Shown here: positions 1 through 64,000 of the stretch, piece after piece
Numbering within the stretch: position 1 is the first letter of the stretch
Layout: each line of letters opens with the position of its first letter
DNA from: an uncultured Nitrospirota bacterium
Lineage (GTDB): Bacteria > CG2-30-53-67
Length of the DNA stretch: 64,000 nucleotides
NCBI GenBank assembly: GCA_964483105.1
Contig: CAYZZU010000013.1
Span: forward strand, 3,552 to 67,551
Reading direction: 5' to 3'
Notes under the pieces: model-generated
Database searches by the model: none
Told to the model about the DNA's origin: nothing
Seen by the model: the letters and a program-made list of their open reading frames with translations, nothing else
Made by a program: the position numbers and the translations under genes

Positions 1-73
1 GTCGATCCAGGGAGGGTTCCTGCTTCTCAAGGCACACCCACGACCCACGCCGCGCAGACAAACAGGAATGCTG

Positions 74-991
74 TCACTCCCGATGCCTGAAGGACTGCGC
101 AGCCATCCCGAGTTTTCTCATGTATTCCTCGAACCACTCCGGCGCAAGTTGCTTCATCTTCCTCCGCGTCCGGATCATCTCCCGGTCGTCCCGGCGGCGG
201 GTCCGAAGGTACTCGGCGCAGCGCAGGTATTCGAACCAGAGGCGGGAGGAATCGATTTCGGGGTCGCCCTCCATTCGGGCAAGATCCGAGGCCGGATCCA
301 TTCCGGCCTCGATCCTCGGAAGGACAAAGAGTCCCCGGAGCCATCCAAAGATGGGGAGGACGGAGAGGATTCCTTCTTTTTCGTGTCCTTCCATCTCCAG
401 GTCCTCGATCAGGCTGATGATCGCCCTGTCGGCGAGGGCATCGAGATTGACGCCCTCGGGATCTTCGAGGAAGGCGAAGAGGTAGTGCTCCCGCGCCCGG
501 CCGGGATCCTCCATCGCCGTCAGGGCGTCACCCCGCCGGGCGAGGAAACGGCCCCGCTCCGGGATCCCGGCGTCCAGGGTCTTCGCAAACCACCGCTCCG
601 CCTCGGTATAGTCCCCCAGCGCCATGTAGAGATCACCGAGATGGAAGGCCGGCTTGTGGAAGATCCGCTCGGGCCGGGCCTCTTTCCGAAGTTCGTCGAT
701 GAAGAATCGAAGGAGCCCCCGGTGGAGGGAGGGGCAAAGGTCGGGCGCCATCTCCAAGAAGAGCCGGTGGAGCCGGTCGGGCGAGGTAGGGGCGGTCCGG
801 TATCTCTCGATCCGCTCCGCCCAGGCTGCGGCGTTCTCCTCCTCCCGGCGGATCCCTGCGTCGCCGGGGTTCTTTTTCAGGATGAGCCCGTATTCGCGGA
901 TCGCCCTTGCAAAATCGAGATTCGCGAGGGCCTCATGGGCGAGGTTGAGCCGGATGGTCCGTTCGTTGTCGAGAAAAAGATCGAGTTGCAT
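74..991 (-). CDS. TPR-like helical protein with N-terminal QLDLF motif
   Basis: 305 aa ORF with TPR-like segments (FHLGDLYMALGDYTEAERWF; FLARRGDALTAMEDPGRAREHY); begins MQLDLF. Confidence 0.7.
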   Translation of the reverse strand: MQLDLFLDNERTIRLNLAHEALANLDFARAIREYGLILKKNPGDAGIRREEENAAAWAERIERYRTAPTSPDRLHRLFLEMAPDLCPSLHRGLLRFFIDELRKEARPERIFHKPAFHLGDLYMALGDYTEAERWFAKTLDAGIPERGRFLARRGDALTAMEDPGRAREHYLFAFLEDPEGVNLDALADRAIISLIEDLEMEGHEKEGILSVLPIFGWLRGLFVLPRIEAGMDPASDLARMEGDPEIDSSRLWFEYLRCAEYLRTRRRDDREMIRTRRKMKQLAPEWFEEYMRKLGMAAQSFRHRE

Positions 992-1039
992 CTTGCGTCG
1001 GCCTGCAGGTACAAGCAGAAATGGAAGTTCTACAGATCT

Positions 1040-1430
1040 TCACAGCAACTTTTCGACAGCCCTGAAAAATTGCTCCGCCATTGCAACGAGCTTTTCGGCA
1101 TCTCCACGGGAAAGCTCGACAAGCTCCCGGTAGTCGCCTTCTTGCCGTGCATCAAAAAGCTTATGAACGATTGCGCGAATAATGCGTATCCAGTTTCCCT
1201 CGATGCACGATTTCTTTGTCAAAGAGGGAAATCACCCCTGCATGTTTGGATGTCTTGATCGTGATCTCTTCGTGGAGCAACAAGGCCAACACTGCATAGA
1301 AGGCAGAATAGTATGCCCTATTCATAATAGACCTGACGCTGAAACTTCCTTGCAGCATCTTTCTTGCGTCTGCCAGTGTTTCCTCCGCTTGTTTCATTCG
1401 ATATGCACAGAGCGTCTCTTTGTCCGTCAT
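1040..1430 (-). pseudogene. HEPN-domain protein (UPF0332-like), frameshifted
   Basis: ORF 1161-1430 (NRAYYSAFYA...SKHAGVI) continues in another frame as IVHKLFDARQEGDY. Removing one A at 1171-1172 gives a single 129 aa HEPN protein. ATGA overlap with upstream MNT. Confidence 0.8.
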
Positions 1431-1744
1431 ACTGTGACCCCTTCTTCAAGAATATTTTTCACAATGGGAGATATTTTTAATGGAGAGTTTTCAAGTTCAT
1501 CCTTTGTGAAAATCAGAATCGATATGACCATGAAATGTTTAAACCCCACCTCCCACGCAATGTCCGAGATCTTTTCTTTCAAGTCACTGTTCAGGTGATC
1601 CACCTTTAGAAAAACATCCAGATCAGAGTATTCGTCTGCATCCTCCCGCGCTCGTGAACCGAATATTCTGAAATCCATGATCGGGACAATCTCAGTCAAT
1701 CGTTTTTTCAGTTCTTTTGCGATCTCTAAGTCTTTCAGCGTCAT
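1427..1744 (-). CDS. Minimal nucleotidyltransferase (MNT) antitoxin-like protein
   Basis: FGSRAREDADEYSDLDV motif; start moved to ATG 1744 behind GGAGG. Confidence 0.85.
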   Translation of the reverse strand: MTLKDLEIAKELKKRLTEIVPIMDFRIFGSRAREDADEYSDLDVFLKVDHLNSDLKEKISDIAWEVGFKHFMVISILIFTKDELENSPLKISPIVKNILEEGVTV

Positions 1745-1834
1745 ACCAACCTCCCGCAGAACGACGATGCTCGTTTGAATGATGATCAATCAAAGATTGT
1801 AATTACAAGGAGAACCCCCCAGTCCGGCCGGCTG

Positions 1835-1879
1835 CTCGAACAACTTGAACGGTTCAAACGGTTTGAACGGATTGAACAG
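1835..1879. repeat. Degenerate 9-bp tandem repeat (TTGAACGG-type), 5 units
   Basis: ctcgaacaa cttgaacgg ttcaaacgg tttgaacgg attgaacag. Confidence 0.75.
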
Positions 1880-1888
1880 CCTTCCAAC

Positions 1889-2890
1889 CTACCCTGTCTC
1901 CCTGCCTTTCTGTTCCTTTCCCGGCATGTAGCGTGCGCGCATCTTCTCGAGGTCGCTCCGGATTTCTTCGATGAGTTCCGGGGGGTCCAGGACTTCGGCC
2001 GCGGGTCCGAAGCTCAGGATCCACCGCTTGATCTCCTGCGTCCCGCCCACGGTCAGTTTCAGGAACAGGCTTCCGTCGGGTCCCTGTTTGAATTCCTGGC
2101 TCGGATGCCATTCACGTTCCTCGATATAGCGGGCGAACTCCGGGGCGAAGCGGACCCGAACGGTGACCGGATCTTCGATCATGACGGAAAAGGCGTTTTG
2201 GGTATATTCGTTGAAGTCGAAGCTCTCCGGAATCAGAAAGTTCTCCTTTGTCAGTTCCAGCAGGGAGATCCGGTCCACGGCGAACATCCGGACTTTGCGG
2301 CGCAGGTGACAAAACCCCACGAGGTAGACCGCCCCGTCCCGGTACCAGAGCCGGTAGGGATCCACTTTGCGGGGTTTCGGTTCCTGATCCTTCAACCCCC
2401 GGTAGAGAATACGGATCCGTCGCTGCTCCCCCGCGGCGATCAGAAGCTGGTGCAGGAAACCCTTTTCGTCCCGGTAATCTTTTTTCCCGCTGAAACTCAC
2501 GCTCAGTGTCCGGCGCAGGTTTTCAAAGGATTCACACCTCTCGTCGTCAAAACTCGCGCGGATCTTGTGTGTGATGGTTGCAAGCGAGGGTCTCAGAAAG
2601 GGGTCGCCGAGTCCTTTCAGAAAACGGGTGGCTTCCCGCAGGACGTAGAGTTCCGAAGGTGTAAAAACGATCGGCGGAATCCTCTTGAATCCGTCTGGAA
2701 GGGACCAGTACTTTTTCCTCCCCTCCCGGCGTTCAATCACGGGAAAGATCACGGAGAGCCGATCCAGGTCACGCCGGATGGTCTTCGGAGAGACTCCGTA
2801 TTCCCCGACCAGTTCGGAGACGGTCGTTCTCCGCCGGTTGCAGAGGGTATTTACGATTTGAAGCAAGCGTTCGATCTGGTCTTCCGCCAT
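1889..2890 (-). CDS. WYL-domain transcriptional regulator (HTH-WYL-WCX, YafY/PafC-like)
   Basis: N-terminal HTH (VSPKTIRRDLDRL), WYL core (VDPYRLWYRDGAVYLVGFC...RMFAVDRI), WCX tail (WILSFGPAAEVLDP). Confidence 0.92.
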   Translation of the reverse strand: MAEDQIERLLQIVNTLCNRRRTTVSELVGEYGVSPKTIRRDLDRLSVIFPVIERREGRKKYWSLPDGFKRIPPIVFTPSELYVLREATRFLKGLGDPFLRPSLATITHKIRASFDDERCESFENLRRTLSVSFSGKKDYRDEKGFLHQLLIAAGEQRRIRILYRGLKDQEPKPRKVDPYRLWYRDGAVYLVGFCHLRRKVRMFAVDRISLLELTKENFLIPESFDFNEYTQNAFSVMIEDPVTVRVRFAPEFARYIEEREWHPSQEFKQGPDGSLFLKLTVGGTQEIKRWILSFGPAAEVLDPPELIEEIRSDLEKMRARYMPGKEQKGRETG

Positions 2891-2928
2891 GGGATCCCCT
2901 GAAAAAGAATTAGTTTTTGATTTATTAC

Positions 2929-2957
2929 TTTATCCCAATTCTCCCGGTGAAAGTCAA
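2929..2957 (-). promoter_or_regulatory. Putative sigma-70 promoter for the WYL gene
   Basis: Minus strand TTGACT-N17-GATAAA. Confidence 0.45.
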
Positions 2958-3044
2958 GTCCATTTCCCCGAAGTCAACGACTGATGCAAGACACCGTGGA
3001 TGGGAGCCGTCTGCTCCCGGACGGAATTGGATTGGGCCCCGGTC

Positions 3045-3073
3045 TTGACACCTCCTCCAGGGATGATTACATT
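3045..3073 (+). promoter_or_regulatory. Putative sigma-70 promoter for the Hsp20 cluster
   Basis: TTGACA-N17-TACATT, 60 bp upstream of first Hsp20. Confidence 0.6.
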
Positions 3074-3132
3074 TTCTTCAGAGTCAAAGAGACACTGTCC
3101 GGACAGGAAAGACGAAAAGGAGGGATGAAGAG

Positions 3133-3576
3133 ATGCTGTGGGATGAACTGATGCGATACGAGAGAGGATGGGACCCCTGGCGGGAGCTGAAACACGTCCA
3201 GGAAGAGATGGACCGGATCGTGTCCGGTCTGAAGGAGTCCTCCGCCTCCGAGTTCCCGGCGGTCAATGTCTGGACCGGTGAAGATGATATGATCGTCCGG
3301 TGTGAGGTTCCGGGAGTGGATCCTTCAAAACTCGATATCTCCGTGATCGGCGAGACACTGACATTGAGGGGGGAACGCCCCCGGGAAACTCAGCATGAAT
3401 CACACAGGATTCAACGCCGGGAACGGGGTTATGGACATTTCACGCGGACCTTGCGGCTTCCGTTCCAGATCAACAGCGAAGCCGTTGATGCGAAATATGA
3501 AAAGGGAGTGCTGTGGATCACCCTGCCGCGGGCCGAAGAAGAAAAACCGAAAAGAATCGCTGTACAGGCGGCATGA
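3133..3576 (+). CDS. Hsp20/alpha-crystallin small heat shock protein
   Basis: FPAVNVW...EVPGV...RRERGYGHFTRTLRLP...YEKGVLWITLP. Confidence 0.93.
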   Translation: MLWDELMRYERGWDPWRELKHVQEEMDRIVSGLKESSASEFPAVNVWTGEDDMIVRCEVPGVDPSKLDISVIGETLTLRGERPRETQHESHRIQRRERGYGHFTRTLRLPFQINSEAVDAKYEKGVLWITLPRAEEEKPKRIAVQAA

Positions 3577-3593
3577 ATCAGGAGGTGAGTCAA

Positions 3594-4001
3594 ATGACCG
3601 TAGCAAACGAGGAAATCCGGAAGGCCGAAACCGGTACCGTGAAAAACGCGGAACGGATCGAGAAACGGAAAGTCTACGTTCCGCAAACGGATATCTTTGA
3701 AAACGGAGATTCCCTGATTGTGGTCGTGGACATGCCGGGTGTGGATCAGAATTCCGTGGAAATCACTCTGGAAAAGAATCTCCTGACCCTCTACGGCGCC
3801 GTGGATGCGACGCCGCCGGAGGGGCACACGCTGACCTATTCGGAGTTTCGGGTCGGTGATTTCAAGCGCTCCTTCACCTTGTCCAACGAAATCGATCAGG
3901 AGCGGATTCACGCCACCATGAAACAGGGGGTGCTTCGCCTGACGCTTCCCAAGGCGGAATCGGCCAGGGCGAAAAAGATCCCGATTCAGACGGAAGCATG
4001 A
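3594..4001 (+). CDS. Hsp20/alpha-crystallin small heat shock protein
   Basis: PQTDIFE...DMPGV...GDFKRSFTL...GVLRLTLPK; start at ATG 3594 after AGGAGG. Confidence 0.92.
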   Translation: MTVANEEIRKAETGTVKNAERIEKRKVYVPQTDIFENGDSLIVVVDMPGVDQNSVEITLEKNLLTLYGAVDATPPEGHTLTYSEFRVGDFKRSFTLSNEIDQERIHATMKQGVLRLTLPKAESARAKKIPIQTEA

Positions 4002-4016
4002 AAGGAGGGATGAGTC

Positions 4017-4526
4017 ATGACGTTCAGAAATCTTCTAAACCGCAGGTGGGGCAGGAAAAGAGGACTTCCCGTCCGATACCGGGAGGAGGATCCATTCACT
4101 CTTCTTCACCAGGAGATGAACCGCCTCTTCGACACCTTTGAACGTGGATGGGGGCTTTCTCTCTTTGAACCCTGGGGTGAGCGGCAGGGGGTCTATTCTC
4201 CATCCGTCAATGTTTCGGAAGACGATCACGAGTTTCTGATCACGGCGGAACTTCCCGGACTGGATGAAAAGGATGTTGAGGTCATACTCGAGAAGGATCT
4301 CCTGACCATTCAGGGAGAGAAGAAAGAGGAAAAAGAAGAGTCAGGAAAAGACTACTACCACATGGAGCGTTCCTATGGAACCTTCCGACGGAGTATTCCC
4401 CTTCCCGATGAGGTGGATGCGGACAAGATCGAGGCATCGTTCAAGAAAGGGATTCTCTCCATCCATCTCCCCAAGACGGAGGCGGCCCGGAAGGAAACCC
4501 GGAAGATCTCCATCAAGGCCGCCTGA
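4017..4526 (+). CDS. Hsp20/alpha-crystallin small heat shock protein
   Basis: AELPGLDEKDV...ERSYGTFRRSIPLP...FKKGILSI. Confidence 0.93.
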   Translation: MTFRNLLNRRWGRKRGLPVRYREEDPFTLLHQEMNRLFDTFERGWGLSLFEPWGERQGVYSPSVNVSEDDHEFLITAELPGLDEKDVEVILEKDLLTIQGEKKEEKEESGKDYYHMERSYGTFRRSIPLPDEVDADKIEASFKKGILSIHLPKTEAARKETRKISIKAA

Positions 4527-4548
4527 TCCTCGGATGGATCCTCTCCGG

Positions 4549-4584
4549 CCGGGTGGCGCGATGCGCGCCGCCCGGTTTTTTTTT
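4549..4584 (+). terminator. Intrinsic terminator after the Hsp20 cluster
   Basis: ccgggtggcgcg-atg-cgcgccgcccgg stem followed by T9. Confidence 0.85.
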
Positions 4585-4607
4585 GACCGGATCCCGAAAC
4601 CGGTCCT

Positions 4608-4652
4608 CTCGAACTCTTCATACCTCTTGAAACCGTTTGAACCGCTCAAGCG
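4608..4652. repeat. Second copy of the degenerate 9-bp repeat, inverted relative to 1835-1879
   Basis: 4630-4649 reverse-complements to ttgagcggttcaaacggttt, 19/20 identical to 1845-1864. Confidence 0.7.
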
Positions 4653-4679
4653 GTCCATTTTCAGTCGGGTCTCCGCGTC

Positions 4680-6218
4680 CTACCTGGATCGGGGGAGAGG
4701 ATGACTTGCAGAATCCATCGCGTGGCACGCGTGACAACTGTTCGCGTCCTGACGCTTCGGGTCCTGCCCGCACCGGCTTCGGAAAACCTGGGGAATTTCC
4801 ATCCGTTTCCCCGAGACTTTCCCTGTCAGAAACAACCGCCCCTCATCGATCCGTACCTGGGGGAACAGCTCTCCCTCCAGGGTGAAGAGCGCTTTTTCCC
4901 CCGCCTTCCTGGAATACCTGCGCATGATCCGTTTGACCCCGGGCGACTCCCTGGAGGTAAGCGGTCGAATCCGGGGTGGATCATTCAGTGTGCCGTGACA
5001 GGTCCGGCATCGGATCCGCTCCTGGTCACGCTCACTGCCATAGAGAAAACCGTCACCCATGATCTCTTCCCCGGTGTGACAGTCGATGCAGTCGAGTTCG
5101 ACCTCACAGCGCGTGAAGAGCGTCATGGGGTTGTAGTAACTCCTCACACGACGTTCCCCGGGCGGAAGGCCTCCGATCCGGGAAAGATCCCGCCGTGGAA
5201 TAAAACGCATCTTTCGGAAGGAGTGAATTCCCCGGTTGTGACAATGGTTGCACTGAGTATGGGGAATCTTCAGTGTCAGGCGGTGAAAGGCGCCATGACC
5301 CGGTTCAGTCCGGGAAATCGTGGGATCCTTTCCCCGGTAATAGGATAAATCGTCGTAAAGGTAATGGCAGGAGGCGCAACCGGAGGCCCTGGCGAAGTAG
5401 GGATGGTTCCCGCCTGCAACCCCGAGATGGCACCGATTCACGCAGTTTTGACGCAGCCTGGTATCCACGGGATGCCCGGAAAAGGAGACCTCTTTCGCGC
5501 GGCTTCGCTCCTCCGGACGTTCAGGGAGGTCGGAGACCTTTGTATAAGGAATGGGACGGAATACCGGCAGCGCCTTCCTGTTTCCAACCGCCTGCCTCCC
5601 TTCCACACCGGACACGGCGTAGACCGCATTCAGATCCCTCTGGGCTCCGAAGGTGTACCGGGTCATGGCGATCTCCCCCGCCTTGGTGGACATGATCGAG
5701 GTACGCACGCGGTGGATTGCGTCCCTCTGATCTGAGAGAGATCCGTTGTGGCAGGAGGTTCCATCCGGCAGGGTCCGGCCGCAACTTTGATCGACCACGG
5801 AAAAATCCGATGGATTTCTCCCCCCGATCAGGCCGGTATGTGCCGTGGGAAGGGTGACGGACAAAGGGTCGCCGCCATGACACACCACGCATCCGAAGAC
5901 CTTTTCCGGATGGGACTCACTGATCGGCTCAATGCCGATATGACAGCTCAAACACCGCTCCCGTCTCCCGTCTTCCAGAACCGTCTCCTGAAGACGGGGG
6001 AGACTCCGCTTCAAGATCCGCATCTCCCGGTTGATCGCCTCCTGTGCCCGGACCGAGTCTGTTCGGGATCTCTTCGCGTTCAGCTCCTTCAACTCCCGCT
6101 TCAGATAGATCCACTGAAACACCTTGTAGGGTTTTCCCGCCTCATGCATCCGGGCCGCAAGAACCGCAAGAAACAGAAGGAACAGAAAGAGCAGCAGAAT
6201 CTCGGAATCATGTTTCAT
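4680..6218 (-). CDS. Membrane-anchored multiheme cytochrome c (7 CxxCH plus 2 atypical motifs)
   Basis: CLSCH, CVVCH, CASCH, CNHCH, CIDCH, CRTCH, CHACH plus CX9CH and CX3CH; N-terminal hydrophobic helix; ATG 6218 overlaps upstream stop (ATGA). Confidence 0.88.
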   Translation of the reverse strand: MKHDSEILLLFLFLLFLAVLAARMHEAGKPYKVFQWIYLKRELKELNAKRSRTDSVRAQEAINREMRILKRSLPRLQETVLEDGRRERCLSCHIGIEPISESHPEKVFGCVVCHGGDPLSVTLPTAHTGLIGGRNPSDFSVVDQSCGRTLPDGTSCHNGSLSDQRDAIHRVRTSIMSTKAGEIAMTRYTFGAQRDLNAVYAVSGVEGRQAVGNRKALPVFRPIPYTKVSDLPERPEERSRAKEVSFSGHPVDTRLRQNCVNRCHLGVAGGNHPYFARASGCASCHYLYDDLSYYRGKDPTISRTEPGHGAFHRLTLKIPHTQCNHCHNRGIHSFRKMRFIPRRDLSRIGGLPPGERRVRSYYNPMTLFTRCEVELDCIDCHTGEEIMGDGFLYGSERDQERIRCRTCHGTLNDPPRIRPLTSRESPGVKRIMRRYSRKAGEKALFTLEGELFPQVRIDEGRLFLTGKVSGKRMEIPQVFRSRCGQDPKRQDANSCHACHAMDSASHPLPRSR

Positions 6219-6643
6219 ACAGGCCGCAGAAAATGAGATAGTGACAGGATGACCATACCGAGAACAAGCAGAACGAAAAACAGGAAGGGAAAGAGACGCC
6301 GCCGGAGTGTCTTTGCACCTTCGCCGGTCGTCCCCGGTTGAAGAAAGGGAAGCGCCCCGATGAAAAGGAATACGGAGAGGGGAACCACCACCCCCCCCAG
6401 AAGCGGCGGAAGATAGCGGAGCATCTCCTGGACCCCCGCGAAGATCCAGGGCGCCCGGACTCCGACCGGAGTGGACACCGGATCCGGCTTCGATCCCAAC
6501 GGAGGGGGCATCCACAACGCCAGGACCATCAGGACCACGGAAGCCGCCAGCATGGCCAGCAGTTCCATCCTGACGAGCGTCTCTCTCGGCACAAACCCGC
6601 GCTCCTTATCCCGGGTCTTTTTCTTGTCCTGTTTCAAGGTCAT
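6215..6643 (-). CDS. Cytochrome b subunit IV (PetD/QcrC-like) of a Rieske/cytb complex
   Basis: Three hydrophobic helices; PDPVSTP..VRAPWIF at the PEWY-loop position; follows the cytochrome b gene. Confidence 0.75.
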   Translation of the reverse strand: MTLKQDKKKTRDKERGFVPRETLVRMELLAMLAASVVLMVLALWMPPPLGSKPDPVSTPVGVRAPWIFAGVQEMLRYLPPLLGGVVVPLSVFLFIGALPFLQPGTTGEGAKTLRRRLFPFLFFVLLVLGMVILSLSHFLRPV

Positions 6644-6689
6644 CTGAATTTCAGACGGCCGTCGGCCTCCTCTTCCCGCCGCGTCTTTC

Positions 6690-7352
6690 TCAGAGCGTCC
6701 CCGACTGCCATCCCAACCTTCGAATTTTCCAGAAATGGTTCGCCGCAAAGGCCAGGACACCGAGCGGAAGAACCACGCAATGCCAGAGATAGATCCGCTG
6801 CAGGGCGTCTTCTCCGTACGCCGGAGTCCCGGTCATCACCTGGTGGAGTCCTTGCCCGACAAGGGGGATCCGCTTCACAAGCCCCAGGGCCACGGTTCCC
6901 GCCCAATACGTATCCTGATCGAACCGGAGCAGATACCCTGAAAAGTCCATGACAAGAATCAGGGCCAGAAGCACCATGCCGACTCCCCAGATCCACCGTT
7001 TGGGCCCCTGATAGGAACCGGTCATCACCACCCGGCACATATGCAACAGAATCAGCCAGACGATTCCCTGTCCCGCCCAGTAATGCAACCCCCGGAACAG
7101 ATCTCCATAGGGCACCGCTTCCGTGATTTCGCGTACCGAAAGGTAGGCGGATCCCTGCCCGGAACGGTAGTAAAACATCAGGAGAACGCCCGTGACACAA
7201 AGGACGCAAAAGAGAAAGAAAGAAAGCCCGCCCAGGCAGAAGGAGAAGGCGATCCGGGCCCGTTCCCCCGGGATCAGGGGCGGATGCAGATGAAACAGGA
7301 AGGCACCGATCCCGCCTTTTCCCGATCCCGGACGCCTGCGGGTTGAAATCAT
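6690..7352 (-). CDS. Cytochrome b/b6 N-terminal subunit (PetB/QcrB-like)
   Basis: Heme-ligand His pairs RGLHYW...LLHMCRV and WHCVVLP...NHF; YW motif (DQDTYWA); start at 7352 after GGGAGG (7442 also possible). Confidence 0.88.
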   Translation of the reverse strand: MISTRRRPGSGKGGIGAFLFHLHPPLIPGERARIAFSFCLGGLSFFLFCVLCVTGVLLMFYYRSGQGSAYLSVREITEAVPYGDLFRGLHYWAGQGIVWLILLHMCRVVMTGSYQGPKRWIWGVGMVLLALILVMDFSGYLLRFDQDTYWAGTVALGLVKRIPLVGQGLHQVMTGTPAYGEDALQRIYLWHCVVLPLGVLAFAANHFWKIRRLGWQSGTL

Positions 7353-7428
7353 GGTAACCGCCTCCCACCCGGTGAGGAATTTATCCACACCCGCAGGGCG
7401 TGGACCTGTTTTGCCACCTGGAGATGCC

Positions 7429-7932
7429 TCATCCATCCACAAAAGTTGCTCCCAGCCGCAGCCGGAATCCCTCCGGGACCTTATGTTCCGTGTCGGCGAT
7501 TATTTCACCCTCCGGATTTTTTGTCAAGAAAACGGTCCGAAGATCCCTGACGGCGGGACCGGAGATGTAGTGACCGGAACGGTCAAAACGGCTCCCGTGG
7601 CAGGGGCATTCAAAGTAACCTTCTTTTTCATTCCATCCGAAACGGCATCCGAGATGAGGACATTTCCCACTGAACGCAAAGAGTCCCCTGTCATCCCGGA
7701 CCAGATAGATTCCCTGTTTCTTGAGTATCGTCCCCGAAGGGAAATCTCCGACGCGTCCCAGATTCATGCGGGTGGGTCGGCGGGCGGGATGTTCCACTGA
7801 AAGAAACGACTGGACCATGCGGGTCACCCCCAGCAGGGAGGCGGCGGCGCAAAGAAAAATGCCCCCGCCCAGGAATCTTCTCCGGGTCAAGCTTTTTTTC
7901 TCTGAAACGAAGGACCGGAAAAGCCCGAACAT
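7429..7932 (-). CDS. Rieske [2Fe-2S] protein with Tat signal
   Basis: CPHLGC and CPCHGS boxes; TRRRFL twin-arginine motif. Confidence 0.93.
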   Translation of the reverse strand: MFGLFRSFVSEKKSLTRRRFLGGGIFLCAAASLLGVTRMVQSFLSVEHPARRPTRMNLGRVGDFPSGTILKKQGIYLVRDDRGLFAFSGKCPHLGCRFGWNEKEGYFECPCHGSRFDRSGHYISGPAVRDLRTVFLTKNPEGEIIADTEHKVPEGFRLRLGATFVDG

Positions 7933-7949
7933 CTTCGACACCGTGTCCG

Positions 7950-8873
7950 TTACTCGATCATGCCGGTCAGCTGCCCGCCATAGGTCACGACCAGACGCAG
8001 AATAAACCCGCCCGCAATGATCAGGATGCTGCTCACAATCCCCATGATCGGATGCCATGCGCGATGCATCTTCCGCACAAAGAAGGGGAAGATTTCCGTC
8101 AGCTCGATTGCGAGGGGGATGAGCAACCCCAACAGGACCGTCCCCACCCAGAACAAAACGGTAAAGCGACCTCCCAGGATCACGAAGATCGACTCACGGA
8201 TACTGAGGGTCGAAAGCTGACTGTGGAGGATGATCGGAATGATAATGAAGATCTCGATGGTGATCAGGACCACGTCGAAGGAGACAAGAAACTTGTGTTC
8301 GTACTCCTTGATGGTTTCAGGTGACCGGTAGGGGTTCAAGGAACAGATCAGAAGAAGCGTGGCCACACCTGTGGAGAGGGCTGAAAAAAGAAAGAGTTCC
8401 GCCATGAGTGGTGTGTTCCAGAACGGCCTGGAAGGTATCGCACCGAGAAGAATGCCGGTATAAATCCCGACCCCGAGGGCGATCGGAAGCCCGATGAGCC
8501 CCGTGGTTTTCCGGACGCGGCCTTCAAAGGGAATCCGGATTTTCTTCCACCCGTCCGGCAAAAAGGTATAGGCCCGGATCATACTGATGAGAATAAAAAC
8601 GGCCAGCAGCCAGGAACCGATGGACATGGGAGAAGTCCACTGGATGGTTCTGTACAAATTATAGAAATGAAAGGGCCGTCCCAGATCGAAAAGAAGCAGG
8701 GTGCATCCGATGGTAACCGGGATGGGGGCGATATAGGCCCCCATCCGGATGATGTTACGGTACCGCTCCGGTTCCATGTAGGAGGCGAAGACAGAGGTGA
8801 CGAAGGCCCCCGCGCTGATCCCCGCCAGAAAAAGATACCAGACAACCAGTGCGCCCCATTCATATTCTTCCAT
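7950..8873 (-). CDS. NrfD/PsrC-family polysulfide reductase membrane subunit
   Basis: WGALVVWYLFLAGISAG, LLFDLGRP, SPMSIGSW, YTGILL...RPFWN; about 8 TM helices. Confidence 0.92.
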   Translation of the reverse strand: MEEYEWGALVVWYLFLAGISAGAFVTSVFASYMEPERYRNIIRMGAYIAPIPVTIGCTLLLFDLGRPFHFYNLYRTIQWTSPMSIGSWLLAVFILISMIRAYTFLPDGWKKIRIPFEGRVRKTTGLIGLPIALGVGIYTGILLGAIPSRPFWNTPLMAELFLFSALSTGVATLLLICSLNPYRSPETIKEYEHKFLVSFDVVLITIEIFIIIPIILHSQLSTLSIRESIFVILGGRFTVLFWVGTVLLGLLIPLAIELTEIFPFFVRKMHRAWHPIMGIVSSILIIAGGFILRLVVTYGGQLTGMIE

Positions 8874-8942
8874 GGGCTTGCCTCCCTTGTAAAAGCCCTG
8901 TCGCTCACCCGGAAGGGTGATCCCGGACTTTCTACGAGACCC

Positions 8943-9497
8943 CTAAATATAGTAGACGGCCGGTCCCGATCCCGCCGCAGACAACTTGACATGGTATTCA
9001 TGCGTCGCGAGCAACCGGGAGACCTCACTCCACGGATCGCGGATATTCCCGAAGTGCCTGGCGCCGGTCATGCAGGTATGAACACAGGCCGGGTCCAGAC
9101 CGGCCGTCAGGCGATGCACGCAGAAGGTGCACTTGTCCACTACGCCTTTCTTTTCATCGAAATAGCGCGCGTTGTAGGGACAGGCCATGATGCAGTAGCG
9201 GCACCCGATACAGCGATCCTGGTCGATCAGAACGATTCCATCCGCACGTTTGTAAGTCGCCCGGGTCGGGCAGACCCGCTCGCAGGGGGGGTTCTCACAA
9301 TGCATGCAGTTTCCCGGCTCGAAACTCAACCCGAGGTGGGGAAAAACTCCCTTGGGACCTTTTTCCCGGACCCAGTTTCGGGAATAGCCGACGGGCACAC
9401 CGTTCTCCGCCTTGCAGGCCACCATGCAGGCCCTGCAATCGATACACTTCGCGATCTCAATGACAAAGACATATCGTATGCCGCTTTTCCCCTTCAT
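8943..9497 (-). CDS. 4Fe-4S dicluster electron-transfer subunit (PsrB/PhsB/NrfC-like)
   Basis: CIDCRACMVAC, CMHCENPPCERVCP, CIGCRYCIMACPY, KCTFC...PACVHTC; start at ATG 9497. Confidence 0.93.
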   Translation of the reverse strand: MKGKSGIRYVFVIEIAKCIDCRACMVACKAENGVPVGYSRNWVREKGPKGVFPHLGLSFEPGNCMHCENPPCERVCPTRATYKRADGIVLIDQDRCIGCRYCIMACPYNARYFDEKKGVVDKCTFCVHRLTAGLDPACVHTCMTGARHFGNIRDPWSEVSRLLATHEYHVKLSAAGSGPAVYYI

Positions 9498-9511
9498 ATC
9501 CTGATTCCTTT

Positions 9512-11746
9512 CTACGCCGGCGCCTTGATGACCGACACCAGGGTCTGGGATAAGGCCTGTGATCCGCTCACCCGGTCGGTCACGCTTTCGTGAACATCGG
9601 TATCCAGCGACCCTTTCGAGTAAGTCACGCGGAGTCCCTTCGAACGATGTCCGAACCCGAAACTGGTCCACAGACAGTCGGGCCGGATCCTCTCGGTGAC
9701 CTTCGCCCTGATCCGGATTCTTCCGACCCGGCTTTCCACATAGACCTCATCTCCATCGCGGATGCCCCGGACCGCGGCCGCGGAGGGATGGATCCAGAGA
9801 AGATTCTCAGGAACCAGTTCGCTGAGCCACCGGTTGTTCTGGGTCGAAGACTGCGTCATCTGGGCCACCTTCCCGGTGAGAAGATAAAACTGCCCCCGCT
9901 CCGGCCGTGGCAGCTCCCTCCATTTCGGCACGGACGGGAACCCCACCTGCGCAAGGGTATCGGAAACCAGGTCGATCTTACCGCTCGATGTCTGAAAAGC
10001 CATCTTCTTTTCAGGATCTTCCGTCCCGAACCTGAAAGATTCCTGATAGAACCCCTTCTCCTTCAACTCCTCCAGGGAGATCTTCATCGGCTTCAACTGC
10101 TCACGGAGATAATCCTCTTCATTTTCATACAGAAAGTAATCGTGAAGTCCGAGACGTTCCCCTAAAAGCTTGAAGATTTCAAGCCCCGGTTTTGTGTCAT
10201 ACATGGGGGAAACAACGGGCTGCCTCAGAAAGACGCGATTTCCCACCACGCTCAGGGGATCGTACCGTTCCAGGTAGGTGCACTCCGGAAGGATCACGTC
10301 CGCGTAATAGGCGGTATCATTCGGTATGATATCGATCGATACGATCAGGTCCAGTTTTTTGAACGCCTCCAGGGTCCTGGACCGGTCGGGAAGCGACATG
10401 AGCGGATTCTGCCGGTACATCAGCCATCCCTTCGCCGGATAGGGCTTTCCCTCCAGCACGGCGTCCCGGAGTTCCTGGAACACACCGAGTTTCAGGGGAA
10501 CCAGGGGGTACTTCAGGGGAACGCCGTCCAGACGCATGGCCGCGGTCCGCGGATAGGGGGGCTGCGCGAAACACCCCAACTGAAGACCGCCGCTCTCCCC
10601 GCCGGAGGTCTGAAGGCCTCCGGGCTGTTCCCAGTTTCCGACCAGCGCGTTCAGGATCGCGATGGCCCGTTCGGTCTGGAAGGAATTCAGGGTGTTGGAT
10701 GTCCTCCAGTTTGGATGGGCGAAGGCTTGAGGCGCCGCCCCGGCGAATTCCCGGGCCACCTGGTCAATCCGGTCGGCCGGGATGTCACACTTCTTTTCCG
10801 CCCACTCCGGCGTGTACGGCCGGATCTCCTCCGCCAGCTTACGAAAACCCGAAGTGTGCTTTTCCACGAATTCACGGTCGTACAAACCCTCCGAGATAAT
10901 GACGTGATTCACGGCAAGGAAGAAGGCGAGATCCCCGCCGGGCCGAACCGGCAGCCAGAGCGAAGCCTTGGCGGCCGTCTTGGTGAAGCGTGGGTCCAGC
11001 ACAACCACCCGGACCCCCCGGCTGACGGCACGCATCAGGTCCTGGGTCTCCGAGTTCGAGATGCCTTCCAGCAGGTTTCTTCCGTTATAGATGATATAGC
11101 GCGTGTTTTCATAATCCCCCGCCACCGCCGAGGTACCGTAGGTCATCGTGAACCCCATCACCATGGCGTTGAAACAGAGGCTCCTCTGCGTCCCGTAATT
11201 CGGTGTACCGTAGGCCTTCATCAGGTTCTCAAACTGCAGTTGCGCCAGATTATGGGTCGAGCTCATCACCATGGCCTGGGGTCCGTATTTTTCCTTGATC
11301 CGGATCATACCGTCGGCGACATAGTCCAGGGCCTCATCCCAGGAGACCTTTCTGAACTTGCCGCTTCCGCGCTCCCCGACACGCATCATCGGCGCCTTGA
11401 GACGGTCCGGATCATAGAGGGTCATCATCCCCGCGTTCCCGCGGGGACAGAGTTTTCCCCGTGAATGAGGATGGTCCGGATTTCCCTCCAGCTTGACCAC
11501 AACCCCGTTTTTCACCCTGGCCCGGACTCCACACCGCCAGACACACATTTCGCAGAGTGTGGCCTTTTCATACAAACGTCCGGGATTTTCATCATCCTTT
11601 CGTTCCCCGGCCAACGTCAGAGAACGGAATCCCGTGAGTCCCGGGGCCAGGGCGGCTGCCGCAACCGACGCACCTCCGACCGTGAGAAAACGGCGTCGCG
11701 ACATTTTCCATCCGGAAACCGGTTGATCAGATTGTTTGGAATTCAT
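9512..11746 (-). CDS. Molybdopterin oxidoreductase catalytic subunit (PsrA/PhsA family), Tat-exported
   Basis: SRRRFL Tat motif; CEMCVWRC...C FeS motif; QRSLCF with Cys as probable Mo ligand; C-terminal molybdopterin dinucleotide domain. Confidence 0.9.
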   Translation of the reverse strand: MNSKQSDQPVSGWKMSRRRFLTVGGASVAAAALAPGLTGFRSLTLAGERKDDENPGRLYEKATLCEMCVWRCGVRARVKNGVVVKLEGNPDHPHSRGKLCPRGNAGMMTLYDPDRLKAPMMRVGERGSGKFRKVSWDEALDYVADGMIRIKEKYGPQAMVMSSTHNLAQLQFENLMKAYGTPNYGTQRSLCFNAMVMGFTMTYGTSAVAGDYENTRYIIYNGRNLLEGISNSETQDLMRAVSRGVRVVVLDPRFTKTAAKASLWLPVRPGGDLAFFLAVNHVIISEGLYDREFVEKHTSGFRKLAEEIRPYTPEWAEKKCDIPADRIDQVAREFAGAAPQAFAHPNWRTSNTLNSFQTERAIAILNALVGNWEQPGGLQTSGGESGGLQLGCFAQPPYPRTAAMRLDGVPLKYPLVPLKLGVFQELRDAVLEGKPYPAKGWLMYRQNPLMSLPDRSRTLEAFKKLDLIVSIDIIPNDTAYYADVILPECTYLERYDPLSVVGNRVFLRQPVVSPMYDTKPGLEIFKLLGERLGLHDYFLYENEEDYLREQLKPMKISLEELKEKGFYQESFRFGTEDPEKKMAFQTSSGKIDLVSDTLAQVGFPSVPKWRELPRPERGQFYLLTGKVAQMTQSSTQNNRWLSELVPENLLWIHPSAAAVRGIRDGDEVYVESRVGRIRIRAKVTERIRPDCLWTSFGFGHRSKGLRVTYSKGSLDTDVHESVTDRVSGSQALSQTLVSVIKAPA

Positions 11747-12440
11747 GATCCCGCTCCTCGTCGTCCAGATTGCAATTCAGGTTCCTTCGTTCCATCACGG
11801 CAAAATTTTTCAGAAGCCTGGCCATCACCCTGTAGTAGGGAACTCTGCCGCAGGAACGGATCCTTTCGCAGAATTCCGGGACCCAGGGAAGGAGGTGTTC
11901 ATCATAGAAATCACGTTCCCGGATGCGAAGGATCCGAAGCCCGGACTGATCGTTCTCCTCCCACATCTGCCGCTCCGCGAGGCACAGCCACTGAAGATAT
12001 TCGAGCTGTGTCACGATATGATCCGGAAGTTCTCCTGTATCGGTCAGGACCAGGCCCTCCGACTCATAGATGGAGAGACAATCCAGGGCCGCCCGGCCCA
12101 TCACCCTCCCTTCACGGTAACAGGACTCGTAAGGGGGCGCGCAGTGGGTCGGAAAGTCATTCACGAAAAGTCTCATGTACTCCACCTCCAGGGCCGTCAG
12201 GACCTCCCGCGCAACCGCTTCGCCCCTCTCTTCCAGGGGCAGGGGCAACGCCCGGATTTCCCTCATCAGTTCCGAAGGGAAACAGCACCGTGTTTCGACC
12301 CGGGGGCACTCCTGGACCACCCGCTCCAGACTCTCCGAGAACCGTCCGTCCACCACCTCCGCGGCACGATCCAGGTCCGGAGGGTAAAAGGCGGAACGGA
12401 GCAGGTCATAGAGAAAAATACGGGTCTTCAGCCGATTCAT
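11727..12440 (-). CDS. TorD/DmsD-family redox-enzyme maturation chaperone
   Basis: EYMRLFV...PPYESCY...ELPDHIVTQLEYL...FYDEHLLPWVPEF; start at ATG 12440. Confidence 0.9.
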   Translation of the reverse strand: MNRLKTRIFLYDLLRSAFYPPDLDRAAEVVDGRFSESLERVVQECPRVETRCCFPSELMREIRALPLPLEERGEAVAREVLTALEVEYMRLFVNDFPTHCAPPYESCYREGRVMGRAALDCLSIYESEGLVLTDTGELPDHIVTQLEYLQWLCLAERQMWEENDQSGLRILRIRERDFYDEHLLPWVPEFCERIRSCGRVPYYRVMARLLKNFAVMERRNLNCNLDDEERDHEFQTI

Positions 12441-12451
12441 CGATCTTCCCT

Positions 12452-12985
12452 CTACAGGCGCCTCAACCGGAAAAAGTAAAAAAGCAGCGAGGCAAAGGTC
12501 ACGAAAAAAAGAATAAAGGTCCAGGGGTGCACATTCCAGAGGTCCGGAATCACCACCGCGCCGTAATCGGCGAACCTGGAGATTCGGGGGAAAACCGCCT
12601 GGTAGGTCGAGGCATAGATTCCGCCTCCCACCAGAAACCCCAACACCCCGGGAATCAGATAATCGAGTCTGCCCGCGCCGCCCCCGGCGACGCATGTCCC
12701 GGGTCAGAATCCTCCGACGGCCATCCCCACACCGAATATCAGGCCGCCCAACACATTCCCCACAATATAGGTATTGGGAACATTCGCGATCGAGTAGATT
12801 CCGAGACCTTTCATCAGATAGACGAGGGTCATGGAGACCATGAGGGTGCTCAACATGAACTTCAGTACCGTAAAATCCCTGAAGCGGAACTGGTTGACGA
12901 TCGTATCGTACCGTGTCAGCCGAGCCTTGTTCAGAAGAAAACCGAAAAAGAAGCCAAAGACCAATGCCGAGACGATCCAGTTCAT
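12452..12985 (-). CDS. YeeE/YedE-family sulfur-compound transporter half, probable selenoprotein (UGA at 12704-12706)
   Basis: ORFs 12704-12985 and 12452-12646 are in frame; junction reads GMAVGGF-TGA-PGT where the family has G-x-C-P-G-T; SECIS-like hairpin follows. Confidence 0.85.
12672..12703 (-). other. Candidate bacterial SECIS element
   Basis: After TGA: CCC-GGGACAT-GCGTCGCC-GGG-GGCGGCGC-GGG; upper stem of about 8 bp, G-rich apical loop starting about 19 nt after the UGA. Confidence 0.7.
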
Positions 12986-12986
12986 T

Positions 12987-13517
12987 TCAATACCTCCTCC
13001 GATAAAGGATCAGGGTCGTGATCACTCCCGACACGAAAAGACCGGCCGTGAACAAAAGCCCCGCCGGCGCCAGAAGCATGGTCCCGGAGATCGCAAGGCC
13101 GCTGGTGCATCCGCCGGCAAGACTGGCGCCGTACTCCAGGATCATGCCGGCCAGAAACGCCGCCAGCCACCGTTTCCATTTTTCAGGACCGAAGATCTCC
13201 CGCCACTGCGTGGTGACATGACTCAGATGGAAGGTCTTCGATAAGAGGGAGGAGGTCATCGCACCGAGGAAGACCCCCGCCATGAGAATCAACTGCCAAT
13301 TGATCCCCAACTGCCGGATGTACTTGAAAAACAGGTTGTCCGCCAGTTTCGGCGCCAACGCCCTTTCAACCAGACCGCTTAAATTCAGAAAACTTCCTGA
13401 AGCCCCGATCAGGTGCCCGGTCAGTACGGGCGCCAGGGCCACGACGATGCCGAAGAGCGCTCCGGCCGCGTAGGGACTCCACGACTCCCTTGTCAATATC
13501 TTCCAGATCCGGTTCAT
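12987..13517 (-). CDS. YeeE/YedE-family sulfur-compound transporter half
   Basis: WSPYAAG, GASGSF, GVFLGA and LAGGCTSG motifs; multiple TM helices. Confidence 0.9.
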   Translation of the reverse strand: MNRIWKILTRESWSPYAAGALFGIVVALAPVLTGHLIGASGSFLNLSGLVERALAPKLADNLFFKYIRQLGINWQLILMAGVFLGAMTSSLLSKTFHLSHVTTQWREIFGPEKWKRWLAAFLAGMILEYGASLAGGCTSGLAISGTMLLAPAGLLFTAGLFVSGVITTLILYRRRY

Positions 13518-13581
13518 GTTCGCCTCCAGGGTCTTATGACACTCTGCAAACGGGACGCTTTCCCGCGAAACGCCCCCAAAC

Positions 13582-14274
13582 CTAAGCGGTCTTCCCCTTC
13601 TCCCGGGCCGGGCCGGATCTCCGGTAAAACCAGGAGAGAAAGGGGAATCCGAGAAAGAGGAAAAGAGTCAAGAGAAGCAGAATCCGGTCTCCCACGGTTC
13701 CGGGAAGTCTCCACCTCGCTTTCCCGGACCGGTCAAGGTTGTAATCAATCAGATCCCCCCGGGGCACTTTGGAAGGATCGGGGGTGGGGGGGGCGATCAC
13801 ATATTCACGGTTCCCGGAGGAGGTCTCTTTTGCTTTTCCCCCCTTCTTCGTGGTCGACCCCTTTTCCGTCCCGGCCGCAGGTAATGAAACGCTCTTTGAA
13901 GGACCTCCGCCAGCCTGGATCACCGCGCCGTACAGAACGGCACGCTTTTCATAATCATCCGGATGGCATGCGGCACAGCTCTTCTGTAGATTTTCCAGGG
14001 GCCTGACCATTCCCTGGTGGGATTCAACCCGGGTCGTTCCCGCCGTATTCCCGGAATGGCAGAACACGCAGAAATCACCGAAGGCATGCTGTGCATGATA
14101 CGCACCTTTGGTATTGACCCGCATCGCCCCTCTGATTTCATGACAGTTTTTACAGGACGAGGCCGACGCTCCGCAGGCCCCTTCCACGGACGCGGGAAGA
14201 AGCCATACCAGGAACACACAAACCCAATAAAACGAGATTCCTCTGCCGGACATCCCCCACCCTGGTCCCCTCAT
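13582..14274 (-). CDS. Exported triheme cytochrome c with C-terminal membrane anchor
   Basis: CKNCH, CVFCH, CAACH; N-terminal signal-like segment; C-terminal hydrophobic helix; start at 14274 after AGAGGAG. Confidence 0.82.
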   Translation of the reverse strand: MRGPGWGMSGRGISFYWVCVFLVWLLPASVEGACGASASSCKNCHEIRGAMRVNTKGAYHAQHAFGDFCVFCHSGNTAGTTRVESHQGMVRPLENLQKSCAACHPDDYEKRAVLYGAVIQAGGGPSKSVSLPAAGTEKGSTTKKGGKAKETSSGNREYVIAPPTPDPSKVPRGDLIDYNLDRSGKARWRLPGTVGDRILLLLTLFLFLGFPFLSWFYRRSGPAREKGKTA

Positions 14275-14350
14275 CGGCGGTCTCCTCTTCTTGACCTGAT
14301 GATTCGTAACGGAAGAAAACGCTGCCAACCCCTCTCGTATTTTCATAGAA

Positions 14351-14366
14351 TGCAAGAAAGGTGCCA
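14351..14366 (-). promoter_or_regulatory. Sigma-54 promoter of the respiratory operon
   Basis: Minus strand TGGCAC-CTTTC-TTGCA, matching the -24/-12 consensus. Confidence 0.9.
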
Positions 14367-14459
14367 TCATATTCACTATTTCGAATATTCACATAACATT
14401 ATGATTTTTCGCTTGATTTACGTGCCACGATCCGCAGCGGAGAAAAAAAGCCCCCGGCG

Positions 14460-14509
14460 ATTCTCAATAATGAGAATTACCGAGGGCATCCTGTCTCAAT
14501 TCCGATAAT
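14460..14509. promoter_or_regulatory. Putative upstream activator sites for a sigma-54 enhancer-binding protein
   Basis: Perfect ATTCTCA-N4-TGAGAAT at 14460-14477, plus a degenerate copy GTCTCA-N4-CGATAA near 14492-14509. Confidence 0.6.
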
Positions 14510-14572
14510 TTCCCGGGACCTACTGGAATCAAGTGATCAAGGACTCAGGGATCCGCCCAGGCCGCAAGGCCG

Positions 14573-15922
14573 TTAATCCCGCCTCTCCAATTTCCGGTAG
14601 AGAGTGGCGAGACTGATCCCGAGCAGTTTCGCGGCCTTTGATTTGTCATGATGGGTCTTTTGCAGGATCGATTGAATGTGCCTTCTTTCAAAGGATCGAA
14701 GAGCCGCGTTCAGGTTGTCCCTGTCAGCCCCGGACGACCCTTCGTCGTCATCCGAAAGATGGAAAGGCAGATCTTCCGGACCCAGAAAGGGAGGGGTTCC
14801 AAGGACCACCCCCCGTTCAATCACGTTTTCCAGTTCGCGGATGTTCCCTCTCCATGGATGCTTCATCAGGATCCGGAGGGCATGGTCTGTAACACCCCGG
14901 AAATCCTTATTCAGTTCCCGGTTATATTTCCCGATAAAATGATCCACCAGGAGGGGGATATCTTCCGAACGGTCCCGCAGGGGGGGGACCCGGATCTCCA
15001 CGACGTTCAGGCGATAGTAAAGATCCTCCCGGAACATCCCCTCACGGATCCGTTCACGGAGATCCTGGTGAGTGGCCGCAATCAGGCGGATATCCACCGG
15101 AACCGGACCGGTCGCCCCCAGTGGATAGATCGCCTTCTCTTCAATGGCCCGCAGAATCTTGGCCTGAAGAACAAGCGGCAAATCCGCGATCTCGTCGAGA
15201 AAAAGCGTTCCCTGGTCGGCAGCCTCAAAAACTCCACCCTGGTCCTTCATGGCCCCGGTGAAGGCGCCTTTCAGATGTCCGAACAGGATCGATTCCAGCA
15301 GCGTTTCCGGAATGGCGCCGCAATTGACCGGAATAAAACGCATTCGTCTACGGGGACTTCTCTGGTGGATCGTCCGTGCAACCAGTTCCTTTCCGGTACC
15401 GCTCTCACCGGTGATCAGGACCGTCCCCCTGGAAGAAGAAACCTTACGGATCACGGCGAGCAAATCCTGAATCGCTTCGGACCGTCCAATGATCGGGGAG
15501 CCGGCAAAGTCGTCATCCGCCTCTCCCTCAGCGGACAGAACGGACTCAAGGACCGGCGGATGGCTACGGAAAAGCTTTTCCACCTTGAAGACGATCTCTT
15601 CACGGATGAAGGGCTTGATGATGCAGTCGCTCGCGCCCGTCCGGATAGCGGACACGGCCTTTTCAAGAGAATCATACGTCGTAATGATCAATACGGGAGT
15701 TCCCGGGCGTATCTCCCGGCTTTTCCTCAAAACATCGTATCCGCCTTCTTCGGGCAGCAGAAGATCACAGATGACGGCATCGAAAGGGATGCGTGTGATC
15801 AGTTTTTCCGCACCTTCCTTGTCCCGGACCCTGACAATGTGATACCCCTTCTCGGAAAGAACGCTTCTCAGCATATTCAGCGTTTTGATTTCATGGGAGA
15901 CAACGAGAATCTTCTGCGCCAT
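14573..15922 (-). CDS. Sigma-54-dependent response regulator (NtrC family)
   Basis: Receiver domain, GESGTGKE Walker A, GAFTGA loop, Fis-type HTH (LGISLATLYRK); start at ATG 15922. Confidence 0.93.
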   Translation of the reverse strand: MAQKILVVSHEIKTLNMLRSVLSEKGYHIVRVRDKEGAEKLITRIPFDAVICDLLLPEEGGYDVLRKSREIRPGTPVLIITTYDSLEKAVSAIRTGASDCIIKPFIREEIVFKVEKLFRSHPPVLESVLSAEGEADDDFAGSPIIGRSEAIQDLLAVIRKVSSSRGTVLITGESGTGKELVARTIHQRSPRRRMRFIPVNCGAIPETLLESILFGHLKGAFTGAMKDQGGVFEAADQGTLFLDEIADLPLVLQAKILRAIEEKAIYPLGATGPVPVDIRLIAATHQDLRERIREGMFREDLYYRLNVVEIRVPPLRDRSEDIPLLVDHFIGKYNRELNKDFRGVTDHALRILMKHPWRGNIRELENVIERGVVLGTPPFLGPEDLPFHLSDDDEGSSGADRDNLNAALRSFERRHIQSILQKTHHDKSKAAKLLGISLATLYRKLERRD

Positions 15923-15956
15923 ATCAGAACCCGCTCCAATTCCTCCGGCTCCGGTT

Positions 15957-17543
15957 TCAGGTGTCCGCAAGGAGGGACCGTGCGCATTGTGCCCCATCCA
16001 GCGCGGAACTGATGATCCCTCCGGCGTATCCCGCCCCCTCCCCCACGGGGTAAAGCCCTCTCACGCTGATCGAGGCATAGTCCTCTCCACGCACAAGACG
16101 AAGCGGAGAGGAGGTCCGGGTTTCCACTCCGATCAGAACGGCCTCCTCCGACACGAAACCGGCCATTTTTCGTCCCCAGTTTCGAAGCGCTCTTGTCAAA
16201 CCTCCGACGACAAATCCGGGAAGATGGTCCGCAAGGTTCGATGAAACAACCCCCGGCCGGTAGGTCACATCGGGAAGGGTGGAGGAAACCCGTTGATTCA
16301 GGAAGTCGGTCATCCGCTGCGCCGGCGCAAAATAGGTTCCCCCCGTCGTCTGAAAGGCCTTCCGCTCCCATTGCCGGAGAAAGAGCAACCCGGCAAGCGG
16401 TCCGGAATCTCCGAAGTCTTCCGGACGAACGGTCACCACCAATCCGCTGTTCGCGTACCCGCTGTCCCGCCGCGCGTTACTCATCCCATTGGTGACGACG
16501 CTTCCGGACTCCGGGTTGGCCGCGATGACATGCCCTCCGGGACACATGCAGAAAGAATAAACACCACGCCCGTGAACCCGGTCACGGAAGGTCAGCCGAT
16601 AATCCGCGGGTGAAAGCCTCCGATGGCCCGCCCAGCCGCCGTACTGGAGGCGATCGATCAATTCCTGGGGGTGCTCCACCCTCACGCCGATGGCGAGCGG
16701 CTTGGGAACCATTGCGACACCCCGTCTCACCAGCATCTCGAAGGTATCTCCGGCACCGTGTCCGGGCGCCAGAATCACACGTTCGCTCTGAATGCGATCC
16801 TTCCCATTGACCATCACCCCACAGACCGAGTGGTTCCGCATGATCAGGTCCGTCACCCGGCTCCCGAAACGGATCTCACCTCCCGCTTTCTCAATCTTCT
16901 CCCGGATCGACACAATCACGCGCCGAAGCCGGTCTGTCCCGATGTGGGGTTTCGAATCATAGAGTATCTCGGGCGGCGCCCCGGCCTCAACCAACTCCTG
17001 CAACAAAAAACGGATCGCCGGATCCCGTTTCCGGGTCGTCAGCTTGCCGTCCGAGAAGGTCCCGGCGCCTCCTTCCCCGAAGCAGACATTGTCTTCCGTT
17101 CGAAACCTCCCGTTCCGCCAGAAGTCTTCCACGTCGCGCACCCGTTCCGGCATGGATTTTCCTCGTTCCAGAATGATCGGCTCGGCTCCCGCGCGGGCCA
17201 GGATCAGGGAGGCGAAAATCCCCGCAGGACCGAATCCAACGACGACAGGCCTTTCGGAAAATCTCCTCTTCGGGAAAGAAAAAAACGGAGGGCTGGAAAG
17301 AACGGGACGAACCTGAAGATCCTTCCGGTCGCGATTCTTCTGATAAAGACGATCCTCGCCCCTGCAGGAAATCTCGACCTGGTAGAGGATCCGGACATCA
17401 TGACGGGCATCTACGGAACGGCGGAGAATCCGGAATGTCCGGAGATCCGCCGGCGGAACCAGGAGAAGATCGGCAACCACGTTTTTCAGCCCCGATTCAT
17501 CCTGATCCGGTGTCAGGCGGATTCCGCTTACAAGGAGAGACAT
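15957..17543 (-). CDS. NAD(P)/FAD-dependent oxidoreductase (uncharacterized FAD-dependent dehydrogenase family)
   Basis: VVGFGPAG FAD motif, FGEGGAGTFSDGKL, FCMCPGG, GEGAGYAGGI. Confidence 0.88.
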   Translation of the reverse strand: MSLLVSGIRLTPDQDESGLKNVVADLLLVPPADLRTFRILRRSVDARHDVRILYQVEISCRGEDRLYQKNRDRKDLQVRPVLSSPPFFSFPKRRFSERPVVVGFGPAGIFASLILARAGAEPIILERGKSMPERVRDVEDFWRNGRFRTEDNVCFGEGGAGTFSDGKLTTRKRDPAIRFLLQELVEAGAPPEILYDSKPHIGTDRLRRVIVSIREKIEKAGGEIRFGSRVTDLIMRNHSVCGVMVNGKDRIQSERVILAPGHGAGDTFEMLVRRGVAMVPKPLAIGVRVEHPQELIDRLQYGGWAGHRRLSPADYRLTFRDRVHGRGVYSFCMCPGGHVIAANPESGSVVTNGMSNARRDSGYANSGLVVTVRPEDFGDSGPLAGLLFLRQWERKAFQTTGGTYFAPAQRMTDFLNQRVSSTLPDVTYRPGVVSSNLADHLPGFVVGGLTRALRNWGRKMAGFVSEEAVLIGVETRTSSPLRLVRGEDYASISVRGLYPVGEGAGYAGGIISSALDGAQCARSLLADT

Positions 17544-17565
17544 CTGCTCAATCGGAGAAGAAGGT

Positions 17566-18846
<1,281 letters not shown>

Positions 18847-18855
18847 TCATCCCTT

Positions 18856-18918
18856 TCCAATTTGTAGTTCCTATTTTCGAATTACCAATTTCCAGTTCCC
18901 AATTCCCAATTTCTGATC
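18856..18918. repeat. Degenerate heptamer tandem repeat (9 units) between metK and ahcY
   Basis: tccaatt tgtagtt cctattt tcgaatt accaatt tccagtt cccaatt cccaatt tctgatc. Confidence 0.75.
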
Positions 18919-20112
18919 TTACAGCCCCGCGAGCCTGCGCAGCTCGCCCACCTGATCGGTCCGTTCCCAGGTAAACCCATCCCCCTTCCTCCATCGCATC
19001 CCCTCCGGGCTTCTGCCGAAATGCCCATAGGCCGCCGTCGCCTTGAAGATGGGCCGCTTGAGATCGAGGGTTTTGATAATGGCGGACGGACGCATATCGA
19101 AGATCTCACGGATGATCTCCACGATCTTTTTTTCAGGGATCTTTTCCGTCCCGAAGGCATCCACGTGAACCGAGACCGGATCCGCGACGCCAATGGCATA
19201 GGCTAACTGGAGTTCGAACTTGTCGGCAAGCCCGGCGGCCACTACGTTTTTGCAGATATACCGGGCCATGTAGGCCCCGGAACGGTCGACCTTGGAGGGG
19301 TCCTTTCCGGAAAAACAGCCGCCGCCGTGGCTCCCGACACCACCGTAGGTGTCGACGATGATCTTCCGGCCGGTCAGACCGCAGTCCCCCATAGGCCCTC
19401 CCACCACGAAGCGCCCCGTGGGATTGATGTGGTAAATCACGTTCTCTTCATCCAGGAGCTCAGGCGGAACCACCGGCTTGATCACCTTCTCGATCAGGTC
19501 TTCCCGGATTTCCTTGAGCGTCACGTCAGGACTGTGCTGAGTGGACAGGACGATGGTATGAACCCGGCCGGGAGCCCCATTGTCGTACTCCACGGTAACC
19601 TGGGATTTCCCGTCGGGACGAAGGTATTCAATGACGCCCTCTTTTCGAACTTCAGACAGTTGACGGGTCAGCTTATGCGCCAGGCTGATCGGTAGAGGCA
19701 TGAATTCCTCGGTCTCGTTCGTGGCATACCCGAACATGAGTCCCTGATCCCCGGCTCCCTGTTCCTCGTGAAGCCCGGTCCCCTCCGTCACCCCCTGAGA
19801 AATGTCGGGAGACTGCTCGTCAATCGAGGTCACTACGGCACAGGTCTCGTAATCAAAGCCGTACTTGGCCCGCGTATACCCCGCCTCCTTGATGGTTTGC
19901 CGAACCACCTTGGGAATATCCACGTAACAATCGGTGGAGATTTCACCCGCCACCATGGCCAGTCCCGTGGTGACCAGCGTCTCGCAGGCAACCCGCCCGT
20001 CCGGATCCTGGTTCAGAATTTCATCCAGTATGGCATCGGAAATCTGGTCGGCGATCTTATCCGGATGCCCTTCGGTCACGGATTCGGACGTAAACAGGTA
20101 CTTTTTCGTCAT
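18919..20112 (-). CDS. metK: S-adenosylmethionine synthetase
   Basis: [28 protein letters not shown]. Confidence 0.98.
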
Positions 20113-20152
20113 GGAACTCCTCCTCGTTGAGTTCGGACTCGGAAATGGAAAA

Positions 20153-20674
20153 TCAGAATTTCAACAGTGAAAAGACGGGATATCCGTCCAGCCTTTCCCT
20201 GCCTTTGAGAAACTCCAGCTCCAGGAGAAAAACACATTCCAGAATATTGCCCTGAAGGTTTTCGACCAGGTCAATGGCCGCCCGGATGGTCCCTCCGGTT
20301 GCGATCAGATCATCCGCAATCAGGACATTCTGCCCCGGAGTGATCGCGTCCTTGTGAATCTCAAGTTGATCGGTCCCATATTCCAGTTCGTAGATCGTCT
20401 TGTACGTTTTGTAGGGAAGCTTGCCGGGTTTCCGCACCAGAATCACACCGGCTCCCAGGCGGTATGCCAGAGCGGATCCGATCACGAATCCCCTGGATTC
20501 AATCCCGACGACCAGATCGACCTGACGATCCAGATAACGGTTGGCCAGGCTGTCGATAGCCCGTGCGAAAGCCCTTTTATTGGAGAGAAGTGTGGTGATA
20601 TCCTTGAAGATAACCCCCTTCTTCGGAAAATCCGGGATATCACGGATCAGATTTCTCAGTTCCTCCATGGACAC
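20153..20674 (-). CDS. apt: Adenine phosphoribosyltransferase
   Basis: [33 protein letters not shown]. Confidence 0.96.
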
Positions 20675-20682
20675 CTCCTCGA

Positions 20683-21666
20683 TTACAGGATTTCATCCAG
20701 GATCAATTCTTCCCGACTGATAATGTAGCGGAGCTTCTTCAGAGCGGAAGACTCGATCTGCCGGATCCTTTCCCGTGTCACGCCGAATTCCTCCCCGATC
20801 TTCTCCAGAGTCTTGGGTTCGCCGTCTTCAAGACCGAATCGGAGAATCACCACATTTTTTTCATTCTCGGTCAGCTTTTCCAGCCACTTGGAAATCATTT
20901 CGTGCCGTTTGATCCCTTCAACAATGTCGGCCGGGGAAAGGATCGATGTATCTTCGATTACATCCTTCAAAGAACTTTCCTGTTTTTCACCGATCGGCAT
21001 ATCCAATGACTGGGTGGATCGCACGACCCGCATGACCTCCTTGACCTTTTCCACGCTGGTGTCCATGATCTCGGCAATCTCATCCAGTGTGGGCTCCCGT
21101 CCCTTGGCCTGGACCTGTTCCCGCAACACCCGGACAAAACGGTTGATTTTTTCATCAATATGAATGGGAAGTCGAATGGTGCGGGTCTGATTCACCAGGG
21201 CCCGTTCGATGGCCTGGCGAATCCACCAAGAGGCATAGGTACTGAATTTGAACCCTTTTTTGTATTGAAAACGCTCCACCGCCTTGATGAGCCCGATATT
21301 CCCTTCCTCGATCAGGTCCAGAAAAGGAAGCCCCCGGTTCAGATACCGTTTGGCAATACTGACCACGAGGCGGAGATTGGACTCGATCATCTTCCGGCGG
21401 GCGTCCGGATCCTTATGCCAGACCTTCTTGGCCAGGGCCAGTTCCTCTTCGGGAGTCAGGAGAGGAATCGCGCTGATTTCTCGGAGATAGATCTTGATCG
21501 TGTCCGGGGATTTTCCGGAAGACTTCCGTGCAGGTTTCGGTTTTTTCCGCCCCCCCTCCACCGCAGTGACCTCAAAATTAATCTCCTCCTGTTCATCCAC
21601 GTCCACCAGATTTTCCCGGCTCTCTGTATCCTCGGAAGGATCCGGATGCCTTTTTGGCATGATCAC
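20683..21666 (-). CDS. rpoS: Group 2 sigma-70 factor, RpoS-like
   Basis: Regions 1.2-4 ([43 protein letters not shown]); surE-pcm-...-rpoS-apt context. Confidence 0.75.
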
Positions 21667-21703
21667 CCCTCACTGATCAGACTTTACCCACACGAAAGAA
21701 TCA

Positions 21704-21781
<78 letters not shown>

Positions 21782-21795
21782 CTCCTGATCGTTTC

Positions 21796-22404
21796 TTATC
21801 GGGCATCATCCCGCCGGGCCATAGCCCGTACGGACATTCTCTTGACCGCGTAGAACCCTCCTACAAGAAGTACAACAAAGAGTATGGAAAGGAGATTAAA
21901 GTACCGCTCTATGAAGCCGGTAATGTACTCCCCGAACAGCGCAATCAATCCAGCCACAAGGAAAAACCGAGCCCCGCGACTGACCAAGGATACTAAAATG
22001 AATTTCACAAAGTCAATATAAAAAACCCCGGCCGAGAGAGTAAAAATTTTATAAGGGATCGGAGTGAAACCGGCGATTCCGATCGCCCAGGCCTCATACT
22101 TTCTGAAATAGTCATGAACCAGGCGGATTTTCCTCTCCGATACAAAACGTTTCAGAAGAGGCCGCCCGCCTCCCTTTCCAAGCCCGTATCCGAACGCACC
22201 CCCGACCGTTGAGCCCGCTGTACAAACCAGCGCGTACGACAGGGCGTGTCCGGGAGAGTTCAACGACATGACGATCAAGAGCAGATCCGGCGGAATCGGG
22301 AAGAAAGAAGACTCGGCGAAAGCCAGGCCGAAAAGAGCGAAAACAGCGTTTTCGCTCTGTGCCCAGGACACAGTCCATTCTTTGAGTTCATGTATCCAGA
22401 CCAC
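21796..22404 (-). CDS. YqaA/DedA (VTT) family membrane protein
   Basis: FAESSFFPIPPD, GFTPIPYKIF, RGARFF; GTG start inferred. Confidence 0.9.
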   Translation of the reverse strand: MVWIHELKEWTVSWAQSENAVFALFGLAFAESSFFPIPPDLLLIVMSLNSPGHALSYALVCTAGSTVGGAFGYGLGKGGGRPLLKRFVSERKIRLVHDYFRKYEAWAIGIAGFTPIPYKIFTLSAGVFYIDFVKFILVSLVSRGARFFLVAGLIALFGEYITGFIERYFNLLSILFVVLLVGGFYAVKRMSVRAMARRDDAR

Positions 22405-23083
22405 AGCTTCCCTTTCCGGGATCCCCCCCACCAGGGCCCCAACCGAACCGACCGACCAGTTTCACAAACTGACAGGGATCAAGCTCCTGCTGCCGGATCC
22501 CCGAAGGCTGCTTGACCACCTTGACCAGCCGTTGTTTCCGGACACCTCCCACCGGAATGAGCATCCGTCCACCGACCTTGAGCTGACGGATCAGGTGTTC
22601 CGGAATCCCGGGAGATCCCGCGGAAACCACGATCGCGTCGAAAGGCGCCTGATCCGGCCAGCCGTAGGTCCCGTCGCCGGCGCGAATCGCCACGTTACTG
22701 ATCCCAAGACGGTCCAGGCGGTTCCAGGCCGATTTGGCCAGGGCATGAATCCGCTCCATCGAAAAAACCTTTTCCACGATCCGGGCCAACAGAGCGGTCT
22801 GATACCCGGAACCCGTCCCGATTTCAAGGATCCTCTCCCTGCCGGTCAGGTCAAGACTCTGCAAAACCAAGGCGATCGTGGAAGGCTGCGAAATCGTCTG
22901 CCCCTGACCGATGGGAAGGGAGGTATTCTCATAGGCACGGAGTTGAAGGGCTTCTTCCACAAACAGATGGCGGGGAACAGTGGAAAAGGCCTCCAGAACC
23001 CTCTGATCCCGGATTCCGGCCCGGGGCAGGAGATCCTGTACCAGCCGTTTCAAAGCGATATCGGGATTCGTGTATTGGACCAT
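22388..23083 (-). CDS. pcm: Protein-L-isoaspartate O-methyltransferase
   Basis: VPRHLFV, GQTISQP, LEIGTGSGY, GDGTYGW, FVKLVG. Confidence 0.96.
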   Translation of the reverse strand: MVQYTNPDIALKRLVQDLLPRAGIRDQRVLEAFSTVPRHLFVEEALQLRAYENTSLPIGQGQTISQPSTIALVLQSLDLTGRERILEIGTGSGYQTALLARIVEKVFSMERIHALAKSAWNRLDRLGISNVAIRAGDGTYGWPDQAPFDAIVVSAGSPGIPEHLIRQLKVGGRMLIPVGGVRKQRLVKVVKQPSGIRQQELDPCQFVKLVGRFGWGPGGGDPGKGSCGLDT

Positions 23084-23130
23084 GACTCACCCGGGCGGAG
23101 AACAATGCGACCCGCACCCACTTCGCGCAT

Positions 23131-23889
23131 TCAGGATGATTCCTGACTGTCTGAAAAAATTCTCGAAATCCGATCCAGGACCTCATGATGGGTCAGGTCC
23201 AGATGGAGGGGCGTCACGGAGATATAACGCTGGTCGATCGCCTCATAGTCCGAGCTTCCGTCACTTTCCGCGACCACCTCTTCCCCTACAATCCAGAAAT
23301 AGGTCCTCCCGCGGGGATCTTTCTTCTCAATCACAGGATCCTTGAAGATTCTCCTTCCCTGGCGGGTGATCCGGAGCCCCCGAATCCGGTCGGAAGGCAG
23401 GTTGGGAACATTCACGTTCAGGAAGGTATCCCCGGGCAGTCCCTGCCGAATCACCCGTCGGGCGATATGGAGTGCCGCCGAAGCCGCTGTTTCATACCGG
23501 AAGCGGCTGTCCCCCACCAAAGAGACGGCCATGGAGGGAATCCCCAGCAGGGCCCCTTCCATCGCGGCGGAGACCGTCCCGGAATACGTAATATTGTCCC
23601 CCAGATTTCCTCCGCGGTTAATTCCGGAGACGAGAAGATCCGGTGTTTCATCCAAGATGGAATGCACGGCAAGAGTGATACAGTCCGTGGGGGTCCCGTT
23701 GACACTGTAGAGATCCGGTCCGATCCGCGCAACCCGGAGAGGCTTGTGCAGGGTCAGGGAATGCCCCACCGCGCTCCGCTCACGGTCCGGAGCCACCACA
23801 ACCACGCGTCCAAAAGCCCGGAGGACCCGCGCCAGCGTCAGAAGTCCTTCGGAGTGGACCCCGTCATCATTGGAAACGAGAATTTGCAC
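23131..23889 (-). CDS. surE: 5'/3'-nucleotidase SurE
   Basis: ILVSNDDG, GTPTDC, SGINRGGNLG...YSGT. Confidence 0.97.
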   Translation of the reverse strand: MQILVSNDDGVHSEGLLTLARVLRAFGRVVVVAPDRERSAVGHSLTLHKPLRVARIGPDLYSVNGTPTDCITLAVHSILDETPDLLVSGINRGGNLGDNITYSGTVSAAMEGALLGIPSMAVSLVGDSRFRYETAASAALHIARRVIRQGLPGDTFLNVNVPNLPSDRIRGLRITRQGRRIFKDPVIEKKDPRGRTYFWIVGEEVVAESDGSSDYEAIDQRYISVTPLHLDLTHHEVLDRISRIFSDSQESS

Positions 23890-23948
23890 AGAACCTCATA
23901 TGGCCGGGAGATACCACCCGGAATGAATCATACCTTCCGGGTGGAAAG

Positions 23949-23970
23949 AAAAAAAGCCCCTGAAGGGCCT
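23949..23970 (-). terminator. Intrinsic terminator upstream of surE
   Basis: Minus strand GGCCC-TTCAG-GGGCT followed by a T run. Confidence 0.6.
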
Positions 23971-24105
23971 TCATTCACACCGAAACAGATCAAGGATTTT
24001 CAGCCGTTCGAACCGGTTGTCCCATACGACCCGCGAATCAGGGCCAGGCGCTGAATCGTCTCAGAGCCACTCGGCCGATACAACTTTTCCATGAAATGGA
24101 CAAAC

Positions 24106-24182
<77 letters not shown>

Positions 24183-24222
24183 TGACAAAAAACATAAATC
24201 CGCCTCGTCATTTACATTCTGA

Positions 24223-24251
24223 ATCTTAAACACTCCTCAATTTGATGTCAA
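24223..24251 (-). promoter_or_regulatory. Sigma-70 promoter for tRNA-Pro(GGG)
   Basis: TTGACA-N17-TAAGAT. Confidence 0.7.
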
Positions 24252-24403
24252 GGGTTTTTCTCCCGGGACTTCCGCCGATTTTCTACAGATTTTTCTTGTT
24301 TTCATCCTGTAAATCCATTATAGTTGCAGCTTCCGGTTTCGTGTTAGTCAGGAGAGGACCGAAACGGTTTCCGCCGGAAATCTTGCCTGGTAAAGGTTTC
24401 ATC

Positions 24404-25132
24404 ATGATTCATTTGATCATTTCTTTATCCGCGGGAGCGGCTGTATTCTTCGGGATTTTCTTCTTTTTACCCATCCACTGGGGATTTGCCCTTGCGGCCT
24501 CTCTCACTGTCATGTTGGGGGTGAATTATCTTTTAGGAAGGCGAATCAATAAGATCATCACTCAACTGATGGAACAGGTCAGTCAGGACATCCGGAACGG
24601 GAAAATGGACCGGGCCATTCATACCCTCGAAGGCGCGCTCAAATACGGTCGCTACCAGTTTTTCATCAAGTCTCAGATTCTTACCCAGATCGGGGTCATT
24701 TACTATATCAAAAGAGACTTCAAGGCCGCTTTCCCCTATCTGAAGAAATCCTTTGTTCGTCACTGGATCGCGCAGGGGATGCTCGCAATAAGCTATATGC
24801 GCCGGAAAGACAAAGAAAAAATGATCAAGACTTTCAATCGTGCCGTTCGCTATTCTCCCAAGGAAGGGCTCCTGTGGAATCTGTACGCCTATTGTCTGTT
24901 GCGGACGGGAAACAGGAACGAGGCGATCCAGACCCTCGTCAAGGCATCCAAGAAGCTCCCAGGTGATGAGAGGATCCAGAATAACCTGATTCATCTGCAA
25001 AACAACAAAAAGATGAAGATGAAGAACTACGGGGAACTCTGGATGCAGTTTCACCTCGAGAAGGTTCCCGGCACGATCGGCCGGCGCCCCCCGTATCCCG
25101 TCAATCCAAGAAGAAGAGCCGTCCGGCGTTGA
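24404..25132 (+). CDS. Membrane-anchored TPR protein
   Basis: Two N-terminal hydrophobic helices followed by TPR-like repeats; start at ATG 24404. Confidence 0.75.
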   Translation: MIHLIISLSAGAAVFFGIFFFLPIHWGFALAASLTVMLGVNYLLGRRINKIITQLMEQVSQDIRNGKMDRAIHTLEGALKYGRYQFFIKSQILTQIGVIYYIKRDFKAAFPYLKKSFVRHWIAQGMLAISYMRRKDKEKMIKTFNRAVRYSPKEGLLWNLYAYCLLRTGNRNEAIQTLVKASKKLPGDERIQNNLIHLQNNKKMKMKNYGELWMQFHLEKVPGTIGRRPPYPVNPRRRAVRR

Positions 25133-25138
25133 CGCTCT

Positions 25139-26914
25139 CTAACCTCCCGCCTCTTCCGACCCGTTATCCCAATCCCAATCCAGTTCCCCCGGAAAGTGGG
25201 ACTGCATATACTCCCGGGTATAATCTTCAATTTCCCGGGCGGAAGTGAGGGAAAGAATTTCCCGGGCCAGCTTACGGGAATCTTCCATGGTGACCTGGCG
25301 GATAATTCTCTTGACCCGGGGTATGGATACGGAATTCATGCTGAACTCCCGCAGTCCAAGCCCCAACAGGGCGGAGGCGTACAGAGGATCTCCGGCCACC
25401 TCGCCGCACATGGCCGCCGGAATGTCCGCTTCCCGTGCCACGGTCATCACATGTTTGATCATCCGTACAATCGCCGGATGGAGCGGCTCATACAGATAGG
25501 CCACATGTTCATTGACCCGGTCAATCGCCAGAGTGTACTGGATCAGATCGTTGGTGCCGATACTGACAAAATCGACCTCTTCGGCGATCAAGTCGATCAC
25601 GATGGCAGAAGAGGGAACCTCAATCATCGCACCGACGGGAATGTTCTCCTGACACAGGACTCCCTCCTTGCGGAGTTCTTCCAATACTCCGTAAAAAAGA
25701 TCCTTGGCCATGCGCAGTTCCCTGACACCGGAAATCATGGGAAACATCACCTTGAGATCGCCATAGACACTGGCCCGTGCCAGGGCACGAAGCTGCGTCT
25801 TGAAGATCTCCTGATGTTCCAGACAAAACCGGATGGCCCGGAGTCCCATGGAAGGATTGGCTTCTCCGGAATAGGGCACGTGTTCAATCAACTTGTCCCC
25901 TCCGAGATCCAGGGTCCGGATCACCATCCCTCCCGGATAGACCATCTCCAGAACATTTTTATAAGCCTGGAACTGCTCTTCTTCCGAGGGCAGATCTTTC
26001 CGGTTCAGGTACAGAAATTCGGTGCGGAAAAGCCCGACGCCGTCCGCTCCATGCTCCAGGACCCCGCAGACATCGTCCGGGGCCTCGATATTGGCCAACA
26101 GACGAATCTTGCACCCGTCGCGGGTCTCCGCCGGAAGGGCTGAGATTTTCTGAAGCTCGTTCTCAAAATAGATGTAACGTCTCCGTTTTTCCAGGTACCG
26201 GTTGAAGGTTTCATTATCCGGATGAAGAATGACCTTGCCGCTGTTCCCGTCTAAAATCAGGGGATCGCCGGTTTTCACCCAGGCCGTGATATTCCCGATT
26301 CCCACGACGGCCGGTATTTTCAGGGAACGTCCCATAATCACCGTATGACTGGTCTTCCCGCCCAGGTCCGTGGCGAATCCCTTCACATACTTCTTCCCCA
26401 TCTGCATGGTGTCGGCCGGTGTCAGATCATGGGCCACGACAATGACCTCTTCTTTCAGGTCAGCCAGATTGACCTGATCCGATCCGGAAAGATTGCGCAA
26501 GATACGCTCCCCTACATGAACGATATCAGACTTCCGATCCTTCAGGTAATCATCCTCCACTGTGTTGAAGATCCGCAGGAAATCGTCCAACACCTTTCGC
26601 AGGGCACCTTCGGCTGCAATCAGTTCCTTCCGGATCACGTTCCGGGTCCCGTCGGTCAGCATCGCGTCTTTCAGCATCAGGATATGACTCTCCAGGATGT
26701 AGTTGTGAGAATCCCCGAAATGCTCGCTGAACTGTTTCTTGATATTCTCCAGTTGCTCCACGGACTTGTACAGAGCCTGCTCAAAACGTTCGATCTCTTT
26801 TCCGACCTCATCGGGTGAAATCATGGAAGGTTCCGCCTTCACCTTTTCCCGGTTCAGGACAAAAGCCTTTCCAATCACGATTCCTGATGAGACTCCCAAT
26901 CCCTGGAATTGCAT
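25139..26914 (-). CDS. ptsI: PTS enzyme I
   Basis: GGKTSHT phospho-His motif, GLFRTEF, RTLDLGGDK, MGLRAIR, SIGTNDL. Confidence 0.97.
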   Translation of the reverse strand: MQFQGLGVSSGIVIGKAFVLNREKVKAEPSMISPDEVGKEIERFEQALYKSVEQLENIKKQFSEHFGDSHNYILESHILMLKDAMLTDGTRNVIRKELIAAEGALRKVLDDFLRIFNTVEDDYLKDRKSDIVHVGERILRNLSGSDQVNLADLKEEVIVVAHDLTPADTMQMGKKYVKGFATDLGGKTSHTVIMGRSLKIPAVVGIGNITAWVKTGDPLILDGNSGKVILHPDNETFNRYLEKRRRYIYFENELQKISALPAETRDGCKIRLLANIEAPDDVCGVLEHGADGVGLFRTEFLYLNRKDLPSEEEQFQAYKNVLEMVYPGGMVIRTLDLGGDKLIEHVPYSGEANPSMGLRAIRFCLEHQEIFKTQLRALARASVYGDLKVMFPMISGVRELRMAKDLFYGVLEELRKEGVLCQENIPVGAMIEVPSSAIVIDLIAEEVDFVSIGTNDLIQYTLAIDRVNEHVAYLYEPLHPAIVRMIKHVMTVAREADIPAAMCGEVAGDPLYASALLGLGLREFSMNSVSIPRVKRIIRQVTMEDSRKLAREILSLTSAREIEDYTREYMQSHFPGELDWDWDNGSEEAGG

Positions 26915-26915
26915 G

Positions 26916-27182
26916 CTATTCCTCCCCAAACTTGTCATTCACCAGCCGGTCCAGGCTTTCGATGGCCTCGTCTTCATCGGGTCCGTCGGCCTGAATGAGC
27001 AGTTCGGTTCCTTTGGCGGCAGCAAGCATCATTATTCCCATAATACTCTTCCCGTTCACCTCGATATCATCGCGTTTGACTGTAATTTCCGACTGGAAAC
27101 GATGGGCGACTTCCACAAACATCGCAGCGGAACGGGCGTGCATCCCCAGCTTGTTCTGAATCACGACTTTTGCTTCCTGCAT
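26916..27182 (-). CDS. ptsH: Phosphocarrier HPr
   Basis: GMHARSA (His15) and GKSIMG (Ser46). Confidence 0.96.
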   Translation of the reverse strand: MQEAKVVIQNKLGMHARSAAMFVEVAHRFQSEITVKRDDIEVNGKSIMGIMMLAAAKGTELLIQADGPDEDEAIESLDRLVNDKFGEE

Positions 27183-27188
27183 GGCTCT

Positions 27189-27968
27189 CTAATCCATTAA
27201 AAATGGGCTCCACCCCATGAACGAAAGAATCTGAGATACGGCCAAGAGGGAAAAAACCTGCAGTGGTAACGGAACCCTTTTGGCCTCCGCATACCAGGCC
27301 GCGGCGATCAGGAACAGTGGCACCCCCACCCCCTTCAGAAAAGAAATCTCACCACCGGAAGCCGTCTGCATCCCCCAGAGTGACAGAAACGCTCCGGACA
27401 GAAAAAGAATCATCCCGCCCATCCAGTGGATTTTTTTCTGAAGGTTGATCTTCTTCAGATAGTTCAATACCTGGATACCGTAGGCATATCCGTTCCGGAT
27501 ACCGGCCCACCGAAGCCATAAGGTAATCCCGTTATAGGCCAAAAGAAAAACGAGAGGCGCCACATTCTCGAACACTACGGAAACCATGACCGCTAAAAGA
27601 GCGGCCAATGGTCTGAGAGAACCCCACACAAAGGAGTCACCCAGGGCGCCCAGCGCCCCCATCAATCCCCTCTTCAACGACTCCACCTGCTCCGGAAGCA
27701 GAACCCCGTTGAACCGTTCCTCTTCAAGACGGAGCGTCCCCCCCACGACCAATCCGGCCATATACGGATTGGTATTAAAAACCTTCAGGTGCCTCTGAAG
27801 ACACTCCCGGAGGAAAGGCTCTTCAACCGACAACCTCTTCAGAAAGGGAATACACGCAAAGGCAAACCCGATCCCCTGGAAGTTCTCATAGTTCCAGGCC
27901 GATTGAATCAGCATCCCTCTGAACAGGGTTCTCACCAGAAGAGAATGCGGAAGCCTTTTCTCCTTCAT
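27189..27968 (-). CDS. PTS mannose/fructose/sorbose-family IID component
   Basis: QSAWNYENFQG, FNTNP, LMGALGALGDS. Confidence 0.92.
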   Translation of the reverse strand: MKEKRLPHSLLVRTLFRGMLIQSAWNYENFQGIGFAFACIPFLKRLSVEEPFLRECLQRHLKVFNTNPYMAGLVVGGTLRLEEERFNGVLLPEQVESLKRGLMGALGALGDSFVWGSLRPLAALLAVMVSVVFENVAPLVFLLAYNGITLWLRWAGIRNGYAYGIQVLNYLKKINLQKKIHWMGGMILFLSGAFLSLWGMQTASGGEISFLKGVGVPLFLIAAAWYAEAKRVPLPLQVFSLLAVSQILSFMGWSPFLMD

Positions 27969-27971
27969 TTC

Positions 27972-28745
27972 TCACCCTCCATGGGGAGCGCGACGAGACT
28001 CCCAGAACACAACCGCCACGGCGGACAGGATCAACACACAAAGAGCGGCCCCGTCCGGCTCGATTCCCTTAAAAACACTCCATGAAATCAGGACCCCCGC
28101 AGTACCAAGCACCCAAACTCTCGACAGGTTCTGCCGATACAACAGGGAAGCGATCCCGACACAGGGGAGAAAGAAAAGAAACAGCCGCAACCCCTGCAGC
28201 ACACGTTCCGGCAGGAGCATATACCCGCTCCGGATCCAGGGACCGAAGATCCCCGCCCCCAAGAAAATGATCAGAAAATAATACAGAAAGAAGATACCCA
28301 ATCCGATCCACACCGCCCGGGTGACCCCTCGGTCCAGAGAATAAGAAGACTTCGCAACCCGAATGAGAAAGGCGTTCTTCCTCCGAACCCACTGATTCAG
28401 ATAAGCGGCCGGAAACAACAACGCACCCACCCATAAAACCACCCACGCCACCCAGGCTGAGTCAATCGTCCCACCGGAAGGCGCTTCCAGCAGAACCACA
28501 GCGGTGGTCAGAACCGCGGCCAGGGTTGCATCCTTCGGAACATGGCCGCCTACGGGAAGTCCCCTCAACCAGAAGACCTCCAATACCACGCCGATCAAAA
28601 GGCCGGCATGGAAATTCCCGGTCATCCATCCGATCACCGGCGCGGCCACAATCGGTTGTGAAACCATGAACTGACCGAAGGCCAACCGGTCCAGCCCGAT
28701 GATCCCTCCGACCACCGCGATCCGCAACACATCCCAGAATTCCAC
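27972..28745 (-). CDS. PTS mannose/fructose/sorbose-family IIC component
   Basis: GLDR...QFMVSQPIVA, G..LE.FWL..LPVGG; GTG start after GGGAGG. Confidence 0.88.
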   Translation of the reverse strand: MEFWDVLRIAVVGGIIGLDRLAFGQFMVSQPIVAAPVIGWMTGNFHAGLLIGVVLEVFWLRGLPVGGHVPKDATLAAVLTTAVVLLEAPSGGTIDSAWVAWVVLWVGALLFPAAYLNQWVRRKNAFLIRVAKSSYSLDRGVTRAVWIGLGIFFLYYFLIIFLGAGIFGPWIRSGYMLLPERVLQGLRLFLFFLPCVGIASLLYRQNLSRVWVLGTAGVLISWSVFKGIEPDGAALCVLILSAVAVVFWESRRAPHGG

Positions 28746-28990
28746 TTTCCTCCCGCGCGCTCGCGTTCCCGTATACAGACAAATACCTGCCACTTCGGCT
28801 GAGGTCCCCTCCATCCAACACGTTCCTGAATCAAACCGATCCTTGCCGCCTTCGTAATCCACCTTTCGCGAGGCGACCCAAAGAGAGGCAGGGGGAAGTC
28901 CGGCCACGGCAACGTTCAAAGATCGATGTGTTCCACAAAAGACTGTTCAGAAGGACTCGACAACCGGAGGGGATTCAGCCGGAACGGCTA

Positions 28991-29464
28991 TCACACCATA
29001 CTCTGCAAATCAACCGCCGGCTCCGAAGGAACAGGACGCACCATAATGTGGACTCCGAATCCGAGAATTTTCTTCAGATCCTGCAGGTCCGGCTCGGAAA
29101 CGAGGACGCCTCGTCCCAGTGACCGGGTTTCCCCATCGGAATGGAGCCCCCCCAGGTTCAACCGTTGAATGGAGAGCCCGGCATTCAAGGCGGTCAGAAC
29201 ATCTTTCGGCGACCGGAACAGAAAGATCCCCCGGCAATCGACATACGCTCCCTCCATACAGCGGCGTGTCGCTTCCAAGACCGGCAGAATCTCGGTCCGT
29301 ACCCCATAGGGTACGACCATCTCCATCAGGGTACGTTGAAACTCACTCCCGGCCGCTTCATCATCAGCCACGACAACCAGATCCGGATGGACCGTACGAA
29401 ACCATCCCTCCACAACCTGACCATGAATTAACCGATCATCAATCCGAAACAGAACAATTCCCAT
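28991..29464 (-). CDS. PTS mannose-family IIB component
   Basis: RIDDRLIHGQV. Confidence 0.94.
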   Translation of the reverse strand: MGIVLFRIDDRLIHGQVVEGWFRTVHPDLVVVADDEAAGSEFQRTLMEMVVPYGVRTEILPVLEATRRCMEGAYVDCRGIFLFRSPKDVLTALNAGLSIQRLNLGGLHSDGETRSLGRGVLVSEPDLQDLKKILGFGVHIMVRPVPSEPAVDLQSMV

Positions 29465-29501
29465 AAACCCCTTCCAACTTACTGATACCGCGGTCGAAAG
29501 G

Positions 29502-29918
29502 TTACCCCCGTTGTCCCTGTCCCTGCTTCAAAAGCGAGCTGGCCACAATAATTCCCCGTTTGCCGGCCTCTTCAAGCCGGGAAGAAAGTTCTGTCAAAGA
29601 ATACTCCTTACGCAAGGCTATCCCCTTGATCAGCATGGGCAGATTCACACCGCTGACCACTTCCACTCTCTGGTTTTCGAGGAAAGAAAGGCTGATGTTG
29701 GTCGGAGTCCCCCCGAACATATCGGTCAACAGGATCACTCCTTCGCCATCATCCACCCGGCGAATGGCGTCCAGAATCTCTCTGCGGGCAGTCTCCACGG
29801 TCTTGGTGAAATCCACGGATACGGCCGCTACCCCTTTCTGTTCCCCTAAGATCCCCTGAAGGCAGATACAAAGTTCCTTACCTATACTCGCATGGGTAGC
29901 GATTACAAAACCGACCAT
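29502..29918 (-). CDS. PTS mannose-family IIA component
   Basis: VIATH, LTDMFGGTPTN, GVNLPML. Confidence 0.93.
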   Translation of the reverse strand: MVGFVIATHASIGKELCICLQGILGEQKGVAAVSVDFTKTVETARREILDAIRRVDDGEGVILLTDMFGGTPTNISLSFLENQRVEVVSGVNLPMLIKGIALRKEYSLTELSSRLEEAGKRGIIVASSLLKQGQGQRG

Positions 29919-29993
29919 CTTGTCTATTCTCCTTTCGTTTACCGCTTCCACTTGAATGAAACTCGACCGGCTTCCGCGGAGGAGAGAGGCCGT

Positions 29994-30869
29994 TTACTCA
30001 CGATCCGTGTCGATATCCCGATACCGGACCGAAGTTCGATATCCTCGTTCTTCAAGATGTTTCTTCACAACATCCGAGATCACCACGGAGCGGTGGCGAC
30101 CACCGGTACAACCAATCCCGAGGGTCAGGTAGGACTTCCCTTCCCGGATATACCTGGGGACCAGAAAATCCACCAATCCGTACAGACGATCCAGGTATTC
30201 CCGCGTTTCATCACGATCCAACACATACCGGATCACGTCCGGATCTTTTCCGGTCCGTCCCCGGAGGCGGTCGACAAAGTAAGGGTTCTGGAGAAACCGG
30301 ACGTCCAGGACCATATCCGCCTCGGTGGGGATTCCGTATTTGAAACCAAAGGCGACCAGGGAAATGGACATTTCCACGCCTTTCTCGGATGGCGTGAAGT
30401 GTTCCCTCAGCAGTTCCCTGAGATCATGAACGTTAAAATCCGATGTATCAATGACCATATCCGCGCTCTCTTTCACATCCGAAAGAATTTCGCGTTCCAG
30501 ACTCAATCCTTCCCGTACGGAGGATTCGGACAGAGGGTGTCTTCTCCTGGTTTCATGAAACCGGTGAACCAGAACCTCGTCCGATGCATCCAGAAAGAGG
30601 ACCCTGCAGTTCGCACCACGTTCCTGGATCACGGCAAGAACCTCGTGGTAAGGTTTCAGGAACTTTTTCTCGCGGATATCCACAACCAAGGCCACCCTTT
30701 CGATCTCGTTGCCCCGCTGAGTACACAGTTCAAGGAATTTCGGGATCAAGGTCATCGGGAGGTTGTCCACGCAGAAAAACCCCATGTCCTCAAACTGGTG
30801 GATTGTCGTGCTTTTCCCTGAACCGGAGATCCCGCTGATGATCACCAGGTCCAGATTCCGTTTCTTCAT
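29994..30869 (-). CDS. rapZ: RNase adaptor RapZ
   Basis: GISGSGKS, VDNLP, DVRFLQNP, GCTGGRHRS. Confidence 0.95.
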   Translation of the reverse strand: MKKRNLDLVIISGISGSGKSTTIHQFEDMGFFCVDNLPMTLIPKFLELCTQRGNEIERVALVVDIREKKFLKPYHEVLAVIQERGANCRVLFLDASDEVLVHRFHETRRRHPLSESSVREGLSLEREILSDVKESADMVIDTSDFNVHDLRELLREHFTPSEKGVEMSISLVAFGFKYGIPTEADMVLDVRFLQNPYFVDRLRGRTGKDPDVIRYVLDRDETREYLDRLYGLVDFLVPRYIREGKSYLTLGIGCTGGRHRSVVISDVVKKHLEERGYRTSVRYRDIDTDRE

Positions 30870-31812
30870 CCTTTTCCTGAATCCTCCGCAGTACCCGTTT
30901 TTCAAAACGATGTGCGGGTGAATAACCGGTCATCTTCAGAAGATGGTTCCTGGCCGCCACTTCAATAATCAGGGCCATATTCCGTCCGGGGGTCACCGGC
31001 ATACGCAATAACGGCTTTACAACATCCAGGATTTTGTAAGTCCGTTCATCCAGCCCCAAACGGTCGATCGGACCTTCGGATTTCCACTCCACCAGTTCGA
31101 CGATCAGCTCGATCTCGTTTTCCTTCTGAATGGAGGAAATCCCGTAGAGATCCTGAATATTAATAATCCCCAACCCACGGATCTCCATGTGTTGGCGGGT
31201 GAGATCCGGGCTGCTTCCCACCAGCACATCAGGAGGCTTCTGTTTAATCACCACCACATCATCGGCCACCAGCCTGTGTCCCCTGTCGATCAGATCCAGA
31301 GCACACTCACTCTTTCCGATCCCGCTTTTTCCAAAAATCAGGATCCCGACACCATAGACATCAACAAGCACCCCGGAACGTGTAATCGTACGGGCCAACG
31401 CCTCCTCCAGGTAGGAGGTAATTCTCTTGATGCAGCGGGAACTGTAATAGGGGGAACGGAAAAGGGGAATCTTCCTGGTGTTGCACATCCGGATCAGTGA
31501 CTCCGGCGTCTCCAACCCTTTGGTGACGATAAAACAGGGAACCTGGTTTTCTCCGAACCGGTTCAGGCGATCGATCCGGTCTTCCTCGGAGAGTGTGAAG
31601 AGGTAGCTGATCTCCGTCTCACCCAGAAATTGGATCTTGGCGGAATCAATATGGGCGGTAAAACCGGCCAGCGCCAGACTCGATTTCTGAATCCTCGGTT
31701 TCCGGATCAGATTGCCGAATCCGTTCCCTCCCGCAATCAGCTCCAACTGCAGCTTGTCCCGATTGGCACGAAAAAGTTCCTCAACCGTGATCTCAGGCAT
31801 TTTCGTATCCAC
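30790..31812 (-). CDS. hprK: HPr kinase/phosphorylase
   Basis: GKSGIGKSECAL, LVADD, EIRGLGI, PGRN; 3' end overlaps rapZ by about 80 nt. Confidence 0.96.
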   Translation of the reverse strand: MDTKMPEITVEELFRANRDKLQLELIAGGNGFGNLIRKPRIQKSSLALAGFTAHIDSAKIQFLGETEISYLFTLSEEDRIDRLNRFGENQVPCFIVTKGLETPESLIRMCNTRKIPLFRSPYYSSRCIKRITSYLEEALARTITRSGVLVDVYGVGILIFGKSGIGKSECALDLIDRGHRLVADDVVVIKQKPPDVLVGSSPDLTRQHMEIRGLGIINIQDLYGISSIQKENEIELIVELVEWKSEGPIDRLGLDERTYKILDVVKPLLRMPVTPGRNMALIIEVAARNHLLKMTGYSPAHRFEKRVLRRIQEKDEETESGPGDHQRDLRFREKHDNPPV

Positions 31813-31898
31813 AATAAGGACCCCGCTGAAAACCGATCAGCGCGCAAGGACAGGCTCCGGAGGATTCAAGCATATCAAACAGACGCGGATAAACACAA

Positions 31899-32366
31899 TC
31901 AGGACCCGTACTGGTCATCCTCCTGGCAAATCCGGGAATAAATCTCCTCCCCGTTCCGGGACTGCATCAAGCGTTCACGGAAATTTCGACTCTTCAGAAT
32001 TCTGGAGATCCTCGCCAGCGCCTTTAAATGATCGCCCGGAGAATCTTCCGGAGCAATCAAAACGAAAAAGATGTGAACCGGCTTTGCATCCATCGAGTCA
32101 AAATCAATTCCTCGTCTGGAGAGACCGAATGCCAGGACAAGACGGTCAAGGTCCTTCAGTTTTCCGTGGGGAATGGCAATCCCGTCACCGATTCCCGTAC
32201 TTCCCAGGGCTTCCCGTGCAAGGATCACCTCCATGAACTCGTTTTGATCCGATATTTTCTTGTGTTCATAAAGAAGCGCGGCAAACTCGTTAAGAACCTC
32301 TTGTTTGTTGCTCCCTTTCAGATCGGAAAGGACAAGATCGGGGTCCAGAATATCCGTAAGCTTCAT
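31899..32366 (-). CDS. ptsN: PTS IIA-Ntr-like protein
   Basis: REALGSTGIGDGIAIPHGK; rpoN-operon position. Confidence 0.92.
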   Translation of the reverse strand: MKLTDILDPDLVLSDLKGSNKQEVLNEFAALLYEHKKISDQNEFMEVILAREALGSTGIGDGIAIPHGKLKDLDRLVLAFGLSRRGIDFDSMDAKPVHIFFVLIAPEDSPGDHLKALARISRILKSRNFRERLMQSRNGEEIYSRICQEDDQYGS

Positions 32367-32423
32367 CGATACCCTCTTTTCAGTCCCACAAAGCAAGGAG
32401 TTTCAGAGTCAGGATATGGATCA

Positions 32424-32981
32424 TTACTCGTAAACCGGTTCGATCAGCCCGAGATTCCCGTCCTTTCTCCGGTAAAGGACATGAACCTCTTCGGAAGCCG
32501 AATCGGTATAAACGATGAAGTCCTTCTCCAGAAGATCCATCTGCATGGCGGCTTCATCCACGGACATCGGCTTGACGGCATACTTCCTGGCCCGGATGAT
32601 TTTCGGTTTTCCACCCGTCGTTCCGATACCCTCTTCCGCCGGAGCTTCTTCATGAACCGACACGGAGGATTCATCGTTCCATCCGGATTTCCCCTTGCCG
32701 CTCCAATGTTTGGATTTGAACTTTTTGTAACGCTGCCGAATCCTTTCGATTGCGCGATCCAGCGATTGATACATATCCTTGGTTTCCTCCGCCGCTTGAA
32801 AGACGTTCCCATCCACATGACAGGTCACTTCCGCCGTGTGCCGGTATTTCTCTACACAAAGAGTAACCTGGATATCCGATTCCTTGTTGAAATGACGTTG
32901 AAGTTTTTTCAGCTCTTTTTCAATATGCCCCCGAAGACCTTCGGTCAGTTCCATATGTCTTGCGGTAATACTGAACTGCAT
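32424..32981 (-). CDS. hpf: Ribosome hibernation factor (long HPF)
   Basis: SITARHMELT N-domain; KPMSVDEAAMQM...YRRKDGNLGLI C-domain. Confidence 0.94.
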   Translation of the reverse strand: MQFSITARHMELTEGLRGHIEKELKKLQRHFNKESDIQVTLCVEKYRHTAEVTCHVDGNVFQAAEETKDMYQSLDRAIERIRQRYKKFKSKHWSGKGKSGWNDESSVSVHEEAPAEEGIGTTGGKPKIIRARKYAVKPMSVDEAAMQMDLLEKDFIVYTDSASEEVHVLYRRKDGNLGLIEPVYE

Positions 32982-33217
32982 GGCCTCTTCCCCCTTGTAA
33001 AAAAACAACCATCCAACCGAATCCCGCTCTTGCTTCTCGTTTCATCCGGCTCCGTCCATACAGACCTTCTTCTTACGTATCTTACATCAAAAAAACCGGT
33101 ATTGCGAATGCCGGAATTTGAAAACATGACAACACGATGGAATAAAACCTTGCAGGAAGATACCCAACGAAAGACGTATTGATCCATCCAAAGATAGGGG
33201 ATTCGCAACGGATCCAC

Positions 33218-34642
33218 TCATCGAACCATCCGTCTTCTTTCTGTCGTAGAGAGGATATTCTGTTCAATCCGGTATTTCGTGACCGTCCGCCTCGCAATAT
33301 GGATACCTTGATTCCTCAGGATTTCGACGATTTTCTGATCGCTCAGCGGCTTTTTGTGATCTTCTTCCATGATCAGCTTGCGAATCCTCTCCTGAACACT
33401 GATCGAAGAGACCGTCCCTGATCGTGAGCGAAGTCCGCTGCAAAAGAAATATTTCAGTTCCAGAATGCCATGCGGGGTGTGAACATATTTGTTGGTGGTC
33501 ACCCGGCTGATTGTCGATTCATGCATACCGATATCCTCGGCAACATCCCGGAGCACCATCGGTTTCAGACGGGACGGTCCTTTCTCAAAAAAATCCCGCT
33601 GGAATTTCAGGATGCTCTCCATGGTCCGGTAAATCGTCTTCTGCCGCTGCTCAATGCTCCGGATCAACCAGAGAGCGGACTTGAATTTCCCCTCCACGTA
33701 TTCCGCGGTCTTCCCGTTCAGGTTGTTCCGGTTTTGAAGCATTCTTCGATAAAAGGGCGAAACCTTCAGGCGGGGCAACCCTTCGTCGTTCAGAAGAATC
33801 ACAAAATCGTTGCCATCCCGGATGACATAGATATCGGGAATAATATAGATCGGCTCTTCCCCGCCGAAGGAACGGCCCGGTTTGGGTTCAAGATTCTCAA
33901 TGACACCGGCTGCCATTTCCACGTCCTGAATCGGAACATTCAGCTTTTTCGCAATCCCCCCAAAGTCTCTCGTCTGCAGAAGGGGAAGGTACTCACGAAG
34001 GATTGTCTTGATGAATGCATGGTCCACTTCGAGCTGGTCCACCTGCAAAAGGAGACATTCAACAATATCCCGGGCCGCTACGCCGGGGGGATCAAAATTC
34101 TGAACCAGAGCAAGGGCCCGTGCGGCCTTTTCCTCGGAATACCCTGTAATCTCCGCAAGTTCCTGGAGTGTGACGCGAAGGTATCCATCTCCATCCAGGT
34201 TCCCGATGATATTCTCGGCGATGGTGCGGGTTTCCTCATCACAACGGGAGAGATTCAGCTGCCAGATCAAATGCTCGCTTAACGAAGGCTTTCGGGTCAG
34301 GGTGTTTTCATAGGAAGGAACTTCATCATTCCCGGCATAGGGTTCATAGGCGGAGTAGCCCGAATCCATGGAGTCGTTCAGATACTGTTTCCAGTCGAAG
34401 TCTTCTTCCCGATCGGTTTTCTTTTCCGGGCCTTCGGCCCCGCTCTCCTCATAGAGCCTCTTCTCTTCCGGGGTCGTTTCCGGGGCCTCTTCCTCAAGCA
34501 CCGGATTTTCCACCAGTTCCTGATGGATATTCTGTATCAATTCCAATTTGGAAAGTTGAAGGAGCTTTATGGCCTGTTGAAGCTGAGGGGTCATGACCAG
34601 CTTCTGGGTGAGTTTCAAATTGAGGCGAGTATCCAACTGCAT
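33218..34642 (-). CDS. rpoN: RNA polymerase sigma-54 factor
   Basis: MTPQLQQAIKLLQ, GMHESTISR, ARRTVTKYR RpoN box. Confidence 0.98.
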   Translation of the reverse strand: MQLDTRLNLKLTQKLVMTPQLQQAIKLLQLSKLELIQNIHQELVENPVLEEEAPETTPEEKRLYEESGAEGPEKKTDREEDFDWKQYLNDSMDSGYSAYEPYAGNDEVPSYENTLTRKPSLSEHLIWQLNLSRCDEETRTIAENIIGNLDGDGYLRVTLQELAEITGYSEEKAARALALVQNFDPPGVAARDIVECLLLQVDQLEVDHAFIKTILREYLPLLQTRDFGGIAKKLNVPIQDVEMAAGVIENLEPKPGRSFGGEEPIYIIPDIYVIRDGNDFVILLNDEGLPRLKVSPFYRRMLQNRNNLNGKTAEYVEGKFKSALWLIRSIEQRQKTIYRTMESILKFQRDFFEKGPSRLKPMVLRDVAEDIGMHESTISRVTTNKYVHTPHGILELKYFFCSGLRSRSGTVSSISVQERIRKLIMEEDHKKPLSDQKIVEILRNQGIHIARRTVTKYRIEQNILSTTERRRMVR

Positions 34643-34697
34643 GGTTTTGCCGCTTTTCCTTCAACAAGTTGACAGTAAGCTGAGAAAATCTCTCTGG

Positions 34698-35450
34698 TTA
34701 TGAAATTTCAAAATCATGCCCGAGATAGTGGTCGCGGACCACGGGATCCTCCATTACGCTTTCGGGAGAACCGCTCATCTGTAGTTCTCCATCGATCATT
34801 ATATACAACCTGTCTGCAATTTTCAACATCTCTCTGGCGTTGTGGTCCGTAATCAACACGCCAATCCCTTTTGCTTTCAAGGTGTTGATCATCCCCTGGA
34901 TCTCTTTCACAGCGATCGGGTCGATCCCGGCAAAGGGTTCATCCAGGAGAATAAAGACCGGAGAGATCACCAGGGCACGGGCGATCTCCACTCTTCTTCT
35001 CTCCCCTCCGGAAAGGGTGTAGGCCTTCTGCTTCCGGATGGAGACAATACCGAAATCCCGTAACAGGGTCTCCAGACGTGCGGACCGCTCCGCGGAGGAA
35101 AGAGGGAGGTTCTCCAGAACCGCCTCGAGATTCTGTTCAACAGTCAGTTTCTGGAAAACAGACGCCTCCTGGGGAAGATAACTGATTCCCTTTCTCGCCC
35201 GCCGCACCATCGGTTCGTGGGTAATCTCTTCTTCGCCCAGGAAAACCTTCCCCTCGTCCACCGGTATCAATCCTACGACCATATAGAAAGTGGTTGTTTT
35301 CCCCGCCCCGTTGGGTCCGAGCAGACCGACGATCTCCCCTGCTTCGACCTCGAGGGTTACCCCGCGAACCGCATCGATCCCATTATACCGTTTCGTCAAT
35401 CCGGTCGCTCTCAGTACCCGTCCCTGTGTCCTGTTTCGGCCCACGTTCAA
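34698..35450 (-). CDS. lptB: LPS export ABC ATPase
   Basis: GPNGAGKTT, LSGGERRRVEIAR, LLDEPFAGIDP, LITDH. Confidence 0.96.
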   Translation of the reverse strand: MNVGRNRTQGRVLRATGLTKRYNGIDAVRGVTLEVEAGEIVGLLGPNGAGKTTTFYMVVGLIPVDEGKVFLGEEEITHEPMVRRARKGISYLPQEASVFQKLTVEQNLEAVLENLPLSSAERSARLETLLRDFGIVSIRKQKAYTLSGGERRRVEIARALVISPVFILLDEPFAGIDPIAVKEIQGMINTLKAKGIGVLITDHNAREMLKIADRLYIMIDGELQMSGSPESVMEDPVVRDHYLGHDFEIS

Positions 35451-35956
35451 TTTTCTTCCCCAGGTGTGGATTTCCTCTCCTCCGGGTAGAATAGAAATTT
35501 GGGCCGTTCCACTGTGTTTCCCTCCACTTCCGCCCGGTTCTCATCCAGATAAACCCGGATCAGAGGCCCGAAGACGGTATTTTTCCCGTCGGAAACCCTG
35601 GCATGACCGGTAAGGATCAACAGTTCACCCTGTTTAAGATACTCCACTTGATCCGCAACCGAGGTTTGTGACCCCTGGATCACGCGGACATGTCCCCTGG
35701 CGACAATCCGTTCTACATCTTCTCCCCCGTTTTTGGGATAGGTATCCACACGGTCGGCGTGAAGCACCATCTCCCCACGGACCACTTTCACATGGTCCAG
35801 AAAGGTAATCACTCCCTCCTTGAAGTTACCTTCCATCCGGTCCGAAGTGATCGTAACCGGAAGGCAGGTCTTCTCACGACTTCCCTCCTGGGCCATCACC
35901 GGGAAAGAAAGCTGAAACAGGATCAGCAGGAACGGCAGCAAGGGTACCCACCTCAT
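35447..35956 (-). CDS. lptA: LPS transport periplasmic protein
   Basis: Signal peptide, OstA-like fold (PVTITSDRM...ARGHVRV); directly upstream of lptB; start provisional. Confidence 0.85.
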   Translation of the reverse strand: MRWVPLLPFLLILFQLSFPVMAQEGSREKTCLPVTITSDRMEGNFKEGVITFLDHVKVVRGEMVLHADRVDTYPKNGGEDVERIVARGHVRVIQGSQTSVADQVEYLKQGELLILTGHARVSDGKNTVFGPLIRVYLDENRAEVEGNTVERPKFLFYPEERKSTPGEEN

Positions 35957-35969
35957 CCCGGAAGATGCA

Positions 35970-36569
35970 TTACTCACGCGCAGCCCCCCCGGTTCGCGAC
36001 ACGGGGAAAAGGACGGCCCGCACCCCCTTCTCCACGAGAAGTTCTTCTCCATTCGTCCGGAAAGACATTCTTCCTCCCCTCACCTCATACTGTGACGCAA
36101 TCAGCCGCACCGGTTGATCCGAAAAAATAAGATTCTTCGCCACATTCCACGTCAACCGCTCCGTAAACAGCGTATATCCGGTCTCGGTCACGACCCGGAC
36201 GTCACCGGAAAGCACAACACGCCTTTCTTTCTCATAATAGTCCCCCGAACGGCCGGATAACCGGACGACTCCTCCTTCCTTCAGGATGTATTCCATCCTG
36301 ACCCGGTCCATATGGATCCTGGAACCTGTCAGGAACCGTTCCGCCCGATCCGCCCGGATTTCCCACTTGCGCATCTCCTGTTCCCGTTCCGTGTAATGAA
36401 AATTTGTAATGGCGATCTCCGCTTTCGTGTCCAGAATCTTCCGGATCGTCTGTGCTGTTTTTTTCACCCTGTTCTCACCTGTCCGGAAAAAATAAAGCGG
36501 AACTCCTACAAGAAAGAGGAGCAGAAGAATCACGAAAGGATTGAACGTTTTCCTTGATAAACCAGGCAC
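35970..36569 (-). CDS. lptC: LPS export periplasmic protein
   Basis: Single N-terminal TM, beta-jellyroll (L.TE.L.W, SDQPV); lptCAB order; GTG start provisional. Confidence 0.82.
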   Translation of the reverse strand: MPGLSRKTFNPFVILLLLFLVGVPLYFFRTGENRVKKTAQTIRKILDTKAEIAITNFHYTEREQEMRKWEIRADRAERFLTGSRIHMDRVRMEYILKEGGVVRLSGRSGDYYEKERRVVLSGDVRVVTETGYTLFTERLTWNVAKNLIFSDQPVRLIASQYEVRGGRMSFRTNGEELLVEKGVRAVLFPVSRTGGAARE

Positions 36570-36658
36570 CGAACACCTCAGATGCGGAAAAGTATACCAC
36601 AACCGATGTGTCCCCTCAACCTCCATCCCTCTGAATGGCGGAGACAAAACACACCGAC

Positions 36659-37315
36659 TCAATCACCGCCTTTCCTATGATCCCGCAGGAGGAAGGAGAT
36701 CCGTCTCAAAGCCTTCCGCACTTCCACACCGGTCATGGACCGGGATACCCTGAAATTCCCCGCGGAATCCAGGTTCATCACACCCGCTTCAACCACCCGA
36801 CGGATCGCGGAATACCGGAGGTGCTCACGGGGAAGATCCGCCGGCATTCCCGCGGGAAGCGGATGGGATCTCTCCCGCACCTTCCGCTCCCGAAGGATTG
36901 TATCGAACACCTGCGCCACTTCGCCACGGGTGACCGGAAGATCCGGCCGAAACCTGTGATCAGGAAACACCGCCATCCAGCCAAGCCGGACCACAGGCAG
37001 GATCCAGTCTCTCCCCCAGTGACCGTCAATATCCACCACGATAGGAGGATCGGAGGCAGCGGAGAACCGCTGCGCCGGTAATTCTCTCATCAGCAGAACG
37101 GCAAATCCGGCGCGTGTCAGCTGAGCGGCATCGCCTCCGGGGATCATCCCGGAGGGGAGTCTTTCCGGCGCGGTCACCATCTCCGGCGGCCGGATCACCG
37201 ACTCAGTCGACGAAGGATGGATCGGGATACAAGCGAAAAAGGCAAGCAAGACCCCCGCTCCCAGAACCAACGCGACAAACCTCCTCCAGAGGTTTTCCCG
37301 GATTCTCTTCATCAT
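36659..37315 (-). CDS. Putative lipoprotein with S-layer homology (SLH) domains
   Basis: LLAFFAC lipobox-like; VDIDGHW..DWI...F.PDLPVTRGEVA and second SLH-like repeat. Confidence 0.7.
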   Translation of the reverse strand: MMKRIRENLWRRFVALVLGAGVLLAFFACIPIHPSSTESVIRPPEMVTAPERLPSGMIPGGDAAQLTRAGFAVLLMRELPAQRFSAASDPPIVVDIDGHWGRDWILPVVRLGWMAVFPDHRFRPDLPVTRGEVAQVFDTILRERKVRERSHPLPAGMPADLPREHLRYSAIRRVVEAGVMNLDSAGNFRVSRSMTGVEVRKALRRISFLLRDHRKGGD

Positions 37316-37438
37316 CGCCCATCCAATGAAGAGAAACATCCACGACCCGGCGCGCCATCCCTCCATCAACGATCGCCCGCGGGCGGGAAAGCGCGTTACA
37401 GGGGATTGTCCCTCCATGGTCCTCCCCTCCGTTCGGTC

Positions 37439-39316
37439 CTATTCTCCATGATCGGAAAGTCGGGGCTTCTTCCCGGTATGGGACACCCGGGGAGAGCCCC
37501 CCTCCGCCCGGTTGAGAACGGCTAATCTTTGTTTTGCCTTCCGATGGAGCGGTTGCAACCTGAGAACCTTTCGATAACAGCTCTCAGCACGGGAGGAATC
37601 CCCCATCGTCTCATAGGCCTCCCCGAGCAGATAAAACGCCTCTCCGGAATCCGGATGATAGCGGAGAAAGGTATGAAGGGAGGAAATCGCCTTTCCGGGC
37701 ACCCCCTTTTTCAGATAGGCCTCGCCAAGATTGAAATAGACGGTAGCATACCCCGGAGCCATCCACAAGATCTTCTCCCAGACGGATATGGCCTGATCGA
37801 CCAGCCCCTCCGAAAAATAAGATGAGCCTAAATTGTTCCAGGCATCGAGATTCTCCGGGTTGAGGTCAACAGCCGCTTTATAATGATTCACGGCCTGGTC
37901 GATCCGGCCCGTCGATCCATAGGCCAGGCCGATGTTATAATGGATCTCGGAGAGGTCCTCGGGTCTGAATGCAACCGAATTCCGTCCTTCCTTCAATATG
38001 GTCTGGAACTGTTCGATGGCCCGATCAAACGCTCCCGCCCGGATCAATACGTTTCCAAGATTGTTGTGAATCTCCCAATTGTTTTCGGTCACTTCCAGGG
38101 TATGCCGGTAGAGAGTTCGACTGTTCTTCCAATACCCTGTCTGTTTCCAGGTTAAACCGGCGCAGAAGGCAATGACCAGAACACTTCCCCCGATCGAGAT
38201 CCACGAAGAATGGAAGCGGCTTCTCAGGAGGTCCGAGATTCCCCACACTGCAACGATGAAAAAACCGATTGAGGGGAAATAAGTATAACGGTCCGCCATG
38301 GCCTGATGCCCCACCTGGATCAGACCGATCACCGGCACGAGGGTTCCGAAAAACCAGAACCACCCCACAGTAAAATAGGGAACCCTCCTCCGGAAACGCA
38401 GCGCCCCGAGACAGATCAGGAACAACAGAAGACCCGCCCCGGCCACTTGCCATACGCTCCATCCCTTTCCCGTCGCGAGATAAGGGTGGGGATAGAAAAC
38501 CGCCAGGTCGGAGGGCCACATCAGTTTCAACAGATAACGGACATAAGAAACCAGCGCGTTTCCCAGACGAATCGCCGGAGGCACATCAACGGACCGGGCC
38601 ACGGCCCCGGCCGAACGCTGCACCAGGAAGGTAATGATGCTTGAAACAATGGATAAGGTAAAAAGGGGGATCTTTTCCGAAATGAACCGAAGTTCCGATT
38701 CCTCGCGCTTGAGAGGCCAATAGTCCAGGAGGAGCAGAACAAAGGGAAGGGTAACCAGCATCGGTTTGGAGAGTAACCCCAGTGTAAACAGAAAGACGAC
38801 GGGAAGAAAACGGATGAACCCCGGACTGTCGGCGTAACGCAGATAGGCCCAGATCGTGAGCAGCCCGAAAAAGGAGCTCAAGACATCCTTTCGTTCCGCC
38901 ACCCAGGCCACCGATTCCACGTGAAGGGGATGTAAGGCGAAGAGGGCGGCCACCAGCACGCTTCTTCCAAAAGCACCGGTCATTCTCATCAACAGAACGA
39001 AAAGAAGGAGGGTATTCGCGAGATGAAACAGGAGACTGACCAGATGATGACCGGCAGGATTCCGGCCGAAGATCTCGATATCGAGCATGTGCGAGATCCA
39101 GGTCAAAGGATGCCAGTTCGCGGCATAACCGGAGGTCCAGGCCCACCGGATCCCCTCCAAATTCAGACCATGGAGAACCATGGGGTTTTCCGTAACGTAC
39201 TGGTTATCATCCAGCGTGATAAATCCCGCAGAAAGCACCCGCTCGTAGGCGAGGGCTGTCACGAAAAGGAGGAAAAGAAGAATCAGGAGATGGGGCCGGA
39301 TACGTTCTGGAATCAT
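37439..39316 (-). CDS. Multi-TM GT-C/TMTC-like glycosyltransferase with C-terminal TPRs
   Basis: TLDDNQY acidic motif, HPLHVESVAWV.ERKD, ADRYTY; TPR repeats at the C-terminus. Confidence 0.8.
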   Translation of the reverse strand: MIPERIRPHLLILLFLLFVTALAYERVLSAGFITLDDNQYVTENPMVLHGLNLEGIRWAWTSGYAANWHPLTWISHMLDIEIFGRNPAGHHLVSLLFHLANTLLLFVLLMRMTGAFGRSVLVAALFALHPLHVESVAWVAERKDVLSSFFGLLTIWAYLRYADSPGFIRFLPVVFLFTLGLLSKPMLVTLPFVLLLLDYWPLKREESELRFISEKIPLFTLSIVSSIITFLVQRSAGAVARSVDVPPAIRLGNALVSYVRYLLKLMWPSDLAVFYPHPYLATGKGWSVWQVAGAGLLLFLICLGALRFRRRVPYFTVGWFWFFGTLVPVIGLIQVGHQAMADRYTYFPSIGFFIVAVWGISDLLRSRFHSSWISIGGSVLVIAFCAGLTWKQTGYWKNSRTLYRHTLEVTENNWEIHNNLGNVLIRAGAFDRAIEQFQTILKEGRNSVAFRPEDLSEIHYNIGLAYGSTGRIDQAVNHYKAAVDLNPENLDAWNNLGSSYFSEGLVDQAISVWEKILWMAPGYATVYFNLGEAYLKKGVPGKAISSLHTFLRYHPDSGEAFYLLGEAYETMGDSSRAESCYRKVLRLQPLHRKAKQRLAVLNRAEGGSPRVSHTGKKPRLSDHGE

Positions 39317-40935
39317 GGGGCCGGTCTTTCCCCATGCCGCACAACCGAAGGAAATTGGGTACGGTCCGTATGAGGCAGAAACATCGCAGCGTTTAAGAGA
39401 TTCATGAAATCGCCATCCACATTCAGTTCCACATAAGTCACCCGGCTGCAGATCTCTTTGAGTTCCTCCCGTTTCGCATTCGACAGAAGAGTCAGACAGG
39501 CCCCTACGCCGGAACTGTTGTGGAGCAACCGATAGCGTTCAATCGGAATGTCCGGAAGCATCCCGATCGAGACGGCCATCTTAGGGTCGATGTAGGCACC
39601 GAACGTTCCGGCCACATAAAAATGCTTCAGATCCTGGAAGGAGATGCCGGCGTAACGGGTGATCACCGTCAGGGCCGTGTACATCGCCCCCTTGGTCTTC
39701 AAGAGGTTGCCGATATCGAGTTCCGTCAGAACAATCTCCTCGCCCGTCCGGCTCTCTTCCCGGGTCGCCACACGAAAGGCACGTACTCCGTCCGATTCCG
39801 TAACCCGGAGTGAATCGGAGACAATCCTGCCCCGTTCATCGATCATCCCCGAAAGAAAGAGTTCCGCCATCAGGTCGATCAGTCCGGAGCCGCAAATTCC
39901 GGCCGGCGCTCCACCGCCGATGGTCTCATAAATCGGCATCCGCGTCACACGATCGATCCGGACCTTCTCAATGGCACCGGCCGCAGCCCGCATACCGCAC
40001 TTGACCACTCCTCCCTCCAGGGCCGGTCCGGCCGCGCCGGCGGCCACCATCAACCATTCCCGGTTGCCGAGAACAATCTCGGCATTGGTCCCGACATCCA
40101 CGAGAACGGAGGTTTCCCCCTCCCGGTGCATGCCGGAGACCAGCACACCGGCCAGGACATCCCCTCCCACGTAGCTTCCCACATTGGGGAGAACATAGAG
40201 AAGAGCGTGTTCGGACCCGCCCAGGCCGAGATCCCGGGCGGAATAGAGATCCGGACGGTTGAGTACCGGGATATAGGGTTCACGGCAGATTCCGAGGGGA
40301 TTCAGGCCGAGCAGAAAATGGATCATCGTGGTGTTCCCGGCCACGGAAATCGCGTAAAGATGACGTTTGCTGATCCCATGCCTTTGAAGGAGACGAAGAA
40401 CGTTGCGGTTCATGGCGGCAACCGTCCGTTCCTGCAGATTTCCCAACCCTTCCGGCCGCTCACAGGCATGGATCCGGCTCAGAATATCCTCGCCGTAGTC
40501 GATTTGAGGATTTTCGTCGGAGGTTTGATCCAGGAGTGTCCCATTCTCCAGGTCCAGAAGATAATAGACGATGTTGGTCGATCCCAGGTCAACGGCGATT
40601 CCGTAGTTCTGCCGACGACGGTCTCCCGGCTCCACGTCAAGTAGTTTCCTCTCCTTTCGGTCCATTCCAATGGTCAGGGTGATTCGATATCCGGAGGCAT
40701 GGAGAATCTCCGAAGTCTTCCGGACCAGTGAATAGGGGACCTTGACCTTTCCGAGACCGGCTTTTGAGTTCAGGACATCCAGCACCCGGTCCACATCGGC
40801 GCGGTTGTCCTTCAGACTCGGAGCCGGCACCGAGAGAAAGACCTTCCGTACCAGGGGATCCAATTTCCCCCTCTCCATCAACTGTTTTGGAAATTTCCGG
40901 TTCACCAATGGCTCTCTGTCGACAGCATCACGCAA
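39313..40935 (-). CDS. ASKHA-domain protein (RACo/DUF4445-like) lacking the N-terminal 2Fe-2S domain
   Basis: AVDLGST, NPQIDYGEDILSRI, VGGD, DVGTNAE, AAGPALEG, GICGSG, AGTFG. Confidence 0.85.
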   Translation of the reverse strand: MRDAVDREPLVNRKFPKQLMERGKLDPLVRKVFLSVPAPSLKDNRADVDRVLDVLNSKAGLGKVKVPYSLVRKTSEILHASGYRITLTIGMDRKERKLLDVEPGDRRRQNYGIAVDLGSTNIVYYLLDLENGTLLDQTSDENPQIDYGEDILSRIHACERPEGLGNLQERTVAAMNRNVLRLLQRHGISKRHLYAISVAGNTTMIHFLLGLNPLGICREPYIPVLNRPDLYSARDLGLGGSEHALLYVLPNVGSYVGGDVLAGVLVSGMHREGETSVLVDVGTNAEIVLGNREWLMVAAGAAGPALEGGVVKCGMRAAAGAIEKVRIDRVTRMPIYETIGGGAPAGICGSGLIDLMAELFLSGMIDERGRIVSDSLRVTESDGVRAFRVATREESRTGEEIVLTELDIGNLLKTKGAMYTALTVITRYAGISFQDLKHFYVAGTFGAYIDPKMAVSIGMLPDIPIERYRLLHNSSGVGACLTLLSNAKREELKEICSRVTYVELNVDGDFMNLLNAAMFLPHTDRTQFPSVVRHGERPAP

Positions 40936-42912
40936 TTATGGAGCGCAGCTTTCCGCCTCCCCATCTTCTGTTCCCCCACGGTCCTCACTCCGGTAGATCA
41001 CACACCCCATTTCCGAGACATCATATCCCCCGAGGCCGAGAAGGATCTTCTGAAACTCCCGATCTTCCCGGAGGACAGCGAGCAGTCTTCCGAACATTTC
41101 CGTCTCAAAAAACTCCTCCGGAACGGCAAGATCATACCGCTCCCTCGCCACGGGAATGAAATCGAGCGAAAGCGCCCGGGCCGCGGCCAGGATCCCGAGT
41201 CCCGCATCAGCGGTCCCCCCGGCCACGGCGGAGGCAACCCCCATGTGGGTGTATTCCTCACGAGCATAGCCACATACGGATTCCGGTCCGATTCCAAGTT
41301 CGCGAAGAGAATGATCCGTCAGCAGGCGTGTCCCCGAACCTTTCTGGCGGTTGATAAAGACAACATCGTCACGGGTGAGGTCCCGAAACCCCGAAATCCC
41401 TCTGGGATTTCCTTTCCGGACCATCAGACCCTGCCGTCGATACACCAGGTTCACCAGGACAATCCTACGCTCCGGAAGAAATCTCTTTAAAAAGGGGATA
41501 TTGTATTCACCGGTCTCCTCATCGAGCAGATGGGTCCCCGCGAGATGGGCCTCTCCCCGCTTCAGTGCCAGAAGTCCTCCCAGACTTCCCACGTGAGCCG
41601 AAGAAAAAGACATCCCCGGATACCGCTTCTTCAAACGGCTCTCCAGAAGGTCAAGGGCATTGTCGTGGCTTCCGATGCAGACCAGGGTCCGTTCGATCTC
41701 CCGCCGCGAACGAACGAGGGTAACCGGCACGGTCTCACCGCCTGCAATCCCCTCGCTCAGAGCGGGAATCCGGATCACCCCGTCGGCCCGCACCAGGGAC
41801 ATGAGCCTCCCGGCCCCCCTGGAGACCGGCGTAGCGATCAACCGCCGACCCACCTGGCCCACCTTGACACGGAGAAACTCCTCCTGTCCGAGGGTTGAGG
41901 CGACCTGTCTGGAGAGTGTGGCCTGAACTCTCCTCTCCTCCGGAAGAGGACGTCCCTGCCAGGCATGGATGAGCGGCCTGACGAAGAGTTCGAGTGTCAG
42001 GACCGCCGAAACCGGATAACCCGGAATCCCCACGACCGGTTTGCCCTGAGCCAACCCCAGAATGACCGGTTTGCCGGGTTTGATACGGACCCCCTGCACC
42101 AGGACCTCTCCCAACTCCCGGAAGGCATGAACCGTATAGTCTTCCCTTCCAGCGGAAGAACCGGCGTTGACGAGCACCAGATCCGCCTTCTTCAGGGAAT
42201 CGCGTACGGTCTCTGTCAGGCGTTCCAGATCATCCGGAACGATCTCATTCCGGTACGGCTCCGCCCCCCACTCTTTCAACATACCGCAGAGGATCCTGGA
42301 GTTGAATTCGATAATCTTTCCCTTTCCAATCCCGGAGCCCGGCTGAACCAGCTCATTGCCCGTAGGAATCACAGCCACAACGGGACGGCGACGGACCCGG
42401 ATCTCAGTCACCCCGCCCGCCAGGACGGCACCTACATCCACCGGTCGGATTTTATGATTTTCCGGAAGGATCATTTCCGTGGCCACCATGTCCTCCCCCA
42501 TGGTTCGGACGTGCTGGTAGGGAGTGACCGGAGCAATAATCTCGATTTCGTCCTCCCCCGAACGTTCCAGGTCCTCCACCATGATCACGGCATCCATCCC
42601 CTCCGGAAGGGGGTCCCCGGTATCCACGAAGAGGGCCTCCCGACCGATCTTAAGCCGTACGGGCGTTGTCTCGGAGGCACCGAGGGTATCGGAAAACCTC
42701 ACAGCCACGCCGTCCATGGCCGACCCGTGATAGGAAGGAGAAGACAAACGGGCGATCACCGCCTCGGACGTGATTCGCCCCAAGGCGTCATCCACCGGAA
42801 TCAGCTCCCCGGGAAGGGGTGAGTCCGCGCCGTGTGAAGAAAGGATCTTCTCCCAGAGGGAAAGCGCCTGATCCAGGGAGGTACTTTCCGGATAGATCTG
42901 TCTCTTAACCAC
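40936..42912 (-). CDS. moeA: Molybdopterin molybdotransferase MoeA fused to a periplasmic-binding (PBP/LysR-type) domain
   Basis: SAMDG, VDTGD, PTGNE, KPGKP, GIPGYPVS; C-terminal GSHD...GS.GGL..L.RGEAH.AG; GTG start 42912. Confidence 0.9.
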   Translation of the reverse strand: MVKRQIYPESTSLDQALSLWEKILSSHGADSPLPGELIPVDDALGRITSEAVIARLSSPSYHGSAMDGVAVRFSDTLGASETTPVRLKIGREALFVDTGDPLPEGMDAVIMVEDLERSGEDEIEIIAPVTPYQHVRTMGEDMVATEMILPENHKIRPVDVGAVLAGGVTEIRVRRRPVVAVIPTGNELVQPGSGIGKGKIIEFNSRILCGMLKEWGAEPYRNEIVPDDLERLTETVRDSLKKADLVLVNAGSSAGREDYTVHAFRELGEVLVQGVRIKPGKPVILGLAQGKPVVGIPGYPVSAVLTLELFVRPLIHAWQGRPLPEERRVQATLSRQVASTLGQEEFLRVKVGQVGRRLIATPVSRGAGRLMSLVRADGVIRIPALSEGIAGGETVPVTLVRSRREIERTLVCIGSHDNALDLLESRLKKRYPGMSFSSAHVGSLGGLLALKRGEAHLAGTHLLDEETGEYNIPFLKRFLPERRIVLVNLVYRRQGLMVRKGNPRGISGFRDLTRDDVVFINRQKGSGTRLLTDHSLRELGIGPESVCGYAREEYTHMGVASAVAGGTADAGLGILAAARALSLDFIPVARERYDLAVPEEFFETEMFGRLLAVLREDREFQKILLGLGGYDVSEMGCVIYRSEDRGGTEDGEAESCAP

Positions 42913-42929
42913 AACCGGGACTCCTTCTT

Positions 42930-44207
42930 TCAAAAAAGACGCACATCCACCTCTTCTCCCTTTTCCACACCGAGTTGGTTTTCCGGGATCACAACCGTTC
43001 CCGCCGCATCGACCAGCGTGGAAATGAGACCTGATTTCCCCAGAATGGGACGCGCCCGAACCTCCTTCCCTTCCATCTCCAGGGCCACACGAATATAGTC
43101 TTCCCGTCCCGCGCGGGATGCGACACTGCGGGTGATCCGGGCACGAACCCCTTGCCTCCCGAACCGGTCCCACAAGGGTATCTCCTCTCCACTGAGCTTC
43201 CGGAGCCAGGGTCTGACAAAGAGATCATATCCGATCACCACCGCCGCCGGATGCCCCGGAAGACCGAAGACAGGCCGATCCCCGATCAGGGCGCAGAGAG
43301 TCGGCTTACCCGGTTTGACGGCCACACCGTGTACCAGGATCCCCGGTCCTCCAAAGGAGGCGAGTATCCTGGCCGTCAAATCCCGCGTCCCCACGGAACT
43401 CCCCCCGGAAAGAATCACCAGAGAGGTTTCCCGTACGGCGCGCTCCACCGCCTCCCGCAGCCGATCTTCATCATCCGGGATAATGGGAAATCGGACCGGG
43501 AGCCCTCCGGCCTGCTCGATCAGGGCCGAAAGATGATAGGAATTGATATCGCGCACCTGCCCCGGAGCGGCGGCCCGGTCCGGGGGGATGATCTCATCTC
43601 CCGTGGGGATGACCGCAACCCGGGGGCGATGGAAAACGGGCACCCGGGTGACTCCGACTCCGCAGAGTGCACCGATGTCCTGGGGCCGGATTCGATGTCC
43701 CCGTTTCAGGATAATCTCCCCCAGCTCCATGTCTTCGCCGGCCCGGATCACATTCTCACCGGGTGCCACGGGTTTTGTCACCTCGAGCATGTGATCATCC
43801 ACCTGAGAGGTATACTCCAGCATGACAACGGCGTCAGCCCCTTCCGGCAGCATTCCACCGGTAGCAATCTTCATCGCCTCCGCATTCCCGACCTCCCCGA
43901 CGGCTTCCTTCCCCATCGCAACCTTCCCGGTCAATGCGAGATAGGCGGGAAGGGCCTCGGTCGCCCCAAAGGTATCCCGCCCCCGGACAGCGTAACCGTC
44001 CATGGTCGACCTTGTAAAAGGAGGCAGATTCTCCGGAGAGCGCAGATCCCGACTCACCACCCGTCCCAATGTATCGGTCGTCGGGATCTCTTCTTCTCCG
44101 GGAAGAGGACACGCTGCATAAAATTTTTTCAACAGCACCTGCGTCTCTTCTCTCGGGAAGAGATCAGAACGCCCCAGCATATCCCGAATGTTCCGGTTCC
44201 CGTCCAT
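42930..44207 (-). CDS. moeA: Molybdopterin molybdotransferase MoeA
   Basis: RSTMDGYAV, IATGG, PTGDE, SGGSSVG, KPGKP, GLPGHP. Confidence 0.93.
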   Translation of the reverse strand: MDGNRNIRDMLGRSDLFPREETQVLLKKFYAACPLPGEEEIPTTDTLGRVVSRDLRSPENLPPFTRSTMDGYAVRGRDTFGATEALPAYLALTGKVAMGKEAVGEVGNAEAMKIATGGMLPEGADAVVMLEYTSQVDDHMLEVTKPVAPGENVIRAGEDMELGEIILKRGHRIRPQDIGALCGVGVTRVPVFHRPRVAVIPTGDEIIPPDRAAAPGQVRDINSYHLSALIEQAGGLPVRFPIIPDDEDRLREAVERAVRETSLVILSGGSSVGTRDLTARILASFGGPGILVHGVAVKPGKPTLCALIGDRPVFGLPGHPAAVVIGYDLFVRPWLRKLSGEEIPLWDRFGRQGVRARITRSVASRAGREDYIRVALEMEGKEVRARPILGKSGLISTLVDAAGTVVIPENQLGVEKGEEVDVRLF

Positions 44208-44314
44208 GCATAATTTCCTTCTCAGGAGTCCTCTGTATCCGCATCGCTGTGAACCCGTTTTATATCACACTTGAAATGCCTGTGACAAACGCTTCTTTAC
44301 ACCCGGCGCACCAC

Positions 44315-44353
44315 AAAAAAAAACCGCTGCCCGATCTCAAAGATGGGCAGCGG
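44315..44353 (-). terminator. Intrinsic terminator after the cytochrome c554-like gene
   Basis: ccgctgccc...gggcagcgg stem with an A run on + (U run on -). Confidence 0.8.
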
Positions 44354-44392
44354 CTGAGCCGGTGCAGGATAGAGCTTACCGAAACCGGTTGT

Positions 44393-44908
44393 CTAATGTT
44401 TCTTCCTGAGAGGGAAATGCTGATGCGTTCCTTCCTTCTTCCGTTCCTCAAAATTAAAGGATTTGAAGAAGGGGCTTTGGGGGTTATGGCACTTGGTACA
44501 AGTCTTCTCGTTAGGAAGCACAAACCCCTTGGCCTGGATATCGGCAAGCTTGAAATTCCGGTTGGTCATCATCACCTTCATATAAGCCGAACCGGGACCG
44601 TGACAGGCTTCGCACTGGACACCCGGCATATCGGCCTTGCCGTTTGTCGTATGACAACCCAGACATTTCGCGTCGGTGGTATAGTCCTTGTTGGCATCCA
44701 GTCCCGCCTTGGTCTTGGCATCGGCGGCAACTCCCGACTTCAGCAGTTCAAAGGCATTGGCCATTTTGGTTTTCGCCCAGCTCTTGTACTCTTTCATGTG
44801 GCACATCCGGCATTTTTTCACACCGACATAATTCGCGGCGTAAAGATCAGACGCCCCTACAAAAACAAAAACAGATACCATGAACATCAACATCCACTTT
44901 TTCATCAC
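44393..44908 (-). CDS. Periplasmic tetraheme cytochrome c (c554-like)
   Basis: Signal peptide; YVG..KCRMCH, CLGCH, GVQCEACHGPGS, CTKCH. Confidence 0.88.
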   Translation of the reverse strand: MMKKWMLMFMVSVFVFVGASDLYAANYVGVKKCRMCHMKEYKSWAKTKMANAFELLKSGVAADAKTKAGLDANKDYTTDAKCLGCHTTNGKADMPGVQCEACHGPGSAYMKVMMTNRNFKLADIQAKGFVLPNEKTCTKCHNPQSPFFKSFNFEERKKEGTHQHFPLRKKH

Positions 44909-44963
44909 CTTTCTCCTCCTTTTGGGTTTGAATGAAATGAATGAAATGAACTCCTGCCTCTCC

Positions 44964-44981
44964 AGCTTATTCGAATAAGCT
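44964..44981. promoter_or_regulatory. Perfect 18-bp palindrome, candidate operator
   Basis: AGCTTATTCGAATAAGCT, 55 bp upstream of the cytochrome start. Confidence 0.55.
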
Positions 44982-45344
44982 TATATACATCAAAGACGAT
45001 ATCGAGTCAAATATATTCGAAGCCCTTGCCGTTTTTTTTCTACCACGCAAGATCAGGTTGCGGCAAGATGACCTCCGGATCCTCTTTTTCATTGAATTTT
45101 CTTTACGATACGTTCTGATTTTCCGCTCTGCGATGCTCGGGTGCGTGGAGGGGGCACGCTCCCCCTGCGGGGGAGTCTGGTTTGCATAGCTTGTCGATCC
45201 TGTTCATCCTGTCAAAAAGGTTTGTTTTTTTGATGGGTGAATGGTTTTTCGCTTTGGACCTCATCACCCCGGGAAATTGGGGAAACTTCTGGCGAACCAG
45301 GTCTTGATCCCCGGTCCCGTTTCCGGTAAAATGGCACCTCAATC

Positions 45345-46181
45345 ATGAAAAAAAATCCATCCGTCAGCGTGATCATCCCCACCTGGAACCGATTTTCACT
45401 ACTCTGTGAAGCAATTGAATCGGTTCTCGCTCAGGAAGATCCCGACTTTGAGCTGATTGTCGTGGATGACGGATCCACGGATGAAACCCCTGACATTCAG
45501 ACCCTGTACGAAGGCCGGCTCTTTTATATCTATCAGAAGAACCGTGGAGTCAGCGCGGCAAGAAACCGGGGAATCTCTTTCGCACGGGGGAAGTGGATCG
45601 CCTTTCTCGACTCGGACGACCTCTGGAAACCGGAAAAACTCAAGATCCAGAAGGCGGCCATGTTGAATCACCCCGAAATCCGGATTTCCTACACCGAGGA
45701 AATTTGGTACCGGAAAGGCATCCGGGTCAATCCCATGAAAAAACACGCCAAGCATTCGGGATGGATCTTTCGACACTGCCTTCCGCTTTGCATCATCAGC
45801 CCCTCTTCGGTGATGATCCGGAGATCTCTCTTCCGTGAAGTCGGCACCTTTGATGAAAACCTTCCCGTTTGTGAAGACTATGATATGTGGCTTAGGATCA
45901 CCCGGAAATTCCCTGTCCATCTGATTCGCGAGCCCTTGATCATCAAACGGAACGGGCATGGGAAACAACTCTCAGCCTGCGGCTGGGGTTTTGACCGGTA
46001 CCGGGTCCGGAGTCTCTTAAAACTGCTTGATTCAGGAACATTGACCCCCCTCCAGGCCCGGTCTGCAAGGAAGATCTTACAACAAAAATGCGCGATTCTT
46101 TCCCGGGGCTTTTATAAACACGGGAAGATCGAAGAGGCAAGATATTATGAGGCGTTGTCGTTTCAGGCGCGAGGTGAGTGA
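45345..46181 (+). CDS. Glycosyltransferase family 2
   Basis: VSVIIPTWNR, VVDDGSTD, GVSAARN, FLDSDD, EDYDMW. Confidence 0.93.
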   Translation: MKKNPSVSVIIPTWNRFSLLCEAIESVLAQEDPDFELIVVDDGSTDETPDIQTLYEGRLFYIYQKNRGVSAARNRGISFARGKWIAFLDSDDLWKPEKLKIQKAAMLNHPEIRISYTEEIWYRKGIRVNPMKKHAKHSGWIFRHCLPLCIISPSSVMIRRSLFREVGTFDENLPVCEDYDMWLRITRKFPVHLIREPLIIKRNGHGKQLSACGWGFDRYRVRSLLKLLDSGTLTPLQARSARKILQQKCAILSRGFYKHGKIEEARYYEALSFQARGE

Positions 46182-46289
46182 AATCACACAATCAGATTGA
46201 TTTCCCACTCCAATCATGTTAAGCTCACAACAGATCTTGTGCCGATATCCGTTTTGGTTTGATTCTGACGAATCAGGTTCCATTCCACG

Positions 46290-47795
46290 ATGAAATTTTT
46301 CCAGAAACTGAATCAAAGTCTGAAGGCCCGTTTTATCATCTTCCTCGCGTTGATTCTGACCTTCACCATCGGTGTCTCCTCCTACATCGATTTCCAGATC
46401 CAGTACAACCAGCTCGTCGATTTTTCCAAGGAGAAGCTTCGTGACCTCTCGGATACCATCGAACGAAGCATCAAACATGCCATGAAACAGGGAAGGAGCA
46501 AGGACGTCAAGCAGATCCTGCAGACGGTGGGAACTCTCCCGGATATCGAAAGGATCCGGATTTTTTCCCGACATGGAAGAATTCTGATCTCCAGCCTCCC
46601 GAACGAAAAGGGAAGGATGGTCGACCCGCATGATCTGAAGCTCTTTCACGCACGGAAATTCGCGACGGTCTACGATTTCAACAATCTTCAACAGCCGACC
46701 TTCTGCGTGATCAAACCGATCATCAATGAACCTCCCTGCTTTCGATGCCACGGGACGAATCCGAATCAGATCAACGGGGTTCTTGAACTGGAGGTTTCCA
46801 TGGACAAGGTGCATCGGCGCCTTTCCAGAGTCCGAAGATTCATGATCCTCTCCACACTCTCAACGCTCCTGGTCCTGTCCATATCGATCATCTTTCTCCT
46901 GTCCCACCTGGTAAACAAGCCGATCAACAACCTGATCACGACCATGCGGAAAACCCAGGCCGGGGACCTGACCGCCCGTGTCAAGCCGGAATCCACTCTC
47001 GAATTCAGAGAACTGGGGCGGAATTTCAACTCAACCATCTCCAAGCTCGAAAAGGCACAAAAGGGACTGAAACATCTGCATGAACAACAGATGGAGCGGG
47101 TATCCCGCCTGGCCACGATCGGTGAACTGGCTGCGGGAATCGCCCACGAGATCAAAAATCCAATCGCCGGAATCGGAGGGGCCATCCAGATCCTGATGCA
47201 GGACCTCTCCCACAAGGATCCGCGACGGGAAATCTTTGAGGAGATTCTCAAACAGATCGACCGGATCGACCAGGATGTGAAGGACCTGTTAAGTTACGCA
47301 CGAACTGCGAAACCGACCCTGGCGGAACAAAACATAAATATCCTCGTTCAGCAGTCTCTGCTCCTGATCCGTGACCGGGCGGCACAAAAAAATGTTAAGA
47401 TCATCACCGAACTGGACGATACAATTCCCAGAATCGAGGTGGACGAAAAACAAATCCAGCAGGTCCTGGTCAATCTCGCACTCAATGGCATCCAGGCCAT
47501 GCCGGATGGGGGAAGGCTCACCTTCTCTTCCAGGATCCAGAACCATGAGAGCGGGAAAACCTATATGGAGATCCGGGTTGAAGACACAGGGAAGGGAATT
47601 CCGCCGGAAAACCTGTCCAAGATCTTCACTCCCTTCTTCACAACCCGGCATACCGGCACCGGGCTGGGGCTTCCAATCAGTCAGAAGATCATCCAACAGC
47701 ATCATGGAAAGATCCAGGTAAGAAGCAAATTGGGCGAAGGGACCTGTTTTACGATCCTGCTCCCTGTGACAAGGACCGGCGCAATGGTATCATGA
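46290..47795 (+). CDS. Sensor histidine kinase with a periplasmic heme-c motif
   Basis: TM-periplasmic domain (CFRCH)-TM-HAMP; AHEIKNP H-box; N, G1 and G2 boxes. Confidence 0.93.
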   Translation: MKFFQKLNQSLKARFIIFLALILTFTIGVSSYIDFQIQYNQLVDFSKEKLRDLSDTIERSIKHAMKQGRSKDVKQILQTVGTLPDIERIRIFSRHGRILISSLPNEKGRMVDPHDLKLFHARKFATVYDFNNLQQPTFCVIKPIINEPPCFRCHGTNPNQINGVLELEVSMDKVHRRLSRVRRFMILSTLSTLLVLSISIIFLLSHLVNKPINNLITTMRKTQAGDLTARVKPESTLEFRELGRNFNSTISKLEKAQKGLKHLHEQQMERVSRLATIGELAAGIAHEIKNPIAGIGGAIQILMQDLSHKDPRREIFEEILKQIDRIDQDVKDLLSYARTAKPTLAEQNINILVQQSLLLIRDRAAQKNVKIITELDDTIPRIEVDEKQIQQVLVNLALNGIQAMPDGGRLTFSSRIQNHESGKTYMEIRVEDTGKGIPPENLSKIFTPFFTTRHTGTGLGLPISQKIIQQHHGKIQVRSKLGEGTCFTILLPVTRTGAMVS

Positions 47796-47873
47796 TTCTC
47801 CTCAAAACCGACGGCTTCTCGAAAGGTTCGTCCTTGTTCAACAGGCCGTCAAACCTGCAGGGTTGAGGGAAGC

Positions 47874-48224
47874 ATGGATTCCGAGAAAAGAAAATATCTG
47901 AGGGTTCCGCTTTCGGTCAGTGTCTCCTACCGGGTCAATCATCAGACCCGGGAAGAGGCCTATCATGTGGAATCGGTCAATATCGGAGAAGGAGGAATCT
48001 TTGTAAAAACCGATCTTCCTCTGGGAATCGGAACCGACGTGGAACTGGAGTTCTCCCTTCCGAACGCCCCGGAACCGATCCGTGTTTGCGGAAAGGTTGT
48101 CTGGTCCGGCGGTCTGGAAACTCCCGGAAAAGGAGAGGTCTCGGGAAAGGGCATCCGGTTCACGGAGTGCAAGGAGCATTTTCGAAAACTTCTCACAGAG
48201 TATGTTCAGCAGGCATCGAAATAA
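47874..48224 (+). CDS. Single-domain PilZ protein
   Basis: RKYLR (RxxxR) and NIGEGG motifs. Confidence 0.85.
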   Translation: MDSEKRKYLRVPLSVSVSYRVNHQTREEAYHVESVNIGEGGIFVKTDLPLGIGTDVELEFSLPNAPEPIRVCGKVVWSGGLETPGKGEVSGKGIRFTECKEHFRKLLTEYVQQASK

Positions 48225-48238
48225 GGAGTGTTTTTCAC

Positions 48239-49618
48239 ATGTCAAACGCCACCATCCTGGTCGTGGATGATGAAAAATTGATTCGTTGGTCTCTGAAGGA
48301 AACCCTGGAAAAAGAGGACTACGAGGTCCTCACCGCGGAAACCGGAGAGGAGGCCCTGGAGATCATCAAACGGGACCTGCCCGATCTGATCCTCCAGGAC
48401 ATCAACCTCCCGGGAATCAACGGCATGGAAATCCTGGAACAGGTCAAGAAACTTCGCTCCGATGCCCTTATGATCATGATGACCGCCTACGGGGATATTC
48501 ATACCACGGTTCATGCCATGAAGCTGGGGGCCTACGACTTTGTCGAAAAACCCTTTGACGCGGACAAACTGAAGATCAAGATCTCTAAGGCGCTGGAAAC
48601 CGTCAACCTGAAAAAGGAGGTCCACGTCTTCAAGGACCGGCAGAAGGCCCTCTACGGAATGGAAAATATCGTGGGCCAGGCGGATGCCATGAAGCGGGTC
48701 TTCGAGATGGTAAAAAAACTCTCGCAAAGCGACGCAACCACCGTTCTGCTTCAGGGCGAAAGCGGAACCGGAAAGGATGTCATCGCGCGGGCCATCCACT
48801 ATCAGAGCCGCCGGGCCGAGAACCCCTATATGGACATCAACTGCACCTCCCTTCCTGAAACCCTGATTGAGAGCGAGCTCTTCGGTCATGAAAAGGGGGC
48901 CTTCACCGACGCCAAGGCCACCAAGAAGGGACTTTTTGAGCTGTCCGACGGAGGCACCATCTTTCTCGATGAAATCGGGGACATGCCTCTTTCCACGCAG
49001 GCCAAACTCCTGAAGGTGATCGAAAACAAATCGTTCAAGCGGGTGGGCGGTGTAAGAGATATCCTGGTGGACGTCCGGATCATCGCCGCCACCAACCGGG
49101 ACCTGAAGTCCTGGTCCAGGGAAAGAAAGTTTCGCGAAGACCTCTACTACCGCCTCAAGGTCTTCCCGATTTTGATCCCTCCACTGCGGGAACGCAAAGA
49201 AGATATCCCTCTCCTGATTCAGCATTTCATCAACCTGTTCAATCACGAATTCAAAAAGCGCGTACATGGCATTTCCCCCGAGGCGGAAAGAATGATGATC
49301 GATTATCACTGGCCCGGTAACGTCCGGGAGTTGAAAAATGTAATTGAGCGCGCCATTATTCTGGAAAGTGAAGAGATCATTCTTCCCGAACATCTTCCGA
49401 TCGAGATTCTCAAACCGGAGTTGGAAGACAAACCTTCCGGAGTGGCAGGATCCATTGTCAACTTTCCCGCCGAAGGGGTTTCCCTGGCTGAAGTTGAAAA
49501 AGAAATGATAGAACAGGCGCTCTCCGCGTCCGGCGGGAACCAGGTACATGCTGCCAGACTACTCAGAATGAGTCGGGATACCCTGCGGTACCGGATGAAA
49601 AAATACAACCTGTTGTGA
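48239..49618 (+). CDS. Sigma-54-dependent response regulator (NtrC/AtoC family)
   Basis: LVVDDE receiver, GESGTGKD, GAFTDA, Fis HTH; start at ATG 48239. Confidence 0.95.
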   Translation: MSNATILVVDDEKLIRWSLKETLEKEDYEVLTAETGEEALEIIKRDLPDLILQDINLPGINGMEILEQVKKLRSDALMIMMTAYGDIHTTVHAMKLGAYDFVEKPFDADKLKIKISKALETVNLKKEVHVFKDRQKALYGMENIVGQADAMKRVFEMVKKLSQSDATTVLLQGESGTGKDVIARAIHYQSRRAENPYMDINCTSLPETLIESELFGHEKGAFTDAKATKKGLFELSDGGTIFLDEIGDMPLSTQAKLLKVIENKSFKRVGGVRDILVDVRIIAATNRDLKSWSRERKFREDLYYRLKVFPILIPPLRERKEDIPLLIQHFINLFNHEFKKRVHGISPEAERMMIDYHWPGNVRELKNVIERAIILESEEIILPEHLPIEILKPELEDKPSGVAGSIVNFPAEGVSLAEVEKEMIEQALSASGGNQVHAARLLRMSRDTLRYRMKKYNLL

Positions 49619-49831
49619 AAATACGCAGAAGTGGGTCTTTTCACACTTGTTAAATTCAAGACTTTATCCCGTTTCGTGAATACAAATGACACAAAAGAGC
49701 CCGGAGTTGAAACAGATCCGCAAAAATTAAAAAAAAACTCTTTGAAAAACAATATGTTACGGATGGTTCCATCCGCCCGATGTCCATGGAACCTGAATGG
49801 CCCCGAAAATACCCTTTCTGTCGCGGAAACA

Positions 49832-49847
49832 TGGTATGAGAATTGCA
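49832..49847 (+). promoter_or_regulatory. Sigma-54 promoter
   Basis: TGGTAT-GAGAA-TTGCA, 70 bp upstream of the next ATG. Confidence 0.8.
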
Positions 49848-49917
49848 TAACCCTTCTTGATGATATCCGCAGACACCTTTGGAAACTCCATCTCAACAAT
49901 CGAAAGGGGCAAACGGG

Positions 49918-50289
49918 ATGAACAGGTGTATACTGATCGTGGATGATGAAAAACTTGTACGATGGTCGATCCAGCAATCCATGGACAAGGAAAACTGCAG
50001 GGTGGTCTCCGCTTCCGATGGAAGTGAAGCCATCGAGAAGATCAAGAAAGAGCGTTTTGATCTCATCATCACCGACCTGGTCATGCCCGGATTCAACGGA
50101 ATCGAAGTCGCCAAGAAGGCCCGGGAACTCCAGCCCGACACCAAGATTGTCATGATGACAGCCTACGGTTCCGTGCTGGACAGAGAAGAGGCGAAAAAGG
50201 CCGGTGTCTCCAGCTTTCTCAACAAACCCTTTATGATCAATGAGGTCAGGAGTGTCATCGCAAAACTATTGTCTGAACCGAAACATTAA
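49918..50289 (+). CDS. Single-domain response regulator (CheY-like)
   Basis: ILIVDDE, ITDLVMP, MTAY, KPF. Confidence 0.92.
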   Translation: MNRCILIVDDEKLVRWSIQQSMDKENCRVVSASDGSEAIEKIKKERFDLIITDLVMPGFNGIEVAKKARELQPDTKIVMMTAYGSVLDREEAKKAGVSSFLNKPFMINEVRSVIAKLLSEPKH

Positions 50290-51652
50290 AAAACACCTCC
50301 CGTTCCGCCCCCTGATCACGGTTCTTCTTCTCGGGACCTTTTTGGTCACCATGCCCCGGAAAGTCTTCGCCGTTCCGGGCCATGCGGGACTCGACCCATC
50401 CGACGGCAAGGTCTGTTTCAAATGCCACAAGGACCTTGCTGTTCCTCCCCCGGGAGGGCATGTCCATCCTCCTTTTGAAATGGGGGATTGTTCCACCTGC
50501 CACGAACTCGCCCCGGACAACACCTTCAAAATCGTCGATACCGGAGGGGAAGTCCTCTGTTACATGTGCCACGATCCCAAGAATACAAAGAAGGTCGTTC
50601 ACAGTCCGGTAGAATCCGGAGACTGCGTAATGTGCCACAGCCCCCATCAGTCTCCCTATGCTTATCAGCTCCTGGCGGATCCGGTCAGCAAGCTCTGTTT
50701 CAACTGTCACGAGGATGACAAAACAAACCACAAGTACGTTCACGTTCCCGTCAAGGAGGGAGAATGCACAGCCTGTCATGACCCTCACGAATCCCCCTAT
50801 GAAAACCGCCTGATCAAGGAAGGGAATGATCTTTGCTTCATGTGCCACGCCGATAAAGAAGAGGCGGTGAAGACCAAGAGCCACGTTCACGGCGCGATCG
50901 AACTGGTCGGATGTACGGGCTGCCACAGCCCTCACGGCACGGAGAACAAATACCAATTGCTCCAGCCGGTCCCCGATCTCTGTTTCCAATGTCATTCCGA
51001 CATGGAGGAACATATCCAGAACGCCAAGGTCAAGCACGGCGCCATCCGGCAGAAAAAGAGTTGCGTGAACTGCCATGATCCCCACGCCTCGGATTATGAC
51101 AAGCAGCTGAAGGGAGAAACCATGGACATCTGCCTCTCCTGTCACAAGAGGAAGATCAAGACACCCTCCGGCCGTTACATCCTCAATATGAAAAAATGGC
51201 TCCGGGAAAACCCGGAACTGCACGGCCCTATCCTTCTGGACGGAGACTGCGCGGCCTGTCACAACCCCCACGGCTCCAACAACTGGCGTATGCTCAGACA
51301 ACCCTTTCCGTCCACTTTTTACACCTCCTTTCGAAAGGAGAAGTATGCCCTCTGCTTCCAGTGCCATGACGAAGAACTGGTTCTGACAAAAACCACGGAC
51401 TCCGCCACGGGATTCCGAAACGGAACAAAAAACCTTCACTACGTTCACGTCAATCAGAAGAAGGGACGGCGTTGCGTCGTATGCCACGACGCGCACGGGA
51501 GCAAGGGCCCCAAACATATCCGGGAGACCACACGATTCGGAGAATGGGACCTTCCGATCAATTTCAAAATCAAAGAAAACGGCGGTCGTTGTGCGCCCGG
51601 ATGCCACTTCCCGAGGGAATACAACCGGGAAAAAGCCGTGAAGAACCGCTAA
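50240..51652 (+). CDS. Multiheme cytochrome c (14 CxxCH plus 1 CX3CH; paired-CXXCH/c3-type repeats)
   Basis: CFKCH, CSTCH, CYMCH, CVMCH, CFNCH, CTACH, CFMCH, CTGCH, CFQCH, CVNCH, CLSCH, CAACH, CFQCH, CVVCH, CAPGCH; start uncertain. Confidence 0.92.
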   Translation: MRSGVSSQNYCLNRNIKKHLPFRPLITVLLLGTFLVTMPRKVFAVPGHAGLDPSDGKVCFKCHKDLAVPPPGGHVHPPFEMGDCSTCHELAPDNTFKIVDTGGEVLCYMCHDPKNTKKVVHSPVESGDCVMCHSPHQSPYAYQLLADPVSKLCFNCHEDDKTNHKYVHVPVKEGECTACHDPHESPYENRLIKEGNDLCFMCHADKEEAVKTKSHVHGAIELVGCTGCHSPHGTENKYQLLQPVPDLCFQCHSDMEEHIQNAKVKHGAIRQKKSCVNCHDPHASDYDKQLKGETMDICLSCHKRKIKTPSGRYILNMKKWLRENPELHGPILLDGDCAACHNPHGSNNWRMLRQPFPSTFYTSFRKEKYALCFQCHDEELVLTKTTDSATGFRNGTKNLHYVHVNQKKGRRCVVCHDAHGSKGPKHIRETTRFGEWDLPINFKIKENGGRCAPGCHFPREYNREKAVKNR

Positions 51653-51728
51653 ACTCAACGCCGCTCATACGGATGAAAAAAGGCAAAACAGATCCGGCCG
51701 CTCCGCTTGACCCTGCCATGCAATCTTC

Positions 51729-51757
51729 TTGACAAGAAAAGCGTTTTTTAATAGATT
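51729..51757 (+). promoter_or_regulatory. Sigma-70 promoter for the gsp operon
   Basis: TTGACA-N17-TAGATT, 35 bp before gspC. Confidence 0.65.
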
Positions 51758-51792
51758 AAAAGAACTTACACGCATTCGCAAAGACGGTTTCG

Positions 51793-52617
51793 ATGAAATA
51801 CTTTCACTTGATCGTGGTTACCCTGGTGATTCTCTTCGCCGCGGACATCTCCATGAAAATTTTCAGGAGCCGTCTGAGTGTGGCGGTCCCTCACCGGTCC
51901 CCGGAAATACCCGCGCGTTCGGAAAACCGGGAGATGAAACCCTTCTCCGTCTATTCGAAGATCGCGGAACGCAATCTCTTTCAGAACTCCAGCGTTTCTC
52001 CGCAGGAGGAGAGTCACGAAGAGGAGTCCATGGAACACCCGGTAACCACCCTGAAACTGGCCCTGAAAGGAACGGTCGTGGGAAACCCCAGACGTTCTTT
52101 TGCCGTGATCGAAGATGAAAAGCTCCATTCTCAGAAACTCTATCATATTGATGATACCATCAGCAGCGGCGTCACCCTGAGCGCTATTTTCAATGACCGG
52201 GTCGTCATCAATCGGAACGGGCAAAAGGAGTTGCTCCTGATGTTTCAGGAAGATCAGGGTAAAAACAGAAAATCCTCCGGTCGTCCGGTTCCGGCGCGCA
52301 GAACAAGGACCATCCAGAGGCAGGAGATCCGGGCGGCCGTTTCTGATCTGAGAACATTGATGAGAGATGTCCGGATTATTCCTCACTTTACGGCCGGAAA
52401 GCGTGACGGATTCACTGTAACCTATGTACGACAGGGGAGCCGCCTGGAAGAGCTGGGATTACAGAAGAAGGATATCATCCGGGAGATCAACGGGGAACCG
52501 GCCGCGGAATTCAGGAACATTTTTGAAATTTTCAACAAATACGCCGATGCCGACAGCCTGGATCTGGGAGTGGATCGGGACAACCAGCGGATCACCATAA
52601 CCTATTCCATTGAATAA
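51793..52617 (+). CDS. gspC: T2SS protein C
   Basis: N-terminal TM, HR domain (LKGTVVG...AVIED...Y), C-terminal PDZ-like domain; first gene of the gsp operon. Confidence 0.85.
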   Translation: MKYFHLIVVTLVILFAADISMKIFRSRLSVAVPHRSPEIPARSENREMKPFSVYSKIAERNLFQNSSVSPQEESHEEESMEHPVTTLKLALKGTVVGNPRRSFAVIEDEKLHSQKLYHIDDTISSGVTLSAIFNDRVVINRNGQKELLLMFQEDQGKNRKSSGRPVPARRTRTIQRQEIRAAVSDLRTLMRDVRIIPHFTAGKRDGFTVTYVRQGSRLEELGLQKKDIIREINGEPAAEFRNIFEIFNKYADADSLDLGVDRDNQRITITYSIE

Positions 52618-52661
52618 CCGGAAAGACGGCTCGAGCGGCTCAAACCGGTAAGGAGCATCGA

Positions 52662-54809
52662 ATGAGACACGAGGGATTGATACGTCATCTTTTTGTGATC
52701 CTTTCCATAACAGTCCTTTCCATTCCGTTGATCCCGCTTCCTGCGCACCCGGCCGGGAACCCCTCCCATACGACCGATGAACGCATCACCATGAACTTCG
52801 AGGATACGAACATACGGATCGTTATCAAGTTCATCAGCGAGCTTGTGCACAAGAATTTCCTGATCGATGACAAGGTCAAGGGAAAGGTCACAATCATCTC
52901 TCCGGAAAAAATCACGATCCCCGAGGCGTATCACGTGTTCGAGTCGATTCTCGAGGTCAAGGGATTCACGCTGATCCCGGCCGGACAGGTGATCAAGATC
53001 GTTCCAAGCAACGAAGCCAAGCAGCGGGGAATCGAAACCTTCACCGGAGAAAAGTCCGACTTAGGTGAACGAAGAGACGAGTTCATCACACGGATCACGC
53101 GCCTCCGATATGTCAACGCCGATGAGGTGCTGACGCTGATCCGTCCCCTCTTTTCCAGAAACGGCCATCTCGTCGCCTACAAACCGACCAACACCCTGAT
53201 CATGACCGATCTGGAATCCAATCTCTACCGGATCATGAAGATCATCAACGCACTGGACGTCAAGGGATATCGGGCGCAGCTTTACGTGGTTCCCTTGAAC
53301 TACGCCTCGGTCCAGAACGTTTCCGAACAGTTGAACAAGATTCTGGAACAAACAAGCATCAAGACCGCGGTACGCCCCATCCGAAGGGGCCCCAGAACCC
53401 CCTCGCTGGCCCAATCCGGAGTCGCCGGTGTCTCTTCCTCGATCAAGATCATCCCCGACGAAAGGACAAACTCCCTGATCCTCCTGGCCACCCGGCACGA
53501 TTACGAAAATATCCTTAAACTGGTTCAAAAACTGGATGTCAAGGCCCCGGAAGGAAAAGGCCGGGTGAACATCTATTACCTGCAGAACGCCGTCGCCGAA
53601 GAGATCGTCTCCGTCCTCAACGAGTTTATCAGCGGCATCAAGACGGGCAAGAAGACCGCGAAGGGACAGGTCAGGCTCCCGACCGAAACGGAAATCAAGA
53701 TTGTAGCCGACAAGGCCACCAACTCCCTGATCATCAACGCGGACCCCCAGGATTATGAACAGATCAAATCGGTGATCCAGAAGCTCGACATCCCGAGGTC
53801 CCAGGTCTTGATCGAAGCCCTGATCATGGAAGTCCGGGGAAGCGACGCCGTTACGCTCGGCGTGGAATGGGAAACTTTCGGAGGAAAAATCGGAACCGAT
53901 AATTCCGTGGATCGTCTGGGTTTCGGGGGATCTCTTCCCCAGGGGACCCTTCTCCCGACGATCGGTTCCCTCAACCAGGGGACCATTCCCGCATCCACGA
54001 CCGGATTCAACCTCGGAGTCTTCGGTAACTTCATCGAGTTCAACGGACAGAAGTTCCCCTCCATCTCCGCTCTGATCACCGCCGTGGCAAGCCGTTCCGA
54101 TACGAACGTCATCGCCACACCTCAGATCCTGACCATGGACAACGAAGAGGCCCAGATCAAGGTGGGCGAGAACCGTCCGTTTCTGACACAAGCCCGCACG
54201 GGAGAACAGGGGGTGAACGACGTGTTCCAGTCCTTCGACTTCCGGGATGTGGGGGTCACGCTCAAGGTCACACCCCATATCAGCCAGAACCGTTTCGTCC
54301 GGCTGGAACTCTTTCAGGAAATCTCGAATGTCGATGCCCAGGCCACCAAAGGAACCGGGGCCACGGCACCCGTCACAACCAAACGTTCCGCTGAAACCAC
54401 GGTGGTGGTGAAAGACGCTCATACCATCGTCATCGGAGGCCTGATCCAGGACGATGTCACCGACACGACGAGCAAGGTCCCCTGTCTGGGGGATCTCCCG
54501 CTGATCAAGCATCTTTTCCGCTCCACCAGCAACTCCAACACGAAGACCAACCTGATGATCTTTCTGACCCCTCACATCATCACCAATCCCCTGGAGGCGG
54601 CGAACCTTTCGAACCGGAAACACAACGAATTCAAATCGTACAAGAAATACGAAAGCAAAAAGCCCGATTTGAGGTTCTACGGCCCAGCCCTACCGGCAAA
54701 ACCGGCGAAGTCGGAAGCACCGGGGAAGACTCCGGCGGCAAAGCCGGTACCCGGGGTATCCGGGAAGGAACCGGTGAAGACTCCGGAAAGGATGGAACCC
54801 AATCCATGA
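52662..54809 (+). CDS. gspD: T2SS secretin
   Basis: N0-N3 domains (ITMNFEDTNI, DERTNSLI, DKATNSLI), QVLIEALI, secretin core, KVPCLGDLP. Confidence 0.96.
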   Translation: MRHEGLIRHLFVILSITVLSIPLIPLPAHPAGNPSHTTDERITMNFEDTNIRIVIKFISELVHKNFLIDDKVKGKVTIISPEKITIPEAYHVFESILEVKGFTLIPAGQVIKIVPSNEAKQRGIETFTGEKSDLGERRDEFITRITRLRYVNADEVLTLIRPLFSRNGHLVAYKPTNTLIMTDLESNLYRIMKIINALDVKGYRAQLYVVPLNYASVQNVSEQLNKILEQTSIKTAVRPIRRGPRTPSLAQSGVAGVSSSIKIIPDERTNSLILLATRHDYENILKLVQKLDVKAPEGKGRVNIYYLQNAVAEEIVSVLNEFISGIKTGKKTAKGQVRLPTETEIKIVADKATNSLIINADPQDYEQIKSVIQKLDIPRSQVLIEALIMEVRGSDAVTLGVEWETFGGKIGTDNSVDRLGFGGSLPQGTLLPTIGSLNQGTIPASTTGFNLGVFGNFIEFNGQKFPSISALITAVASRSDTNVIATPQILTMDNEEAQIKVGENRPFLTQARTGEQGVNDVFQSFDFRDVGVTLKVTPHISQNRFVRLELFQEISNVDAQATKGTGATAPVTTKRSAETTVVVKDAHTIVIGGLIQDDVTDTTSKVPCLGDLPLIKHLFRSTSNSNTKTNLMIFLTPHIITNPLEAANLSNRKHNEFKSYKKYESKKPDLRFYGPALPAKPAKSEAPGKTPAAKPVPGVSGKEPVKTPERMEPNP

Positions 54810-56350
54810 AGACGGAATACCGGGATTTCGACCTCCCCTACCTGGAGGAAATCCCCAAACCACAACTGAGTGACGAGACCCTCGCGAAGATTCCGCGGAG
54901 TTACCTCAAACGTTTCATGCTGGTCCCCTTCGGGGAGGATGAAACAGGAATCCGCGTGGCCGTCTCGGATCCGGCCAACCTGATTCCCCTGGATGATCTG
55001 GGAAAACTCCTTCAGAAAAACGTGGAACCCTGCCTCGCACCCGAGGACCAGATCATCCGGAATATCAATCTTTTCTTTGGAGGCGCCACCGGCACGGCTG
55101 AAAGCGTTATCGATGATCTCTCCGGGCAGGAATATGAAAACATCGCGGAGGAATTGGACGAAGTTCAGGATCTGCTTGACGCGGAAACGGACGCGCCGAT
55201 CATCAAGTTGATCAATCTGATCCTGTTCCAGGCCGTGGAATCCCGCGCCAGCGACATCCACATCGAACCCTATGAGAAGGATATGCTGGTCCGCTTCCGG
55301 ATCGACGGGGTCCTCTACGAACGGCTTCAACCTCCCAAACGTTTCCAGTCGGCCCTGATCTCCCGGATCAAGATCATGGCCAATCTGAACATCGCGGAGA
55401 AGCGTCTTCCCCAGGACGGACGGATCAAGATCAAAATCTCCAACAAGGAGGTGGATATCCGGGTCTCCATCCTCCCCACGGCCTTTGGAGAACGGGTGGT
55501 GCTCCGTCTCCTGGACAAAAACGCCACCATCTTCGATCTGGAGGATATCGGTCTGTCGGAGTCCCATTACCAACAGATCTCCCGACTCATCCGGAAGAGT
55601 CACGGCATTCTCCTGGTCACGGGCCCCACGGGGAGCGGCAAGAGTACCACCCTGTACGCCGCCCTGAACAAGATCAACTCTCCGGACAAGAACATCCTGA
55701 CTACCGAAGATCCAATTGAATACCAGATTAAGGGGATCGGCCAGATCCAGGTCAACCCCAAGATCGATCTGACTTTCGCGCGAACCCTCAGATCCATTCT
55801 CCGTCAGGATCCGGACGTGATCATGATCGGAGAAATTCGGGATCTGGAAACAGCGGAGATCGCGATCCAGGCCTCTCTGACCGGCCACCTGGTCTTTTCC
55901 ACCCTGCATACCAACGACGCAGCCGGAGCCATGACGCGGCTCATCGATATGGGGATCGAACCCTTTCTGGTCTCCTCTTCACTGCTGGGGGTCCTGGCAC
56001 AACGACTGGTCAGAAAAATCTGTCCCGAATGCAGAGTATCCTATACACCGTCCGCGGCCGAGCTGGAGGAATTGGGACTGGAGCCTTCCACGATCCGGAC
56101 TCCCCGCTTTTATCACGGGAAGGGATGTGACCACTGTTATCAAACCGGTTACCACGGACGGACCGGGATCTACGAACTGCTCCTGACTTCGGACAGAATC
56201 ACCAAACTCATTCTCCAGAACTTTGATTCCAACCTGATCCGGGAGGAGGCCGTCAGGGAAGGAATGAAAACACTCCGACAGAACGGAGCCGTCAAGGTTC
56301 TTCAGGGAATCACAACGATCGAGGAAGTCCTCCGGGTCACGCAGGAGTAA
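54806..56350 (+). CDS. gspE: T2SS ATPase
   Basis: ASDIHIEP, GPTGSGKSTT, LRQDPD, TGHLVFSTLHTN, CPEC...CDHC. Confidence 0.96.
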   Translation: MKTEYRDFDLPYLEEIPKPQLSDETLAKIPRSYLKRFMLVPFGEDETGIRVAVSDPANLIPLDDLGKLLQKNVEPCLAPEDQIIRNINLFFGGATGTAESVIDDLSGQEYENIAEELDEVQDLLDAETDAPIIKLINLILFQAVESRASDIHIEPYEKDMLVRFRIDGVLYERLQPPKRFQSALISRIKIMANLNIAEKRLPQDGRIKIKISNKEVDIRVSILPTAFGERVVLRLLDKNATIFDLEDIGLSESHYQQISRLIRKSHGILLVTGPTGSGKSTTLYAALNKINSPDKNILTTEDPIEYQIKGIGQIQVNPKIDLTFARTLRSILRQDPDVIMIGEIRDLETAEIAIQASLTGHLVFSTLHTNDAAGAMTRLIDMGIEPFLVSSSLLGVLAQRLVRKICPECRVSYTPSAAELEELGLEPSTIRTPRFYHGKGCDHCYQTGYHGRTGIYELLLTSDRITKLILQNFDSNLIREEAVREGMKTLRQNGAVKVLQGITTIEEVLRVTQE

Positions 56351-56360
56351 CACCGTCATC

Positions 56361-56395
56361 TGGAAATTGAGAGTTGAGAACTAAATGCTGACAGT
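56361..56395. repeat. Degenerate heptamer repeat between gspE and gspF
   Basis: tggaaat tgagagt tgagaac taaatgc tgacagt. Confidence 0.55.
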
Positions 56396-56415
56396 GGAAT
56401 CGTAACCAAAACCCC

Positions 56416-57636
56416 ATGCCTGTTTACGAATACAAGGCCTTTAACAAAAAAGGGAAATCCGTCAGCGGCATCATCGATGCGGATTCCGGTCAGGAGGCGC
56501 GGTCCAAACTCCGGGAACAGGAGATCTTCATTACGGAGCTGGAAGAAACCGCGGCCGCCCAGGAGAAAAGACGAAGCAGCAGTACCATCCTCTTTCTCTC
56601 CCGGGTCCGTCCCCTGGAGATCTCCATCATGGTCCGGCAGCTTTCCACGCTTTTAAACGCCGGAATTCCACTGGTCGAGGCACTCTCCGCGGTCATTGAG
56701 CAGAGCGATAACCGCGCCCTCGAGAAGGTCCTCTCGCAAGTACGGGAATCGGTCCGGGAAGGAATGAGCTTCGCCGACTCCCTGTCCAGGCATCCACGAA
56801 CCTTCTCCAATCTGATGGTCAATATGATCCGCTCGGGAGAGGGAAGCGGATCCCTGGAGATCGTCCTGCTCCGTCTGGCGGATTTTCTGGAACAGCAGGT
56901 GGAGCTGAAGAGGAAGGTCCTCTCCGCATTGATCTACCCGAGCGTAACGATTTCCGTGGCCCTGATTGTGCTCCTGTTCCTGCTCACCTACGTGGTGCCA
57001 TCGGTCACGAAGATTTTTTCCGACATGCAGCAGTCCCTTCCCCTCCCCACGGCTCTTCTGATCCGGGTCAGCCGTTTCACCCAGTCCTACTGGTGGCTTT
57101 TTCTCCTCCTGGTCCTGGCCGGCGTCTCCGGGATCAAGGCCTACACAAAAACAGAGAGAGGACGGATCCGGTTCGACCGACTCAAGTTGAAGATGCCGCT
57201 TTTCGGATCCCTGATCCGGAAAATCGCCATCACCCGCTTCTCCAGAACACTCGGAACCCTGCTGAAAAACGGGGTTCCCCTCCTCCACGCCCTTGAGATC
57301 GTCAAGAACGTGGTAGGCAACAAGATCCTGGAGGCAACCATTGAGGATGCCCGCACCCATATCGGAGAAGGATCCTCCATTCATGAACCGCTGAAGCGAA
57401 GCGGGGTCTTCCCGCCCATTGTAATCCATATGATCTACGTCGGAGAAAAGAGCGGTACCCTGGAGGAGATGCTCAACAAGGTGGCGGATTCGGCCGACAA
57501 CGAGATCGACACGACCATCAACGCCCTGACATCGCTTTTGGAACCGATCATGATCGTGGGACTGGCAGTGGTGGTGGGATTCATTGTTATCTCCATCCTG
57601 CTCCCGATCTTTGAAATCAACCAACTCATTCACTGA
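56416..57636 (+). CDS. gspF: T2SS inner-membrane platform protein
   Basis: RQLSTLLNAGIPL, GEGSGSL, IYP, GEKSGTL, LEP. Confidence 0.96.
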   Translation: MPVYEYKAFNKKGKSVSGIIDADSGQEARSKLREQEIFITELEETAAAQEKRRSSSTILFLSRVRPLEISIMVRQLSTLLNAGIPLVEALSAVIEQSDNRALEKVLSQVRESVREGMSFADSLSRHPRTFSNLMVNMIRSGEGSGSLEIVLLRLADFLEQQVELKRKVLSALIYPSVTISVALIVLLFLLTYVVPSVTKIFSDMQQSLPLPTALLIRVSRFTQSYWWLFLLLVLAGVSGIKAYTKTERGRIRFDRLKLKMPLFGSLIRKIAITRFSRTLGTLLKNGVPLLHALEIVKNVVGNKILEATIEDARTHIGEGSSIHEPLKRSGVFPPIVIHMIYVGEKSGTLEEMLNKVADSADNEIDTTINALTSLLEPIMIVGLAVVVGFIVISILLPIFEINQLIH

Positions 57637-57658
57637 ACACGCAAAGGAGGTCTTTCCG

Positions 57659-58150
57659 ATGCCATGCCTGAATCATTCCCCAAGGAAGCAAAAAGAAAAA
57701 CGAATTCGACCGGACTGTGGCCGTGAAACAGGGTTTACTCTGATCGAACTGCTCGTCGTACTGGTCATCCTTTCCGTACTCGCCACGATCATCGGCCCCA
57801 AGCTCTTCGGACGGACCGAGGAGGCACGCCGCACCGCCGCCATCGCACAGATCCGAAACATTGAAAGCGCCCTGGCTCTCTACGAAAGGGATAACGGAAC
57901 CTTCCCGACCACGGAACAGGGACTCCAGGCGCTGGTTGAAAAACCAACCACCGAACCGATCCCCCAAAACTGGCATGAGGGGGGATACCTGGAGAAGGGG
58001 AAGGTCCCCCCGGATCCCTGGGGTAACCCCTATATCTATCTCTCTCCGGGAATACACAACAAGGAGTACGATCTGGAGTCCTACGGCGCCGACCGGGAAG
58101 ACGGCGGAGAAGGAAAATATGCGGATATTGAAAGCTGGAATCTTGAATGA
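57659..58150 (+). CDS. gspG: T2SS major pseudopilin
   Basis: G|FTLIELLVV; FPTTEQGLQAL; DPWGNPYIY; start at ATG 57659. Confidence 0.96.
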   Translation: MPCLNHSPRKQKEKRIRPDCGRETGFTLIELLVVLVILSVLATIIGPKLFGRTEEARRTAAIAQIRNIESALALYERDNGTFPTTEQGLQALVEKPTTEPIPQNWHEGGYLEKGKVPPDPWGNPYIYLSPGIHNKEYDLESYGADREDGGEGKYADIESWNLE

Positions 58151-58713
58151 GAACTTTTTGCATGTCCATGAATCAAGACCGGCGGGGATTCACCCTGATT
58201 GAACTGACCGTAACCCTGCTGATCATCACGATCATTCTGGCAATTACCCTTCCGAAGATCGGGAATGCGATCTTCTCGTCCGACCTGAATCACTCCGTAC
58301 GGCAGCTCCGGGCCCTTCTCTCCGTCGCCAGGAACAACGCAATTCTGGAAAGGGTTCCGCGAAGAATCGTCTGCGACATTCCGAAGGGTGAGATTCGTAT
58401 CGAACGGGAAATCCGGAAACAAAACGATGATCAGGACACGGTCCGTTATGAAAGGGACCGTTCCGTCCTGATCCATACCTTCCGGCTTCCGGCGGGAGTG
58501 AAAATCGAGGATGTCATCACCGAAACCGGGGAAAAGGAACTGAACGGAATCGCCACTCTACGGATCGGCGTCAACGGCACCATCGCGGGCAACCTGATTC
58601 ATCTGAAGAAAAAAGGCGAACCGGTTACCCTGAAAATCAATCCATTAACCGGTCGGGTAACGATCGAAAAAGGATACATCGAGGAGTACAGGATTGCGCA
58701 ACAGAACGGATAG
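58147..58713 (+). CDS. gspH: T2SS minor pseudopilin H
   Basis: G|FTLIEL prepilin motif; operon position. Confidence 0.82.
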   Translation: MRTFCMSMNQDRRGFTLIELTVTLLIITIILAITLPKIGNAIFSSDLNHSVRQLRALLSVARNNAILERVPRRIVCDIPKGEIRIEREIRKQNDDQDTVRYERDRSVLIHTFRLPAGVKIEDVITETGEKELNGIATLRIGVNGTIAGNLIHLKKKGEPVTLKINPLTGRVTIEKGYIEEYRIAQQNG

Positions 58714-59083
58714 GGGGTTCACCCTCCTGGAGGTTATCTTCGCCGTAGCCATTTTGGGAATCGGCCTGGTGACCATCCTCGGACTCGAAATCAAGACCAT
58801 CGGACTTCAGCGTTCTTCCAATCGAATGATCCAGGCCACCCTGCTGGCCCAGGCAAAACTGACCGAAAAGATCATGGAAATCAGCGAACAGACCTCGCCC
58901 ACTCTCTACTATGAAGAGGGAGATTTCGATCAGGGACCGGAAGGGTACCACTGGGAGTACACCCTCTCCACCACGGAGGCCGATACCCTGTACCGGATCG
59001 ACTTGATGGTCACATGGGACCCGGAAGACAAGAAGAACCATTCGGTCAGACTGGAAAGTTTTGTCAACGTGAGGTCTTCATGA
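58694..59083 (+). CDS. gspI: T2SS minor pseudopilin I
   Basis: G|FTLLEV; short; operon position. Confidence 0.82.
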   Translation: MRNRTDRGFTLLEVIFAVAILGIGLVTILGLEIKTIGLQRSSNRMIQATLLAQAKLTEKIMEISEQTSPTLYYEEGDFDQGPEGYHWEYTLSTTEADTLYRIDLMVTWDPEDKKNHSVRLESFVNVRSS

Positions 59084-59715
59084 AGAAGTTTCACGACTCC
59101 CAGGAGGGATTAACCCTCCTGGAGGTCCTGGTCGCCGTCGCCATCCTCTCCATCATTCTCGGAGTCATCTACTCCTCCTTTCTGGGGTCCTCGCGGACCA
59201 TTTCCAGACTGGAAGCGAACGAAGATGTCTATCAGACCGCGCAGCCTCTTCTGGCAATGCTCACCCGGGAACTGAGAGGTGCGTATTTTGATCCGGTCCA
59301 CGTCACGGGTTTGATCGGAACCGATGGGGAAGCCGACGGAACCCCGGCGGACACACTGAATTTCCTCACCACGTCCTATCCACGAGAAAGAAACAGCCGC
59401 ACGGAAGAAATGGCTGAGATCGGTTATTTTTTCGACGTCGATTCATTGACGGGGAAGAAGCGGCTCATGAAGAGCGTGGACGCTACGGTGGACTTCGATT
59501 TCCAATCGGGAGGCAAGATTTTCCTCTTGACCGACCAGGTGAACGGACTGGATCTTTCCTACTTCGACAAGTCAAAACAGGAGTGGGTGAACGGATGGGA
59601 CACGGCCAAACGAAGGCGCCTTCCCGACCTGATCCGGGTGGAACTTTCCGTACTGGACGGAAAGGATCACCCGATCGTTTTCAAAACGGAAATCCAACCC
59701 ATGGTAGTGCAATGA
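59080..59715 (+). CDS. gspJ: T2SS minor pseudopilin J
   Basis: G|LTLLEV; W.NGWD...LPDLIRV. Confidence 0.85.
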   Translation: MKKFHDSQEGLTLLEVLVAVAILSIILGVIYSSFLGSSRTISRLEANEDVYQTAQPLLAMLTRELRGAYFDPVHVTGLIGTDGEADGTPADTLNFLTTSYPRERNSRTEEMAEIGYFFDVDSLTGKKRLMKSVDATVDFDFQSGGKIFLLTDQVNGLDLSYFDKSKQEWVNGWDTAKRRRLPDLIRVELSVLDGKDHPIVFKTEIQPMVVQ

Positions 59716-60677
59716 ACATCAGCCGGAGAAGAATTCAGGCCGGAGAAGACGGGTTCGTCCTGATCCTGGTCCTTCTCGTCACCGGCGCCCTGGCGGCCCT
59801 GATTCTTGACCTGAATTATACCACGCGGGTCAACCTCCATCTGGCGGAGAATTTCCGGGACGAAACGCGGGCCTTCTTCCTGAGCCGGGGGGCGGTGGAG
59901 GCGGCGAAGACCCTGCTTCTGAAGGACGGAGACTTCAACTACGACGATCCGGAAAGCAAAGACGATATCATCTGGTCCACCCCGAACCGCCATGAAGAAG
60001 AGGGAGGGAAAATATCCATCGAACTGACGATCCATCCGGAGGACGGAAAGATCTGGATCAACGACACGAAACGGATTTTCCGGGATCCCCAGCCCCCAAA
60101 CGGAACTCTCCCCCCCCTGTTGACCAATCTCCGGGAGATCCTTGACCTTCCGGACAATGAAATCTTTGACTCGATCCAGGACTGGATCGATCGGGACGAC
60201 CAGGTCTTCGAAGGCGATGGCGCGGAAAACGACTATTACCAGTCCCTGGATCCACCGTACAGCATCCGGAACGGAAAGCTCTCGGATCTCTCCGAGCTCC
60301 TTCTCGTCAAAGGAGTCGACGACGCGCTCTATTTCGGGGGAGGCCCGGAACAAGCCAAAGGGCTGAAAGACCTTTTCACCTTGTACAGTAACGGGATCAT
60401 CAATGTTAATGCCGCGCCCCACGCAGTCCTGGCCGCGCTCATGGACGAAACCGAGGCGCTGGACATCGAAGAGAACCGTCCCATCCGTGAAAAACAGGAA
60501 ATCCCGGGCTACAGCACACTCCCTGCCCATGTACGAAACATGATCGGCGTCTCTTCCACCTATTTCTCTGCGACAATCTCCGTCCGTGTCTACAAGGTGC
60601 GCAAACGGGCCCTTGCAATCTTGAAAAGAGAAACAAATCATGATAGGGTGAGTCTCGTGTACTGGAGAGAGGAATAA
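59712..60677 (+). CDS. gspK: T2SS minor pseudopilin K
   Basis: G|FVLILVL (no Glu5), EDGKIWIN, DWIDRDD, ELLLVKG, INVNAA. Confidence 0.9.
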   Translation: MNISRRRIQAGEDGFVLILVLLVTGALAALILDLNYTTRVNLHLAENFRDETRAFFLSRGAVEAAKTLLLKDGDFNYDDPESKDDIIWSTPNRHEEEGGKISIELTIHPEDGKIWINDTKRIFRDPQPPNGTLPPLLTNLREILDLPDNEIFDSIQDWIDRDDQVFEGDGAENDYYQSLDPPYSIRNGKLSDLSELLLVKGVDDALYFGGGPEQAKGLKDLFTLYSNGIINVNAAPHAVLAALMDETEALDIEENRPIREKQEIPGYSTLPAHVRNMIGVSSTYFSATISVRVYKVRKRALAILKRETNHDRVSLVYWREE

Positions 60678-60679
60678 CC

Positions 60680-62221
60680 ATGGCACGAATCATCACAGCG
60701 GTCGAAATTTCGGAATTCGGAATTCAGGCGGTGGAGGTCGCGGCGCAGCACAAAAAGCTCACGATTCTCCGTTTTCTGGAGAAGCCGATCCGGGAAGAGG
60801 AGCTGAGTCCCGACAAGCTGTCGCTCTTTTTTTCCGAACACAACCTTCACAGGGAGGAGGTAATCACCTCCGTTCCCGGAGAGATGCTGATCACCCGCAG
60901 GATTTCCATCCCCTTCCAGGAGAAATCCAAGATCGACAAGACCCTCCCCTACGAAGTGGAACCTCTCGTTCCCTTCCCCGTCGCGGATCTCGAACTCGGA
61001 TATCAGATCCTGGACCAGCAGGGAAAGTCCAGCGACATCCTGGTCTACGCACTCCCGAGGTCTCTGCTGGACCAGCGGACCGCCCTGTTCGAATCGGCTG
61101 GAATCCCGCTCCGGATGATCACGGTTTCCTCTCTCGCCGCGGTGAATTCCCTGTTCCAGGCACAGCCGGATCTCCGGCAGGGCTCCTTCACGCATCTGCA
61201 CATCGCGGCACGGTTCAGCATTCTGTCGATCTATGAAAAGGGAATCTTGAACCATCTTCAGCGACTCGGCTTCCACGTGGATTCCCTGTACCAGACCCTC
61301 TTGAGAAAAACAGGCCTTGACTCCATCGCCCGGCTTGACGAAATCCCGGAGGCCCCCTCTTCAGGCTCCGGATCCATCCTGCCGATTTTGCAGGAAGGCG
61401 CCTCCGAACTGGTCCGACAAATCAAAAAAGGACTGCAGGCCTACCGTCTGCACACCCAAAGGGCTCCTTCCGGGTTCCTCCTCGTCACCGGAACGGTACC
61501 GGGAATCCGGCTGTTCCCTCCCCTCCTTGAGGCGGAACTTTCCATGCAGTCCCTGGTACCCGATTCACTCCCTCCCTTTTCGCACTCCCTGCAGAATCCC
61601 GGAAAGGTGCAGCGACTTCATGCACCTCTCGGAGGCATCCTGATGCAGTGGGGGAGAGACAGCGTCAACGGTGTCTTCCGAAAGAAGAAACACAGTCTCC
61701 TTTCAAGAATCAGGGAGTCACGGCGGGAACTACGGTATGCCGCAATCATCCTGGTCATCCTGTGCATCGGGAGTTTTGCCGACTTTGTCGCGGGAATTCA
61801 GGCCAAGGAATTCCGTTATCTCGCGATCCGGAAGGAAATGCGGAAAATCTTCACGGAAACCTTCCCCAACGTGAAAAACGTGGTCAACGAACTGGCGCAG
61901 ATGAAGCTCCAGATGAAGGATATCGAGAAACAGAATGATATCTTCCGGAATGTCTTCGGTGAGAAACCGTCTCCCCTGGAAATTCTGAATGAGCTCAGTG
62001 TCCGGATTCCGGACAAAACAGAACTCCGGATCACGGACTTCACACTCGACGAGAAGTCCGTCCGGTTCATTGGATGGACGGACTCCTTCAACTCCGTAAA
62101 CCGGATCGAGCAGCAGTTGAAAGCCTCGGACCTCCTCGGGACCGTAAAGGTCAGTAACGCCAAGGTTGGGAAAAACAAAAGCCAGGTCAATTTTCAGATG
62201 ACGATGACCTTCAGAAAATAA
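60680..62221 (+). CDS. gspL: T2SS protein L (PilM/PilN-like fusion architecture)
   Basis: Cytoplasmic actin-like domain (LPYEVEPLVPF), one TM, periplasmic domain. Confidence 0.8.
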   Translation: MARIITAVEISEFGIQAVEVAAQHKKLTILRFLEKPIREEELSPDKLSLFFSEHNLHREEVITSVPGEMLITRRISIPFQEKSKIDKTLPYEVEPLVPFPVADLELGYQILDQQGKSSDILVYALPRSLLDQRTALFESAGIPLRMITVSSLAAVNSLFQAQPDLRQGSFTHLHIAARFSILSIYEKGILNHLQRLGFHVDSLYQTLLRKTGLDSIARLDEIPEAPSSGSGSILPILQEGASELVRQIKKGLQAYRLHTQRAPSGFLLVTGTVPGIRLFPPLLEAELSMQSLVPDSLPPFSHSLQNPGKVQRLHAPLGGILMQWGRDSVNGVFRKKKHSLLSRIRESRRELRYAAIILVILCIGSFADFVAGIQAKEFRYLAIRKEMRKIFTETFPNVKNVVNELAQMKLQMKDIEKQNDIFRNVFGEKPSPLEILNELSVRIPDKTELRITDFTLDEKSVRFIGWTDSFNSVNRIEQQLKASDLLGTVKVSNAKVGKNKSQVNFQMTMTFRK

Positions 62222-62269
62222 GAGGACCCATCACATTGGAAATCGTTTCAGCAACGCAGAAGTGGATCG

Positions 62270-63031
62270 ATGAAAATTATCTCCGTGATCAACCAAAAAG
62301 GAGGAATCGGTAAAACCACGACGGCCATCAATCTATCCGCCTGCCTGTCCGAACTGGGTCAGAAAGTCCTTTTGATCGATATGGATTCACAGGCCAATGC
62401 CAGCATCGGGCTGGACGTGGATCCCGACAAGCTGGATAAGACGGTTTATAACCTTCTGGTCGACGAGCGGACCCGCATCGAAGACGTCCTTTTAAAGACG
62501 GATCTTAAGAATCTGGATCTGATCCCGGCCCACATGGACCTGGCCGGATGCGAGGTTCAGCTTGCGGGAAGTCCTTCCAGACCGTACCGGTTGAGAAACG
62601 CGCTGGAAGGAATCCGCAAAGAATATGACTTCGCCATCATCGACTGCCCCCCATCCCTGGGAGTACTGAGCTTGAACGCCCTTCTGGCGTCCTCTCACAT
62701 GATTATTCCCACGGAGGCCAAGTTCTATGCCATCAAGGGACTGGACATGCTCAACACAATGATCCGGACCCTGTTTGACCAGTTGGGCCACCGGATTCAA
62801 CTGATGGGTGTTCTGATTACCATGTTTGATAAACGGACGTCCCTGAACCGGATTTTTTATCACGAAATTCAGGAAATTTTCGCGGAAAAACTTTTTACGA
62901 CATTGATCCCGAGGAATGTGACTCTGAGCGAAGCGGAACTCTACCGCAAACCGATCATCAAATACGCGGCCAATTCAACCGGTGCGCTGCATTACAGGCA
63001 TCTGGCCATTGAGGTACTCTTTCATGAGTGA
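62270..63031 (+). CDS. ParA/Soj-family ATPase embedded in the T2SS operon
   Basis: NQKGGIGKTTT deviant Walker A, DMDSQAN, IDCPPSLG, IPRNV; no adjacent parB. Confidence 0.93.
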   Translation: MKIISVINQKGGIGKTTTAINLSACLSELGQKVLLIDMDSQANASIGLDVDPDKLDKTVYNLLVDERTRIEDVLLKTDLKNLDLIPAHMDLAGCEVQLAGSPSRPYRLRNALEGIRKEYDFAIIDCPPSLGVLSLNALLASSHMIIPTEAKFYAIKGLDMLNTMIRTLFDQLGHRIQLMGVLITMFDKRTSLNRIFYHEIQEIFAEKLFTTLIPRNVTLSEAELYRKPIIKYAANSTGALHYRHLAIEVLFHE

Positions 63032-63992
63032 CAAAGAGGAAGATCTCAGGAAAAGGACCAGGGCCAATCTCGACCCGAAGGGGTGGGAGGCCCTCCTGGA
63101 AGGAGTCCCCAGGGTGGACGACGGAGCGGATCGAGACACTCCACACACCCCCCCGGAAGAAGCGAATCCCCGGGCAGAGACTTCCCTTCCGAAAGAAAGT
63201 GCGCGATCGGCAGAGGAGGGATCTCCTTCCTTGCCGCACAATACCGAGACCGCGGACGGTCAACCTTCCGGGTCGGAGCCACTCCCGGCGGAAACCACCG
63301 GCACGGATGCCTCCGCCGACCTGCCCGTGCCCGAATCCTGCCCCGTGGATGAATCCTCTGCGGAGGATCGGGATGCACCCGGGGAAAAGAGAATGGGAAA
63401 GACGGAGCGGTTGATCCATCGGCTGATGGATCAACCGCTTCTTCAGCGCGGCCTCCAGTACTACCGGGAGCTGACCCAAAGAGATCAACGGATTCTCCTT
63501 GCGGGGGTCTTTTTTGTCACCGCTGTCTTCTTTTACTCGACGATTCTCTCCCCTCTGCTTGAACAGGATACCCTGATCAACCGGAAGATCGCAAAAAAAC
63601 AGAGCGAATTGACCGAGATGCTCCGGCTCCGTTCCTCGGCGATACGGGACCGCCGGGGCATGAACCGCGTAAAAAAAATCCTTGAAAAAAGGGGCCGGGG
63701 ATTTTCCGTGTTCGCCTATCTGGAAGAATTGGCCGGGAAAGCGAAGATCAAGGACCGAATCGTCTATATGAAACCCAGAAGGGAAACCCCTGTCGGTCCC
63801 TTCCGGGAATCGCTGGTGGAAATCAAACTGGACAAAATCGCCCTTCCGGGACTCACCCGCTTTCTCTATCAGATCGAATCCTCCGAGAACCTTCTTTATA
63901 TCAAGAACCTGAAGATCAAGAGCGGGAAATATGGAAAGGAAAACGGCATGGACGTCACCCTTTCGGTGGGAACTCTGGTCATGAACAAATAA
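63024..63992 (+). CDS. gspM: T2SS protein M with a long N-terminal extension
   Basis: C-terminal ~190 aa GspM-like (RDQRILL, TM, coiled coil, LTRFLYQIE); ~120 aa N-terminal extension, low-complexity after residue ~28. Confidence 0.8.
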   Translation: MSDKEEDLRKRTRANLDPKGWEALLEGVPRVDDGADRDTPHTPPEEANPRAETSLPKESARSAEEGSPSLPHNTETADGQPSGSEPLPAETTGTDASADLPVPESCPVDESSAEDRDAPGEKRMGKTERLIHRLMDQPLLQRGLQYYRELTQRDQRILLAGVFFVTAVFFYSTILSPLLEQDTLINRKIAKKQSELTEMLRLRSSAIRDRRGMNRVKKILEKRGRGFSVFAYLEELAGKAKIKDRIVYMKPRRETPVGPFRESLVEIKLDKIALPGLTRFLYQIESSENLLYIKNLKIKSGKYGKENGMDVTLSVGTLVMNK

Positions 63993-64000
63993 ACACGCGA

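Follow-up and report, generated by a model that had tools for sequence, protein, structure and literature searches.

A probable selenocysteine codon in the N-half-like subunit of a split YeeE/YedE transporter

INTRODUCTION

New bacterial selenoprotein subfamilies turn up regularly. The window analyzed here, a stretch of 64,000 nucleotides from an uncultured Nitrospirota bacterium, holds a gene for one half of a split YeeE/YedE transporter whose reading frame is interrupted by a single in-frame TGA, and the question raised by this locus is whether that TGA ends the gene or is decoded as selenocysteine (Sec). The codon falls on an essential pore residue of a structurally characterized transporter family, which makes the chemical role of this residue testable. 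For the pore cysteines of YeeE/TsuA/SoxT proteins, hydrogen bonding to thiosulfate has been proposed (PMC7449682), with covalent sulfur hand-over as the rival proposal (PMC11582611). We put the probability that positions 12985 to 12452 form one 177-residue selenoprotein gene, encoding the N-half-like subunit of such a transporter, at roughly 0.87, and we set out below the evidence for this reading together with the alternatives to it.

RESULTS

One reading frame with a single internal TGA

On the minus strand, the ATG at 12985 opens a single frame of 177 codons, counting the proposed Sec94, which ends with a TAG at 12454..12452 (Table 1). Its sole internal stop is the TGA at codon 94, in the context GGA GGA TTC TGA CCC GGG ACA (G-G-F-*-P-G-T-C), and exactly 83 sense codons follow up to the TAG. 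The Shine-Dalgarno sequence of the gene sits within the 3′ end of the partner gene directly upstream, whose own TGA stop (12989..12987) is 1 nt away from the ATG. Both the list of open reading frames and the public gene calls for this contig cut the locus into pieces of 93 and 64 amino acids, the latter being a GTG-initiated open reading frame (ORF) at 12646..12452 on the minus strand.

Translated through the TGA, the product matches the Pfam family PF04143 (Sulf_transp) with 60.3 bits (cutoff, 27) over profile positions 9 to 149 of 310, while the partner matches the same family with 65.8 bits over positions 168 to 309 of 310, that is, its C half. The first-pass annotation, which was made from the DNA letters alone, had described a YeeE/YedE half-protein that standard gene callers split, with the context GGF*PGT, 83 further open residues, and a partner half that keeps its cysteine in a GGCTSG motif. 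Translation of 12985..12452 reproduced both the context and the open residues, the Pfam match lies above the gathering threshold, and the gene calls are split as described. The partner has a single cysteine, C137 (codon 13109..13107), located in GGCTSG, and this position is Cys in all 81 loci compared (see below).

TABLE 1 Features of the selenoprotein candidate locus and its gene neighborhood, with positions numbered along the window
Feature	Position	Strand	Evidence or remark
c-type cytochrome, three CxxCH (CKNCH, CVFCH, CAACH), longest ORF	13582..14376	−	First gene of module
Partner, PmpA-like (C-half-like) YeeE/YedE protein, 176 aa	13517..12987	−	PF04143
Shine-Dalgarno sequence GGAGGAGG	13000..12993	−	Sequence read; 7 nt upstream of the ATG at 12985
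Full read-through gene, PmpB-like (N-half-like, DUF6691-type) YeeE/YedE subunit	12452..12985	−	Translation, PF04143
In-frame UGA, codon 94, proposed Sec	12706..12704	−	Cys column in homologs, ortholog codons
Cys98 codon TGC, candidate resolving Cys of a U-x3-C pair	12694..12692	−	+4 from Sec94
SECIS-like hairpin UGCGUCGCC-GGG-GGCGGCGCG	12694..12674	−	Folding, bSECIS constraints
TorD/NarJ-type molybdoenzyme chaperone	11727..12440	−	PF02613, 88.8 bits
PsrA/PhsA-like molybdopterin oxidoreductase catalytic subunit, twin-arginine signal	9512..11746	−	PhsA model, 2VPW
4Fe-4S subunit (PsrB/TtrB/DsrO-like)	8943..9671	−	Profile matches
NrfD/PsrC-type membrane anchor	7950..8873	−	PF03916, 179.5 bits

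A plain reading of these calls is that the TGA is a true stop. The gene would then be decayed, or split by nature, and would give a 93-residue N-terminal fragment, to which a product of the 64-amino-acid ORF might be added. The automatic annotation gives these two pieces, and no ordinary stop is used more often in the window than TGA, which terminates 16 of the 30 genes, including the partner gene. The window and the DNA up to 10 kb from it showed neither selA, selB, and selD nor selC (the gene for tRNA-Sec); gene calls were searched from about window position 2,990 to 10 kb past the right end (positions 6,537 to 76,581 of the 112-kb contig record), the first 3 kb being covered by tRNA and Rfam scans only. 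ARAGORN and Rfam scans of the window returned two tRNA-Pro genes, with no tRNA-Sec and no match to an RNA family. That no Sec machinery was seen in this DNA speaks for a true stop and also for a read-through of the UGA that does not involve Sec. Such a read-through could come from a near-cognate or suppressor tRNA inserting Cys or Trp or from a lineage-specific change of the code. It is opposed by the same stop codon count, since TGA closes more than half of the window genes, including the partner 1 nt upstream, from which we conclude that the genetic code is standard. A general scan of the window for in-frame TGA codons was uninformative, as it gave 100 candidates that were mostly spurious overlapping ORFs in DNA of 55% GC.

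A single base change in TGC or TGT would be enough to produce the TGA, whether as a mistake of sequencing or assembly or as a nonsense mutation confined to one strain. The identical TGA is present in five independent assemblies, of which three come from JGI metagenomes and two from SRA runs that were assembled independently, and 45 other species-level genomes carry it as well, so that we regard an error or mutation of this kind as extremely improbable.

The TGA stands in a cysteine column

In a large protein database, the homologs of the Sec half are about 183 amino acids long, share 55 to 65% identity with it, come mostly from Chloroflexota, and are annotated as YeeE/YedE or DUF6691 proteins; over the full length, identity to the aligned Cys homologs of about 183 amino acids is 55 to 62%. 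The column of the TGA is Cys in at least 90% of 16 aligned sequences (15 homologs and the window protein), within the motif CPGTC. Among the database matches listed, 118 of 120 homologs have Cys in this column, and the other two (P0066 and P0102) have Trp. Their translation with Trp shows that some pipelines took TGA as Trp, and we read both residues as mistranslated TGA codons. These two proteins are at the same time what could be held in favor of a read-through with Trp. The aligned residue is nonetheless Cys, rather than Trp or Gly.

Residues 6 to 105 align with residues 4 to 102 of Spirochaeta thermophila YeeE (6LEO) with an E value of 3.7e-8 and gapless around the motif. U94 falls on Cys91 in this alignment, and the equivalent of Cys22 is Thr24. 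Thiosulfate uptake by the S. thermophila protein depends on Cys91 and Cys293, two essential residues in the lining of its central constriction (PMC7449682). The earlier proposal that the UGA replaces a conserved cysteine is thus borne out by a column that is nearly invariant and that aligns with an essential residue. An AlphaFold monomer of the Cys homolog P0002, built from 41 sequences, reached a pLDDT of 57.5, which is too low to check the geometry.

Orthologs alternate between TGA and cysteine codons

We compared the codon in this column across the 80 closest species-level genomes examined, with one genome per species and with mostly Anaerolineae among the TGA carriers. As the first-pass annotation had anticipated, both UGA- and Cys-containing orthologs exist, with TGA in 45 genomes, TGC in 32, and TGT in 3; TAA and TAG were found in none of them. 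Together with the window, this gives 46 TGA loci and 35 Cys loci. The two closest relatives (76 to 77% identity) also have TGA. A neighbor-joining tree requires at least seven switches between Sec and Cys, and repeated exchange of this kind is the dynamic pattern typical of selenoprotein families.

The part of the gene beyond the TGA behaves like a translated sequence. The frame stays open for 83 to 94 codons downstream in all 46 TGA loci, and sequence diversity at the three codon positions of these loci is 0.21/0.11/0.53 downstream, compared with 0.20/0.10/0.52 in the 60 codons upstream. This match between the two sides indicates that the region after the TGA is translated and under purifying selection.

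These observations weigh heavily against a true stop. A terminating codon leaves unexplained why 45 of 80 genomes have TGA, and none TAA or TAG, at the internal position, yet the true 3′ end of the gene is TAA or TAG in 41 of the 46 TGA loci, and why coding-type constraint extends over the whole downstream frame in every one of them. Restarting at the GTG would also omit the highly conserved stretch PGTCxAGxGxGxLDYLIPG from the 64-amino-acid product. With the hairpin described below, which tracks the TGA state, we consider termination at codon 94 very unlikely. A read-through without Sec fares slightly better and is still improbable, given that alternation of Sec and Cys at a functional cysteine is treated as the classical selenoprotein signature in two earlier papers (PMC1794560; PMC13188914). 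The reading that remains preferred is a selenoprotein gene in which, as the comparison across genomes indicates, UGA94 is decoded and does not terminate.

A SECIS-type hairpin tracks the TGA state

Bacterial SECIS (bSECIS) criteria were applied as the four constraints quoted in PMC13188914, all of which the window hairpin satisfies. It has a 9-bp stem that includes one G-U and one U-G pair, with a folding energy of −14.4 kcal/mol, and its apical GGG loop (12685..12683) starts 18 nt past the UGA. A GC-rich stem-loop with a G-rich loop after the UGA had been noted before, and this part of the claim stands; its start had been placed about 19 nt after the UGA, a distance that fits the loop and not the stem, which begins 9 to 10 nt past the UGA.

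The constraints are satisfied in 45 of the 46 TGA loci, window included, versus 2 of the 35 Cys loci (Fisher's exact test, P = 3.6e-19, with related genomes treated as independent). Folding of a fixed 30-nt window gave −14.1 kcal/mol for TGA loci versus −10.3 kcal/mol for Cys loci (Mann-Whitney P = 9e-10, genomes again treated as independent). The SECIS-like element proposed in the first-pass annotation is therefore a hairpin that satisfies bacterial SECIS constraints and follows the presence of the UGA, and we conclude from this distribution that it is tied to UGA94. Read-through by means other than Sec would leave unexplained why a position-fixed hairpin with a G-rich loop is kept in nearly all TGA loci and lost in 33 of the 35 Cys loci. 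The two Cys loci that retain a passing hairpin (L031 and L045) have hairpins of exactly the Sec type and group with Sec forms, suggesting recent Sec-to-Cys conversions.

The hairpin occurs in three designs, with the loops GGU/GGC/GGG, GGUC, and CGGGA and with matching amino acid changes (AAGGG, VAGSG, and AAGSG), showing that the stem is maintained by different sequences. In the commonest register, 97.2% of the cells are paired; six pairs vary via G-U only, and one switches from C-G to U-A. Strict compensatory covariation amounts to one pair in two sequences, and the observed score was reached by 23 of 500 shuffles, so that covariation taken alone is modest.

The hairpin lies in a Gly/Ala-rich and GC-rich coding stretch, where hairpins arise easily. 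Plain folding of the 73 nt after the UGA against dinucleotide shuffles gave a z score of −0.78, which is not exceptional for GC-rich sequence. This test was superseded by the contrast between Sec and Cys orthologs given above and by a null model of synonymous recoding, in which an equally strong SECIS-type hairpin arose for the same peptide in 2.1% of 5,000 trials (P = 0.021).

The Sec site differs from the catalogued YeeE/YedE selenoproteins

Whether the family was already catalogued had been left to be checked, and the answer differs between the family name and the Sec site. Selenoproteins named “YeeE/YedE family” are catalogued in PMC9312934, in PMC13188914, and in the supplement of PMC5029168 (Peng et al. 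2016), the last with five sequences from five organisms. The GOS 2008 paper, which is cited for a YeeE/YedE selenoprotein family, has no mention of it under that name. PMC13188914 gives the motif GUxSG and the representative WP_012471001.1, the sequence of which we took from the deep-Sep supplement. This protein (motif GUPSG) is 35% identical to the window partner (E = 3e-33), with its Sec aligned to C137 of the partner, and has no significant similarity to the window Sec gene (E = 0.86). Since the catalogued protein is a homolog of the partner subunit, the Sec site proposed here differs from the catalogued one. The partner itself, although a homolog of the GUxSG type, has Cys at that site (GGCTSG).

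The two types share PF04143, the arrangement as a split half-transporter, the replacement of a pore cysteine by Sec, and a SECIS element inside the ORF. They differ in that WP_012471001.1 is C-half-like, with Sec at the equivalent of Cys293, whereas the Sec here would be in the other subunit, at the equivalent of Cys91 and as part of a U-PGT-C motif. The PmpB-like neighbor found in metagenomic loci of the catalogued subfamily reads CPGT[S/Q/A/I] and lacks the +4 cysteine. The 2026 selenoprotein catalogue lists the other subunit type only and has no entry for UPGTC, UxxxC, PF20398, or DUF6691. Relative to the catalogues compared, the proposed Sec94 is a new site that lies in the other subunit of an already known kind of selenoprotein. 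A metagenome scan for the catalogued (Geobacter-type) subunit, aimed at loci with Sec in both halves, returned Cys/Cys in 80 of 80 loci; one of its two patterns demanded a Cys codon, which biased the scan against Sec, so that it says nothing on how frequent Sec is.

The thiosulfate transporter TsuA/YeeE (Escherichia coli; S. thermophila 6LEO, 6LEP, and 8J4C) has the same fold family, with U94 on the essential Cys91, and a cysteine-lined hourglass pathway has been proposed for it (PMC7449682). The Sec half and its partner differ from TsuA/YeeE in being half-length proteins on two polypeptides, without the central helix and with Thr24 in place of Cys22. The context of TsuA/YeeE is cysteine assimilation, whereas here it is respiratory (Psr-like), and no YeeD/TsuB-like gene was seen next to the Sec gene. 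Against the TsuA models NF041049 and NF052577 (nine helices, C22/C91/C293), the Sec half scores 21.8 and 36.3 bits, compared with cutoffs of 645 and 400. It may resemble TsuA in its mode of action and is not a TsuA ortholog.

YedE/FdhT, a putative selenium transporter of the same superfamily, is linked to selenium metabolism by gene neighborhood according to PMC5322559 as summarized in PMC9312934, and catalogues do not list it among the proteins that contain Sec. Against its models TIGR04112 and NF033796, the Sec half scores 33.4 and 24.7 bits, with cutoffs of 200 and 350, and all NCBIfam matches of the Sec half fall far short of their cutoffs. The Sec half thus belongs to neither TsuA, YedE/FdhT, nor the catalogued GUxSG type.

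A counterpart in organization is PmpA/PmpB of Serratia, where PmpB is an N half with the Cys91 equivalent and PmpA a C half with the Cys293 equivalent, and where a heterodimer has been proposed (PMC11582611). As in that pair, the N-half-like and C-half-like genes here are adjacent and have equivalents of Cys91 and Cys293, and an ArsR-type regulator is located upstream in the Chloroflexota loci; the Serratia pmpABC genes are regulated by the ArsR-family protein PigS (Gristwood et al. 2011, as cited in PMC11582611). The two Serratia proteins have about 130 amino acids each and four predicted helices, compared with 176 to 183 amino acids for the halves here. Further differences are Sec in place of the PmpB-type Cys, the additional cysteine at +4, and the cytochrome c/PsrABC-like cluster around the pair.

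The pair is embedded in a PsrABC-like gene cluster

The partner gene lies directly upstream of the Sec or Cys half in 81 of 81 loci, and the pair is flanked by genes of a periplasmic molybdoenzyme. The catalytic subunit scores 639.7 bits against the NCBIfam PhsA model, slightly below its cutoff of 694, and matches polysulfide reductase PsrA of Thermus thermophilus (2VPW) with an E value of 4.4e-141. The triheme cytochrome c, the start of which is placed further in by gene callers than in the longest ORF given in Table 1, is 37% identical to the Chloroflexota gene at the same position (E = 2e-32). Across the 80 loci, the cytochrome c gene is present in 71, a PsrA-like gene after the pair in 75, and the 4Fe-4S subunit gene in 67. 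In addition, the window cluster holds a Rieske protein, a split cytochrome b, and a sigma-54 response regulator.

DISCUSSION

We propose that UGA94 is read as Sec, directed by the hairpin that lies inside the ORF with its G-rich loop 18 nt downstream. The Sec half would be made by translational coupling with the upstream partner, and the two halves would form a pseudo-symmetric heterodimer that corresponds to one full-length YeeE/TsuA protein; we infer both from the 1-nt gap between the genes, their adjacency in all loci, and the heterodimer proposed for PmpAB (PMC11582611). By homology, Sec94 would occupy the position of the essential central pore residue Cys91, and Cys137 of the partner that of the outer Cys293. 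Cys98 is the sole other cysteine in either subunit; its position is Cys in 46 of 46 Sec forms, while Ala is found there in 6 of the 35 Cys forms. Cys137, Sec94, and Cys98 could thus act as a relay that passes sulfur (or selenium) species through the constriction, with Cys98 either as its third member or as the residue that resolves a U-x3-C pair.

Sec is a better nucleophile than Cys. Sec94 would be the more nucleophilic center of such a relay, where it could bind the substrate or Cys98 through a transient Se-S bond, and could speed the hand-over of sulfur species connected with the neighboring Psr/Phs-like reductase. The pair is co-located with the triheme cytochrome c and the PsrABC/PhsABC-like periplasmic molybdoenzyme, and we suggest that it also works with them physiologically. 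Candidate cargoes are thiosulfate, sulfane sulfur, sulfite, and selenium species; the cargo is most likely a compound consumed or formed when polysulfide or thiosulfate is reduced, such as one of the first three.

A bolder version of this mechanism, which we offer tentatively and consider more doubtful than probable, is that the pair is a selenium-dependent covalent chalcogen relay running from Cys137 to Sec94 to Cys98, which would move sulfane sulfur (or selenium) through the membrane by way of Se-S intermediates, rather than a passive anion channel. The relay would then be an obligatory part of a new respiratory module that joins the Sec/Cys pair of half-transporters to the triheme cytochrome c and the PsrABC-like molybdoenzyme and that is common to Anaerolineae and the lineage of the window, which lies near Nitrospinota. 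If this were true, the natural occurrence of Sec in either subunit, in the family described here and in the Geobacter-type GUPSG family, would argue that the pore cysteines of the entire YeeE/TsuA/SoxT superfamily act as nucleophiles and not as hydrogen bond donors. A central cysteine that appears to have been swapped for Sec repeatedly, and always together with the +4 cysteine, fits the pattern of redox-active or nucleophilic cysteines.

The gene is widespread, 45 of the 80 genomes compared having the TGA form, and it is split by gene callers or mistranslated with Trp, so that a dedicated model for the Sec half would allow many genomes to be corrected. The tight linkage to the PsrA/PhsA-like enzyme and the triheme cytochrome across phyla points to an undescribed membrane step, which would belong to polysulfide or thiosulfate (or selenium oxyanion) respiration.

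As a separate observation on the window, its MetK protein is 80 to 87% identical to proteins from metagenome-assembled genomes and 72 to 74% identical to Nitrospinota/Nitrospirota proteins.

Conserved gene linkage of the YeeE/YedE pair

The genes for the two YeeE/YedE halves lie in a module with those for a triheme cytochrome c, a PsrA/PhsA-like molybdoenzyme and a 4Fe-4S subunit, and this linkage is conserved, being common to Chloroflexota (Anaerolineae) and the lineage of the window organism. In the window, NrfD, a Rieske protein and a split cytochrome b extend the module, as does a 512-amino-acid protein whose Pfam match to cytochrome c7 is below threshold. The whole resembles a Psr-type reductase connected to a bc-type complex. 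Depending on the gene caller, the molybdoenzyme catalytic subunit is predicted either as 744 amino acids with a twin-arginine signal, a form that overlaps the end of a TorD-like gene by 20 nt, or as 678 amino acids without the signal.

Features of the window and of the ortholog loci
Feature	Position	Strand	Remark
Cytochrome c / YeeE/YedE / PsrA-like module, window	4680-14376	minus	conserved gene linkage
Same module (cytochrome c / YeeE/YedE halves / PsrA-like), ortholog loci L003-L080	about 1500-6500 (locus positions)		conserved gene linkage
Molybdoenzyme catalytic subunit (PsrA/PhsA-like)	9512-11746	minus	start differs between gene callers
tRNA-Pro, anticodon CGG	21705-21781	minus
tRNA-Pro, anticodon GGG	24106-24182	minus
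Mannose-type PTS set	25139-33182
RACo-like (reductive activator) gene	39313-40935		after MoeA-type pair
Two adjoining MoeA-type molybdopterin molybdenum-transferase genes	40936-44207	minus
Complete T2SS set (C, D, E, F, G-K, PilM/N, M)	51793-63992	plus

Variation at the Sec column among homologs

In two of the ortholog loci, L031 (around 3151) and L045 (around 823), the codon at the Sec column is TGC (Cys), yet the hairpins are exactly the SECIS-type ones of the TGA loci; this suggests a recent conversion from Sec to Cys that left a relic SECIS behind. Two database homologs from JGI metagenome gene calls (P0066 and P0102) show Trp at this column in a Sec-type context (LTGY-W-PGTC), probably because the caller translated TGA under a code in which TGA is Trp. 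The YeeE/YedE half family is thereby mis-annotated in a second way.

In the Geobacter-type subfamily with the catalogued selenoprotein (metagenome loci L089-L168), the GG[C/U]PSGHG subunit is paired with a PmpB-like gene with the motif GYCPGT[S/Q/A/I]. This neighbor lacks the +4 Cys, whereas that residue is invariant in the Sec forms of the window-type family.

Other genes in the window

One of the two MoeA-type genes is fused to a periplasmic-binding-protein-like domain, and the pair, together with the RACo-like gene, fits a heavy investment of the organism in Mo/W enzymes. HPr kinase and RapZ accompany the mannose-type PTS, which adjoins rpoN and lptC/lptA-like genes; this arrangement and the T2SS set mark the organism as diderm. 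The two tRNA-Pro genes, 2.3 kb apart, are the sole RNA genes detected in the window.
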